From: Lingula anatina
Lineage: Eukaryota; Animalia; Brachiopoda
NCBI GenBank assembly: GCA_051362555.1
Contig: CM120643.1
Span: 15,164,644 to 15,228,643 of the forward strand
Reading direction: 5' to 3'
DNA length: 64,000 nucleotides
Position numbers and translations under genes: made by a program. Shown one piece after another: positions 1-64,000 of this stretch (position 1 is the stretch's first letter; every line of letters starts with the position of its first letter). The notes below the pieces were generated by a model, which was given only the letters and a program-made list of their open reading frames with translations, was not told where the DNA came from and did not search any database.

Positions 1-211
1 AAACAAATTTGAATATACAATAAATCTTATAGTCTGTTATATATTGCATCAGATGTGCAAATTGCTCGACATTTACTTGCATAGCATCCTCAATTCATCT
101 TTGACTTTTCAGCAGATGATTGAAATTAATAATAGCACCTTAACCTTTGAAGGGATGAATAACGCACTTTTCATTAATTTCACTTCATTCTACAGAGGCA
201 TTAACACTTAC

Positions 212-3200
212 ATTTGGCACTTCCAAATAAACTGGTCAAAAAAGTTACTGAGTGCTGGAATCAACTTCAGTTCTGCTAATTTTCTTTGTACCTGAAAGAC
301 GTTTAATAAACCATTTATTAAATGGAGCATTAATGACACTATTAAACATCATTTTAATACAAACAAAATTAAAAGTTACAAAAAAGAAAGAAACTCATTG
401 AAAGAATTACTGACTACAGGAAAAGACAATTCAATACTTATCTATCACCTCTGGAATTAAGAACTTAAAAAAAAAAAAAATGACTTATTAATGAGTACTT
501 AAACTGCACCACTGATTTTTCTGTTTTCCAATGAGGAAGAAACCTAAGTCACAGCCTTTACTTTTCCCTGTATTTCTCCAACAAGAAGAAGACCAACTTG
601 AAGGACCAAGTCTTACCTTCTTCCTGTGTTTTCCGACTAGAAACAGACCTAGGACGTAGACCACCTCTACTCTGTTGATCAGGTCGTAGCAAATCCTCAC
701 GCCTGGTTGCTGCATCATTGGACCATGTGCTGTCGCTGCCTCAGAGATTCCTAACAATAGGTGGAGCCACAGTCAGTGCATTTATAAATATCTTAATATA
801 AAAAAATTTAAAATGTGGGGACTGAGCTAACTTCATCCACACTAATGTTACACTAATGCAACTTGAGGACAAAGAACTGTCCTGTTAAAAGAACTTAAAG
901 CTGGTTTTAAACTTTAAGAAGAAATTTTTATTTTATTCAGTGCAAGATAAATAAAACTATTGGATTTTACTATTGGATAAAACTATTGGATTTTACAATA
1001 AATCAATACAGATGGTAAAAAAACATCAAATTGAAATTTGTCCTACAAGTTCAATATCTTACTTAATTGGACTTCTTCTGATTGCATCAGAAGTAGACTT
1101 TAATTTAACTTCTTGTCTATATTTCTTTGGTGAAACTGACCCAGACTTATCTTAGACATACACTTTTTTTAGTCAAACATGAGCTAAATAAAACATGGGG
1201 GACTCTCTGTCACATTACACAGGCTCAATCTCTATTGAACTATACCAATGACTTTCTGTTACAGGGACCCCCAGTTTCCTCACACCTGCAGTAAGCCGAA
1301 GATGGCCCCACACAAAGGAACTGCACGACCCTCCACATACCTCCTATGAACTCCGCAAAGTCATCCACCTCTGGTTGGTCTATGGAGTCGGCTAGCGTGT
1401 TGTCTATCCATTCCATCCAACAGTCCAACTCACTGTGTTTATTTCTGTAGCGAGGGGAGTCTGGAAACCAGGAGAAAAAAGGTTATAGACAGCAAATATG
1501 TATTATACAAATACAATGTTCATAACAACCTACAAATAGCACAAACAAAAATAATACTTATCATTATAAAATTATGAAATTTTAACAATTTTCTCTTTAT
1601 CACCAAAGTATACCCTACTCAAACTGTTGAAAAATTTACAATCTAATATTACTTACACTACTTAGAATACAAAATATCAGCCTCACACAAAAACTAGTCT
1701 CAATTAGCAGAAGGAAGTAAACAATACTAAATTGGTTCTGGCAAATTTATCATTTAATTAAAATCAAATAATTTCAAATTTTGAGTTCAGTTTAAATAAT
1801 CTAGATATTTTGCATAAAAAATCACATTCTGCAATGACCACAGATAATGAAGAATTACATCGCCAGCAAGTTTGAACTAAATAACAAAGTAATAATATTT
1901 TACAGTTGTCAAGAATCAGAAGTGTTTCTGAATTCTATATCAAAGAAGGGCTGCATTTGTCTGTTACTACTCAGCATCAAACTATGACCCATTTTATAAA
2001 TAACTTTAACTGCAAAATTGATATTTTAACTATTTGACCGAAAATTTTCAGTCCACTTGCCCTAAAATAAATCAGTCGTAGCCTAAATAAATGAAATATC
2101 GTGCCCATTTAATAACAATTACAGACATTGGTAATTTTACAAGAAAATTAATAATAAAAGTGGATTATTGTGGATTTATCTTGGACACAAGTAGAGTAAT
2201 TTAAGTTTTGAAAAATTCTCAACTAAATTTGTTTAGCGTTGTCTACTTACATGAGTGGTAGAGGTTGGCAACAATATTGACTAGCCTGGGAAGAAGGTCC
2301 TGCAATCCAAGTAATAAGTCTGGAAAATAAACCAATTATCAATATAATTACATGTATCTTAATAGAAAGGTCCCAGTTCTATGGCAGCAAATGCACTGTT
2401 GACGGAAGTTCACAGAAGAATCAAAATCCATATAGCCGAAGATTGATTTATAGCCAAGTCAAAAATTAAAATCAAATAAATAGATAAACACTGAAGTAGT
2501 CACATGACCCATTAGTTTTTAAACCCTGGAGTTCCAACGGGCCAGTAGGCTAAAAACTTTCTGACAGAGACCATTTTCCATTTTTTTTTCTTCAGACAGG
2601 TGGAATTTTCCTCGAATCCAGTGTCTGTTTTTTCGAAATGAGTCTGTGTTGGCATACCTTGGTTTACGTCCCTTATGTTGATGAAGCCTGTGGTCCTTTT
2701 CTGTTTGTTCTGAGCAAACACTGAAACAAACAAATAAAAGAAACAGTAGAGAAAAATTCCAACCACTGCTCAGAATTGACTCATTTTTCATTGCATTTCA
2801 CACCACAGAGGTGTTATCCAGGTGTTGGTAAACTGGTTTAAATAACCTGTAATAGTACCCTGCTTAATAAAAACTTACAAAACCGACGCCCACATAACCT
2901 TTGTGATTAGAGTTACAAAGGAAAAATATGGAATGCCGCAGTAAAACTAACTGTACACTATATACTACCTATATTATTTATATACATAACACATGACTAT
3001 GGTTACAATGACAGTTTTTATTCAAACAACAGCTAGTCTCTGCATTATACTTAAACACGTCAAGGCATATTCATCAGGAAATGAACTGTAAGTGATTAAA
3101 GTTTTTAATAAGAATTGGACCAAAAAAAAAACAAAAAAACTTCAAACTATCATATGTGGAGACTGTCATCTCTACATGCTTACTTACAGGATGATTTGTT

Positions 3201-3521
3201 TTCATAGACGTCCAAGTCAGAGATGGTTACAGCCAGGATGCGGCAGAAGTTGGCCAATTTTGCGTCATCAAAGCAGGCTATAAGGCTTCGGAGGTTCGCT
3301 AAAAAAAAAAGATCAACATATTTCTCATTTTTGTATTCACTCAAAAATAAATTAATAACAAACAAACATATATGAAAAATCAATTCAAAAGAATTCAAAA
3401 ATATATACAAAAAAATTGAAAAAAAGAAAGAGCTTTCTTGACATCCTGATCTTAATCAGAAATATTATCCACACATAGATTTATGGTTGTGTTTTATTAT
3501 AGTTTTAAAAGCTGTAAACCA

Positions 3522-3566
<45 letters not shown>

Positions 3567-6339
3567 TTATCCTTTAGGGAAAAAAATATCTGACTGAAAT
3601 CTATATAAAAATTACCACTCACGAATTTTGGTCAGGTTCAGGGTGGTCTTCCGCGCCTGGAGCAGGTCCTCGAGCAGCCCACAGGCTGTGATGGCGGTGA
3701 CGTCATGAGCCAGGAGGGTAAATAAGTACACCAAAAGGTCCTCGTTTTCTGACAGCTCGTCTGATATCTGTTCACCGATTTCCTGGCAGGTAAAATTATA
3801 TATAGCTATATAAACACAGATATATGTGCACTCCCACACATACTCACTCACTCAAAGACACATACTGTATATATCAAAATTGTGATAATAAGAGTTAATT
3901 GATTAGAAAACAAATTATAGATAATGTAAACATTTAAATAAAACCTGTATCAGAGTAAAAGTACAAAATTTTCTTCTATCCAAATGACCTATTCTTCACT
4001 TAAGCAATATTAATTCAGAGGAAAAATTGATCCAGCACTGAAGTCAGAGAAGTGCAGTGACTTGCAACTTCTTCCGTATAAGACGACTTAAAACAAAGGA
4101 TATATAAACTTCAGCAAAACGTGCACCCCATGTAAGATGACTTAAAACATAAAGGATATATAAACTTCAGCAAAACGTACACCCCATATATTTCATGTTT
4201 TTACTTTAACTGGAATGTTCCCGAGTGGCTATGGCTACAACAGGAAAGCTCAAGATGGATACTTACTGTAGATACAATTTTTGTGAGTGCTTCCATGCAT
4301 ACACTTTTTACCCTCAAATCTTTTTGGCAATCTGTGAAAAAATACAGTCAATAAAATTTAAAAGATTTAATACATATATCATAAGAAAATCTATGCAAAG
4401 AAGTGATGTGTAAATTTTAGTTATCAGTATTTAAACTATGTAGAAGGGTGTAAATTGTAGTGCATCTTCTTATTTATTTAAACCCTGGAATGGACACAGT
4501 TGGGAAGTCAGCCAGGATCCAGAACTATGTTACATCTTTACTTAATGCATAACAAATGATTAAAATATAATATAAATAAGCATGTATAACCATACCCAGC
4601 TCTTTGGAATGCTTAAACCTTTATATAAATATCAGTAACATATAATCTTAATGCTGATAAATGGACAAATATGAAATATTTTGCTAAAAAATTTCTGAAA
4701 ATATCATTTCAAAGCTCCTGTATTATAAAAGAGCCCAATGACTTCCTTCTTTTGCCCCTTCAACTGACCCTTATTTGACCCTTGCCTGACCATAACTGAC
4801 CTTTTCTACTCCAAGCTGTCAGTTGTAAACACGAAGAATACATTAAAATCCTTACTAATATCTGAAATCAAAAGAAAATATGTATACAGTATATTGCATG
4901 ATTTTTATTTACTAGGCCTGAGGATCATAAATATCTTAACCTTAAAGATCTCATTCATTAGATGTTGACATTCAATTATAGTGACACAAAATGAATTTTA
5001 ACTTCAAATTACCAAACCTAAAATGAATGTTACCCCAAAACATCACATATCACTAATCAAAAATGATTTGTTTTCTCTGTTATATGCATGCTTTGAACTT
5101 ATTTCTTTCTTATCAAAACTGATCTCAGATTTCTTACCCGGATTCCATCATATTCTTTAAATATTTTTGCATATCTGTTCTGTTCTTCCTCTGCAGTTGC
5201 TTCTTCATGACTCCTCCTTGTTTCAAAATTACTGAGATTGCTTAAAAGGTTCTGGAAAATCAGACATTATATTGCTGACCTGTAATTATTATCATAATCA
5301 TTTTTATGGGCATTATGGAATAAAGTTTGTGGAGAACTTGTCACTTTGTTATTTTTACTATATTTCTCATACTATCCACGCACTTAAAATCATATCCAAA
5401 TGACGACTGGATAATTTGCTGGGAAAAGACTTTTGTCACATCTGTTAAAAAGTGCAATGCACTTCAAGACTTCACAACATGCTGCTGGTCCTGTGATTGC
5501 AAAATGTTTCAAATCAAAACAATGAAGAATCCAACAATATACAAATTATACCTTTAAAAGTTCAAATAATGTATCTTCCTCGTCATCTTCCAGAACAGAA
5601 TGTTTTACGAAGGGGGAGTGACAACACGTGCCTACAGACACACTGTATCTGTCCAGATCTGCTACCAATGTGGGAATGCCTTGCAGATCCTCTCTCTCAT
5701 CCAACTCATCAAGAATGTCAGAAGGCACCTGGAAAAAGAATTGATGGACTTAATTTTACACATCATCATTTTTATCACAATTACTACTTGAAAGGCCACT
5801 ATTTGAATCCACCAAATATTTATTGTTTAATGTTTTTAGACTACAAAATATCCCAACTGGTTTTTTTGGTGGTAAAAGCTTTTATTCCAAATAAATTAAT
5901 ATGAAAAGTTCTCCTGTTTATGCTTTATGGGTTTAAGTGCAATATAAACGTCAACCCCTCTCAAGATGCTAGCCATTACAAGGAAGTCATTGTAAATGCA
6001 AGTCAACATACGTCGCATGTCAAAGTAAAATACCTCAAAATAGGTGGCAAGTTTTCACGATTTCGAGGAAGGAAAAACTGGATATTAAAACCCGTGAGAA
6101 ATGAATGATGTATCTGTTATCTTAAGACAAAGAAATACGATAAAGCTTTCTCAATCTGTGAAAACGACGGCGTGTGAGATGCCCATTAACTGAACCACTT
6201 CCCTCAACTCTCGAGAAATTCGGGCAACCCTCCGTACCTGAGAGAGACTATTATAAGTGACTCCTACAGTTTCTCGCAACAATAACTTTCTAGTAACGTC
6301 TTCAGGTTGGCGGCGTTTCAGCAGGCTACACGTAGCCAT
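212..6339 (-). CDS. TRPC4AP: TRPC4AP/TRUSS (short transient receptor potential channel 4-associated protein); multi-exon, continues past the left edge
   Basis: Phase-consistent GT-AG exons: 6238-6339, 5552-5728, 5138-5251, 4801-4861, 4267-4331, 3623-3782, 3188-3298, 2658-2720, 2251-2319, 1341-1460, 617-750, 212-291. Peptides NLRSLIACFDDAKLANFCRILAVTISDLD, VEVVYVLGLFLVGKHRKK and AELKLIPALSNFFDQFIWK match my recollection of vertebrate TRPC4AP (LANFCRILAVTISEMD; AEFKLIPGLNNLFDKLIW). Confidence 0.9.
4080..4187. repeat. Tandem duplication of ~54 bp in a TRPC4AP intron
   Basis: Two near-identical adjacent copies of taagacgacttaaaacaaaggatatataaacttcagcaaaacgtgcacccca. Confidence 0.8.
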
Positions 6340-6620
6340 GATGCTGGGCCTTTACAGTGGTCTTATGGAGATTTTTCGGCGACTGAAACAAAAGCGAATT
6401 GGATACGGCGGCAAATGTAGTCAACTGCGCAGCAGAGCGGGGCACTTCCCAGATGGCCGCTTAAAGCAATGAAATTTGATATGATTTTCCTTTAATAAAT
6501 AAACTTCAGCCATTCAATGAAGTTTACAGAATACAACCAAAAAGAAGAATTTGAGAATTTACATAGATTTATTAGTGAGTTACCAGCTCTTGTGAACGTT
6601 TGGGTTTATAGCGACGTAAG
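6340..6620. promoter_or_regulatory. Probable bidirectional promoter between TRPC4AP and the divergent + strand gene
   Basis: CpG-containing stretch just upstream of the TRPC4AP ATG, with TGCGCA and ACTTCC motifs (~6426-6450). On the + strand there is a candidate non-coding exon ending at donor AG|GTGGGT (~6770) and an acceptor (tctag|) at ~7591 before the 565-aa ORF. Confidence 0.5.
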
Positions 6621-7780
6621 GGGCACCCTGTCAACTCACCTTTTGTTGACAGTTGTTAGTCGATTGCAGTTGATCACATCTTACTCGCTCAGGCAAGGGT
6701 CAATTGATTCCCGATTTACCTGAAACTATTGGTGTCTAACGATATCGGCAATCGAAGGGTTCACAAATAGGTGGGTGTTTCTGTCATTGTTTAGAAATGT
6801 TTTGGTGTTCAAATGCTACCCGATAAAGTGCAAACGACAGGCAAAGCTCAGTCATTTTTTTTCTCTGACATTAATTTAAGATGCTCGTAATCTTTTAAGA
6901 ATGATGGCAATCCGCCATTGTAAATTTGACCTAAATTCTTTATACAGCATATAGATATTTTAAATCCGCACGTCTTCGGTCAGAACGAACACTATTTTGA
7001 CTTGTATGCAAGGAAAAACTTCATGAACATTTCGTCTAAGTTATTACAATGCATGTACTCAGTACCAACAGTTACGTGATTTGGTGTTCAGTAGTAACTG
7101 GTTAAGTGCAAATCAATGTGAAAAATTTGAAGGTAAATTAACGTACTGTACAAAGTCCCAATGCGAAAGAAAATGTTTAGCAAGATTTTTACATAACTTC
7201 ACAATGCATCACCCAAATGCTTTGCCAGAGAAAATTGATTTTATGGTAAAAATGTTGCCTCCTAGACTCTGGTAGTCCTATTTGTTAAAAAAAAAAAATC
7301 AAGTACAGTGTGTTTTCAGTTGGATAAAAAAATATTTTTTAAGTGAAAGAACTTGACTGATTCAGTGCTTTTTGTTGATTTTAATGACTTGATTTAATTG
7401 AATAACTGTTCAAACCAAAGTCTTTCCATTTGATCAAAGTGCATGGTTATTCAAAAACAACTTCTGCAGGTTTGAATTTAGAAATAAATAATTGAATATC
7501 CATTTTTATAATTAATTTGAGAATTTTTGTTTTTGCATTTTATTTCTATTATCTGACAAGTGCTTTATTTATTTTTGTATTTAACTTCTAGACACTGAAA
7601 AAACAACACAACAGCATGAAAAAGAAATTTATTCACATTTGACTTGGACACCTGCCAACATGAAAGGCTGAGCTACCTTTGAGGAAATTAATTTAATTTG
7701 AGGGATTTATTGGCAGCAGGAAGAACAGATCAATGATGTGCTTTAGAGTTAAGATGGACTATATAGACTGGTACTGAGAT

Positions 7781-9478
7781 ATGGGAGAAGAAGAGGGGAT
7801 AGAGGTGCGCTTTACTCTACCAGTAAATTTTGACCCTGAAAAGGAGCGTGAGATTACCAAAAGTCTGTTGAAATGTAGTGAAAATGTGGAGCAACAACTG
7901 TTGCACCCACCTGTCCCTATACTGTACAATAGCTGGGTGGATGTTCTAGGTGGATGGGTTATCGACCCATCAAAAACTGTTGAACGGGTGCCAAAGAAAA
8001 GGAAAATGAAGAAACCAATTCCAGTGAATGAGAACAAGACTGACATTCAAGGAGATTACGGAAACAGTAATTGTAATAATTTCAGCAATAGTGGGAATTT
8101 AACCTCGCGCTCAGATGAAGATGTGTGGCCTGGGTATGTCCCAGACTGGAAAGCCGGAGTCGAGGCTCACACTTATCGTTATGTTCCTAATAATGGGAAG
8201 TACAGAGCGAGGAAGTTTGCAAAGTCATATGGTGGCCCACCGACTAAAATACAGAGACACGTGTACGACAGGCCAGTTGTTCTTTCCATGGAACAGAAAG
8301 TCTTGCAAAAAGAAATACAACGGGATCTGCGCAGGGAGTTTGAGCAGTATGAGATGCAAAAAATCAAAACGACTGTTGAGCAGAAGGAGAGCAGCACAAA
8401 CAATGTTGATAGTGGAAGGACTAAAAAGGGGCTCAGTCCTGTTACCAAGGATTTGAAATTTCAAAGACCAGGCAGTCCTCGATCCAAATCTGCCTCGGAT
8501 AGTGATACGCCTGCCATATACTTGCCAATGATGGGGAAAACTGTGAGTGAGAACTTCATCGACAAATTTACCACAAAAATATCCATATTTGAGGAAGAAG
8601 TTCGCTCTGATCTGAAAAAGTTCAACAAAAAATCTGGAAATCCAGATGGTGATAAGATAGACAACACAGGGTTCCGACTCGGCAGATTAAAAAGTGATAA
8701 GTCAAAATACAGTGGCAAAACTCCACAAAAAACTGAGCAGCTGGCTCAGGAGACTTTCTCTGTACGTCAAATTTATAACTCTGACAAATCGTTCAAACGA
8801 AGTAAGGACTTGCAGCAAGAAGCAAACATTGGTGCAGTGGCCGGTGCTAACAATGCAAGACATCAGTTGCACAACAGATTTATGGGGGACATGATCACGG
8901 TACCGCTGTCAAATATCTCATCTCCAGAGACCCCACAGGGGGCTGGCTATGAGGAAATCTCTCCCTGGTACGAGAAAGAAAGAATGTGGATGAGGGATTT
9001 TGATAATGGTAGGCCCAATAGTAACCATATTCCAGATACCAAACTTCTTGAAGGATCTCTGACCGCTACACGATATTGTGTTGGCGGTGGACCCCGGGGA
9101 GACACAGGAGGTAGCAGCAATAACAGTAGTGCTGACAGCAAGAGAAAGACTACTAATGCACCAGGGTACAGCAGCACGAAAAGTGTGACGAACAGTTCAG
9201 AAAAACGCAATACAAAACACAATCGATCGAAACAAAAACAGCCAACAAAGTCAGTAATTAAAGAAGAAGCAAAGGGCGTTATCCTGGACACAGATGATTC
9301 GAGCACGAAATTTATTCTGAATGGTTTCCATGCTGCTCCTCTTGGGATTTTAAAAGATAGAGAAATGACTTTAAGTGACAAGCCAGACACGTTAAATAAC
9401 CCATTTAAAGGTAATATTCTACCTCAGATCTCTGGGAAAAGAATTGAAGTTCCTGTTGGTTCAAACAAAGTCATGTAA
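7781..9478 (+). CDS. Uncharacterised 565-aa protein, single coding exon, largely low-complexity
   Basis: 1698-nt ATG-to-TAA ORF, far longer than expected by chance in AT-rich DNA. Plausible upstream UTR intron. No domain recognised. Confidence 0.8.
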   Translation: MGEEEGIEVRFTLPVNFDPEKEREITKSLLKCSENVEQQLLHPPVPILYNSWVDVLGGWVIDPSKTVERVPKKRKMKKPIPVNENKTDIQGDYGNSNCNNFSNSGNLTSRSDEDVWPGYVPDWKAGVEAHTYRYVPNNGKYRARKFAKSYGGPPTKIQRHVYDRPVVLSMEQKVLQKEIQRDLRREFEQYEMQKIKTTVEQKESSTNNVDSGRTKKGLSPVTKDLKFQRPGSPRSKSASDSDTPAIYLPMMGKTVSENFIDKFTTKISIFEEEVRSDLKKFNKKSGNPDGDKIDNTGFRLGRLKSDKSKYSGKTPQKTEQLAQETFSVRQIYNSDKSFKRSKDLQQEANIGAVAGANNARHQLHNRFMGDMITVPLSNISSPETPQGAGYEEISPWYEKERMWMRDFDNGRPNSNHIPDTKLLEGSLTATRYCVGGGPRGDTGGSSNNSSADSKRKTTNAPGYSSTKSVTNSSEKRNTKHNRSKQKQPTKSVIKEEAKGVILDTDDSSTKFILNGFHAAPLGILKDREMTLSDKPDTLNNPFKGNILPQISGKRIEVPVGSNKVM

Positions 9479-11961
9479 CTGCCAGGCCGTTTGTAAATTT
9501 CACTATAGAATACTAGTATGTTGTACTCTGCATAGCTGACTATGGTAAAAACAAGCCTTTAGGTCTCTTTACATAGTAGCTCAGTTTTTATCAAAGACTG
9601 ATTCATTTTGGCCTTGTTATTTTCATACATGAATTATACTGACTTTCTCATTATTAAGCAACCCAAATGATATATATTTAGACAATATTTTAGTTGTAAA
9701 ATTGTCTCATTGAAATAAATTGCATTAGAGTATGCAATTTGGCTAAGTTAAAATACTAGTAGATACTACTTGGCTACCTAGTGGCAGTAATATATTATTA
9801 CACAAATTTAACTTGCAAGATAATGCTTGTTAGATTCAGTTAACAGTTGATGAGGAATTCTTGTTTTTCTATATTGTTATTGTTATTGTTGTAAATGCTT
9901 AATCTTTGTTAAAACTGTTAGATAAGGTCAGAGAATTGACAATCATAAGTTCAATGTGACAGCCACGAAAAGTGAAAATATGCCAAGTTAAATGAGCAAT
10001 ATGGTTGTGTGATTTCCCTCTCCCTCGTTATGTTGACTCGGGGTGCTTTTGGTTCTTTTGAACTGAACATTGGGCACTGTATTACTGTTAAATGATACCA
10101 CCGATGTTGTTTTTTCTCAAGTCAAGAGTCAACCCATAATGACATATAATCCCACCTGTAACTATAATTATTGTCCCTAAAAATATGTCACACTGAATGT
10201 TCATTAAACAACTGAATGTCTGCATTATTGAAAAGTATTGCTTTTAAGGACTGCAGTTATTTAACTGTAACAAGAGATGGCAATAAAGCAGCTGAAATGT
10301 GAAGAAATCTGATATGTTTGAATATTTCAATTGTAATGGTGCAAGACAATGCTGAATAATCAGTGAATTTGATTTAATAGTTGACAAAGTTGTGAAGAAG
10401 AAAGATAACATGGGTGAACAATAATGTGATAAAATTCTATTCTTGCTTTTATCACAGAATGATTGAGACTTTTTTTGACTTTTGAATAATAAAAAATTGT
10501 CTCCTTGTCAGATAAATCTGATACATTTCTGTTGTACACAGTAGTTGACAAAATGTGAATTGTAGACTGCAGAATGGCCTGTTTTTGGATCTAAGATGTC
10601 AAAATTAACAAACATTCAGTATAAAACTCTCAAGAATTGCTTGCCAAACAATTCACAATTTTTTGTCGCTAGATTGAAAGGACTTTGTCAGAGCTCACAA
10701 CAAGAGACCTTGTCTCGCAGGCAAGATGCAACATGGTTACCTTAAAATTACACCAGTCCGTTGTGAAGATTAGGAAGATTGTTTAATGTAGATAGCATGT
10801 TTCTGTGTCAGCATTAAATCTGACAGTGCAAATATGCAGTAGGGCCGCAATACGTTTGCTGAGTTGAAGTTCAAATCTTTTGGATAAACAGGCTTTATAT
10901 GACTTTAGGATGTCAGAAGAAAAATTAAAGATGCTTGAATTGAAATGTTTGTCTTTGCAGTATTGAAAAGTTGACATATAGGTCTCTATTCACTTCAGTG
11001 TACAATTTATAAAAAAAAAAGTGAACTGTTTTTACACTGAACATTTATTTTTCCCAGAAAGAAGTTTACTCTCAGTATTTAGAAATGACTTTCTTTTTTT
11101 TTTCTTTCGTCAAGTCACAAGAGTCAATGAAAAACCAATGAATTCATTCCTTGTCCCATCCACAGAGCACAACCAGTTTGAATTGAAGTCAGTGTTTTTC
11201 TTTGTAATATTTTTAATGTGACATTGCAACTTAAAGCCAAGGATTTGCGTCTTGTTCCTTCCAAAGGAAGGGACTAGTTCATCAGCTTTTGTAAATTTGT
11301 ATAGAAACACATCCACATGAACCATGTTGACTGTTCAAACACATCTACCCTGCAGACTATAGGGGCATGCTGTTTGCAATAAAGGCTCAATTTTGACAAT
11401 TCACACGCAGTGATTGAGGTGATTGGAGTGGAAAGAAAGCCTGGTATCGCGTTCCTTTGCTTTCTGAACGCCCGCCCGGCTAACAACAAACATTGATCAT
11501 TGCTTGCCTCATTTACATACAAATGGCCTCTTTTACAGGTTAACTTTAACAACTGACCTGAATGTTTACAGAAAATACTGCCGCATTGTTTCTTTGTATT
11601 TTTCGCCTTATTTAAAGGTTTTCAAACATTTTTTTATTAATATGGTCAATATGTAAACAAATATTTTTATGAGAGTAAATAACCAAATCATCTGAGTACA
11701 CAAAGAAAGACCTTGTATGCTTTGAGTGCATGCACCCAAGGGTTTTTCTTAAGGTTTTTACACCTTATCTTTTGATAACTGATACAATAAAGACCAAATA
11801 TCATGAAACTGAATGAACTAAGCAAGTGGACCATTTCTGACTTTTATATATGAAGGTAGCCTTTGTGTAAAACATGAGAATAACTTTATACTGTACAGAA
11901 TATGTGGGAGTTGGCCATGCAGTGATAAAGTTTTTTTTTTTAATTGAATTGATTGAAAATA

Positions 11962-13620
11962 CAGGGTTGCTACTTAATATGGAATATTTTTTAACATTGT
12001 TACTTTTGAGTGCTGATTAAATTTTTTTGGCTTGAGTCATTAAAAAAGTATGTCACTGAGTGATAATAACATCCAGTCTTCTGTTGTGAGATATTTTGGT
12101 CAATAATATCAAATCTGACATAAGATGCCATTCAAAAGAAAGGAACACCCCCAGAAAACCATATCAACAGTTTGATGTCAGTATTAACTTTAAGCTAAGA
12201 TATTAAAGAAAATTATATCCTCCGGAGAGTAATATGTTACACAGTCAAAGAACTCACTACAGTAAATCATGAAGTGTCAGTAATTGTGGGTATTACCTCC
12301 AGCAGCCGCTGGCAGCGCCCTCATCCGACATGGCATACCCTGCGACACGATTTTTAGAGTTTGGATGGGGATATCATTCCACGCAGTGATATTTGCCTGT
12401 CGCAGTTCATCAATATTTACCGGCCGATTACCATAGCTATTAATTCTGTGAGTTACTTTTGCCCAAAGTTTTTCAATTGGGTTCATATCTGGAGAGTTTG
12501 CAGGCCAGGGCAGTTGCTGAACCCATTGGTTTTGAAGAAAAACAGTGATTCTGCGGCCTCGATGTGGGGTTGCGCAGTCATCTTGGTACACAAAGTTGTT
12601 CCTGAAGATGACTCTTACCAATCGAAGCATTGTTTGCTGTAGAATGTCTCTGTAGGAATCTTGGATGAGGTTGCCTCCTAGAAAAAACAACTGGTTCTGG
12701 GCACCAACATGAAATGCTCCCCAAACAGAGACGTTACCATCCCCTGCTTGCACCCTAGGCAGTACACAATCATCGTTTTATGCCCCTCGTACACGTCGGT
12801 GGACACGGATTCGACCATCAACGCTAAAAAATCCATATCTGGCCTCATCACTGAAAACGACGTGATTCCAGTGTTTTGGCTGCAAACGCCTGTTGTCCCC
12901 AGCCCATTGCAGACGTCGCTGTATGTGACCTGCTGTTAACAGTGGTTTCCATACTGGCCTTCGTACAAAATGACCAGCTTGCGGTAATCTCTTGTTCACG
13001 AGGGACCTTGAAACGGGTGTTTGAATGACATTTTGCCTCTCTTTTCTGAGGACACTGGTTGTCTTTGTACGACCAGCACGGTGTCCTCTCAGGAGAAGGC
13101 GATCCTGTCTTCTTGGTGTGATACGCGGACACCCTGGTCGAGGTATTGGAGTAGGTGCCCCTGTTGCAGCAGTTCTTTGGAGGACTTTACAAATGGTTCC
13201 TGATAAATGTTGAATTACCTGGCAATGGCTGTCTGTTTCTGGCCATTTTCTCTGAGAGCAAGAATCCCATAATAAGCTGCGTTGCTTAGGTGTCGAACCA
13301 TATCTTCACTAAGGTACCTGTCAAGTTTCAGAGCGATCCCTCTGTTGCTTCTCTAAACACACTCCAAAGATTGACCAAACCCATGTGTTTTTACACAAGG
13401 GCAGAAATTGCCAAAAAGACCACCCCTCACATTTCTGACCACAAAACATGCAACTGCATGCATCAATTGTTTCGAGAGTTGTGTGGTAATTAGGTAACAC
13501 ACCTGGCTACACATGGAGTGACACCTCAGCTTTGGATTTTAAGTAGTTAGAGAGAAATGATATATTTTGTAAAAAATTTACTCGCCAAAAAATAATATTC
13601 CATATTAAGTGGTAACCCTG
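11962..13620 (-). mobile_element. Tc1-family DNA transposon (DD34E), full length but decayed
   Basis: Terminal inverted repeats (TIRs) CAGGGTTGCTACTTAATATGGAATATT (11962) and CAGGGTTACCACTTAATATGGAATATT (reverse complement, ending 13620), each flanked by TA. Confidence 0.93.
12277..13301 (-). pseudogene. Tc1 transposase pseudogene
   Basis: Fragments in different frames carry VVFSDEAR, VSVWGAF, YQDDCATPH and WPANSPDMNPIEKLW, with 34 residues between the second D and the E. In-frame stop after MVRHLSNAAYYGILALRENGQKQTAIAR, plus frameshifts. Confidence 0.9.
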
Positions 13621-16600
13621 TATGGTTGCCAACTTTCTGATTCATAATCCCAAACATTGTGTCATACAGAGTGCTGGTAATGTCATTATTTCATTTTTAA
13701 AAGTATGTGCAGTTTGCTGCAGGCCTGTAGTATGTTGAGAAAAATCTACAAAGTTACACTTACTGATTTTTAAAATGCAACATCCTCTTCTGATGTGCTT
13801 TAGGGTTTCAATGGATTTTTTTTATCACAGCACAAGGCATCATTATCATTTCATATTTTGTTATATTATAATATTTAAATATTTCATGTATTTAAAATAA
13901 AAATCCTCTTAAAATCTTCAAATTTTCATTAAAATTTTTTTTAATATAATTTTTGTCAAAGTGGATAAAAAATTATATAGATGAAAATAAAAGAAAAAAT
14001 TCTGAAAGTTTCCTTTAGCATCTAAATTTGTTTCCTTGAGCATGTAAACTCAAACAGAGGTGGTCTGTGTATACTTGAAAATTGTCAGAGTTACTAGATG
14101 AAGTGTCCCTATAACTCTGTTAATTAAGGAAATAACAAGTACATTTGATTACCCCAGGCTAGTCTGGCACTTTTATAATTCTCCCAAGTTCTTGACTTTT
14201 TCCTGGCAACCACGGTACCACTGTGTAAACAGTGGAAGCTGTTATTAAACCCAGAGAAATGCATTACGCTGAATTTCTTTGAATTTCTGATCAATACCCA
14301 GTTGTGTGATTAGTCTGTTATGTTGAATTTGCCAGTGATATTTGACATTTACCTTTGGGGTGTTTCTTCCAATGGAGCCAGATTTATTGGCAGTCGATTA
14401 ACAGTTAATGTGCCAGGGCAAAAATTACACAGGTAGCAGCAAGTAATTTACTGTAACCTCCTACTGCCAAGGACCTTCAAACATCATCATTGTAATTCAC
14501 TTGAAATGGTCCAACTATGTTTTTTGCTATTAAAGATCTAATAAAACGATCACCGGTGGAGTGTGGAATCCCAGAAACGCATATAAACCACTTCTACTAG
14601 TTTCTTATCCAACTCAAATAAATTAAAAATGCCAAGGGATAAATTAAATAAGTCACTCGATCAATCCAAAAAGAGTGATGTCTTTTGGTAATTCTCTCAG
14701 TTATACTATTTGAAACTATATATGCTGGCATTTGGCTGGCTTTTGTGACAAAAAATTAACATAATTCATATGCATCTTTAAAACAGCATTTGTTCAAGAT
14801 AAAATTTCTTTTAACACAATATCTTATTATTTTTCTTATTACCAAAGGTTAGTTCTCGGCTCAGTGGGTGAGCATTTTTTTTAAGTACTTAAACTTTGAC
14901 ATCATTTGAGTTCACTGAAAAATTTCAGGTCTTGATTTGTGTAATAAAAGAAGCCTTTATGTATGTATATGTTTAAGATGGGCCCATGTATTAATTTTAT
15001 GTTTCCCGCCATCCTTCCCCACTGCACACTTAACAATGCACACAAATGGCAAGGCAAGGCTTACATACAGAAGGTTTGTAATTTGGTCAATCCAGACCCC
15101 TTTCATTAAATGCAAAGCCTTCATGATTAATTACTTTAGAACCAAGTCAATTAATCCATTACACAAGACGGAATAATCATTTAATGTATTAGACTTATGT
15201 ATTAATTAACAATAAATTAGTGTGCTGCATCAATGATTGTTGCATATTAGATCAAATAATATATTAATCAAATATGGCAGGTTTCAATTTATAAGTTTTT
15301 ACTTATTTACCTATGAAAAAGGTTAAACAGTTAAAGCAATCACAATTCTTTTCATTTGTGCTTATTCTGTGTTAAGTAACACATCATTTTAGAAAAAATG
15401 AACCTTTCCACTGGTATCTCTGTCTCAAGCTGTCAAAAACATGATTAAACTTTTAATATTTTCTAATAATTTCTTTCTGGAAAGAACAACGGGCTCTACA
15501 AACCCATGTTCGCATGTATAGCAAGAGGTGTACACACATTCAATTTGTTTTGATGTAAGATCAAGTTCAAAGTACTATAACCAGCAGTACAAACCATTGA
15601 ATGATGGCAAAGTTCTAGTGTTCAAACTATTGATTTCATTATGGAAATGGATCCTAGCAGGCTGCCTAGCAAATGCATCGTCATGATGGCTAAACTTAAC
15701 AAATTGAAAACAAATTTATAAATTGCAATTTTCCCAATAGCTTGGGATAAAAAACTTAGTATACCTTGGGTAATAAATGGAAAAATGGCTGACATTTCCT
15801 TCCAGGGATTTTTTTTTTCTTTTTGAGATATTTATGTCTAATGAGCATACTTGATATGTTATGCTATTAATAACTGTGAATTATTAGCTCAGCATTTGAC
15901 AATGTATATAATTAGAGTTGTGATAATAAAAATTTATGTATCTTTCCTTTGACGTAAATTCTCAAATTAGTGTGTCAGCTTTATTTAAAATTGTCTGCAA
16001 TAAAAATATCATGTAATTAGTTTACTGTTGCAAATGCTAAAGAGGAAAGGATTATATGGCGTTTGTTCTGTGACTCTCTTAAGGTTTCAATTATTTCCAT
16101 TGTGTATTATTGTAATTTATATTCGCCATAGTGAATTCACTTTGATTGTGCCCATAAAGCACAGAAACTTAGAGCAGCATAATATGAACTCAGGAAATTT
16201 GCAACTTTACCAATAATATTTGTTGAAGGAACTATACCCAGCCCTCTTTACTTTTTATCAAACACCATAAAGACAGAATAAGGCTTGAGATTGAGTTTTA
16301 TAAAAATATCTGCTAAACATCTCTGAGAACACTTAATCAGCTCTGTTCTAGGGTCACCTTGCAACTGAATTTAAAATCAAAGTTCCACAAAAACATTTCA
16401 TGCCTGTAGAATTTATTTGCTGACTCCCATTGCCATGTCTCCAAGTAAGAGGAAAAAATTAGTTTAAAAGAAAAAACTTCCTAGCCTTTGTGCTTACCCC
16501 CCCCCCCCCCCCCCCCCCACCACCACCACCACCACCACCACTCCAATTTCAGAGTTTACTAAATATTGATAGTAATAGGGTTAAGTTTTGCTGAAGCTCA

Positions 16601-17171
16601 GGATGTTACATATGGGCTTGGATGCATAAAAAAAATTGAGATTCATAATCATTAGAGATTGTCTAAAATGTTTTGTCAAGTTTTTTTTCAACATTTCGAG
16701 CAGGCATGGTCGCATAATTAAATCAACTTTATTGTAACCAAACACATAACAAAATTGGCGATTACATTTGAAAGGTTGGACTCCCAAACTTTTCAAGTTC
16801 CATTTCTGTGAAACCTTGCATTAATTAAAAAATAAAATAATACTCAAAAGTGAAACCAACTTGCATCAAACATGAACAATTATTCCAAGTTCAGCAATGA
16901 TTTTTATCTCTTTCAACAGAGGAAGTTAGATTCTCATCAGCACTGGTTTGCCAGATTGCTGTCAAAAAAATTTATAAAAAAGTTCAACAGAAACAACAGT
17001 CAATTATGAGACGAAGAATAAATTACAGTGATTTTTGACTGTTTCATGAACAGAAAAAAAAATTATGAACAAAACATTTTTTACAAATGAAACAGTGTGA
17101 AAACATGGACCACAAAAAGTATTTTGTAGATTCTTTTTTTGGTGTCTCTTTAATAAGATGACTCCATTCAG

Positions 17172-19811
17172 CTACACACTTTTTTCTTCCAATTCTTCTA
17201 ACAAGGACTGCAAATCCCTGTCCATCATAGTCTGTGTATGACAGTCTATGCTTGAGGAGAATCTAGTTTGTGTCTCAATCTCTGTTGACTGTGTCAGCTC
17301 AGCAGAAGAGGGCAATGAGTGCAAGCTGGTCTGAATTTCAATATTAGACAGGATGTTGCCACTAGGTGGAGCCTCTGTTGTCTGCGTTTGACAATCCATG
17401 GCTCTAGAGGTGGTAGAGATATTCATGGACAGGTGTCTTTGATGTGAGTGTATTTCAAGTCCAGTGATGCTGCTTGACTGAGAGAAAGCAGACGACACTG
17501 TGGCACTGTCATCTGGAGCCTCAGTCTGGGTCTGTATGTCAGCCAATGACAGATCAGGAAACAAAATGTCATCTGTCTGTGTGCCCATGCAGCTGAGGAA
17601 CTCATCCACCCAGTCATTGACTGTCTGAGTCTCCATGTTCATGAAGTCATCTGCTGTTTGGACGCCTGAGTCACTGAACATAGTCCCCAACAGAGGATTT
17701 TCTACTGTCTGGGTCTCCATGTGAGTGAACCCAAAGGTCCTGGTACTTGTTCCCATTTCTGTCACATCAGCGTTACCCATTTCATCTTCTTGGTTTTCTC
17801 TAATCCCAGGACAACCTCCAATCATAGGCCCTCTTGTTGGTGAAACAGAAATTAGAGGATTTTCACTCTGATTTGCATTGTTCTGTTTGTGTCCATAAAG
17901 AATATTTGCATTTATATTCAGCCCAGAACCAGGGGTTAGCCTCTCACGGATAATCCTATCTGGACTGATCTCTCTATCTAACGTAGAAATGGCAGTCTGT
18001 GTCTGTGAACTTTGAGTTCCACCATAGTGCTGGGTGTTAAGAAAACTTGACTGAGTCTGTGTGGCAATGCTTTCTGCTAATCTCTCCAGCTCTTCCAGCA
18101 AAGCTGAGGTCTGTGTGCCACTCTCTGTGAAATCTGTCAGAGATAGTGGTTGTGGTAGACCACTAGTGTGGGCAAAAGTTCTGTTGCTCCTGGGTAGCCT
18201 ACGGTGCACAAAGACCCCAGACGATGTTGATGCCATGCCTGTTGAAGTCTTCACAGCACTAGCAGATGCCAAATCTGTGCTGCATGCAGAGTTCCAAGGC
18301 AAATCATCCATAGTTGTTCCACTGTCCACAGTAGCAGTATTACGTGTTGCCATGGTAACAGTATTAACCATGCTGGGATGAGGCCCTCTCTGACCAATCA
18401 ATTCAGACCTAGTGCTCCCTACAGCTGTTGCATGTGGAGTTCCTTGCTTAGAGGCTGTTGCAGTGTTGGAGTCCCTGGAAAGGGTTTTGTTTTGTGTTTG
18501 TTGGCACGTGATCGTGTATGGAGCAGACGACCTTCTTGGTCTATTTTTCCTCCTTCGTGATGTTTGGTTGACATGTTTGAAGTTCGGGGATGGTCCACGG
18601 GCCGCTGATTTTGGGGAGACCTGTAGATAGATGCAGTACGCAATTTTACTGTGATTTACATAATTAAGGTGTAATTATAATTACTACACAGGCTTGGTGT
18701 TATGAAGAAATACTGGTCATACATTATCTGGTATTTGCCACTTTTCCAATGATAACTGATCTACAGTGTTAAAAGATGATAAAAATTAAATAAAAGGTTT
18801 TAAAATACTAGGAAACAATTGAACCTTAATTAAGATGTTGATTGAGAGAGCTATCAATGTAACTGAATAATGTTCCCTGAATAATGTACCCAGCTGATAT
18901 TTTTTTCTGAATATGAAAGGAAAAATTCCCCATGAACACATTATACCAAGACATTTTCATTTTGAAAAAAAAACACCAAGACGAAATATACCATTGTAAA
19001 CAAGGCAGCAAAGCTGTCAAATGTACAGACAAAAAACAGAAAATAAAGATGCAAAAAAGGTCATTTTGTCAATTTTGATGCAATAATAAATAATGCTCAT
19101 AATAGCACTATCAGTCAACACTGAATTTTAATCATGCACAACAGGTAAAAATAAAATGGTCAATAACATGAGCGGACCCAGAGATATTCTCTGACAGTAT
19201 TCCAAAGTATCTATTTTGATCCATCCTCCATTTTGATGGTCTTCCAACAGAAGAAAAAATAGATACCAGGCAATATAAACTTAATAACCTGACTGTCTTC
19301 CGGAAGTCCCAGAAGATGGTCTCAATCTACCCTTTCAATAAGATTACAGTTTCAGGACCATGAGAGTTCAAATTCACATGATGAAAGTCTCAATATTTGA
19401 AAAATGATGACAGTGCATAAAATAATATTACATAAGTAACATAATGTTTAAAGACATAAAAAACAATACAACTGCTTATGTGGAAATACAGAAATGTCAG
19501 AGTCTCAGGCGGATGAGAGTTAAAAGTCACAAATGCAAGTGTTTGAGAAAAAATTATAAAGGAAAACATAACAAAACTAGAAAAGCACTCCGAGAGTGCA
19601 GACCTCTGCCAAGGTAGCAATTGTTGATTATTATTGATTTTTGTCCTCTTTGGCCCACTTCTGACAGTTCCTGAAAATTTCAGCAAAATCGGTCCATAAC
19701 TTTTTGAGTTATGTTGATGACAAACAGGGGTGAAAATACATGTATAACCTCCTTGGCAGAGGTAAATATAATTCCAATGAAGCTGCTATTCAAACTTTTA
19801 ATCTTTCAGTT

Positions 19812-19878
<67 letters not shown>

Positions 19879-22800
19879 AAACTTATTTGCAATATTAAAC
19901 AAAATTTACCTGCATAATTATCACTGCTTCCTTATTATTAATCTAGCAGAGAGCTTAACCTATGGGAGTTTACAGGGAAATATCAACAAGTGTGCTTTAT
20001 GTAATCTCAAATCACAAGTGTGCTTTATGTAGCCTATCAATTAGGCAAATTACTTTATAACTGAAATTAGCGAAGTGATACCCAAGGGAAATTTATAGAC
20101 TGACCCTCTCAAAGGTCTTTCAGGCCCATAAGTCACAACTAAGAAGAGCACAAAACAATAATGCACAAAATAGGAGACTACCACTTCTGATGCAATAATA
20201 CATTATGTTTTACTGCACAGTCAACATCAAATTTTAATCATGCACAACAGGTAACAACGACGAAAGTAAAAGCATAAGGCTTCAGGCCCATCAGAGTTCA
20301 AGTTTATACTTAAAAAATGCCAGAATGAGAAATATGAAAATTTCACTCAAAATTGCATAAATTCAATAATAAATGATAACCCAATTTACCTGGCTTTCTA
20401 ATTTGAAATGCATGCCAATCCTAAAAATCATACTTATCAGTTAAATATAATAATAAGTAACACAGTTTTCTTTTCATAATGTTTGCAGTAGCAGTGCAAA
20501 AAGATTATTGTCAATTTTGATGTAACATTACATAATAAATTATAGAATAATTATCACCAATTTTTGATTATTGACTATAAATAGCATGGACATGTAGAAA
20601 ATTTGATTACCATACGGCTTCATGCTCATGGGAGCTCCGAGTCCCACAATGAATATGCCAAAAAGATAATGAATATTTCACTAAAATGTATAACTTCCAG
20701 AAAAAGAAGCCAATTAGACTGCTTTTCCAACTCGGGCTGCATTTTAGTCATGTGTTTCTTTTTTGAAAATTTGACAATCATAAGTAACACGGTTTTCCCA
20801 AAATGGTCATCATGGCAGCGGCACCAAAAATTGTGTTTTCTTCTATTTTGATGCAACATTACATAATGCTTAACAGCATAATGACCATCAATTTTTAATA
20901 ATAAAATATACATGTCATGGATTTTCAGAAAATGTGACTAGTATGGGTCTTCAAGCACGTGGAGGTTCTAAGTTGCACCTTGAAAATGCCAATAAGTGAA
21001 AAATTAAATTTCCACAAAAAACTGTTAAATTGCCAGAAAAATTTACCAAACAGACTGCATTGCCTACTGAAGCTGTATGTTAGAGCCATGTTTCTTTCCT
21101 GTAAGTTTGAGAACAGCAAGTGACATGATTTCCCTTAAATGGTCATCATAGGAGCAGTTCCTAAATAGGGGTTTCTTCAAATTTTGATGCAACGTTACAT
21201 AATGTTTAACAGCATAATAACCATCAAATGTTATTAATAAAATATTACTAACATGGACATTCAGAAAACGTGACAAGCAAATGTCTTCAGGATCATGGAT
21301 CTTCAAAGTCACATCTTGAAAATGCCAAAATGTAAACAAGACAGCACTGTTCTGAAATGGGTTTATTTCCATTTTTAACATTTTTTTAACATAAAACAAA
21401 ATAAACATTTTACTGCCATTTTTATATGACCAACTAAGAAAATTGATGAGATGGGAAAAATATCAATAGAACAGTGTTAAATTTCCAATTTCCTCCATTC
21501 TGAGATTCTGAACATAGTGGATGATTGAATCTGACAAACTGAAATGACATGAGTTTATTTCCATTTTTGACACTTTATTACACAATACACAATAACAAGT
21601 TTACCATCATTTTTACATAATCAATTAACAATGTTGTAAAGATGCAGGAAATATGAAACAAACACTTTTACATATCTTATTAGTTAAATAATGAGACTGT
21701 TAACATGCCTAAGAATTGAATCTGAGGAAATGTGAAAAAACAGCATAACTTCTAAAATAATGGCCCGATTATGCTTATTTTTGAACTCAACCTGCGTTTT
21801 AGTTAGTTTGACTACTCCTGTGAGTATAATGACAATTGGCCTATTTGTTTTTCTTTTATTGTGTTATCAGTGTTGCATATATGTTGAAAAAAGTGAAAAA
21901 ACAGCATAACTTCCTTAAAAATGGCCTGATCATGCTGATTTTTGAACTTGACCTGCGGATTATAAATATTCATCAGTTTTGTAAGTTTCAAGCCAAAAAG
22001 TAAAATGGTTTTCCACTTATTGTGTTATCGGTGCTGCATATATGCTGAAAAAAGGGAAAAAACAGCATAACTTCCATAAAATGGACCCGATAGCTCCGAT
22101 TTTCGAACTTGACCTGCATATTATGAATATTCATCAGTTTTATAAGTTTCAAGCCAAAAAGTAAAATGGTTTTCCACTTATCGTGTTATCGGTGCTGCAT
22201 ATATGGTGAAAAAAGTGAAAAAAAAAATAACTTCCCTAAAAATGGCCCGATCATGCTGATTTTCAAACTTGACCTGCGTATTATGAATATTTATCAGTTC
22301 TGTAAGTTTCAAGCCAAAAGCAAAAACAGTTTTCCACTTATCGTGTTATCGGTAAAAGTGCACGACGGCGACGACGGCACCGACGGCGACGACGACAGAT
22401 GCAGATGATGGCTATATGTACAGACACATCTGTGTCTGTACATAAAAAGATCACTAAATGAAATATCATCATATAAAATTCACAATGAGAAAAGAATATA
22501 CTGAAGCAACATTTTAACACAATAAAAGAATTTACTGGAAAAATTTAAAACTGCTATTTACCTGTGACCCCTTAGATATCTTAACAGCAGGTATGTGGGC
22601 GGCCCTCATTGCCTCTCTCACTATATAGTCCCCCGCAGTTTGTGTTCCCGCCACCTGCAGGCTCCTCTTGGTCAGTGTCTGGGTCTCAGTGCTGACCTCT
22701 CGTCTGTCTCTCGTCTGCGTGGCCGTAGCAGTCCTGATGTTCGCAGCATGAAGAGCATGCTGGCCTGAAATGGAATTTTTTAAAAATTCTTTAAAAATAT

Positions 22801-23004
22801 ACATTTTTTTTAAGTTTTTGGGGTTAATGTCCCTCAATTCTTTATTGTATTTTAGAATTTTGAAAGATAATTTTAAAGTAACAATGTATAATTTTAGTAT
22901 TGTATTTTTTAAAATCTTAAACTGTACAGAACATGTCGGTGCTAGGTGCAATGGAAATGTACAAGTACATAGTGAAATGTGCCACACAACAATTAAATAT
23001 TATT

Positions 23005-23064
<60 letters not shown>

Positions 23065-26000
23065 TGAGGCTAGGCCCCTGTGAGGTGATAATATGGCAGA
23101 ATTTGTGCCTCCTGGAATAGGAGCCTGTAAATGTGGCTGTAAAATAAATAATTTAAAATTATTTATTTCAAAAGTACAGTTTACTTCATATCTATTATGG
23201 AAAGGGCTCAGAGTAGTCTGTTGCACAACAGTTTTCAATACATGGGGCAGTCATGAAACTAATTTAATTTTAATTCTTATTTAATCCTATAATATCTTAA
23301 TCTCAATATATACAGGCATGAAAAATGATCGAATTATCAAATGGCAATATATGTTATCTACCAAACACAACTGTATTACAGTATTCCAATAACAAAACTA
23401 TGTAATAACCTGATATCTGTTCAATGAGGGTAGTGTCTGTATGGCCATAGAAGTATGGTTGACGCCTGGCTCTGTCTGTGTGTCCACACTTTGAGTATTA
23501 TGGGATGGCAAAAAATGCATAACTGGACCTGGATAAAAGTAACCAAGTTTCAGAAAGCAATAAATTCATACTTTTGGAATATATATGCATAGATGTAATA
23601 ATTATCACTGTGAAAATGCCTGTTATAATGAAATTTTGAAGCTTTGGAGTCCCACTTTAAATAATAATTTCTATTTCATTTAATAACATTTATCATTTAA
23701 TAACATATATCATTTTTGCTTTTACTTGATATATGAACAAACAGAAAATATTTATCAAAAGATATGAGGGAAGATTTAACTGATAATATTAAAGTACAAT
23801 AAATCTTATATTAGGAAATACCATGAATATTGACCGTAAACACTGGTTCAAATTGACCAGAATCAGCATCATGTTGGTTAGAAATGTAAAATGTTTACAA
23901 CTGACAAGGTGTTAATTAGTTATAACTCATACCTATTAGGCTTTCTACCTAAAGGATCTTGTTAAATGAGTCTTTAGTCAGCAACATACTAGATAGCAAC
24001 AGAGTTAGAGATTCTGTTATCACAACAAACACAGAAATTAGAAACTTGGGTATAATTTTCCACAACAAAAGTGACATAACATCACACATTAACAATGTGT
24101 GTAAATCATCATATTTTAATCTGCAATGAATATTATCTAAGATTCTTCACCTTATTGACAGCAAGCAAACAGCATTTGTGACTTCTAGACTCAATTATTG
24201 CAACAGCCTCTTGTTCGAATACCTACTGTAACTATCAAATGGAAAAGCTTCAGTCTATGCAGAATTCAGCAGCCGATCTCCTTTGTAAAACTCAGAAGTC
24301 CGACCACATCACACCAGTTGTCCGCGATCTTCATTGGTTACCCGTGTCTCAAAGAATATTTAATATATTGCTCTTGACTTTCAAAATTTTAAAAGGCGAC
24401 TGTCCATTTTACATGAACAATATAATAGAAATTTTTATCTCCTTTTAGAACTCTTCATTCCAGTGGTCAGTTTCAACTCAAGCGAAACAATACCAAAAAG
24501 ACTCCTAAAACATGTGGTCACAGGAGTTTGGAAATATGGTTCACTTTATGGTCCAATTTTATTAATATATCAAATGTGTCTTTAAATGACTCTTAGCACT
24601 GTTTTAAAGAAAATTGAAAACACCTTTTATTTAAAGAACATTTTGGTTAACTGTTAGTATCTTTTAATTTAAAATACTTTAATGTTAGTTTTTAATTTAT
24701 CTTTGTAGTTTTAGTTTTTATATGTAAACACAGCTGAGACGCATGTGTAGAACTTTTAAGAAATTATTATTTTTATTATTATTATTATTATTATTATTAA
24801 CACATGAAATATTGGCAAAATTCTACAGGGCTCATTGTACTAAACATACAGTTCCTGAGGATGATGTCACTCACACATCCCACATAGACAAAGGTCCTTT
24901 TCATCACACACCGTATATAATACAAACATACAAACCTTTTAACTGGATGGCAGCCATTTTTTCTGGTGCATTAGATTTGGGGAGGAGGGGCTTTAGACAA
25001 GAGGGTCTCGAGGCAGGTGAAGTCTTCGGCTTGAGTGACATTTTTGGTCCTTCTACATACACTTGGAATACCATGTCTGGCAATGGAGGGGTGACAGCCG
25101 AGCCTTTGCTTTTGGCAGTGCTAAATAGGATGCAATAATATTATTAAAATTTTGCACCAAGATCAATTTAAACAAAATCACAGAACACGAACTGTAAACA
25201 TTGGGAAATTTAAACATTTCAAGGATATACATTGTATGTGCAGTTTTCAGAGTTGTATATAATAACATGAAAAAAAATTCAATAATACTCTTATCTATAT
25301 TTCTACTTTCTACACTTTGTGCTAATATTCATCTCTTTGAAGATCCTTTCAATTAAATTGAGTCCTTCTGGTAAATATAACTTTGGTTTATAGATCATAT
25401 TTTTTTCAACAGTATTGCATAGGGTATACCCTGATAAGTAACAGAAAATAATTGAAAATTCCAGTTTTTTTTTTTTTTTTTTTTGCTATTAAAAGGTCTA
25501 AGGGACATTATAATTATGTACATTTAAAAGTAATGAGCAATTGTTTCTGTATATGTTCTGCTTTCTGTACCGCATGTCACAAATAGAACACCTACGTCAA
25601 ATATTCCTTAGTATGACTTGGCCTATATTAGCATAAAATGAAATTAAAAAAGACAACTATATTATTTTGCTTTTTTACCATAACCCCCTCCCCTCAATCA
25701 TTACCTGGCCTTTTTTGGCTTGTACTCTTGTGGGTAGGGGTGGTTTGCTCTGGAACAGTGCGTGGCCAACGCTTCTCTCGTAAAATACCAGTGGTCACAT
25801 GACTTACAGGTGTAGGTGACTCCACAGGATTCCTCATGCCACTTCCTGTCTCTGTCCAGTCCGAAATTCCGCCTGCACTTGCTGCACTGGTACTTTTTCT
25901 CAGCATGTACCTTCATGAAATGCTGAATGACAAAATATAGTAATCAGTGAGTAAGTCATGTGCTCAAGGTCCTACAATCAAGGGTCAAACATGCCTTATA

Positions 26001-27367
26001 CAATGTAGGTTAAAAAACACATTTTATCTGTTTTAAAGAAGTTTCTTATTTTGCCATCTTTGACTGGGTTCCCATGCCTAGATCAATAGATTATCTAAGA
26101 GGATTGATCCAACTCCAAGGGGTGTCTTGCTAAATTGCTGTCAGCTTAAGCAGCTTAAATGTCTGGCAGGCCTGCTGAAGCTGCTAGCCCTTAGGAAAGA
26201 GTCCTATAGGATCCTATAAGATCCTATAGGATTCTATAGGAAATTGGCTCAATTGCGTATATAGGATCCTATAGCATCTTATAGGCTCCTATAGGGTTTT
26301 TTCATTAGGGAAATGATAATAAATTACCCCCCTAGCAGCTTCAGTAGGTGTGACAGACATCTAAGCTGCTTAAGTTGACTGCATTTTAGCGAGAATCCCC
26401 TTGGAGATATCCACAGTTATTTAAATAGGGCCTGGGAACGGTCCCTTTACCTAAAAGGCATTGAAAACACAAGTCCACTTAATACTCTTAATACTCACTT
26501 GCTTGAGTTTTTTAAAAACAGGAAAATGTTTGTGCCCTCCATCTTTCCTGTAAATGCACTCTGGCATAGGGCAATGGTAATGTATGGCAGCATCTTTAGC
26601 TACAGGAGTCCCATCCTGCAAATAATGGAGCAGTTACTGCAATTTTCGAACACTTGACTCATTCAAGATTACTGTTTTGGTGTACAGTTACTTTAGCAGC
26701 CTATAGTAATGCTCATGCAAGTCACAATACAATTCTTCCACAGGGAGCTACGATACTGATCATCAAATAAAATATTACTCTATTACTTTTTACAAAGTTG
26801 ATCACATTTAATAATAAATTTGTAAATGAATCTTTCAGATAGTATGACAAAGACAAAATCTGTTAAAGGTGTGTTTAGAAGAAATCAATTATACTAGTAC
26901 ACTCGAGTGCAATGATTTACCTGTATTATAGCATGTACTCTACACAGATATTCAGAAAAAAATCATTGACCTCAGGATTGATGCTACCAAATAGTAATTA
27001 ATGAGATTATTCCAAACATTGACCACAATGGAAATAAGTGTATTCCTTTTCTTGTGTTACTCATGTACATACTTTTATTCATAATTTACATTTTGAATAT
27101 TAAATAAATATATCATATCGTATAGGGCGCAAAGCTTTACCTGTATTATAGCATGTACTCTTCACAGATTTTCAGAAAAAAATCACTGACCCTCAGGGTG
27201 CAAACCTTTACCTGTGTCATACCATGGGCTTTAAACAGGTGTAACTGGAGCATGGACTGCTGAGACAACTTCACCCCGCACTCTGGGCACTTCACACTGA
27301 TTTTCTCCTCTGCACTCAGGGCGTCCACAGATGGGCAAATGGTTACAATGTTACAAGGAGTTGCCAT
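17172..27367 (-). CDS. ATMIN: ATMIN/ASCIZ (ATM interactor): N-terminal zinc fingers and a C-terminal region rich in TQT LC8-binding motifs
   Basis: Phase-consistent exons: 27212-27367, 26499-26615, 25705-25922, 24936-25120, 23410-23528, 23064-23124, 22562-22764, 17172-18620. Fingers include CPEC..HLFKAH, CPMPEC..KQHFMKVHAEKKYQCSKC and CKSC..LATHC. Many xxTQT motifs (METQT, IQTQT, IETQT). Confidence 0.9.
19575..19765 (-). mobile_element. Short Helentron-associated non-autonomous element (HINE/DINE-1-like)
   Basis: Inverted subterminal repeats acctctgccaagg (19602) and ccttggcagaggt (19751), terminal hairpin gcactc-cga-gagtgc, and a CTAG|TT end on the - strand. Confidence 0.7.
19815..19875. 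repeat. (TA)n microsatellite
   Basis: About 30 consecutive TA units. Confidence 0.95.
21730..22395. repeat. 161-bp tandem repeat (~4 units) followed by a (GACGGC/GAC)n microsatellite
   Basis: cagcataacttc recurs at 21741, 21902 and 22063 (period 161), with a fourth unit near 22225. The GAC/GGC run spans 22364-22395. Confidence 0.8.
24030..24800 (+). mobile_element. 5'-truncated, decayed L2/CR1-group LINE (RT C-terminus and 3' tail) in an ATMIN intron
   Basis: Translation gives RNLGIIF, SRLNYCNSLL and KLQSMQNSAA..KSDHITPVVRDLHWLPVSQRI, typical of the L2/CR1 ORF2 end. Ends in (TAT)n near 24765-24798. Confidence 0.85.
26113..26406. mobile_element. Palindromic MITE with ~75-bp imperfect TIRs and an internal TCCTATAGGA array
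   Basis: ctccaagggg..cagcttaagcagcttaaatgtctg..ctgaagctgctag is mirrored by ctagcagcttcag..cagacatctaagctgcttaagttg..ccccttggag. Confidence 0.75.
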
Positions 27368-29399
27368 GGTATCTTAATCCTGCATCCTTTTGTCAACCCC
27401 AGTGTGTTCTGCAAGCCATCTCGTTCCCCCAATGTATTACTGACATTTACATGGATCTGAATATAGAAGAGATGTCTAACTTAGTCAGTGAGTGGTCCCA
27501 CTACTAGAGTATTCATGTCAGTGTAGTCTGTCTATTGACACCCTGAGCTTCAGAGATAACATGAAACACACCATTATACCATATATGGGGCCATACATGT
27601 ACCTTGCCGTTTCAATCTACTGATGGACCTCAAACACATGAAACGACCCCTCTTCAATAGTAAACTTGTCTTACATAATTAGCCCCATTAAAAAATGCCA
27701 TTGTTTATTTTACCCTGAGGTTATGATATCACGATACATTTAACAAGTAAATAATCTTCTTTAACGGTAAGTGTAAGAACATTGATGGTTTTTATTTACT
27801 ATTGTATTCAGTCACTGTTTAAGAAGACAAATATTAACGCATTAATTATCTATTTTTAGTGAAGTGAACTATGCTTTTTGGATTGTACCACAATCAGTCT
27901 GCTGTCTGATAGATTATATTCTCTTACCTTATGTATAAAGAACTAAATTCCACTTTGTTTTTATTCGATGAAACTACGAAAGTTTGACACTTATTCTCTC
28001 TTCGGCTCTTTTATAATAGGAGATTCGAAAAATTACCAATAAAACATGGATCGGATAGGTGCGTTTTGATTGTGCGGAGCGCACCAAAAGCAAAGTCAAC
28101 ACTACTATGGCACTGAAATTATCTTAACTTGATGTGAAATAACATTCATAAATTAACAAAAAGATAATGTGCCAAATATGTGACTCATTTTATATTTAAA
28201 AAGTCTACACATTCTACAGACCTAATATTCGTCTTCATCATCGATAGTAGGCCTGTATGTCTCTATACAGCAGAATATATTTTAACAGTAAAAAGAATTT
28301 CACTTTCAATTTCGAACTGTGATGGAAAGCAAAATTTAACCCTGATTTTTTTCAGTAACATTTTTATAAATCGTCATTTTCTTATGGCTTAAACTCACTA
28401 TATTGGAATTCACAACAATTTTCCCTGTCCACACTTTACCTCAAACTATTTTAATAATGAATAGTGTCATACAGGTAGGCTGCAGGGCCGTATTTTTTTA
28501 TCAGAAAAACTTCTGAACCTTCTCCTTTTCCAAGGCCAGCAGAAATCTCTTGCTCTTGCGTCTAGACTAGGACAAATAATACGATTCATATTTTTGTCCA
28601 AGGTATAGATGAGCGCTATATAATAGCATGCTTGCATGTAGAGCACAAAAGATATAGGGCCTAAGTACCTCACTGAAAAATTAGAGAATTCAAGCTTTAC
28701 GGGAATGAAAAATGAATGAAAAATAAAACACGTATTAACTTATCTATATAGAGTCAAGTTTGGCTATCCGCTGGTTAAATATGCGTTCGAAGGGCTATAT
28801 ATTTATGGAATAAATAAAATTAGTTTTGATTTGATAATTTATGAGCTTTTTAAATAAATTCCTTCAGTCTTAAAAACAGATCTATGGAAACAAAGTCAAA
28901 ACAAAAGATTTCAACTTTTACCATCCGTTTTTTCCCCACGAAGAACGAACCATTTAAAATCTACCCATCCTATTGGGCCTAAAGATGGGACCTGTAGTGA
29001 TACGATCCCAATTCAATCCAACAATCTGAAACATAAATCGATGGAAATAAAGACAACACAGTTTGTCTTGTGTTTCTTTTCACTTAAAAATTCGAAATTT
29101 TTGACACGCGCGGCACGTTCATCTATAATTATAATTATTTAAAATATTCAATAGAATAAGAAATTTTGCATGTTCTTGGACGAATCAAGGCGGTGTATTG
29201 ATGTATTCGCCCAAGGTATAAAGTTTTGCAAACCTTGCGCTAACACAACAGATACGTCTGGTGGCGATGCACATTAGGCCTATACACTTGACCAAAAAGC
29301 TCGGAAACATGAAATTGTTTCTCAGTAATTAAAAAACTGTTATGTCGTGAGGAAATCTCCAGTGTGTATTAAAAAATAACGAATGGTGAGTGCATTATC

Positions 29400-29687
29400 C
29401 AGGGGCGGATCCAGGATTATTTGAAGGAGGGGGGTCCAGTTTTTTTAAGAATGAGAGGTCTCTGATGCGAAGACAACCCTTGCCCCCTTGGTGTGGGTTT
29501 CGGTGTTTTGGAGGGCAAACGGTGCCATTTGGTGCAGTTTAACGTTTAGAACTATGATTCAGCGCTTCAAAATTCTAATTTCAAGAGGAGAATATTGATG
29601 TGATTTTTTTTCAGAAACCGAGGTAGGCGGGTGGGAAGGGGGGGAGGGGGTCATAACCCCCCTGACACTCTTTTAAATCCGTCACTG
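29400..29687. mobile_element. MITE-like element with CAGGGGCGGAT termini
   Basis: caggggcggatcc at 29400 and a degenerate inverted end atccgtcactg at ~29677-29687. Confidence 0.55.
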
Positions 29688-30221
29688 ATTTTTTTTGGGC
29701 TGTCAAGGTTTGTAAACCCGGGAACTATACCTGTAAAGTTGTCATTTCGCGTCCGCCACGTTTCACATAATCCAACTTCTGACAGAAAATAGTTAATTCT
29801 ACATTGCTTCTATATTTCCGTAATCCCCTAATATTTACACAGCATACATTCAACGATATGTTGTATTTCGGGTTTTGGCCTAGCCCCTATTTATCAGTTT
29901 ACATTGGGGCCTTTTCTCTTAATGATTTTATCAACGCACATTTGCATGGCTAACGAGTTTTCTAGATTACCGAAAATGTTGCATAATGTTCCTGATTGAG
30001 GATGCACATATTTTACAATGGGATTTAAATTTCGTTTTCGGAATGTTTAACGTTCGGTGTCAACTTTTCAAATAATCGCAATTTACAATTACTTGTTTCT
30101 TTAACATACAAAGTGAATCGCTGGCTGATCCAAGATTACAGTTAATATCTCAAAGACAAGATGCTTTTCATTTGCTATGGCATTACACAAAACTGTTAAA
30201 TAATGATCATGTAAATGCACC

Positions 30222-30479
30222 TGTAACGTTAGTAAGTGACAGCATGCAGCGAATAAGAGCGGGGAGTGTTTTGTAGTGTCACTTTAGTTGATTGACACGG
30301 CCTTATTGTACTTAAGCGAAGAATGTAATTTAGACGGGGAGAACGATGTAAGAGGTTGAACGATGAGGAACAAACTGTAGATAGCGTAGTTAGAAAGCGA
30401 TAATAAAGAATATGGGAAAACATGGAATTGTTTAGTTATTACCTCGCGCCACCAAGACAAAGTCAGTAACGTCGTCACA
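30222..30479 (+). repeat. 5' LTR
   Basis: tgtaacgttag...gtcgtcaca, identical to 36177-36434. Contains AATAAA. Confidence 0.97.
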
Positions 30480-30481
30480 TA

Positions 30482-30494
30482 TGGTGGAGGATGC
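30482..30494 (+). promoter_or_regulatory. Primer binding site, probably tRNA-Ala
   Basis: TGGTGGAGGATGC starts 2 nt after the 5' LTR and is complementary to a tRNA 3' end ..CUCCACCA, typical of tRNA-Ala. Confidence 0.75.
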
Positions 30495-30524
30495 AAAAAG
30501 AGGAAGAGACTTTCAACATGAATA

Positions 30525-31607
30525 ATGTCAGATAGAGAGGGACCAGTCACCAGACAGACATCCAGAGGAGAACGTATTCTATCCGAAAATAGGATGGCAA
30601 CGGGACAAACAAAGGAAATGAAAGGTAAGGAAGAACCTTTTGATTTTTTAGATATTCGAGACCATTTAGAAGACATTCACATGAAATTAGATGTTATGGG
30701 CAAGGGTGACCCTCTTTTACAAGCAGTTCAGAGGCAACTTACAGAATTAAATGAAAAACCAACTTCCGTTTTTGCCGGTCCAAATATCGATACATTCTTT
30801 GGCTTTTCAACAGAAAACGCGCGGTTATGGCTTACGAGGTTTGAAAATTACTGCAATTTGAATAAATATTCCCCAGATCGGAAATTGCATGCCTTTATGC
30901 TATACATGAAAGGTCCAGCTGAAATATGGTTATCCGAATTGTCTGACGCAAGAAAATCGAGTTACGATGTTCTTAAAACCGAATTTCAAAACAATTTCGA
31001 CAGACAAACGTCAAAATGGACTAGAGAACACGAACTCGGAGAAAGAAAACAAGCAGAAAATGAATCCATCGAGGTTTACATCGCAGATATGCGACACCGT
31101 TTTTCTCTGCTTAATAAAAGCGCGGACGATAGACTCGCGTATTTCGTGAGAGGGTTACGGAACGAAATAAAACGTTTTGTTATTGCGCAAAACCCATCTA
31201 ATTTAGAAGAAGCAGAAAATCATGCACGATTAGGGTCAACAATTGCATCAATACCGGTTGAAAACGAAAAGCCGGAGATCGTAACATCTGTCTCTGGAAT
31301 TGAGAAAAATCTCCAGCGAATAATGGAACAGCAGGAAAAACAAATTAATGACATTCGCCGGGAAATTAGACGCGAGCAAGTAGGAAAACAACACTTTGCG
31401 GGAACACCGTACTGTTCTTACTGTCGTAGGAACGGGCACACATATGCTGCGTGTCGGCGTCAAAAACAGACCACAGGGGGGCCCCGTTGTTTCAAATGCA
31501 ACAGATTTGGGCACATACAGAAATTTTGCAGATCATTTCCAAATTCCCGACAACAAAATACTCGAGGGAGGCAAAACTTTTACAATGGGAACCGAAATTT
31601 AAACTAG
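30525..31607 (+). CDS. gag: Gag (360 aa): retrotransposon capsid and two CCHC zinc knuckles
   Basis: Intact ORF with WLTRFENYC, LYMKGPAEIW, RKQAENESIEVY and YFVRGLR. Knuckles CSYCRRNGHTYAAC and CFKCNRFGHIQKFC. Confidence 0.95.
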   Translation: MSDREGPVTRQTSRGERILSENRMATGQTKEMKGKEEPFDFLDIRDHLEDIHMKLDVMGKGDPLLQAVQRQLTELNEKPTSVFAGPNIDTFFGFSTENARLWLTRFENYCNLNKYSPDRKLHAFMLYMKGPAEIWLSELSDARKSSYDVLKTEFQNNFDRQTSKWTREHELGERKQAENESIEVYIADMRHRFSLLNKSADDRLAYFVRGLRNEIKRFVIAQNPSNLEEAENHARLGSTIASIPVENEKPEIVTSVSGIEKNLQRIMEQQEKQINDIRREIRREQVGKQHFAGTPYCSYCRRNGHTYAACRRQKQTTGGPRCFKCNRFGHIQKFCRSFPNSRQQNTRGRQNFYNGNRNLN

Positions 31608-34198
31608 AACGGCAAAAATCACAAATTGGAAAAGAACGGGGTGAATTTTGCCAACATATTTCTAGGGGCACCCGTTCGATCATGGCATGTGAAAAGGAAA
31701 TAAAATTAGGGAAAAACAATTTTGTAGAACTGCTCATCAATGGAATCAAAATTAGTGCTTTGATAGATACAGGATCATATGTTACAATTGTGAATACCGA
31801 CCTATTACGGAAACACGACACTCTAAAATCACTACGTATCATAACATCTACAGAAACGACAGCTGTGGCTGCAAATAACACACGAATCACATTGAAAGGG
31901 CAAGTGTCAGTAGATTTGCGTTTCCCTGGTGGATACAATTCTGTTAACACGTTAGTGCAAACAGCTGATAATATTGGGTATGATATGATTATTGGGAATG
32001 ATTTCCTGAGAGAAAACAGAGCGATTATAGATTTCACTAAACACACGGTCAGACTTTCAAAGAAAAGTTACCCAGTCAAGGCTATTAAAAATGTTTTGAT
32101 ACCTGCGGAATCAGAAGTTCTTTTTCTCTGTGCTATCCATGCGAATTTACCCAATGGAGTTGAAGGAGTTGTTTACAAAAACAAAAATTTATCACATTTG
32201 CCTTTTGAATGTGCGAGGGTTTTAGGTGTTACTAATCAAAATATGATCCTTGTGCGATGTATAAATACTGCGAAGTATCCTTTTCTCATCAGGAAAAGAA
32301 CAAAATTAGGATGTTTTTCAATTTTGCCCCAAGATACAAAAATTACTGAATTTTCAAACGATACAGAAAAGTCGGGAAGAACTATAGCTCCGACGACGGT
32401 GAATGAAACAAAAAATGAAGTCCCTGATGTAGATTTCAGTGATTCAGATATCACTAGTGAACAAAAAGCAGAATTTGTTGATTTGTTGTCAAAATATGCG
32501 GACGTATTTAAACAACCTGGGGAGCCTTTGAAAATGACCCCAGTCATTGAACATGATATCAGAGTGGACCCAAATCAAATGCCCATTCGTTCGCAAATGT
32601 ATCGAACGTCACCAAAACATCGGAAGATTATAGAGGAACAGGTAGGGAACATGTTACAAGAAGGTATTATAAGACCATCTGTCTCTCCGTGGAGTAGTCC
32701 GGTCGTTTTAGTACAAAAACCAGATGGCTCATATCGTTTTTGCATTGATTACAGAAAGCTGAATGCGGTTAAAAAAGATGATGTTTACCCTTTACCGAGA
32801 ATTGACGATACGATAGACGCGTTGGGGTCAATTAAACCGAAATTCATGTCAACGTTTGACCTTCAAAGTGGATATTGGGAAGTAGGGTTATCAGAAAAAA
32901 GTAAACCGATGAGCGCATTCGTTTGTCATGCCGGTCTTTTTGAATTTAACAGAATGCCGATGGGTCTTAAAAGTTCAGGCGCAACTTTTTCACGAATGGT
33001 AGAAAATGTGTTTCGAGGTTTATCATGGAAAACACTTTTCTTGTATTTAGATGACATTATAGTTGCGAGTCCCACTTTTGAAGATCACCTTCGTGATGTA
33101 GAAACTGTTTTCCAAAGGCTAAGAAAAGCGAACTTAACATTGAAGCCATCTAAATGTTTTATTGCACGAAAAGAAGTCAAATATTTAGGGTACATAGTCT
33201 CCAAAGACGGTGTTCGTGTTGACCCTATGAAGTGTAAGGCGGTGCAGGAATTCCCAGTCCCTTTAAATGTTAAACAAGTACGCGGATTTTTAGGATTGGC
33301 AAATTACTATCGGAAGTTTATAAAAGGCTACGCTGCCATAGTTAGACCTTTGACAGCTCTTACACAAAAGGGGAAAGAATTTAAATGGTCTGAAGAATGC
33401 CAAACGAGTTTCGATACCCTGAAGACTGCGCTTACATCTGCTCCAATTCTTGCGTATCCCAATTTTAATCTCCCGTTTATTCTTTACACCGACGCGAGTT
33501 CACACGCGTTAGGCATGGTTCTATCACAAATACAAGACGGTAAAGAAAGAGTCATCGCTTATGCCGGGAGAGGTTTAAAAAGACACGAGAAAAATTATCC
33601 CATTACGGAATTGGAAGGATTAGCAGTTGTACAAGGTATAAAATATTTCGATATCTACCTTAGGCATTCCAAATTCAAAGTTATCACAGACCACGATAGC
33701 CTTAAATGGTTATTGTCACAAAAACAACCGCGTGGAAGATTGTGTCGATGGATACTGACTTTATCCCCGTACAATTTTACTATTGAACACAGAAAAGGAA
33801 AAAACCACGCGAATGCAGACGCGCTTAGCCGCCGCCCTTACGACATGGAAAACGATGATGAAGAATTAGACTTGGGCAAACTTTATGACACAACGCAGAG
33901 TTCAATTCCAAGTGACGCGTGTTTGAACAAAATACAGATGTCAGACCCCATCTCAGGACAGGTACTTGACGATAACTCTAACAAGAGTGACAACATATCA
34001 GATAAGTGTGGAATGCTTTTAGCAATTAAAGGGAAGACAAAGAACACAAATCGTTTGTCAAAATGTCAAGACTATCAGTCATTTGTTTCAAAAGAAGAAT
34101 TGCTAAAACTCCAGCGTGAAGATAAGAACCTTGCGTCAATTATCGCGTATTTGACATCAGATGAACTACCACTTGGTAGTAAAGAAGCTCGACGTTAG
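31451..34198 (+). CDS. pol: Pol: aspartic protease, reverse transcriptase and RNase H; ends before integrase (probably entered by frameshift at ~31604)
   Basis: ALIDTGS (PR); SPWSSPVVLV, RFCIDYRKLN, DLQSGYW and YLDDII (RT); YTDAS, ELEGLAV, TDHDSL and NADALSR (RH). No HHCC, DDE or GPY/F motifs. Confidence 0.95.
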   Translation: MSASKTDHRGAPLFQMQQIWAHTEILQIISKFPTTKYSREAKLLQWEPKFKLERQKSQIGKERGEFCQHISRGTRSIMACEKEIKLGKNNFVELLINGIKISALIDTGSYVTIVNTDLLRKHDTLKSLRIITSTETTAVAANNTRITLKGQVSVDLRFPGGYNSVNTLVQTADNIGYDMIIGNDFLRENRAIIDFTKHTVRLSKKSYPVKAIKNVLIPAESEVLFLCAIHANLPNGVEGVVYKNKNLSHLPFECARVLGVTNQNMILVRCINTAKYPFLIRKRTKLGCFSILPQDTKITEFSNDTEKSGRTIAPTTVNETKNEVPDVDFSDSDITSEQKAEFVDLLSKYADVFKQPGEPLKMTPVIEHDIRVDPNQMPIRSQMYRTSPKHRKIIEEQVGNMLQEGIIRPSVSPWSSPVVLVQKPDGSYRFCIDYRKLNAVKKDDVYPLPRIDDTIDALGSIKPKFMSTFDLQSGYWEVGLSEKSKPMSAFVCHAGLFEFNRMPMGLKSSGATFSRMVENVFRGLSWKTLFLYLDDIIVASPTFEDHLRDVETVFQRLRKANLTLKPSKCFIARKEVKYLGYIVSKDGVRVDPMKCKAVQEFPVPLNVKQVRGFLGLANYYRKFIKGYAAIVRPLTALTQKGKEFKWSEECQTSFDTLKTALTSAPILAYPNFNLPFILYTDASSHALGMVLSQIQDGKERVIAYAGRGLKRHEKNYPITELEGLAVVQGIKYFDIYLRHSKFKVITDHDSLKWLLSQKQPRGRLCRWILTLSPYNFTIEHRKGKNHANADALSRRPYDMENDDEELDLGKLYDTTQSSIPSDACLNKIQMSDPISGQVLDDNSNKSDNISDKCGMLLAIKGKTKNTNRLSKCQDYQSFVSKEELLKLQREDKNLASIIAYLTSDELPLGSKEARR
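31598..31652 (+). promoter_or_regulatory. -1 programmed ribosomal frameshift signal (gag-pol)
   Basis: Slippery heptamer T TTA AAC (31598-31604) in the gag frame just before the gag stop. A 6-nt spacer follows, then stem GGCAAAAATCAC (31611-31622)/GTGAATTTTGCC (31641-31652) with 11 of 12 pairs. Pol is in the -1 frame. Confidence 0.85.
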
Positions 34199-34815
34199 GC
34201 GAGGGGGATAGGCTCCCCGAAGCCCTGACGTCAACAGGCGGCAGTGGAGTCGCAAGGCTCTGGGGGCACATTAAAGACGTGCTATAGTGCTGTGGGAGAA
34301 GACTGAAGGCCCACTGTGTCTCGAATCCTGAATTAACAGGATACTGTGGTACCGTCTAGTCGGCTCAGTGTTAACGAGTTCACTGAGTGGTACGGGGACG
34401 ACAGTCCTCACCTAGCCATGCGTAGTTGATGCGGTTCCAACACGATGGTGAACAGGCAAGGCTGGTGAAAACGGTCAAAGTTCCGATAACCCATGGCAGT
34501 GGGACCGGGATCAGACCGTCGGTTGCTCCCTGGGAGCCTGGTAAGCTCTACGGGATCGAGTGATCGCTATCGACTGGGTCACCGGCCGGTTGGGTCGCAA
34601 AAGGCAGTAAGGCTTAAGAATAGCAGCCGCGCTCAGCTCAATGTACAGTCAGGCCCTAGCAAACTGAAAACGAATGAGCTAGTAAGTGAGCTAGTGGGAA
34701 AGGTACTCAGCCTAGGTTGCGCCCCTGGCAAGGAGGGGAGACTGAAGAGTATAAGCGATATAAATACTAAAATCTGGGACGCCAGATAAATATTAGCATC
34801 TGGGACGCCAGATTG
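34199..34815 (+). ncRNA. Candidate ~600-nt highly structured RNA segment inside the Gypsy element, in place of integrase
   Basis: Hand count gives 302/540 GC (56%) over 34201-34740, against an AT-rich context. More than a dozen adjacent or nested stems, several with G-U pairs, and a GCAA tetraloop. No family assignment is possible by eye. Confidence 0.5.
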
Positions 34816-36176
34816 CGTTATTATTATTTTTATTATTAGCATAAGTATTATTGTTGGAAAAATTATCGTATTATTAGCATGGTTCCATATATGTTTTATT
34901 GTTATCATAGTCTTTTGGATGGATAATACTATGGCAAGTTAAAATCTTGCCTGTTAAATGTGACTGTATTCAAGTTTGATGATGATTGTTATAATATACG
35001 TAGTTAAGTTTTTCTTGACATGCATTTCTGCTTCATTCATTTTGGATATATTCGTAAACGCTGGACATAGACATTCGTGGATATAAAGGAAACTGTGAAC
35101 ATTTATCTACACGTATGCCAACGTGCGCGAATAAGACGTTTATCCATATACAATGAGTGGCAGATGACAATCGCTATGCACTGTCTAGAAGGACGGATTT
35201 GACATTATATGATAACTGAACTTTCGTGCTAAAATTCAAAAATGGAGGATATAACGGGCTATACCAAATGGAACTTTTCATTTGAGTGGATATGAACTTT
35301 AAATTTTAGAGTTAACTTTGATTTATATGTTATTGCATGTGGTTATAATGACACATTAAGTATTGTGTGTTGAATAATAAATACGTTTAGTATTTATAAT
35401 ATATCTATATTCCGTTTGTCGGTCTTATAATTATTAGTTATTGATATTTAACTATACAGTTATTGGTACAGGAACAGTGTACTTAACTTTTATAAAGATA
35501 GAGACGTGAAACTAATGATATGCATTATGGAAGATTCTTACTTAATTATTTTTCGGTATGTTTTTTTTTTGTTCAATCGTGGATTGGGTTTGATATAAAA
35601 CGATTGTTTCTCTTATAGCCATCAAAAGAGAGCGCTACAGTGTGGACAAATATGAAGATGAACGGGTACTTCATCATGAACGATGCGCTGGTCGCACCGT
35701 TGTGGTGAATGCTGCTCATTAGACAGGGAAGGTACCGCCCGATTGTCTCACTTGGTGCATTCCTACTAAATCTAAAATGACAACCAAGAAAAAGAGAGAA
35801 ACCGTAGAAAATGTGTCAGAGCCATAATAAGAGAGTAACAGATTTAAACATCCGCGCGGAGAAAACAAATAAAAATATCTGTGCTCTTGGGCCGCACATT
35901 GGAAGGTGTAAATGCCATTACGAAATATATCCACGAACATTTGTATTTTCATAAAAATTTATCAATCTATCTTCCTTTAAGTTATATTTGGGGTTTCATG
36001 TCAATTGTATTTCTATCTTATCGTAGGTTTATAATACAAAATCTATGTACTTAGTTTTGTTTTGCTTGAATTTATGATAATAGACAAATGCAGTGTTTAA
36101 GAAAGTTTATTTTTAATTAAGGAATATTTTAATTTTAAATATGCCTGGGGACAGGCATATCGTCCCCGGGAGATAA

Positions 36177-36434
36177 TGTAACGTTAGTAAGTGACAGCAT
36201 GCAGCGAATAAGAGCGGGGAGTGTTTTGTAGTGTCACTTTAGTTGATTGACACGGCCTTATTGTACTTAAGCGAAGAATGTAATTTAGACGGGGAGAACG
36301 ATGTAAGAGGTTGAACGATGAGGAACAAACTGTAGATAGCGTAGTTAGAAAGCGATAATAAAGAATATGGGAAAACATGGAATTGTTTAGTTATTACCTC
36401 GCGCCACCAAGACAAAGTCAGTAACGTCGTCACA
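36177..36434 (+). repeat. 3' LTR
   Basis: Identical to 30222-30479 and followed by the TSD CACC. Confidence 0.97.
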
Positions 36435-36462
36435 CACCATAGCACTTCAGTAGCCGCCCATC

Positions 36463-39435
36463 CTACCACCCAGAAGCGTCAAAATAATCTATGTACTCTT
36501 TGAAATATTCTAACACCTCCTCCTCCCCAAGGCCATATCTTGCCAAATTGTACTTATGGCGCCCATACTTGTTTTGGGGATTTTCTCGTTGGTAAGCGTT
36601 CATTTTCTCTAAAGCTTGATCAGACAATGTCATTCCAAAGTGTCCGTATATCCGCCTGACAGCCTCGATTGGAGATGCAACAAGATCTTCATAATTAATA
36701 TCTATAAAACGGCTTTCTTCCTCCTTGTGCTTTTTTCTGAACTTTACCAACTCGTTGCCACTTTGAAACAAGGGGTTGCGTAAAAATATCTGACCTATCT
36801 TCTCCAGTGTACTTTTATCAATTTTGCAGCCGTACATTCGAAGTGTCCACTCCTTGAGAGAACAAAGGGACGCCACAGTTGCGCAAGGGTTTCGGAACGT
36901 ATGGATAAAACGAGCGTCGGGATACACCTCCAGTATGGCGTCTAGGTGAGCGCTGTGCATTGCCTCTTTTAGGAAAAGTTGTTGCCTCTTTTCGATGAAA
37001 TCTGAAAATACACAAGTACACCTAGTCGAACATCAGTATGGCGTTGTTTTTTCTGCAAAGCGCTACATGTAGCTTCTTGCAGTATGAAATATTATTTACT
37101 AACTTCTCCGCCTTCAAAGGTTATCAACACATAAACATGTATGTATTATATTTCGATGTACCTACCACTCAAAAGGGACAGTATTGTTAATCATCATTTA
37201 TTTATAGCTTTCCTTAGTTTAGTCACCCATTGTGCCTACCGAACCAGGACTAACCTACATTTAGAATAATCACTTTTCCCCAGTTACGATAAAATATTGG
37301 CAATTAATCAAACAAGGCAACATTATACCTGTTCCCCTCGCAAGTAAAATTAACTGAAGTTGTTTCTTGTGGAAGCGGTAAGCCTCCACCATCTGCGCTT
37401 TAGTCCTCGCACGAAGCCAGTTATAGTAATCACTGGGGTTGCTACTCAGTATGGGAGCGACGGTGAAAATGCCCACATTGCGAAAAATATAAAAGCATTC
37501 GTATGGCATCTCTGGCCGAATGTAGTGAATGGTCTTAGCCATAGGGTAAGCGTCGAAAGCCATGTCTGAAATTTAAGACAAACAATGCGAGTTGGCACTT
37601 TTAAATAGCAAAGAAAGTCAGAAATATCATCATTAATTGTTAAGAAATGTTTTATCTATAAACCCGTTTTGGGAGTTTAAATATCAATTTTTTACCCTTA
37701 AATTCACCATCTTCGTAATGTGAGTGATTCAAAAGCTAAAAACTTATAACTCAAAACCTGACTTATTGATTCTTATTCTGTGACCAGTTTTGGATTCGGT
37801 ACCAAGTAATAACTTGCTGAAATAGCAGGAAAACTATGTTTTTGCGCAGTGGTCAGGAGAAAAGAGAGACTACATCTGCAGCCAGGAATGGTCGACCTTT
37901 TTTTCTGTGTAAACGTGTCTAGACGTGAAAATTAATATATATACCTAATTCCTGTTTGATTGCCGCTATGCGTTTGTCCACAGAAGTTATCTCGGACACC
38001 GGCTGTCTTAACTCATATACCTTCATGGACGTATTTTGAGGGTCTTGATACAACAGATTCTGTAGAAATGTCGTGCCTGATCGAGACGGCCCGATGATGA
38101 ATATGGGTTTAGTTATCGGACACTGGAAATTAAGAACAAAATATTCAAATTAAGTCGTCGCATGTTGACAATTTTGTCGGGAAACTGAACATGTTTTAAA
38201 TATTAGTACTGAATTACTGCTGAATTGGTTTTGGATCAGATGCCATTTTTTTTTTTTTATTTACACTAGTACAAATTAAACAGCAATAAGTGGTCAAATC
38301 AATCACTTATTCCAAACGATACCTTTTTTTTTCAAAAGGTAAAGGTAATATGCCTTGAACCACGAGAGCCTCGATCGTTTTCGCGAATTCCTGATTCCGG
38401 GGCCAGGTCGTAGTCGTGACGGGCTGACATACGGTCTTAAGAGATTTTAACAAGAAACCAAACTTTTTAGTAAAAAACAAACTTAAAAAAAAAAAACAAA
38501 AAAAAAACAGGGACTAACTTTGAATGTAGAAATGGATTCATTAATTGGTAAGTATTGGGAAATTGTTGTTTACTCCAGGAAAATTCAATTTTTGGCCAAA
38601 ACGAACAGTTGATATCCCTTTAACGATTTACTTGTTGACGCTCGCTAACAACATGATCTAGGTGAAGTCTCCAACTTCGGAACTCTCTCCACTGACTTAT
38701 TAGCTCTCCCAAACGGCCTCTCTCTACATGTGATTCCCTCCCCAACCCCCCCCCCCCAACCTCCCAAGTATTAGAGAGTTTCCGTTGGCTTATATCCCTA
38801 TTTTTTATCTTAGGAGGATCCAATGCTCCACTGCGTGGTGCATACAAATCTTAATTACTCACGTAAACTTACATGTAAGCCCATAAAACAAGTCAAGTGC
38901 ACAAGCAAGCGACTCCATTAAAATTAATTTACGGGCGTGGGGATTATTTTTGTGAACTGAACAAGGTGCTTTTTGCCTCCATTTAATTAACCTTTCGGGA
39001 CACCCGTTTTATTCCAAACTCTGCTTCAACGTTTTATAGTTCGGTTGAGGGTATTACACACACACACGCACGCACGCACGCACGCACGCACACACACATT
39101 ACCGTGGATAAATCAACCACAGTCAGCCGGCGTAGTACTGCAAGTCGATTTCGAAGGCTACTTTCCAACAACTTTCCAAGCAAATATCTGGTGAAAGCAG
39201 ACTCAGTTTTGTCATTTTGGAAAGATCTTTGCAACACAAGCACCCCCTCGTAAGACCAACGGCCAATGGTAGTGTCCGAAAAAAGCAAACGCCGGTCAGC
39301 GTCAGAGAAATTCCCAAGCAGACTTTCTTCGGTGAGAGGAGAAAAACGCCTCTTAAACAAAGTCCGCAGAACAGCGTCGACAGCTTGTATGGCACACCGA
39401 AAGAAAAAGTAGAGAATCTTGTTGTAGTTCAGCAT
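36463..39435 (-). CDS. PAPS-dependent sulfotransferase (Sulfotransfer_3-like)
   Basis: Phase-consistent exons 39103-39435, 37945-38122, 37329-37565, 36463-37001. 5'-PSB motif PIFIIGPSRSGTTFL, 3'-PB motif YPDARFIHTFRNP, and C-terminal DINYEDLVASP..IYGHFG..GRHKYNLARYGL. Confidence 0.9.
38437..38622. repeat. Partial copy of the MITE at 40203-40526
   Basis: cttaagagatttt..cagggact..tttggccaaaacgaa..tatcccttta is shared with 40370-40530. Confidence 0.7.
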
Positions 39436-40202
39436 GTTACTTTCCGTTGCCTTTTCGTTTCGTTGACTTTAGTGAAGATGAAAATGAAGTTGGCTAACGT
39501 TTTTTCTAATAACCTGTGTGTACGCTGTAGGTCGCCTCCTTGCCTCACCAAGGTGAACCTGAAAAATGTACCGCAACCTGTATACCAGTGTAGCGAGCGT
39601 TGTGCTACAGAGACTAATGAGTAAAGCCTAGATTACATTTACACGGGCGCCGTGCGATGAAATTGCCCGTACGATTTTTTTTGAATGAAGTAATTTTTTT
39701 TCAATCAACAGCTAATAGCAAAGTTTACTTCTAATGTTTCGATGTAAATGCAGTAAATTGCAGGATAAAATACCAAGCATACATGCATTAAAAAAAGCTG
39801 GAAAGTTGCCAATTTTGAAATGCTTCAAATTTGCTTTTTCCTCCAAACGATGACAGCAAATATGAAGCAAATAAATAAATAAATAAAAATAAATAAAAAT
39901 GAAATAAAATAAAATAGCATTTCATTTAATTTTTTTCAGATATCTAAGCAGCAATGTTGTAAAGACAAGTATGAAAAAAGGTATTTTTGCACAGAGGACA
40001 ATTAATTTTCCCTGACTGCCAGTAATGTTTAGACCACACTTCTTTGAAGAAAATTCTGAAGCTCTGCATTGCTTTCTAGAGGGGAGAATAGTAAAAAATC
40101 AAAAAATATAATAATATAAATAAATCAAAAAGCAAGGTGCAATACACATACAACTTGGAGTCCCTAAAAATCACAAAATCATGGGGAAAAGTAAAAGTTT
40201 AA

Positions 40203-40526
40203 AGGGATAATAACTCTTTGTATAAGATCTATATTTCACAATAAAAACATTGTGAGTAACTCATAGAAATATAATATATTGTTTTACCACAAAAACAGCT
40301 ATTATTCTGATATCTGAATTTGTCTTTAGACCAAGTGACCTCCATTGATGGCTATACTCTGTTAAAATCTCTTAAGAGATTTTAAAAAAAAAAACTTTTT
40401 AGAAAAAAAACAGGGACTTACTTTGAATGTAAAAATGGATTTATTAACCATTGGTAAGTGTGGGGAAAATTGTTGTTTACTTCAGGAAAATTCATTTTTT
40501 GGCCAAAACGAAGAGTTATTATCCCT
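40203..40526. mobile_element. TTAA-flanked MITE (Kolobok-like termini)
   Basis: TTAA|AGGGATAATAACTC at 40199 and GAGTTATTATCCCT|TTAA ending at 40530. Confidence 0.7.
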
Positions 40527-40530
40527 TTAA

Positions 40531-42225
40531 ATCCAAATTTGTGAAGTGCGGTTCATGGCGAAGAGTAGGTCAGGTCAATTTCAAGATCACAGTTAGATTG
40601 CCAGTATATGACTTCTTATTCAAGTTCAACAGAAACTATGGGCATATCTCTGCTAGTTTTGAAGATATAAGGAATGGAAACCTTGCATAGTTCAGTCCGT
40701 GGTGAAAAATAGGTCAAAGGTCAATTTTAAGGTCACAGTTAGATTGTCAGTATATGACTTCCTATTCAAGTTCAATAGTAACTTTGGGCAATCTCTGCCA
40801 GTTTTGGAGACATAAGAGATAGAAAGTTGCAAAGTCAAGTTCATGATAATAAGTAGTCAAAGGTCAATTTCAAGATCACAGATTACCAGTATATGACTTC
40901 CTATTCAAGTTCAATAATAACTATGGGAGTATCTCTGCCAGTTTTGGAGAAATAAAAGACCGAAATCTTGTAAAAGTCAGTTCATGGTAAAAAGTAGGTC
41001 AAAGGTCAATTTGAAAGTCACAGTAAGATTAACAGTGTATGATTTCCTTTTCAAGTTCAATAGTACCTATGGCTCTACTGTATCTCTGCCAGTTTTGGAG
41101 ATGTAAGGGACTCAAATGTTGCAAAGTTCAATTCATAGTGAAAATAAGTTCAAAGGTCAATTTCAGGGTCACAATCAAATTGCCAGTATATGATTTCCTA
41201 TTCAACTTCAATGGTAACTATGGCCCTATCTCTGCTAGTTTTGGAGATATAAGGGACTAAAATGTTGCAATTTTGGAGTTACAGTAATGTGCCATGAATT
41301 TCGTACAGAAGAACTAATTGAAATAAAGGAAAGGTCATTTTAGTTGATATTCATGAAATGGGAGGTGCTCAGAAATTCCAGATGTTCGAATTTTATGAAA
41401 TAACGTCATTTTTGACCAGAAGTTGTCTGCCTCACTATGCCTTATGTTATATTTTCCTGACGTTCAAAATTTTATGCATATTACCCTATTGCACATTTTG
41501 CTTTCACAACCACAATGTACTTTTGATACAGAGTAACTTGTAAACCATATGGAAAACAAAAAACGGACACCAGCCCCGATGTTGGGCTTGACATGCTCTA
41601 TCAAATGCAAAAATTCAGAGGTCTCTAGCATAAGCGGTTCTAAAATTAAAGAGTTTTCAGTTTTGGCATCTAATGGTCGCTGCTCCTGTGAAAATGCACT
41701 GACTGACCCCAAACTCAAGGGAGATGAAAGAGGACCAAAATGGTAACACCTGCCAATAACAGTACATGTGAGTTATGCGTAGTTTCTGAATATTGGTGCA
41801 AATAATTTTTTTTCATAAAAAATTCCCATTTTTAGAAAATTTTGGCCTGTTTCACCTGGAAATAAAGGTCAAAGGTCAAATCCAAGGGCATATTTGAAAT
41901 CTCCACATATGACTTTCGATCAGCCATCTGTAGAAAATTTTCCCATAATTCTTTAGATTTGGGAGATATTTAGCATTTAATTTTGCAAATTTTGGACAAG
42001 TGTGCATTACGATGAGCGCCACACCTAGACCCCTGCACTGAAGGGGCCCAAACTTTACGTGAATCGAGTTGAGATTATACGTGACCTAAATACAAGAGAT
42101 AGGTACGCAGGCCCCTGTAGTCTAGGAGGAGAAGCTGTAACGGTGATGTGGTGGCTGAGCCAGCAGAACATGCAGGTTGGGACTAAAACCATGTGTACCG
42201 CCAGCACCTATGCTGGTGGTACAAT
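40531..42225 (-). mobile_element. Helentron-type non-autonomous element (HINE) with ~5 units of a ~146-bp tandem repeat; one end truncated
   Basis: Reverse-complement homologue of 46165-48774. Terminal tgtaccgccagc-acctat-gctggtggtacaat at 42194-42225. Array at ~40540-41260. Confidence 0.75.
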
Positions 42226-44068
42226 AAAACACAGTGAACTTGCTTTCACATGTGAAAAATATAATTTGCAACAAATGGCAAAAAAATCCTCCATCATATA
42301 AAATTTCTTAGAAAGGTTTTTCTTTTTAAATTTTTTTTTTTTTTTTTTTTGCATATTCTAGGCATTTCCTTTCATGCAGTATTATGAACCAGATTTCGTT
42401 ACAAATCTATGAGACATCATTAGCGAAAGTTTTTACCAAAAGGAAACTTAAGTTACAAGAAACAAATAAGATAATAAATACTAATAAAGGTATTTTCTGA
42501 AATATATTTTAATATCAATAATTAGCATAATGACAAAAGTCAAATATAAAGAAACCTCACATGGGAATTAAACTGTGTAAAACTTATTGGGCTCAAATTC
42601 TTTTCAGGTTCTTTGGCTCTTCAACCTAATACACGTATATATTAATAACGTATTTTTGTAGAAATAATTATATATCTTATAAAAGCAGAATGAGACATGC
42701 TCCCATGAATTGCATAGTTTTGTTGACATTGATTGTTAAACACTAAAATTGAGTGATCTGCATAAAATATCCACTGCATGATAAGACAGTATTAGGGAAT
42801 TCAACAATTTTTGTACTTAAATTCTACATGAATGAAAATTGTGCATGGATACAATTTACATAATTACTAAATAATTTCAAAATATCATATTACCTATTTT
42901 AACCTTTGGAAAACTGCACTTCATTTGTGGTCTATTCAAGAAAGACATAAGTAATTAAAATAAATTAAGCATAAATTTGCTTAGTTACTTAAACCTTGAT
43001 ACAATGAAGCTGGTACCCCCATTTACTGATTCACAACAAGATTTCCAGATTGCTGAAAACTAACTCCTCACTATGGGCATGTCTCTGCCGTTTCCATCAA
43101 TCTCTGGAACTCAGATTGGAAATAGTTTGGCTTCTTACACAACCTTCATACTTCTACAAGATGTATATATTAATAGACCCACTTAACTGTTACTTTATTC
43201 TACTTTTAAATACTCTTTTATTCAGCCAACTAGCCCTTCAGACCACCAGGGACTATAAGAATCTACTGACTCAAAGCAGAAACTGTGGCCAGTAAATGAA
43301 GAAAATGACAAAATTAATATTACCTTGCCAGTTTCAATATCACGTGTACCAACATTTAGACATAGGGAAGTGTTTGGAAAAGGTGAAGCTTGCACGTACT
43401 AGCTTTTGGACCAGGAGAGTTAAGAACTGAAACTGTACAACTTAACACTACTCCTAGTACTGACTCATCAATTACTTGTTAAGGGCCATAAAGAACAAAA
43501 GTTTGATATATACACAAAAAATTTCAAAAAGGACAGCATACTTTATGGTAGGTCTGTATATCAACCTTTCAGACAAATCTTTCTCACAACCTTAAAACTT
43601 GACATTGGAATCAATTAACTTGATTCTTGGTTTTTATAACAGGAGATAAAGCCCCAGGAGATTGTAAATAATTCAATAAAAAAAAAAATCATACAATTAT
43701 AAATTCTGGTAAATTATCTTATATGAATAATTCGAACATTGTCCTATATTGGTCTACGGCTTTATGCCATTTATAATACACAGTTTTCAAAAACAGTTGA
43801 AGATTAGGAATAAATTAGTGCAATCAAACAGGACAATGTGCATTTTGCACATATTTGAAAAATACATTTGTTTATAAACAGTCATACTTTATTGGAATAC
43901 AGATGACATAAATCAGCCAATGTGGCATGGCAGAGTGCTAGTACTATGGACTTTCAGTGTATGGTGTACAAAAATTCATTTAACTAACTTATCATTATAT
44001 GATCATATTTAGGTTGCAGAGACTCATGGCAGTCATAAGTACACTGAACAACTGCCAGAAAATTGTCC

Positions 44069-44527
44069 TCACTTTCTTTTTACCGCTGATGTTGGCCGGG
44101 AAGAAGTGCCTTTTGTTGGTGTAGAGCGCCCACCCTGGAAAGCCAACACACAATGGTGTCAAATATCTGCAGTCTGTAGTTTTAATAGGTTCATCAGTTT
44201 ATTGGCAACAAAGTTAGCAATAACTTACTTTAAAAAACACAATGTACTTCACAAATACAGAATCACAATTTATTTTCAAAATGCCCTGTATTTCTTGAAG
44301 ACTGTCTTACCTCATACTGTGCGAGCCTCTCCTTAAGGTCAGCAACCTCGGAGGACTCTGTCTTCTTACTGGCCATGCCCAATTCCACTGTGCGCACTCT
44401 TTGTGCAAAACTCAGACTGGAAAGTGTCTCGTTCACGTTCTTCTCCACTGGGGCAACTTGGACTATCATTAACGTCTTGCTGTCACCACCTGATGTTCAA
44501 GAGATATATGCTAAACATGAGAATGTT

Positions 44528-44580
<53 letters not shown>

Positions 44581-47500
44581 ACTAGAAACAAAAATTCCAA
44601 AGTATTAGCCAAGTTAACATGAGAATGGTGTGTGTGTGTGTGTATGTGTGTGTGTAAGCATACATGTGCCACAAGTAAAAACGTTTCTTTGGTTTTAGCC
44701 AAGTAAAAACTATTAAAAGTCCTCTGAGGGAACCTACAGAGGGTGGAGAAAGGGGGGGGGGCATGTGCCCCCTCTTACCCAGAGAGTCCTGCAGGAGGTA
44801 GGTGAGCTTGGAGTTCCTGTAGGGGACATGAGCCTGCTTGTTCCTCAGGGACTGGATGACGTCACCCAGGGAGGACAGGGACTTGTTGATGTTCTGTGCC
44901 TCCTTCAGACGGGCACCGTCTGCACCAGACTTATTCACCCGCTCAGAGCCAGCCAAATCAACTAAGTTCAGCTTGCCTAGAAATTAGGATGGAAAATTAA
45001 AGGCATGAAATGTGTGTTAGACCTTCATATAGTAAAAACTGAAATTTCCTGACACTTACAGCAATTTTTCATTTATCAATAATGTATTTCCCATCCTAAA
45101 CTGTTGAGAAAATTATAAACTAAAATTTCTTTTTGATTTCTAAATTTCTTATTTATAATCAAGAGCCTTTCTTCATTACAGGCAAAATGTAGCAAGACAG
45201 AAAAACAGAATGATTATACAGTCAATTTGTTCCTGCTTTCTGTTCATTCTCTAAAAGCAGAATTACAGAAGAAAAAAATACAGAGCTGTGTATCTGAAAT
45301 AAGGAAACAAAAAAAATTGTTTTATCGATTTTTACTGATTTTACCAATTCTACTCACCCACAGTCTTGGCTCCAGTAGTTTTGTTCCTCCCAATCACATT
45401 CACACAGAGCAGAGCATGCGAGCGCGAGGAGTGCTCATTCATGTTCGTGCATGCTGTCGCTCTGTTCCTGTGTCCTAGGGCAAAGGTCTGAAAGGAACAA
45501 GATATACACTCTCACAGGAAGTCTTTTAAAACAACAGGCTGTCTGCTATTGATGAAGATGGCAAAGTACTGGTGTGAAATATTATATTATATTATATTAT
45601 ATTATATACATTTTTAATTGTCATTTTGATGCTTTTAAAGATCAATAACTGACTTTTCCAATCCATGCACACATTTCATGTAAAACAGTGCATGCGAGTG
45701 TGTGTGCATGTGTGTGTGCTGCCCATCTGTCTACATGTACATGCCAATAAATTTTAGTCTTTTCAGCCAGAAGGACAATATACCAACATATATATATATG
45801 GATGAGCACGTGCTTATGTTTGTACAGATCGCAATTCCATAAATAGTGACAAAGCACCTTATATCATGTTGGCATGGTAACTTAGTAGATGTCCTCACCT
45901 CGTTAATGTCCTCCACAGACTGGACCCTGATGGTGGTCAGCCCTGGGACATACAGACCCCCCTCGGGGCTCATCTTCACCTCCATCTTGTAGCTGGGGTC
46001 AGAACTCAAAAGGTCTCTGGAGATTAATAACATTAAAAACATATTGTATGTTATAATGTTATCTACCAGATTTGGGACTGATCGTCTTTACATCTGTTTC
46101 ATAGATGGGCTAAGAACTCAACAAGTGTCTGATATTTAATAAAATTCATATTTATACCACATTAATTGTACCACCAGCGTTAGCGCTGGCGGTACACATG
46201 GTTTCGGTCCCGTCCGGATCGTTCCGCCGGCTCCGCCGGCTCCGCCGGACGGCTACCGTTACCGCTTCTCCTCCTAGACGGTAAGGGCCCCCGTACCCAT
46301 CTCATGGATTTAGGTCACCTATAATCTCAACTCGTTCCACGTAAAATTTGGGCTTTGTCGGTATTGGGGTCTGGGTGTGGCACTCATTGCAATGCACCCT
46401 TGTCTAAAAATGGCAAAATTAAATGCTAATTATCTACCCTACGGAAGGAGTTATGGGAAAAATTTCTATAGACGGCTTTCCAAAAGTCATATGTGTAGAT
46501 TTCAAATATACCCTTGGATTTGACCTTTGACCTTTACTTCAAGGTCAAATGGGCCAAAATTTTCAAAAAAATGAAATTTTTTACGAAAAAATTTTTTTTT
46601 GCCCTGTTATTCAGACACCACACAGACTTAACCAATAATATTATTGGAAGGTGTTACCCTTCAGGTCATCTTTCATCTCCATGAATTTGGGGTCAATCGG
46701 TGCATTTTCACGGGAGTAGCGGCCATAAGATACCGAAACTGAAAACTGTCTCTAATTCGGGAACCGTTAATGCTAGAGACCCATTCTTTTTTGCATTTTG
46801 TAGAGCATGTAAAGCCCAACACTGGAGGTGGTCTCGGTTTTTTTGTATTCCATACGGTTTTCGAGTTACGCTGTATCAAAAAGTACATATTGGTGGTAAA
46901 AGCAAAATGTGCAGTACGGTAATGGATAATAAATTTTGAACTCTGGAAAAATAAAACATAAGGCTTGGCAAAGCAGACAACTTGTGTTCAAAAATGACAT
47001 TATTTCATCAAATTTGAACTTCTGAAACTTCAGAGCACCTCCTATTTCAAGAATTTTGACCAAAATGACATTTTCTTTATTTTAATTAATTTTTTCTGTA
47101 TGAAATTTAAGGCACATTATGGTAACTCCAAAATTATAACATTTAGTCCCTTATATCTCCAAAACTGGCAGAGATAGGTCCATAGTTACTATTGAAGTTG
47201 AATAGGAAGTCATATACTGGCAATCGTACTATGACCTTGAAAGTGACCTTTGACCTACTTTTCACCATGAACTGAACTTTGCAAATTTTTCTTCCCTTTT
47301 ATCTCCAAAACTGGCAGAGATAGGTCCATAGTTACTATTGAAGTTGAATAGGAAGTCATACACTGGCAATCTTTCTATGACCTTGAAAGTGACCTTTGAC
47401 CTACTTTTCACCATGAACTGAACTTTGCAAATTTTTCTTCCCTTTTATCTCCAAAACTGGCAGATATAGGTCCATGGTTACTATTGAACTTGAATAGGAA

Positions 47501-50500
47501 GTCATATACTGGCAATCCAAATGTGACCTTAAAATTGACCTTTGACCTACTTTTCACCATAAACTGAATTTTGCAAAATTTGCTTCCCTTTTATCTCCAA
47601 AACTGGCAGAGATAGGTCCATAGTTACTATTGAACTTGAATAGGAAGTCATATACTGGCAATCAAAATGTGACCTTAAAATTGACCTTTGACCTACTTTA
47701 CACCATGAACTGAATTTTGCAAATTTTGCTTTCCTTTTATCTCCAAAACTGGCTGAGATAGGTCCGTAGTTACTATTGAACTTGAATAGGAAGTCATATA
47801 CTGGCAATCTAAATGTGACCTTGAAATTGACCTTTGACCTACTTTTCACCATGAACTGAATTTTGCAAATTTTGCTTCCCTATTATCTCCAAAACTGGCT
47901 GAGATAGGTCCATAGTTACTATTGAACTTGAATAGGAAGTCATATACTGGCAATCTAAATGTGACCTTGAAATTGACCTTTGACCTACTTTTCACCATGA
48001 ACTGAACTTTGCAAATTTTGCTTTCCTTTTATCTCCAAAACTGGCAGAGATAGGTCCATAGTTACTATTGAACTTGAAAAGGAAGTCATATACTGGCAAT
48101 CCAAATGTGACCTTAAAATTGACCTTTGACCTACTTTACACCATTAACTGAATTTTGCAAATTTTGCTTTCCTTTTATCTCCAAAACTGGCTGAGATAGG
48201 TCCATAGTTACTATTGAACTTGAATAGGAAGTCATATACTGGCATTATAAATGTGACATTAAAATTGACCTTTGTCCTACTTTTCACCATAAACTGAACT
48301 TTGCAAATTTTGCTTCCCTTTTATCTCCAAAACTGGCAGAGATAGGTCCATAGTTACTATTGAACTTGAACAGAAAGTCATATACTGGCAATCTAAATGT
48401 GACCTTGAAATTGACCTTTGACCTACTTTTAATCATGAACTGAACTCTGCTAATTTCTTTCTCTTTTAACTTCAAACTTGACAGAGATAGGTCCATAGTT
48501 ACTCTTGAACTTGAATAGGAAGTCATATACTGGCAATTTACTGTGACCTTGAAATTGACCCTTGACCTACCTTACGAAGAACTTAAATTTGATTGTACCA
48601 TATATATTTTTTGCAATAGTTTAAAAATTCTTGTTGATTGCATTTTTACAGCTTGTCAAGCACAAAACTGGTGGCTGTGTTCCTTATTTTGTGTATGTGG
48701 GGGTCTATACGAATGCGCTTGCTCCAGCTGGTGGTACAATATTCGGAGGCGGTATCGCCTCTCTGATCCTCTAGTTATATATATTTCTTAATTTATATAA
48801 ATATTTAACATGGACTTTATATAATATACTTAATTACTGACATTGTTCTAGAGTCGTGCCTACGTGAAGTAAGGCTTCGTTCACATGGAAAGTCTATTTT
48901 CTAAAAATCTATTTTCTATTTGTGGTATCTTATGATCATGGTCTGTGCCCTGAATATCCTGCGGCGTAATTACTGGCAGCGCGAGCCAGTTACTTAAAGT
49001 AACTGTGACATCACACTTTACCTGATCATTTCATTGTAGATTTCCATCACACTGACTGTGATGTCACACTTTACCTGATCATTTCATTGTAGATCTCCAT
49101 CACACTGACTGTGATGTCACACTTTACCTGATCATTTCATTGAAGATCTCCATCACACTGACTGTGATGTCACACTTTACCTGATCATTTCATTGTAGAT
49201 CTCCATTACACTGACTGTGATGTCATACTTTACCTGATCATTTCATTGTAGATCTCCATTACACTGACTGTGATGTCATACTTTACCTGATCATTTCATT
49301 GTAGATCTCCATTACACTGACTGTGATGTCATACTGCCACTCCAGAGCCCTGTCAGCAGTCTCCCTGAACAGCTCCATCAGTCCTCTCTGGTTGATGCCT
49401 GGGTCCTCACTGGGGCCCTGGAAGGAGGGCAATGTGACACAATGAGGACAATGTGACATAATGATGACAGTGTGACACAATGTGGACACAGTGACACAAT
49501 GCGGACACAGTGACACAATACGCACACAGTGACACAATGCAGACACAGTGACACAATGCGCACACAGTGACACAATGCAGACACAGTGACACAATGCGCA
49601 CACAGTGACACAATGCAGACACAGTGACACAATGCAGACACAGCGACACAATGGGGACAATGTGACATGAGGCCAGTGTGACAAAATGAGGGCAATATGA
49701 CACAATGAGGACAATATTACACAATGAAGACAATGTGACACACTGAGAATAAAATGAAATAATGTGGAAATTATGACACAATGTGGACCATGTTGCACAA
49801 TGAAGACAATCACAACATGACAAAAGTTTGCGACACAATGAAGAGTTTGTGACATAGTGACATAGACATAGTGTCACATTGAAGGGCAATTGTGTCAACT
49901 GATAATGAGGCAGTGGTGACACTTGTAAAATGAATAAATAAAAAAATTAATTGGCTTGCTTAAGTCAACATAATAATCATGTATACATGCATCCTTTTAA
50001 AGCTGAGAGTAAAACAAATTATCAAAAAGGAAAATGTCAACAAATGATTAGGTAATGACTAATATCAATATTTGACCAAATCATTCTTTACATATACAAC
50101 TACATACCGGCTAAAGATATATGTCTATTAAGTCACACATGCTAGTGTGTACAGTTGCCTACCTCCATAGTATATGTCTTTCCAGACCCTGTCTGACCAT
50201 AGGCAAATATGCAGACATTGTATCCATCCACACAGCACGTCACCAGTGCCTTCACTTCATCAAATACCTGGATATATTAAGTACCAAAATTATATCATTG
50301 TTAATATGTCTGGGAGAATTTGATTAAATGCAAGGAAAAATGATCGCATGGGGTACTTATCAATTTAAAAATAAAATCATTCCAAAAAAAAAAGTAATGA
50401 ATCGGTTTTCAATGTGCTGATGTAAAAATGCCTTATATATTTCATTCTTATCAAAGACTTAATAATGTCATAAGAGAGACCAGCTACGTAAAAAAAAAAA

Positions 50501-53500
50501 ATAAAAAGCAATTTTTAAAAATATCTGATATTTTTAAATATCATTAAAATATCTTCATGTGACTGTTGGCCCTTAGACGGTGGCCAAGAGTTTCCAGTGA
50601 TAAGTTTTCAGTAATTTCAAAAGGTGAACAGAAGCTGAATTATACACCATCTAAGGGAAAAACTGGTGCAAAAAGAAGAACCCACTTCTCATACATCAGT
50701 ACCCAAAAGATATGCTTTAAATGTATAATTGTAACAAAAATTAAAATATGAACTTCGAAAAAGAAAAAAAATCAAACCTCTGTCTGAGTGCTGTCCTCTG
50801 TGAAGACCTTGTCCATCTCAAATGTCTGGAGGCGTCCACCTTTGTTATTGATGAACAGCAGTCCATCATCATCCTGGTCATAACTGACCACTGACTGGGC
50901 CTGCTGACCACTGCCATCTTCACGGATGTTTGGACGGACACGACAGAAAACACGGATGTTTCCTGAAATTGAGGTAGGGATAAAATGAAATGAAGTTCAT
51001 CCATAAAGAAAGTAAGTTAATATCACGTTTTGAAAAAAAATCTTTTTTCAATTGACTTTATCCATTTAATTAAGGGGCATGATGTTTCAACTAGTTTTGT
51101 CTTTAGAAACTATTACTTTTATACCATCTTTATAAAAGAGACAATGAAAAACAAACCCTCCTTTCAGCTGTTGACTGACAAACTAATATAGTTAATTAGT
51201 GATAAATGCAGCTGATACAATGTTTTCAAGCTTTAATTTTGCAAAATACACGAGATTTACTAAAATGGGTCTCATCTATAAATTCTCTACAATGGAGATT
51301 GAAAAGTTTACAGTTTGAACTATCTATAGTCTCCAGCAGCGCCATCTACCTTTGAGTTCCACAAGCTCATTGTGGTATTTTTTCCTCAACTGCATCTCCT
51401 TCTTGTACTTCCTGACTAGTTCCTTGTTGTACTCACTGACATTATGGACAGCTTTGCTAATCTGTAAAAAATACATGTGGCATAGTCATAACAACCCGAT
51501 TCTTGTTACTATTTCCAGTCATAAGATCATGTTATGTTTTAATATGTGTTATTGGATTTGTTGAATGTCTGTTTTCATGAAATGAAATTTCAACTGTTCA
51601 TCATATAACTCCATTAAACAAGCAGCAGACCTGAAAGTTAATCTTAGTGCAACCAACTTTATCACAAATATGCTTAAACTACCTCTTTCAGTGTCATTCC
51701 CACGGTCTGCTTAATGAGGAGAGGAAAGGCAGACATGTCCTTCTTCAATGCTTTGTGCTCCTTTACCTGAAAGAAAGAAAACAAGCTTTTATAGAGGATG
51801 TGGTTTTTTACATGATGATATGTCCATGCTACCCTCATGCACAAATGTACTTATATTTCATTAGGTATCTGATTTAGTGGGTTTAAATAAGGTTAAAATA
51901 GCCTGTCACTTGTAAAATATTTTACTGAAGCAATTTCCATCCCAGTTTAATCAAAATGCAAAAATTTCTTACAATTCCGACTTTCTTCATTCAAGGGAAG
52001 ATGCATACATTCCCACTCCCTTAGGAGGTGAAGTTATTCTACAGAGTACATGACAACATACTGTGGTATAGCCTTCTTATCTATTTCCATAAATTTTAAC
52101 AATCACGATCCTATATATTTTATGGCTACATTAACTGTAATAAGACAAGGATAACACGTAATAATCCACAGATGATGCTACAATCAAAGTACAAATCAAT
52201 TGCAAATGACAATATAATGTACTGCAAGCTGACTTCCTCACCAGTTGCGTAAACTGAGGCCAGAGCATCTGAAGTCCCAGCTTGGCCCGTGTGTAGTTGG
52301 CGTTCAGGGACATCATCTTCTCCTCGGCCCTCTTGGCAGCCTGGTCCACGGCATGAGACTTGGTCTGCTCCAGCTGTTTCATCTCCCTCATCATCTCCGA
52401 CTTGACAACCTCCATCTGCTTCTCGTACTCCTTTAACTGGATGGGAGGAAGGATTTTAAAAGAACTGTGCCATAAATAATTACCACTGCCAGTGAAAAAG
52501 GTTGTGTTTTTATTGGCATTGATAAGTATGCGTGGACATCACATCTCAAAAAGTTATCTACCAGTTCTAATGAAATATTTTGGATAAACTGGATAAAATT
52601 TTCATTGGACCATGCATTTCACACTTTATACCCTAATTGACACGTACCCTCTTTTCAAGATCAGTGACTTTGATTTTCTCTGCAGTCAACTGTTTGTTGC
52701 TGTCATTGTACATTCTTTGGTATGTCGTGATCTGATTGCGTAGCTTATCCTTCTCGGCCATGGCTTCTGCCAGTGCCTTCTTACTGGCCTCGGACTCGAC
52801 TTCAACCTTCTCGACCTTGGTGTGGACCTGTTGGTCAAGGAGAAACATGCATCAAATCTTGCTTTCACATTAGATAACTTGGGGACAGTTTCACATATGA
52901 ACTTATGACTGAAAGTTGGCTTTGACCTTTAGACCTTTAGTTCTAGTCCTGTGTATCATGGAGAAACATGAATTACATGTTGTTTTGTAGGGGGAAGGGG
53001 AGGGGGGAAAGCACAATAGAAATGATGACCAAAAATTCTGGTGTTAATTTAATTCAGGATAATTCAATAGTACTGAAGTAATTATTAGCCTAACACATTG
53101 TCCTCCAATAAATTTAGTCTAACTCTGTCTTTTGACTGTTTTAACCCAAAGTCTTCCTCAGTGTAGTTTAATATTTTACACTGAATAAAATTACAAAGCT
53201 AAAAAGTATTATTATCATTATTATTATTATTAGCATTTTTCATATTACTTCCCACCTGAGGCTCTTTGCTCTGTTGGGAGGTGAGATCTTGTCTCATCTG
53301 ACGCAGCTGCTTGTTCACACCAACATTCTCTGAGGTCAGCCTGTGAATGTCTTCCTTGTGTTTGAGCTTTAAGTCCGAGAGCTCCTTCTGTTTTATAGCA
53401 CAGTCTGTCTCCAGTTCCAGCACCCTGTTTTTCAAGTGCTCATTTTCTTCTTCTAATTTCTGTTTTTTTTTTGTGTGTGTGGAAAAAAAGTTGCAGTATT

Positions 53501-55584
53501 TCAACAGTTGTTAGACATTACCTTACCACTGAAACTTAAATATGTCACAAATATGTCATAAAATAAACTGTTTTAACCACATTCAACTGTCACAGCCTTC
53601 TTCTGTTACAGTAAAAGAGAGTAATTATCACATTTTTTCATGGGTAAGATTGCAATAAAGCAGTCAATGACAAAATCTTTTTCACAAACTTTTGAATCTA
53701 TAGATCAGACACTAAACATTTACAGCATATTTCTTTTACTTGTAAAATTCAAAGAGAATTAACTTCAAGAAGAGTTTCAGTATAAAACCCAAGTCAGGCA
53801 AATTGCCCCTTACTTCAAAAACAAACAAACAAACAAACAAACAAACAAACAAACAAACAAATAAATAAATAAATAAATGCTAACAATAAGTAGTTCTAAT
53901 AATAGTAAAATAATACTATAAAAGTAATAATTGATAATACAAATAAAAATCACTGTAACTGACCTTTATTTTAGCATTCTCTGCAGCATAATTATAGGGT
54001 TGTTTGGGCTGCAGTCTGCGGGACTCGGAAAGCTCCCTCTGCAGTCTGTCACAGTCCTGCTCTAACTTCAACAGTTGTTTCTCTGTGTCTGTGCTGCCAT
54101 TGCCCTGAAGAGAAAATAAATACCAACTACTATTTTATAATAAATTTCTGTTACAATGTTTGTCTCTAGAAACAAGGACTGAAACCTAAGAGTTATTACC
54201 ACGGTTAAGACAATGAAATATTGGAGTCACTGTGGAAAAATTGTGAGTTTTAATTGTTTAAAGAAACTATCATAATCATCATTGAACTTTGAGTGCATAC
54301 CACAGCTTCGGAAATTCTCTGCTGGATTCAAATCTGACTATGGCACCTTGTGTTAATTGTCACATCCAAAAATATGCACTGATTGACCCCAAAATCAGAC
54401 TGGTTAAACTTAAAATTATATTCAACCTAACACCATCAGAATTGCACTTAAAGGGGATATGATTGTAGCAAGGCTATATATGATGACTCAAAATATACAC
54501 TGATAACTATATTAAAACATTTACCTGTGAGTTTCTAAGGCCTACTACCTCCTCTTGCAACGACCTATTGTCTTTCTCCAATTTATTTATTGCACTTTTG
54601 GTAGTCCTATCCTGTTCCTCTTTCTCTGAGCGGAAATTTTGGAGCTCTGCCTGAGCTGTGAGTAACTGTCCTGTCAGCTCGGCCTTTTCAGACTCTAAAT
54701 GCTGAATCTGATCAACTAACTTGTTCACCGCGGATGGAGGTTTTGATCTGCGACTTGCATCCCCTGTGAAAAAAGTCAACTAAATGATGCAAACTATATA
54801 AACAGGTTGAAAAATCATCTACTAGTAGCCTCAAAAGAATGCTACACGTTCAACATTACTGATGAATATATGCTTATCAATATGCAACATTGGTTTGTAG
54901 GCATATACATTATACCAAGTAGATTTCATACAAGATACTTTTTTCCTCAAACTTGCATGTACATGCATATGCATGTTTATACAAGCATGCACGCACTCAC
55001 AGGCAGGCACAAACACAGGCCCACAACATGCTCACATACATCATGTCACAGCCTATTACCTTTAATTTCTGCTTCCAGTTGGAAGATTTTAGCTTCCTGT
55101 TCATCTATGACATCTTGTAAGTTTTGGACTAGGTTTTGTTTGGCCTCTAAGTGAGATTCGTGCGTTTTCCTCATGATCTTGATTTGCTGTTTCTTGTTGT
55201 TCTCCTCTTTGACAAGACGAGCCTTGTAATTCTTTCCTTTGTCATTCAACATCTGAAGCAGAATAACATCATTATTTTAATGTTTACTACCTTTTCTCTT
55301 TATTTTTTATGACAAATTTAAGTAATTTTAAAATAAGCTGAGAATATTTAAATATAAAAAGAAAGTTTAACTTTTGTAATCATATGTCTTCAAACTCTAA
55401 TCTTGAATTGTCCATCTTCTGAAGACTTCTTTGAATGCTCTGATTTAAAAAACCTGTGCATACATATTTAGAAATGCCTTCTTTTTGTCCTCACCTTAAT
55501 TTTGTACAACAGTTCATCTCTCTGTGAATTCCTCTCCTCCAACTCTTTCTTCAGGGCCTGGTACTCTATCATAGAACAGGTCTC

Positions 55585-55630
<46 letters not shown>

Positions 55631-57581
55631 TCCATCAAAGATTTAGTTATTCATTTATTATAAAAATAATCAACGAATAAACATGATACACAGAATAAGG
55701 ACAATGAAATCTTTGATACTGTTATAGAAGAATTTACTAGCAGTCCTCTATCAGGCTAAGATGTTAGCCCCAAAACTGACTTTAGACTTCCAGTAAAACC
55801 AGCCCCAGATGGCTGAGTGGACTTGCTCACCCTGTGGCTGATACTGCTCTAGTTCTTCTTCATCAGAGCTGGGCATGTCCGGCTGACCATTACATCCATA
55901 CGGGTCATCTGGACACAGAACAGAGAAATACAATGTCAGCAATATAATAGCATTTTAATCAAATTATTCAAATATAAATTGTGTATTTTCAAATGATAAA
56001 TAAGTAGAAAAAATAAACCCATACCAAAAGCATAAATCAGACTGATAAACTGAACTTTTTACAACTTTTTATACTCCTCTGATAAGATATGAACCCCAAA
56101 TATTGACAAATTTCCAAACAGTGAAATTTGTGATAAAACATATGTGGTTCTATTTCAATGTTAGACTATCAAGATCAAATTTTTCTCGAACAAAAGTAAC
56201 ATTATAAGCTTTTTAAGGACATAACAGTACATGTACAGGTTTATTTAGCCTTTCCTTACCATCTAAGCCTAGCTGTTCCCTCCACACATCAACTCTGGAT
56301 GGGGATGGTCTTGCCTGCTCTCCTACCAAACGAGGACTAAAAGTCATAGGTGTCTTGAACACTGGCTCCCTGTGCTGTGAGAGAGAAGATGAAAAAAAAA
56401 AATTAAAGCTGACAGACACTTATTTATTTGTTGCGCCTTCCTGGCATATTTACCATATTCATTGGAAACCATAGTATTTAATGAAAATGTTGTAATTATT
56501 CTTTTTACTTTTTATAATCAACCAATAAAATCTACTACAGTTAACTATAAAATCAAATCTCCCAGTTCAATAGCAATAGTACTTGCACAAATCTTCATGT
56601 TCAATGAGATATTTACTCCTTTTTTTTTCTTTTTTTTTTTTTTTTGGCCAAGAATGAAATAATTCAGGGCACTGAGATGTTTTGAACACAGTAACTGCTA
56701 CATTTCTCAACTATTTCTCCAAGTCACTCTGACCAATTTACTGACATTTCACTAAATAAATTAGGACTTTAGCAGGGATTAACTTTAGAAATATTTTAGA
56801 ATAATCTTAAGCCAAGGTAAGATGCAAATGCCTGCAAATATTTCAATAATAATCTTAAGTCATATCTAATTACTTGTGGCACTTTAGGGAAATAATTCTG
56901 GTAAGTCTATTTGACTGCAGGTGTGAGACAAAACCATGTATAAATTTGAACAAACTAGTGATATATTTTCAAACAAAACAGTTTTGACATTTATATACCT
57001 GAGTATTAAGGGATAAAAAAAACTCTGAAACTGAGCTGGGTTAAAGAAAGGTTTTTGTCAGTGTCTCAAAATGACTGGTCTTGAAAAAATAATTGACAAA
57101 TAGAATAATTAAAGCCAATTCAGAGTAACAATTCCAGTATCAAACAGGCACTTAAATGTATACTGAGAGTGGCAAACAACATTCTGCACTCTGCGGTTAT
57201 TGTCCAGAACATAAAAAATCACTCAAAAATGACGCCTTATAGTACTGTGACACAGTCTGGGATTCATTATCAAAAATTCATGTGTAAATTACCCCCAGTT
57301 TGGAGATTAAAGCAGAAAGATTAGTGAGTAATTACTTTAGCACAGATAACGCTGGTCAAATACCAGGTCTATCATGTAAGTAGCAGGAACTGGCAGAACA
57401 AACAGATGAGTGCAGGTACACTACACACAAACAATCACAGTGTCAATATGTACAAAAGTGACACATGTTAAGTGCAAAGCCTGTTGTAATAATGAGAATA
57501 ACATGAAAGGTACCTGTAAAATAATGAAATGTTGGCATTTACGTAAACACGTAAATGTAATGTTGACTTAATGTGTGGGTG

Positions 57582-57629
<48 letters not shown>

Positions 57630-57684
57630 ACTATTTTACCTTCAATCCCATCATATGAGAGGGGGTGCCCACTTGGTATGCCAT
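44069..57684 (-). CDS. KIFC3: Kinesin-14 with C-terminal motor (KIFC3-like)
   Basis: Exons: 57640-57684 (first exon tentative), 56260-56374, 55831-55908, 55495-55583, 55060-55252, 54525-54763, 53964-54104, 53256-53459, 52648-52827, 52242-52436, 51683-51766, 51350-51461, 50778-50962, 50163-50267, 49287-49417, 45899-46016, 45358-45487, 44779-44976, 44311-44489, 44069-44134. Coiled coil, then neck [25 protein letters not shown]-loop GQTGSGKT, switch I NEHSSRSH, switch II DLAGSER and [10 protein letters not shown]. Confidence 0.93.
44530..44579. repeat. (TG)n microsatellite
   Basis: About 25 TG units. Confidence 0.95.
46165..48774 (+). mobile_element. Complete Helentron-type non-autonomous element (HINE) in a KIFC3 intron
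   Basis: 5' subterminal repeat attgtaccaccagc with a partial inverted copy, then a short ccggct microsatellite and the core. Inverted subterminal repeat gctggtggtacaat (48727-48740), 3' hairpin ggaggcg-gtat-cgcctct, end CTAG|TT. Confidence 0.8.
47150..48580. repeat. 146-bp tandem array (~10 units) inside the HINE
   Basis: atctccaaaactgg recurs at 47155, 47301, 47447 and onward with period 146. Confidence 0.92.
49002..49334. repeat. 53-bp tandem repeat (6 units) made from a KIFC3 exon 3' end plus its splice donor
   Basis: ctttacctgatcatttcattg at 49016, 49069, 49122, 49175, 49228 and 49281. Confidence 0.95.
49425..49925. repeat. Minisatellite (~20-bp unit cacagtgacacaatgcagac) next to a KIFC3 splice acceptor
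   Basis: Repeated gacacaatg/gacacagt units, more degenerate toward 49925. Confidence 0.9.
57583..57629. repeat. (GA)n microsatellite
   Basis: About 23 GA units next to the first predicted KIFC3 donor. Confidence 0.95.
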
Positions 57685-60600
57685 GTCTTCTCAGTTTGGT
57701 TGCCCCAACTTTAACTATCTTCTCCAATGAAGACGCTGACTGTGGCAACCTCAATGCTCCTTCTCTGCTGTAGTTTTTTTAACAGTCAACAGCTCAGCTG
57801 TTCACCTAAGCTTCCACAACTCCACCCACAGTTCCATGGAGACTCCATCTACATTCTGCTTCAACTGTAAAAAGTCTCAAATACTGAACATTTTCTCCAA
57901 GTCCCAAAGGTTCACAAGCTTGTACAAAGTCCCTACAACCTGCTCTATATAATCACTGGTTCCACTTGTTTGTGCTCCTTTGTATAAGTTCTTCACAAAT
58001 ATTCAGGATTTTCAAGGGCCCACCTTCATGTGGTGGACAGACGGCTCATGGCCCACAGCTAATTTCTCTCTGGAAGGTAGAAAAAAAATGTCATTTTAAA
58101 TTAGGTGATAATATCGGAGGCTGGGTATAATAAAGGCACAGCCAGCACTGGAGCTGGGATGTTTGTGTTGTTATTATTACTGGGTGACTCATCCTGGTAT
58201 ACAATACCTGCACTTGTACATATATTATTAACCTGGATTTTTTATTTTAATTTAAAATCTTCATTTCACAAACCACACTATTAAAAGTCAGTTTGAGTAT
58301 TAGCTTCTGAATCAACCTTATCCCACCTGTACACCAAAATTGACTGATTCGGAATTCTCAAATAATATAAACGATTAATGCCATGAAAAAATATCAAGCT
58401 GAGGGTCGAGTCAAAGTTCTCGTCAATAAGACCTCAACTTTGTGATCTCAGACAGCTAAAAATGTGAAGAAATGACAGCATGTACAACCCATGTATTGCA
58501 CACAGTCACCCCACCTACATCTATTACTCCTTTATTTTCTTAGGATTTTGCTGTTGATTTGTCCGTCACAATGGCCATCCGTGCAGTGGAGGGTGCGTGC
58601 CCTTTGTTCCGCTTACATTACAACAGAGTTCACCTGTATTAGCTGAGCAAACACACTCCATGGCCAGCTTCTAGTACATGTGACCAAAGCACATAGACTG
58701 ATAAATAGGCTCTCTCCTTCATCTCAATTCACAAAATGAAAAATTTTACAGCGGATGTACAAGTTGGGGGTTAGGAGCTAAAACTTATTTTACAAGCTTT
58801 GGTGTATTTTTTACTTCTATTTAAAAACAGACTGGCAGATCTAATTTTCTCAATGGTTTTTAAGGAAAAGGCATATCAAGGGAAAAAGCTTGACATATTT
58901 AGGAAAATCGCTCTTCCTATATTAAGGTCCAACATGTAAATGGCATGCCTTTCGTTAATTATACAGTCTCTTATGTCTAAACCCTTTTTAATGGTTCTAC
59001 AGACCATCACCAATGCAGCCAATTGAAAGTGGAAATGATGGAAGTATCTATTAATGCATGCATTTACCTGGTACTTTCTAATACAGAAGCAATCAGCATA
59101 ATGCTTTATCAATCTCCAATCCAATTAGTCATGATGACAAATCAATTGACTGGGAGAGCTTCTTTTCTTATTAAAAGTACATCAGGGGCATGTTTCATAA
59201 AAATAACTTATGCTCAAAAACTGGTCCAAACTATTAGACAAAAACTGACCCATTTTCATTAGTGACAAACTAAATTCATTTTAACAGTCATTTATTCATG
59301 TATTTATCTATTAACTCATTTCACATCTTCATTCATTCATTCATTCACATATCTATGTGTTAATTCCCCCTTTTTTTTGATGGGGTGGGGTTTAGTTATT
59401 GTTCATAACATACTAGACCATCAATCAACAAATTTTAACTGCATACAATACAGCGCTAAAGCATTCCTAACCTCAGTAAGGGTATCAGGAATGGATTTAA
59501 GTGTGTCAAAATGGCATTTGATGACAATATCGAATTTCACATCATATTTATAATCCATAGCAACTACCAAACTGGACACTTGTTATGGATGCCACAGTAT
59601 TTAGAAGACCTTGGTAGTTTTGTGACAGAGGATTGGATTACACAACATATACTAGCACAGCAGAACATTCTATCAAAATTTTTCTATTCAAGCAGAACGG
59701 TTCCTCTACATTATTTGATGGTGGATATGAGGAATCTGTTTGATTAAATGATATTATAATCCACAGAAACTGATCAGGTAGTCCCCATGGTGACTATAGT
59801 CCCAAATAAAAACAAGATTTAAAAAGTTATGGTCTCAGTTTATGGTTACAAGTACTAATTTTAATAGAGAAGCAAGAGACAACATTACTGGGTCTATGGC
59901 AACTTCACATTACTTTACTAGTATTGAATAGTTTTAGTCCTTTTTCACTTACTTTAACCCCCTTTACACTGGATGGTGTCCTTTCTGCGAACATGAAACT
60001 GCCATTGTGGTGGTCGTAAAAAACACCACAAGCATTGCTTTGGTTGCATAATGAATGCATGACGATCGGCCAGTTGTCGACACATAAAGTATTTTTTTTA
60101 CTCTCAAACGGGGGCATACTAGAGGAGGCAGAAAGGATGGGATATTTTCCCAAAATAAATTTAATTCTGGATTTTTTGCTGTGACACATCTTTTTCTACA
60201 AGTATTGACCATGAACTTGTGGTTATTCAATCCACCAGGCACTCAAAATTAGAGCAGACTGTTTGAAACTTTATACCATAAATTAGTCGGTATATAATAA
60301 CTCCCTTGTTTCTTTTGCACATCTTTGACTCATGCACAGCAGTTGCTGATAATGGGGGGGGGGGGGGGGCGAAAAAATTATTCCACAAATCTACTAAATG
60401 ACTTGTAACAGCATCATATCCCCCTTGGAGATCGAACTCCAAGCATATGGCCTAACTTATCAATAAAGTCTAACGATCACGCATTTCGATTTCGTTTAAC
60501 CTTATGATTCAAGTCTCAGTCACTTTGAAGTTTCAAGAATCACAACGTGACAGAATCCTAGAACTAGGTAGTTTTACTCCCGGTTGTGCTGCGTTTATCT

Positions 60601-61641
60601 AAAAGACACTTCAACCGATTTATTCTTACTTTAGTGGGAATTAAAGTATGTGATGTCTGAAACTCTTTCACAGTTCTTCTCGGTACCGAACATACTAAAT
60701 ACTCACATGTTCTTTCTTCACTTGTTCGAGAACACCTTTTAAAACTTTCGGCTTCTGACTAGAGACACATGAACTGATGACGTCACCAAAAGGGTGAACT
60801 TCAGCAAGAGCTAATTGCAGTAGGTGAGACAAGTTTCTCAGTGCAAAGCAGCATATTTTGGCACGTTTTTCACGAAAAATAATTTGGCTATTATTTTTTT
60901 CACGAACATAAACGATGACATTTTTATTATTGGATAATGTTAATGGCAATTTTTTATCCTAATAGTTATCAATTGCGCTTGTCTACAATTGTCAGTGCAA
61001 TATAAGCGCAAATTATTCCTTCTTGGTTCATGAAGAAAAATATTTTAAAATCTTAGTAAAATAGGGGCCTATATTAAAAAAAAAATACAGATGGCCAACT
61101 GGTACAGCATGGGATGCATTTCTCCGTTATTTTTCGGGCATTGTTCATGTAAGAATTGTAATATTGATTTTATTTTAATAAACAGTAATGTGAAAAAGTC
61201 ATATCAATGGTGCCTTACTTTCACTGACAATTAGTTTCTTATATAAAACGATCGCCCAGATTTCACAGAATAAACCAGGACAAAGAAGTATGGTTTATTC
61301 GAGAGCGAAATTTCATCATTATTATCAAGATCTGAAGTCCTCCACTTAATACTGTAGAAGTTCTTCTGCTTCTCGTGTCTATTAAAAGCACTGCCTAGTT
61401 ACAACTTTATCCAAGCGATATTCACTTCCCGTAGGATATACTGTATGTGCTATCGTAATTTGAGCATTTATGAAACTGAATATCAATTTCACGCTTACTT
61501 TTGGTTTAACTAAGACATTAATTTCATTCTCAGTTCACCAATCGTTTAGGGCTGCAATCGTTTAGTCTCTGAATAATTTGGTAAAAACGAAATATTGGAT
61601 AGGTCAATTCATTCACTATCTCCAGGAAGGATTAGGACGAT

Positions 61642-61873
61642 CTAAAGCTTCAGAATACCGCGGCCCTTCATTGTTCCTTCTTTGAGTCGAGTCAGTGCTT
61701 CGGTTGCTTGGTCCAAAGTAAAGAATTCAAGCGGCGGAGGCTTGAGCTGAAACAGATGTAGGTTAATTTTTTATTATACAGTGCAGAGGTGACTAGCTTC
61801 TCTTGTTTATGTTTCAACTATTTAACTACAGCTGTGGCGTGATTCGAAAAAGTTAATAAATGAAATTTCATAA

Positions 61874-61920
<47 letters not shown>

Positions 61921-63569
61921 ACCCAAGCCCTTCAAACACTTCAATATTTAAACTCTTACCTAAAATAGATTTGAGTTCCAAAATGCAAAATTGAACGCTT
62001 TAAGAATGCTTTCATAAATAAGTCTTTTTATTTTAAGTCCCCGTTTAGAGTATTTATAAAGAATAGTTAAAAGGTATGTACAACCTAAGGTTATTTGTTT
62101 TAACATTGTACAACTTCCACCTTTTGGTTGCATTTTTTTCTGAATAAACTATTATAATTATCAAATTTAAACTCATTACCTTCTTTTCAGCGACCAGTTT
62201 CAGGCAGTCCTCCAGGTGATGTGGCGCCCCAACACACACACCCTGTACACACTTCGTGTGCAGCGCCAGGACGATTAACGGTATCTTCATGTTACCACCG
62301 AATAACCCAACGTTCACTTGAATACCACCCTAAAACGATAACATTTAAAGTATTTTTGAGTGCAATTATTGTATTAACGACATAATAATGTGCATCTGAC
62401 CTTTACAAAGAAAGCATTTTTCTGGGATTTTCAGCAATTCCTCTTTATCGTCAAAGTAAACCTTACCCAAAACTGTTGAGAAAGTTACGATCCTTAAACC
62501 CGCTTCAAAATTTGAGTTCAAATTTTCCAATATTTGTTATGCTTCGAGGGAATTTCCTCAGTTCTAATTACAAGAGTGGCTCAAAAACTAGATGCATAGA
62601 ACTGAAAATGGGTTTACGGATTATAATTCCGTGAACACTTTTGGAAAGAGTATATCTTGAGAATTAATCGAAAAATATAAGAAACTCCAGGAAGAATTAC
62701 GTTTTGGTATATAAAGTTGTAACACTCATTAATATTCTTCTTCATGTGCCATCACCGATTCGGTGTTTGACGAACGATGATATTCTGCCAAAGGGTTCTA
62801 TTTCTCGCCCATGACCAAAGGTGTCTTGTTGGTAATTCAAAATTGTCAAGAAAGGATTAATAATATTAATATAATTGACTAAAAATTAACACGCACAAGT
62901 CAAGACATACTGTACATCTCTATCCTATCTAATACATCTTAGATGAAGTTACACCCAGAAAACGGGCTCATTCTTTCACTTTATTAATAACAATTTGAAT
63001 TAAAACTGAAGGATATTTTATTTCTAGTATTCGAATGTGCCTTTCTTACCCGCTCTGTCAAGTTAAACGCCCTTTGAGAAGTCGCTCCGGCTCCAACCAA
63101 ATCAATGACGGCATCAAATACTCCACCTGAGCGCTGCATCGTCTGCGCGAGGATTTCTTGCTCATTAGCTTGATAATTGGAAACCACATTATATAGAATT
63201 TTTTTTCAGAACACTTTTTCAAAATTCAGTAGAAATTAAAGATCTTTCAAAGCACTGGGTCGCCACTTAACAAATTAACAAAAACTTGAAATATTATGAA
63301 AAATGTTGTTAAAAAATTATTCAAGTCTACACAGCCTATCTTTTACTTGTTGTCAATTTTTCTAGAAAAAGAAAGTTTTTGATTCCATGAAAATGGCTAG
63401 ATATGATCCCTTGAAAGCGCTTAGGACTGACATGGTTGAGAACAGTAGGGGATCGAAGAAAGCATACAGGGAGAAGATTAATGAAATTAGCGTTTTCTTT
63501 ATTACCATCTTTACTCCATAGAATTGTGTCATCTGCATTGGCTTCCTTCGCCATCTGCAATTTCTCTTC
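61642..63569 (-). CDS. Zinc-type medium-chain alcohol dehydrogenase (MDR family), 3' exons only
   Basis: Exons 63506-63569, 63050-63168, 62180-62329, 61642-61746: EEKLQMAKEANADDTI, GGVFDAVIDLVG, GGIQVNVGLFGG, LDQATEALTRLKEGTMKGRGIL*. The 5' part lies beyond the window. Confidence 0.85.
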
Positions 63570-64000
63570 CTGAAATGAACAAAAAAAGTGGAAGTAAAGT
63601 AGGACGATTAAATTCCAAAGTGGGGGTGGGGTGGGTGGTGAAAGGTGGGGGTGGTTGGGTGAAGTGACTGTGAACGTGGTCAGTGTAATAAGATAGAGAC
63701 ATAAAAATTGTGTCGTGCGTGTGATGCCTTAGAAGGAGCGTCAGATGCAGAACGTTCTACATAAACATGGTTGCCGTGAAATTGTAACAGTAGTCCCTAA
63801 TGATCGTTTGTATATTTATAAAGTACAAAATGAGCGTGGCACTGAAGACTCGTTGGACATGATGTCCAGCGTGAAACAAGTTGATGCACAAGTGCGATGA
63901 AAAATGAATAATATGACAAGCTGGACACTCACTGAGATATCCGCGGAGAAAATCTTGGTTTCTGGGGGAAGCAGTGCCTTCGCAAACTGAATACACCACA

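What the first reader, a model, noticed from the sequence alone, without database searches (positions are those of the whole stretch)
34199..34815. ~600-nt GC-rich, densely base-paired segment replacing integrase: candidate novel structured RNA paired with an RT
Seen: GC rises to ~56% right at the pol stop, and nearly the whole segment forms stems. Local stems: GGGGA/TCCCC (34204-18), CCTG/CAGG (34224-38), GGAGTC-GCAA-GGCTCT (34246-61, GNRA loop), GCAC/GTGC (34266-82), GTGGG/CCCAC (34292-314), ATCCTG/CAGGAT (34325-42), GGGGAC-GACA-GTCCTC (34394-409), CCCAT/GTGGG (34490-503), GCTCC/GGAGC. Nested stems: GTACC/GGTAC enclosing CTCAGTG/CACTGAG (34349-93), TCACC.AGCC/GGCTGGTGA (34408-68), and a multibranch domain closed by CAGTC/GACTG (34646-744). 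Several G-U pairs favour an RNA structure on the + (genomic RNA) strand. Inference, three alternatives: (a) an undescribed cis-acting RNA of this family (packaging, IRES, nuclease block or RT template); (b) a 5' region captured from a non-LTR element such as RTE by template switching; (c) a captured RNA-virus UTR.
Basis: partly seen in the sequence, partly recalled or inferred. Interest (0 to 1): 0.85.

Follow-up and report, generated by a model that had tools for sequence, protein, structure and literature searches.

The report
Group I intron in animal retrotransposon
The GC-rich stretch is a complete group I intron, a ribozyme type that reviews say occurs in nuclei only in ribosomal RNA genes of microbes, and here it sits in a recently inserted, integrase-less jumping gene in an animal chromosome; it is predicted to self-splice and likely spreads by riding on the element's RNA-to-DNA copying.

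Summary
The segment is real but is not a new RNA class, a LINE leader or an RNA-virus UTR. It is a 561-nt ORF-less group I intron (34197-34757). It has P1 with the U·G splice-site pair, P3-P8, the G-binding pair in P7 and a terminal G. Rfam misses it. Homologues interrupt the capsid, DNA polymerase and primase-helicase genes of large DNA viruses, with exon-matched guide sequences and compensatory changes (12 of 34 core pairs; 0 of 500 shuffles as high). The host is a young Ty3/gypsy element: identical LTRs, CACC target duplication, empty allele present in other animals of the species, no integrase. The flanks are intron-split animal genes. Reviews I read state nuclear group I introns occur only in rRNA genes of microbial eukaryotes; ten literature searches found no animal-nuclear or LTR-retrotransposon case. 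Splicing itself was not shown: RNA coverage is low and no spliced junction was listed. Likely route: reverse splicing into element RNA, then fixation by the element's own reverse transcriptase. That would make the long-proposed, unproven RNA route of group I mobility testable.

The parts
30218..30221 (+). 4-bp target-site duplication CACC, left copy
   Evidence: sequence; empty-site joint 30217 to 36435 with 4 shared letters in DNA runs X3, X9 and 2 reads of X15
30222..30479 (+). 5' LTR (TG...CA), 258 bp, identical to the 3' LTR
30482..30494 (+). primer-binding-site-like stretch starting TGG (tRNA-Ala type from recall, not tested)
   Evidence: sequence
30522..31607 (+). gag ORF (stop to stop)
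   Evidence: PF03732, PF19259
31430..34198 (+). pol ORF: protease, RT, RNase H, start of the integrase linker; in unspliced RNA it ends at a UAG made of the last exon base plus the first two intron bases
34191..34196 (+). end of the 5' exon, pairs with the internal guide sequence (P1); U34196 forms the U·G splice-site pair
   Evidence: (p 0.96); one of only two exact P1 matches in the 6.2-kb element
34197..34757 (+). group I intron, 561 nt, 56% GC, no ORF with a known family
   Evidence: Pfam blank for its 99-aa frame
34227..34232 (+). internal guide sequence, directly before the conserved AACAGG anchor as in the homologues
34236..34409 (+). 5' peripheral domain: long helix 34236-41/34352-57, GNRA hairpin 34246-61, hairpins 34325-42, 34363-88 and 34394-409
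   Evidence: paired in 10 of 10 introns examined, with compensatory changes; GACA hairpin in 11 of 13
34460..34587 (+). P3 (34460-67/34580-87), J3/4, P4 (34471-76/34514-19), P5 (34481-84/34507-10), P6 (34520-22/34564-66), J6/7, P7 5' strand (34570-76, bulged C, G of the G-binding pair at 34572)
34588..34651 (+). P8 (34588-94/34632-38), J8/7 (34639-45), P7 3' strand (34646-51)
34652..34757 (+). P9 region and terminal G (34757); P9.0 forms only with a one-base shift
34758..36176 (+). 3' exon: ten codons to a stop if spliced (stop 34787-89), then AT-rich 3' untranslated region with a short tandem duplication (34772-34813); no integrase remnant
36177..36434 (+). 3' LTR
36435..36438 (+). target-site duplication CACC, right copy
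36463..37032 (-). last coding exon of a host sulfotransferase-family gene; the element lies 28 nt past its stop, antisense

Best explanation
The segment is an ORF-less group I intron with a complete ribozyme core, predicted to self-splice, inside a non-autonomous Ty3/gypsy LTR retrotransposon in an animal nuclear genome, which it likely entered by reverse splicing into the element's RNA followed by copying by the element's reverse transcriptase. Shown: the core helices, P1 with U·G at 34196, terminal G at 34757, homology to introns in large DNA virus genes, the LTR element and its recent, polymorphic insertion. Inferred from group I chemistry: a free guanosine bound in P7 attacks after U34196, then the 5' exon attacks after G34757, joining the exons. 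Spliced or not, Pol ends without integrase (stop at once, or ten codons later), so the intron costs this element little. Inferred: copies that are reverse-transcribed before splicing keep the intron, and an integrase supplied in trans inserts them. A local helix (34409-17 with the P3 5' strand) would compete with P3 and may slow splicing, which would favour retention. Inferred and weaker: integrase was lost between two guide-matching hexamers, by template switching or by ribozyme-guided religation.
For: Generic group I descriptor: one hit in the 64-kb window on both strands, exactly here, and 0 of 2000 shuffles (descriptor written after I had seen the fold). Alignment of 14 introns: 99.6% of 476 cells paired, 12 of 34 pairs changed on both sides, 0 of 500 shuffles as high, slid controls 22-48% paired; P3 is fully rewritten in L058. 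In 12 bounded introns (window plus 11 viral) the last base is G in 12 of 12, the guide hexamer pairs 6/6 with its own exon in 10 of 12, and U·G stands at the splice site in 9 of 12. Viral homologues split polB between Pfam positions 230 and 242, capsid genes near their ends and a D5 primase-helicase. Peripheral helices pair in 10 of 10. 74 of 79 unnamed shadow-ORF clusters carry 3 or more of 5 core motifs, so the family is wide. The element has identical LTRs, a target duplication and an empty allele; the stretch is held by DNA runs of 4 studies of one organism. Contigs 34343-34724 and a diverged copy 34232-34615 (57 other letters, 15 gaps) show several intron copies. In X3 (4 contigs) and X9 (5 contigs) the 3' exon is also preceded by non-intron sequence ending in a hexamer that matches the window's 5' exon end at 5 of 6 places (read by eye), as an intron-less target would. 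Host genes are intron-split kinesin, ASCIZ-like and sulfotransferase exons, the last closest to Lingula.
Against: Splicing was not observed: no joint 34196 to 34758 is among the 15 of 42 joints shown, and RNA depth over the intron is only 0.9-4.4. Rfam gives no group I hit even at E 10, though it also misses 8 of 8 viral loci. P9.0 needs a one-base shift and P10 is at most one pair (sequence). Whole-segment folding is only modestly better than shuffles. Homologues were fetched by exact core motifs, so the invariance of P4, P6 and P7 is partly built in, and many rows are close kin. No intron-less and intron-bearing alleles of one site could be compared in full, no host genome was held, and the tree does not place the window intron, so donor and direction are unknown.
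Confidence: 0.85

Rival explanations
1. A true group I intron by descent, but now catalytically silent or nearly so in the animal nucleus, kept as a passenger or as a cis-acting structure (packaging, RNA stability) of the non-autonomous element.
For: No spliced junction listed and RNA reads hold an exon-intron junction of a diverged copy; a helix competing with P3 has p 0.94-0.99 in the nested fold; P9.0 is shifted; the intron survived an RNA stage very recently (identical LTRs).
Against: Every core pair and junction is intact and equal to the viral introns; the five intron differences listed all fall in peripheral stems (only 40 of 1183 rows shown); P1 is a perfect match to the present exon.
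Confidence: 0.2
2. The intron entered at the DNA level (homing by an endonuclease supplied in trans, or recombination with virus DNA), and the retrotransposon only copies it onward.
For: Endonuclease homing is the demonstrated route for group I introns (PMC3679873, passages); the nearest DNA homologues are in DNA viruses.
Against: No endonuclease ORF in this intron or within the 11 bounded viral ones (402-553 nt); no viral exon sequence flanks it; the guide sequence matches the new exon, as reverse splicing requires, and the viral members sit in three unrelated genes, each with its own matched guide.
Confidence: 0.15
3. Assembly chimera or contaminant: the intron or the whole element comes from a symbiont or virus rather than the animal's chromosomes.
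For: No listed piece spans the whole element; unnamed homologues come from metagenome assemblies.
Against: Target duplication and empty allele in host contigs and host RNA; depth in all 30 bins in both DNA runs laid; the stretch 33400-35600 is held at 53-73% of words by 9 runs of 3 studies; P1 pairs across the pol-intron junction.
Confidence: 0.03
4. One reading: a captured 5' region of a non-LTR element with an HDV-like ribozyme, or an RNA-virus UTR or IRES.
For: GC-rich, sharp borders; a superficial HDV-like P3/L3 look at 34212-24 (by eye).
Against: The HDV-like pairing is P1 of the intron and lacks the GG for P1.1; no Rfam IRES or ribozyme hit; homologues are introns in DNA virus genes.
Confidence: 0.01

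Closest known systems
Nuclear rDNA group I introns, subgroup IE (Didymium Dir.S956-1 GIR2) and IC1 (Tetrahymena Tth.L1925)
   Same: P1-P9 core, U·G at the 5' splice site, G-C pair in P7, terminal G; a simple P4-P6 scaffold as described for IE; nuclear location (PMC3679873 and PMC8395846, passages).
   Different: Those papers state nuclear group I introns are found only in rRNA genes of protists and fungi. This one is in a Pol II-type retrotransposon transcript of an animal. Not detected by Rfam; P13 not identified, so IE membership is open.
Group I introns of large eukaryotic DNA viruses (Nucleocytoviricota); here the unannotated-by-Rfam family in loci L010, L024-L049, L058
   Same: Same sequence family: 49-64% identity over aligned columns, nine conserved blocks, same peripheral helices, no ORF.
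   Different: They interrupt essential viral genes and must be spliced; the window copy interrupts a truncated pol end and need not be. Published giant-virus cases I saw carry endonuclease ORFs (PMC10675990, one passage).
Group I introns (RF00028) in Polinton-like viruses integrated in protist genomes
   Same: Nuclear group I intron outside rDNA, carried by a mobile element (PMC12220804, passages).
   Different: Protist hosts, DNA elements without an RNA stage, detected by Rfam. Here an animal host and an RT-dependent element.
IStrons (group I intron fused to IS605/IS607 elements in bacteria)
   Same: Group I intron associated with a transposon (PMC10690162, search listing and start of abstract only).
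   Different: There the intron contains the transposon genes and splices the whole element out; here the intron is ORF-less and lies inside a eukaryotic retrotransposon.
Non-autonomous LTR retrotransposons with captured or structured internal RNA (LARD, TRIM/Cassandra, retrozymes; recalled, retrozymes also in listing)
   Same: Intact LTRs and priming signals, missing enzyme, structured non-coding insert.
   Different: Keeps gag, protease, RT and RNase H, lacks only integrase; the insert is a large splicing ribozyme, not 5S RNA or a hammerhead.

Membership tests
Group I intron | P1 between 5' exon and internal guide sequence with U·G at the splice site | tested here: met
   6 of 6 pairs, U34196·G34227, guide in the same position as in homologues
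Group I intron | P7 with bulge and G-C guanosine-binding pair; P3/P7 pseudoknot | tested here: met
   P3 has 6 of 8 pairs changed on both sides among 14 rows
Group I intron | P4-P5-P6 scaffold with J3/4, J4/5, J6/7; P8 and J8/7 | tested here: met
Group I intron | Terminal G at the 3' splice site | tested here: met
   G34757; 12 of 12 bounded introns end in G; contigs change context at 34758
Group I intron | P9.0 and P10 guiding the 3' splice site (P10 optional) | tested here: inconclusive
   P9.0 two pairs only with a one-base shift; P10 at most one pair (sequence)
Group I intron | Interrupts a host transcript and is removed exactly | tested here: inconclusive
   Homologues split viral ORFs in frame; no spliced junction seen for the window copy at low depth
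Group I intron | Guanosine-dependent two-step self-splicing | not testable with these tools
   needs an in vitro assay
Rfam RF00028 Intron_gpI | Score above the family threshold | tested here: not met
   no hit at E up to 10; 8 of 8 viral loci also give none at E up to 1, so the model does not cover this family
Subgroup IE | Simple scaffold domain without the extended P5abc of IC1 | tested here: met
   short P5 with one hairpin extension; criterion from PMC3679873 passage
Subgroup IE | P13 long-range pairing | tested here: inconclusive
   only 3-4 bp candidates by eye; not counted on an alignment
Subgroup IE | G-site and core sequence like reference IE introns | not testable with these tools
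   no reference IE set or subgroup models on hand; likeness is recalled only
Ty3/gypsy LTR retrotransposon | TG...CA LTRs, target duplication, PBS, gag, PR-RT-RH order | tested here: met
Ty3/gypsy LTR retrotransposon (autonomous) | Integrase after RNase H | tested here: not met
   none in the element or elsewhere in the window; closest relative has integrase and chromodomain
IStron | Transposase or TnpB/IscB ORF inside the intron | tested here: not met
   561 nt, longest frame 99 aa with no Pfam family
HDV-like ribozyme of non-LTR 5' ends | Nested double pseudoknot with P1.1 and catalytic C in J4/2 | tested here: not met
   no GG after the candidate P1, no matching P2 (by eye); no Rfam hit

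The most novel reading that the evidence does not exclude
An Rfam-invisible family of ORF-less group I ribozymes moves between large DNA viruses of invertebrates and algae and animal LTR retrotransposons by reverse splicing, is active in an animal nucleus, and acts as an RNA recombinase on its carrier: guide-directed cleavage and religation joined upstream pol sites to the intron and so deleted integrase, creating non-autonomous families at least twice (the window junction at 34196 and a second junction near pol position 34080 seen in 6 RNA reads). This would be the first natural record of the full reverse-splicing, reverse-transcription and integration route, and of group I introns propagating in animal chromosomes.
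Probability: 0.3. Interest if true: 0.96.

Novelty: new variant of a known kind. Interest (0 to 1): 0.88.

Why it matters
Two reviews state that nuclear group I introns occur only in rRNA genes of microbial eukaryotes. An intact one in a currently mobile animal retrotransposon breaks that rule. One review also says the complete RNA route of mobility (reverse splicing, reverse transcription, integration) lacks experimental evidence; an intron inside an RT-encoding element, with intron-less and intron-bearing relatives in one genome, is a natural system to test it. The family is missed by Rfam, so it is probably overlooked widely: the same introns lie in iridovirus-like capsid and polymerase genes, while papers on invertebrate iridoviruses report no introns. 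It also points to gene flow between large DNA viruses and animal retroelements, and offers new compact ribozymes.

Tried and rejected
No host genome was held. Rfam, ARAGORN, phage and plasmid blastn (one 35-nt chance match) gave nothing. Pol-based locus searches found no relatives in viral or metagenome contigs. Patterns from variable parts found nothing real: metagenomes 0, prokaryote genomes 0, viral 0 of 9. Core patterns had chance hits that were dropped: 2 of 3, 9 of 10, 6 of the 7 new contigs, 1 of 2. Six near-identical variants of L026 were left out of alignment A3. No RNA holder was listed (not evidence). A finer read lay over the intron alone was not obtained, so variants and flanks of other host copies remain unseen. 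The tree of 13 introns had 1 of 10 branches supported and does not place the window copy. Pfam and the Atlas gave nothing for the shadow ORFs, so their genomic settings are unknown. HDV-like, hammerhead, twister, HCV-type IRES and flavivirus xrRNA likenesses were considered by eye from recall and rejected once the group I core and the intron context of homologues were found. Earlier-finding look-ups by sequence, place and first words were empty. Literature searches listed no group I intron in an animal nuclear genome or LTR retrotransposon; most were judged by title and abstract start, subscription journals are not covered, and no supplements were read.

Full report
Setting. The segment lies in a 6.2-kb Ty3/gypsy LTR retrotransposon: LTRs 30222-30479 and 36177-36434 are identical over 258 bp and flanked by a CACC duplication; gag and a pol with protease, RT and RNase H follow. 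The closest Pol found (P0001, 60% identical) aligns up to the last codons before the window's stop and continues with integrase and chromodomain; seven full-length relatives find no integrase remnant in the element or the window. The flanks are animal nuclear DNA: intron-split kinesin, ASCIZ-like and sulfotransferase exons, the last closest to a Lingula protein at 53%. Two DNA runs and two RNA reads show the empty site, so the insertion is recent and polymorphic. No host genome was available.

The observation. The stems and the GC step are there. Overall folding is only modestly better than chance: z -2.5 (1 of 120) for 34199-34815, -1.7 (9 of 150) for 34199-34757, -3.1 for the 5' half, -0.4 for the 3' half; hairpin number equals the shuffle mean. 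Rfam, ARAGORN, phage and plasmid searches were blank.

Finding homologues. A phmmer search with a spurious 89-aa frame of the segment returned 9 proteins, 7 of them unnamed short ORFs at 54-80% identity that switch between the window's three reading frames, the mark of a conserved non-coding element. A profile search gave 79 such clusters, 74 with at least 3 of 5 core motifs; their DNA settings could not be fetched. The same profile found IMG/VR locus L010, where the homologue splits a family B DNA polymerase between Pfam positions 230 and 242, begins after U and ends in G. A 17-nt core pattern then gave 26 loci, all 26 carrying the other core motifs, 17 distinct in sequence. Further scans added L058 (D5 primase-helicase) and L083 (a 5'-incomplete copy in a 1.3-kb non-coding contig). 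Most viral copies sit a few codons before the end of a large-DNA-virus major capsid gene.

Structure. The window holds the whole group I core: P3 34460-67/34580-87, P4 34471-76/34514-19, P5, P6 34520-22/34564-66, P7 34570-76/34646-51 with bulged C and the G-C pair, P8 34588-94/34632-38 and J8/7. On 14 rows (window plus 13; six near-copies of L026 dropped) 99.6% of 476 cells pair, 12 of 34 pairs change on both sides, 0 of 500 shuffles reach this, and slid controls pair at 22-48%. P4, P6 and P7 hardly vary, partly because the loci were fetched by those motifs, and many rows are close kin; the signal rests on P3, P5 and P8. A generic descriptor, written after I had seen the fold, hits once in the window on both strands and in 0 of 2000 shuffles. 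In 12 introns whose borders I set (viral ones by the reading frames on either side) the last base is G in 12, the six bases before the conserved AACAGG anchor pair fully with that intron's own exon in 10, and U·G is at the splice site in 9; three capsid introns have G-C there. For the window this fixes the intron at 34197-34757, with U34196·G34227; only one other exact P1 match exists in the element. P9.0 needs a one-base shift and P10 is weak. Rfam misses the window and 8 of 8 viral loci. The simple scaffold looks like subgroup IE as described in PMC3679873, but P13 was not identified and no reference set was on hand.

Other copies in the host (depth is not a copy number). A contig over 34343-34724 has depth 688 against 335-355 for two RT-region contigs and 102 for the empty allele in X3; X9 holds a diverged intron copy (57 other letters and 15 gaps over 34232-34615). 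Four X3 and five X9 contigs carry the 3' exon behind non-intron sequence ending in a hexamer that matches the window's 5' exon end at five of six places, as an intron-less parent would. Six X12 RNA reads join the intron start to different upstream letters that by eye resemble pol near 34052-34081 (18 of 30), suggesting a second integrase-less junction. RNA over the intron is on the + strand (the neighbouring host exon on the - strand gives the opposite mate direction) at depth 0.9-4.4, with zero over the RT bins 32210-33364; poly(A) 3' bias could explain that. No spliced joint is among the 15 of 42 shown, so splicing is neither shown nor excluded.

How it likely works. Shown: anatomy, homology, recent insertion. 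Inferred from established group I chemistry (PMC8395846, PMC3679873, passages): exogenous G attacks after U34196 and the exon then attacks after G34757. Unspliced RNA stops Pol at a UAG formed across the junction; spliced RNA would add ten codons; neither has integrase, so the element depends on a partner either way and pays little for the intron. With no endonuclease ORF, and with each family member carrying a guide matched to its own site, entry by reverse splicing into element RNA and fixation by the element's RT is the most economical route (about 0.7). A helix between 34409-17 and the P3 5' strand (p 0.94-0.99 in the nested fold) may slow splicing and help the intron survive the RNA stage. 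Loss of integrase between two guide-matching hexamers fits either RT template switching at a 5-nt repeat or ribozyme-guided religation; I cannot separate them. The tree does not resolve donor or direction; the nearest rows are the polymerase introns L027 and L010 at about 64%.

What is known. PMC3679873 and PMC8395846 (passages) say nuclear group I introns occur only in rRNA genes of protists and fungi, and the first says the full RNA mobility route lacks evidence; PMC3073962 (passages) gives the same distribution. PMC12220804 (passages) reports RF00028 introns in Polinton-like viruses integrated in protists; PMC10675990 (one passage) notes endonuclease-bearing introns in giant-virus RNA polymerase genes. 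PMC4149023 and PMC5923455 (passages) report no introns in invertebrate iridoviruses. PMC8557442 (passages) offered no precedent. Ten searches listed no animal-nuclear or LTR-retrotransposon case; subscription journals and supplements were not seen. Unchecked notes of this scan, read after my conclusion, mention group I introns in animal Polintons and in a fungal telomeric retroelement; they are leads only, but suggest the phenomenon is wider than this window.

Verdict. A real, intact group I intron of an Rfam-missed family in a mobile animal LTR retrotransposon. Identity about 0.97, activity untested (about 0.75). New variant of a known kind in a setting the reviews exclude; interest 0.88.

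Noticed in passing
L024-L026, L028, L029, L033, L041, L045 (about 1080-1680 on the intron strand): Group I introns a few codons before the end of large-DNA-virus major capsid genes, missed by Rfam. The contig lengths of L024 (205,791) and L028 (335,593) equal those I recall for invertebrate iridescent virus 9 and Ectocarpus siliculosus virus 1 (recall, not checked). Papers on invertebrate iridoviruses report no introns, so annotated capsid C-termini may be wrong.
   Followed up: partly
L029 (- strand, oriented 581-1084 and 1096-1627): Two introns of the family in tandem, separated by an 11-nt exon, in one capsid gene.
   Followed up: partly
L024, L033, second intron of L029: The inferred 5' splice site is a G-C pair, not U·G, while exon and guide sequence still covary between L024 and L033.
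   Followed up: partly
L010 4762-5163, L027, L058: Introns at catalytic motifs: in the YGDTD-S motif of family B polymerase and in the Walker A motif of a D5 primase-helicase.
   Followed up: partly
L083 942-1299: A 5'-incomplete member of the family, with the same P3 as the window, in a 1.3-kb non-coding contig filed under a bacterial MAG; possibly non-bacterial DNA in the bin.
   Followed up: no
P0136-P0142, P0149-P0220: Dozens of unnamed short 'proteins' in public collections are shadow ORFs of this intron family; several look like decayed multi-copy variants beside simple repeats, hinting at spread in other eukaryote genomes.
   Followed up: partly
window 36435-37032: The element is inserted 28 nt past the stop of a sulfotransferase-family last exon, antisense, probably in its 3' UTR; in X15 many LTR reads run antisense and continue into other sequence, as from a solo LTR in another transcript.
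   Followed up: no
   Followed up: partly
window 12277-13305 (-), 17172-25943 (-), 44585-52538 (-), 47003-48573: A Tc1-like transposase relic, an ASCIZ/ATMIN-like gene, kinesin exons, and a 146-bp satellite with inverted partners at 40558-41920.
   Followed up: no
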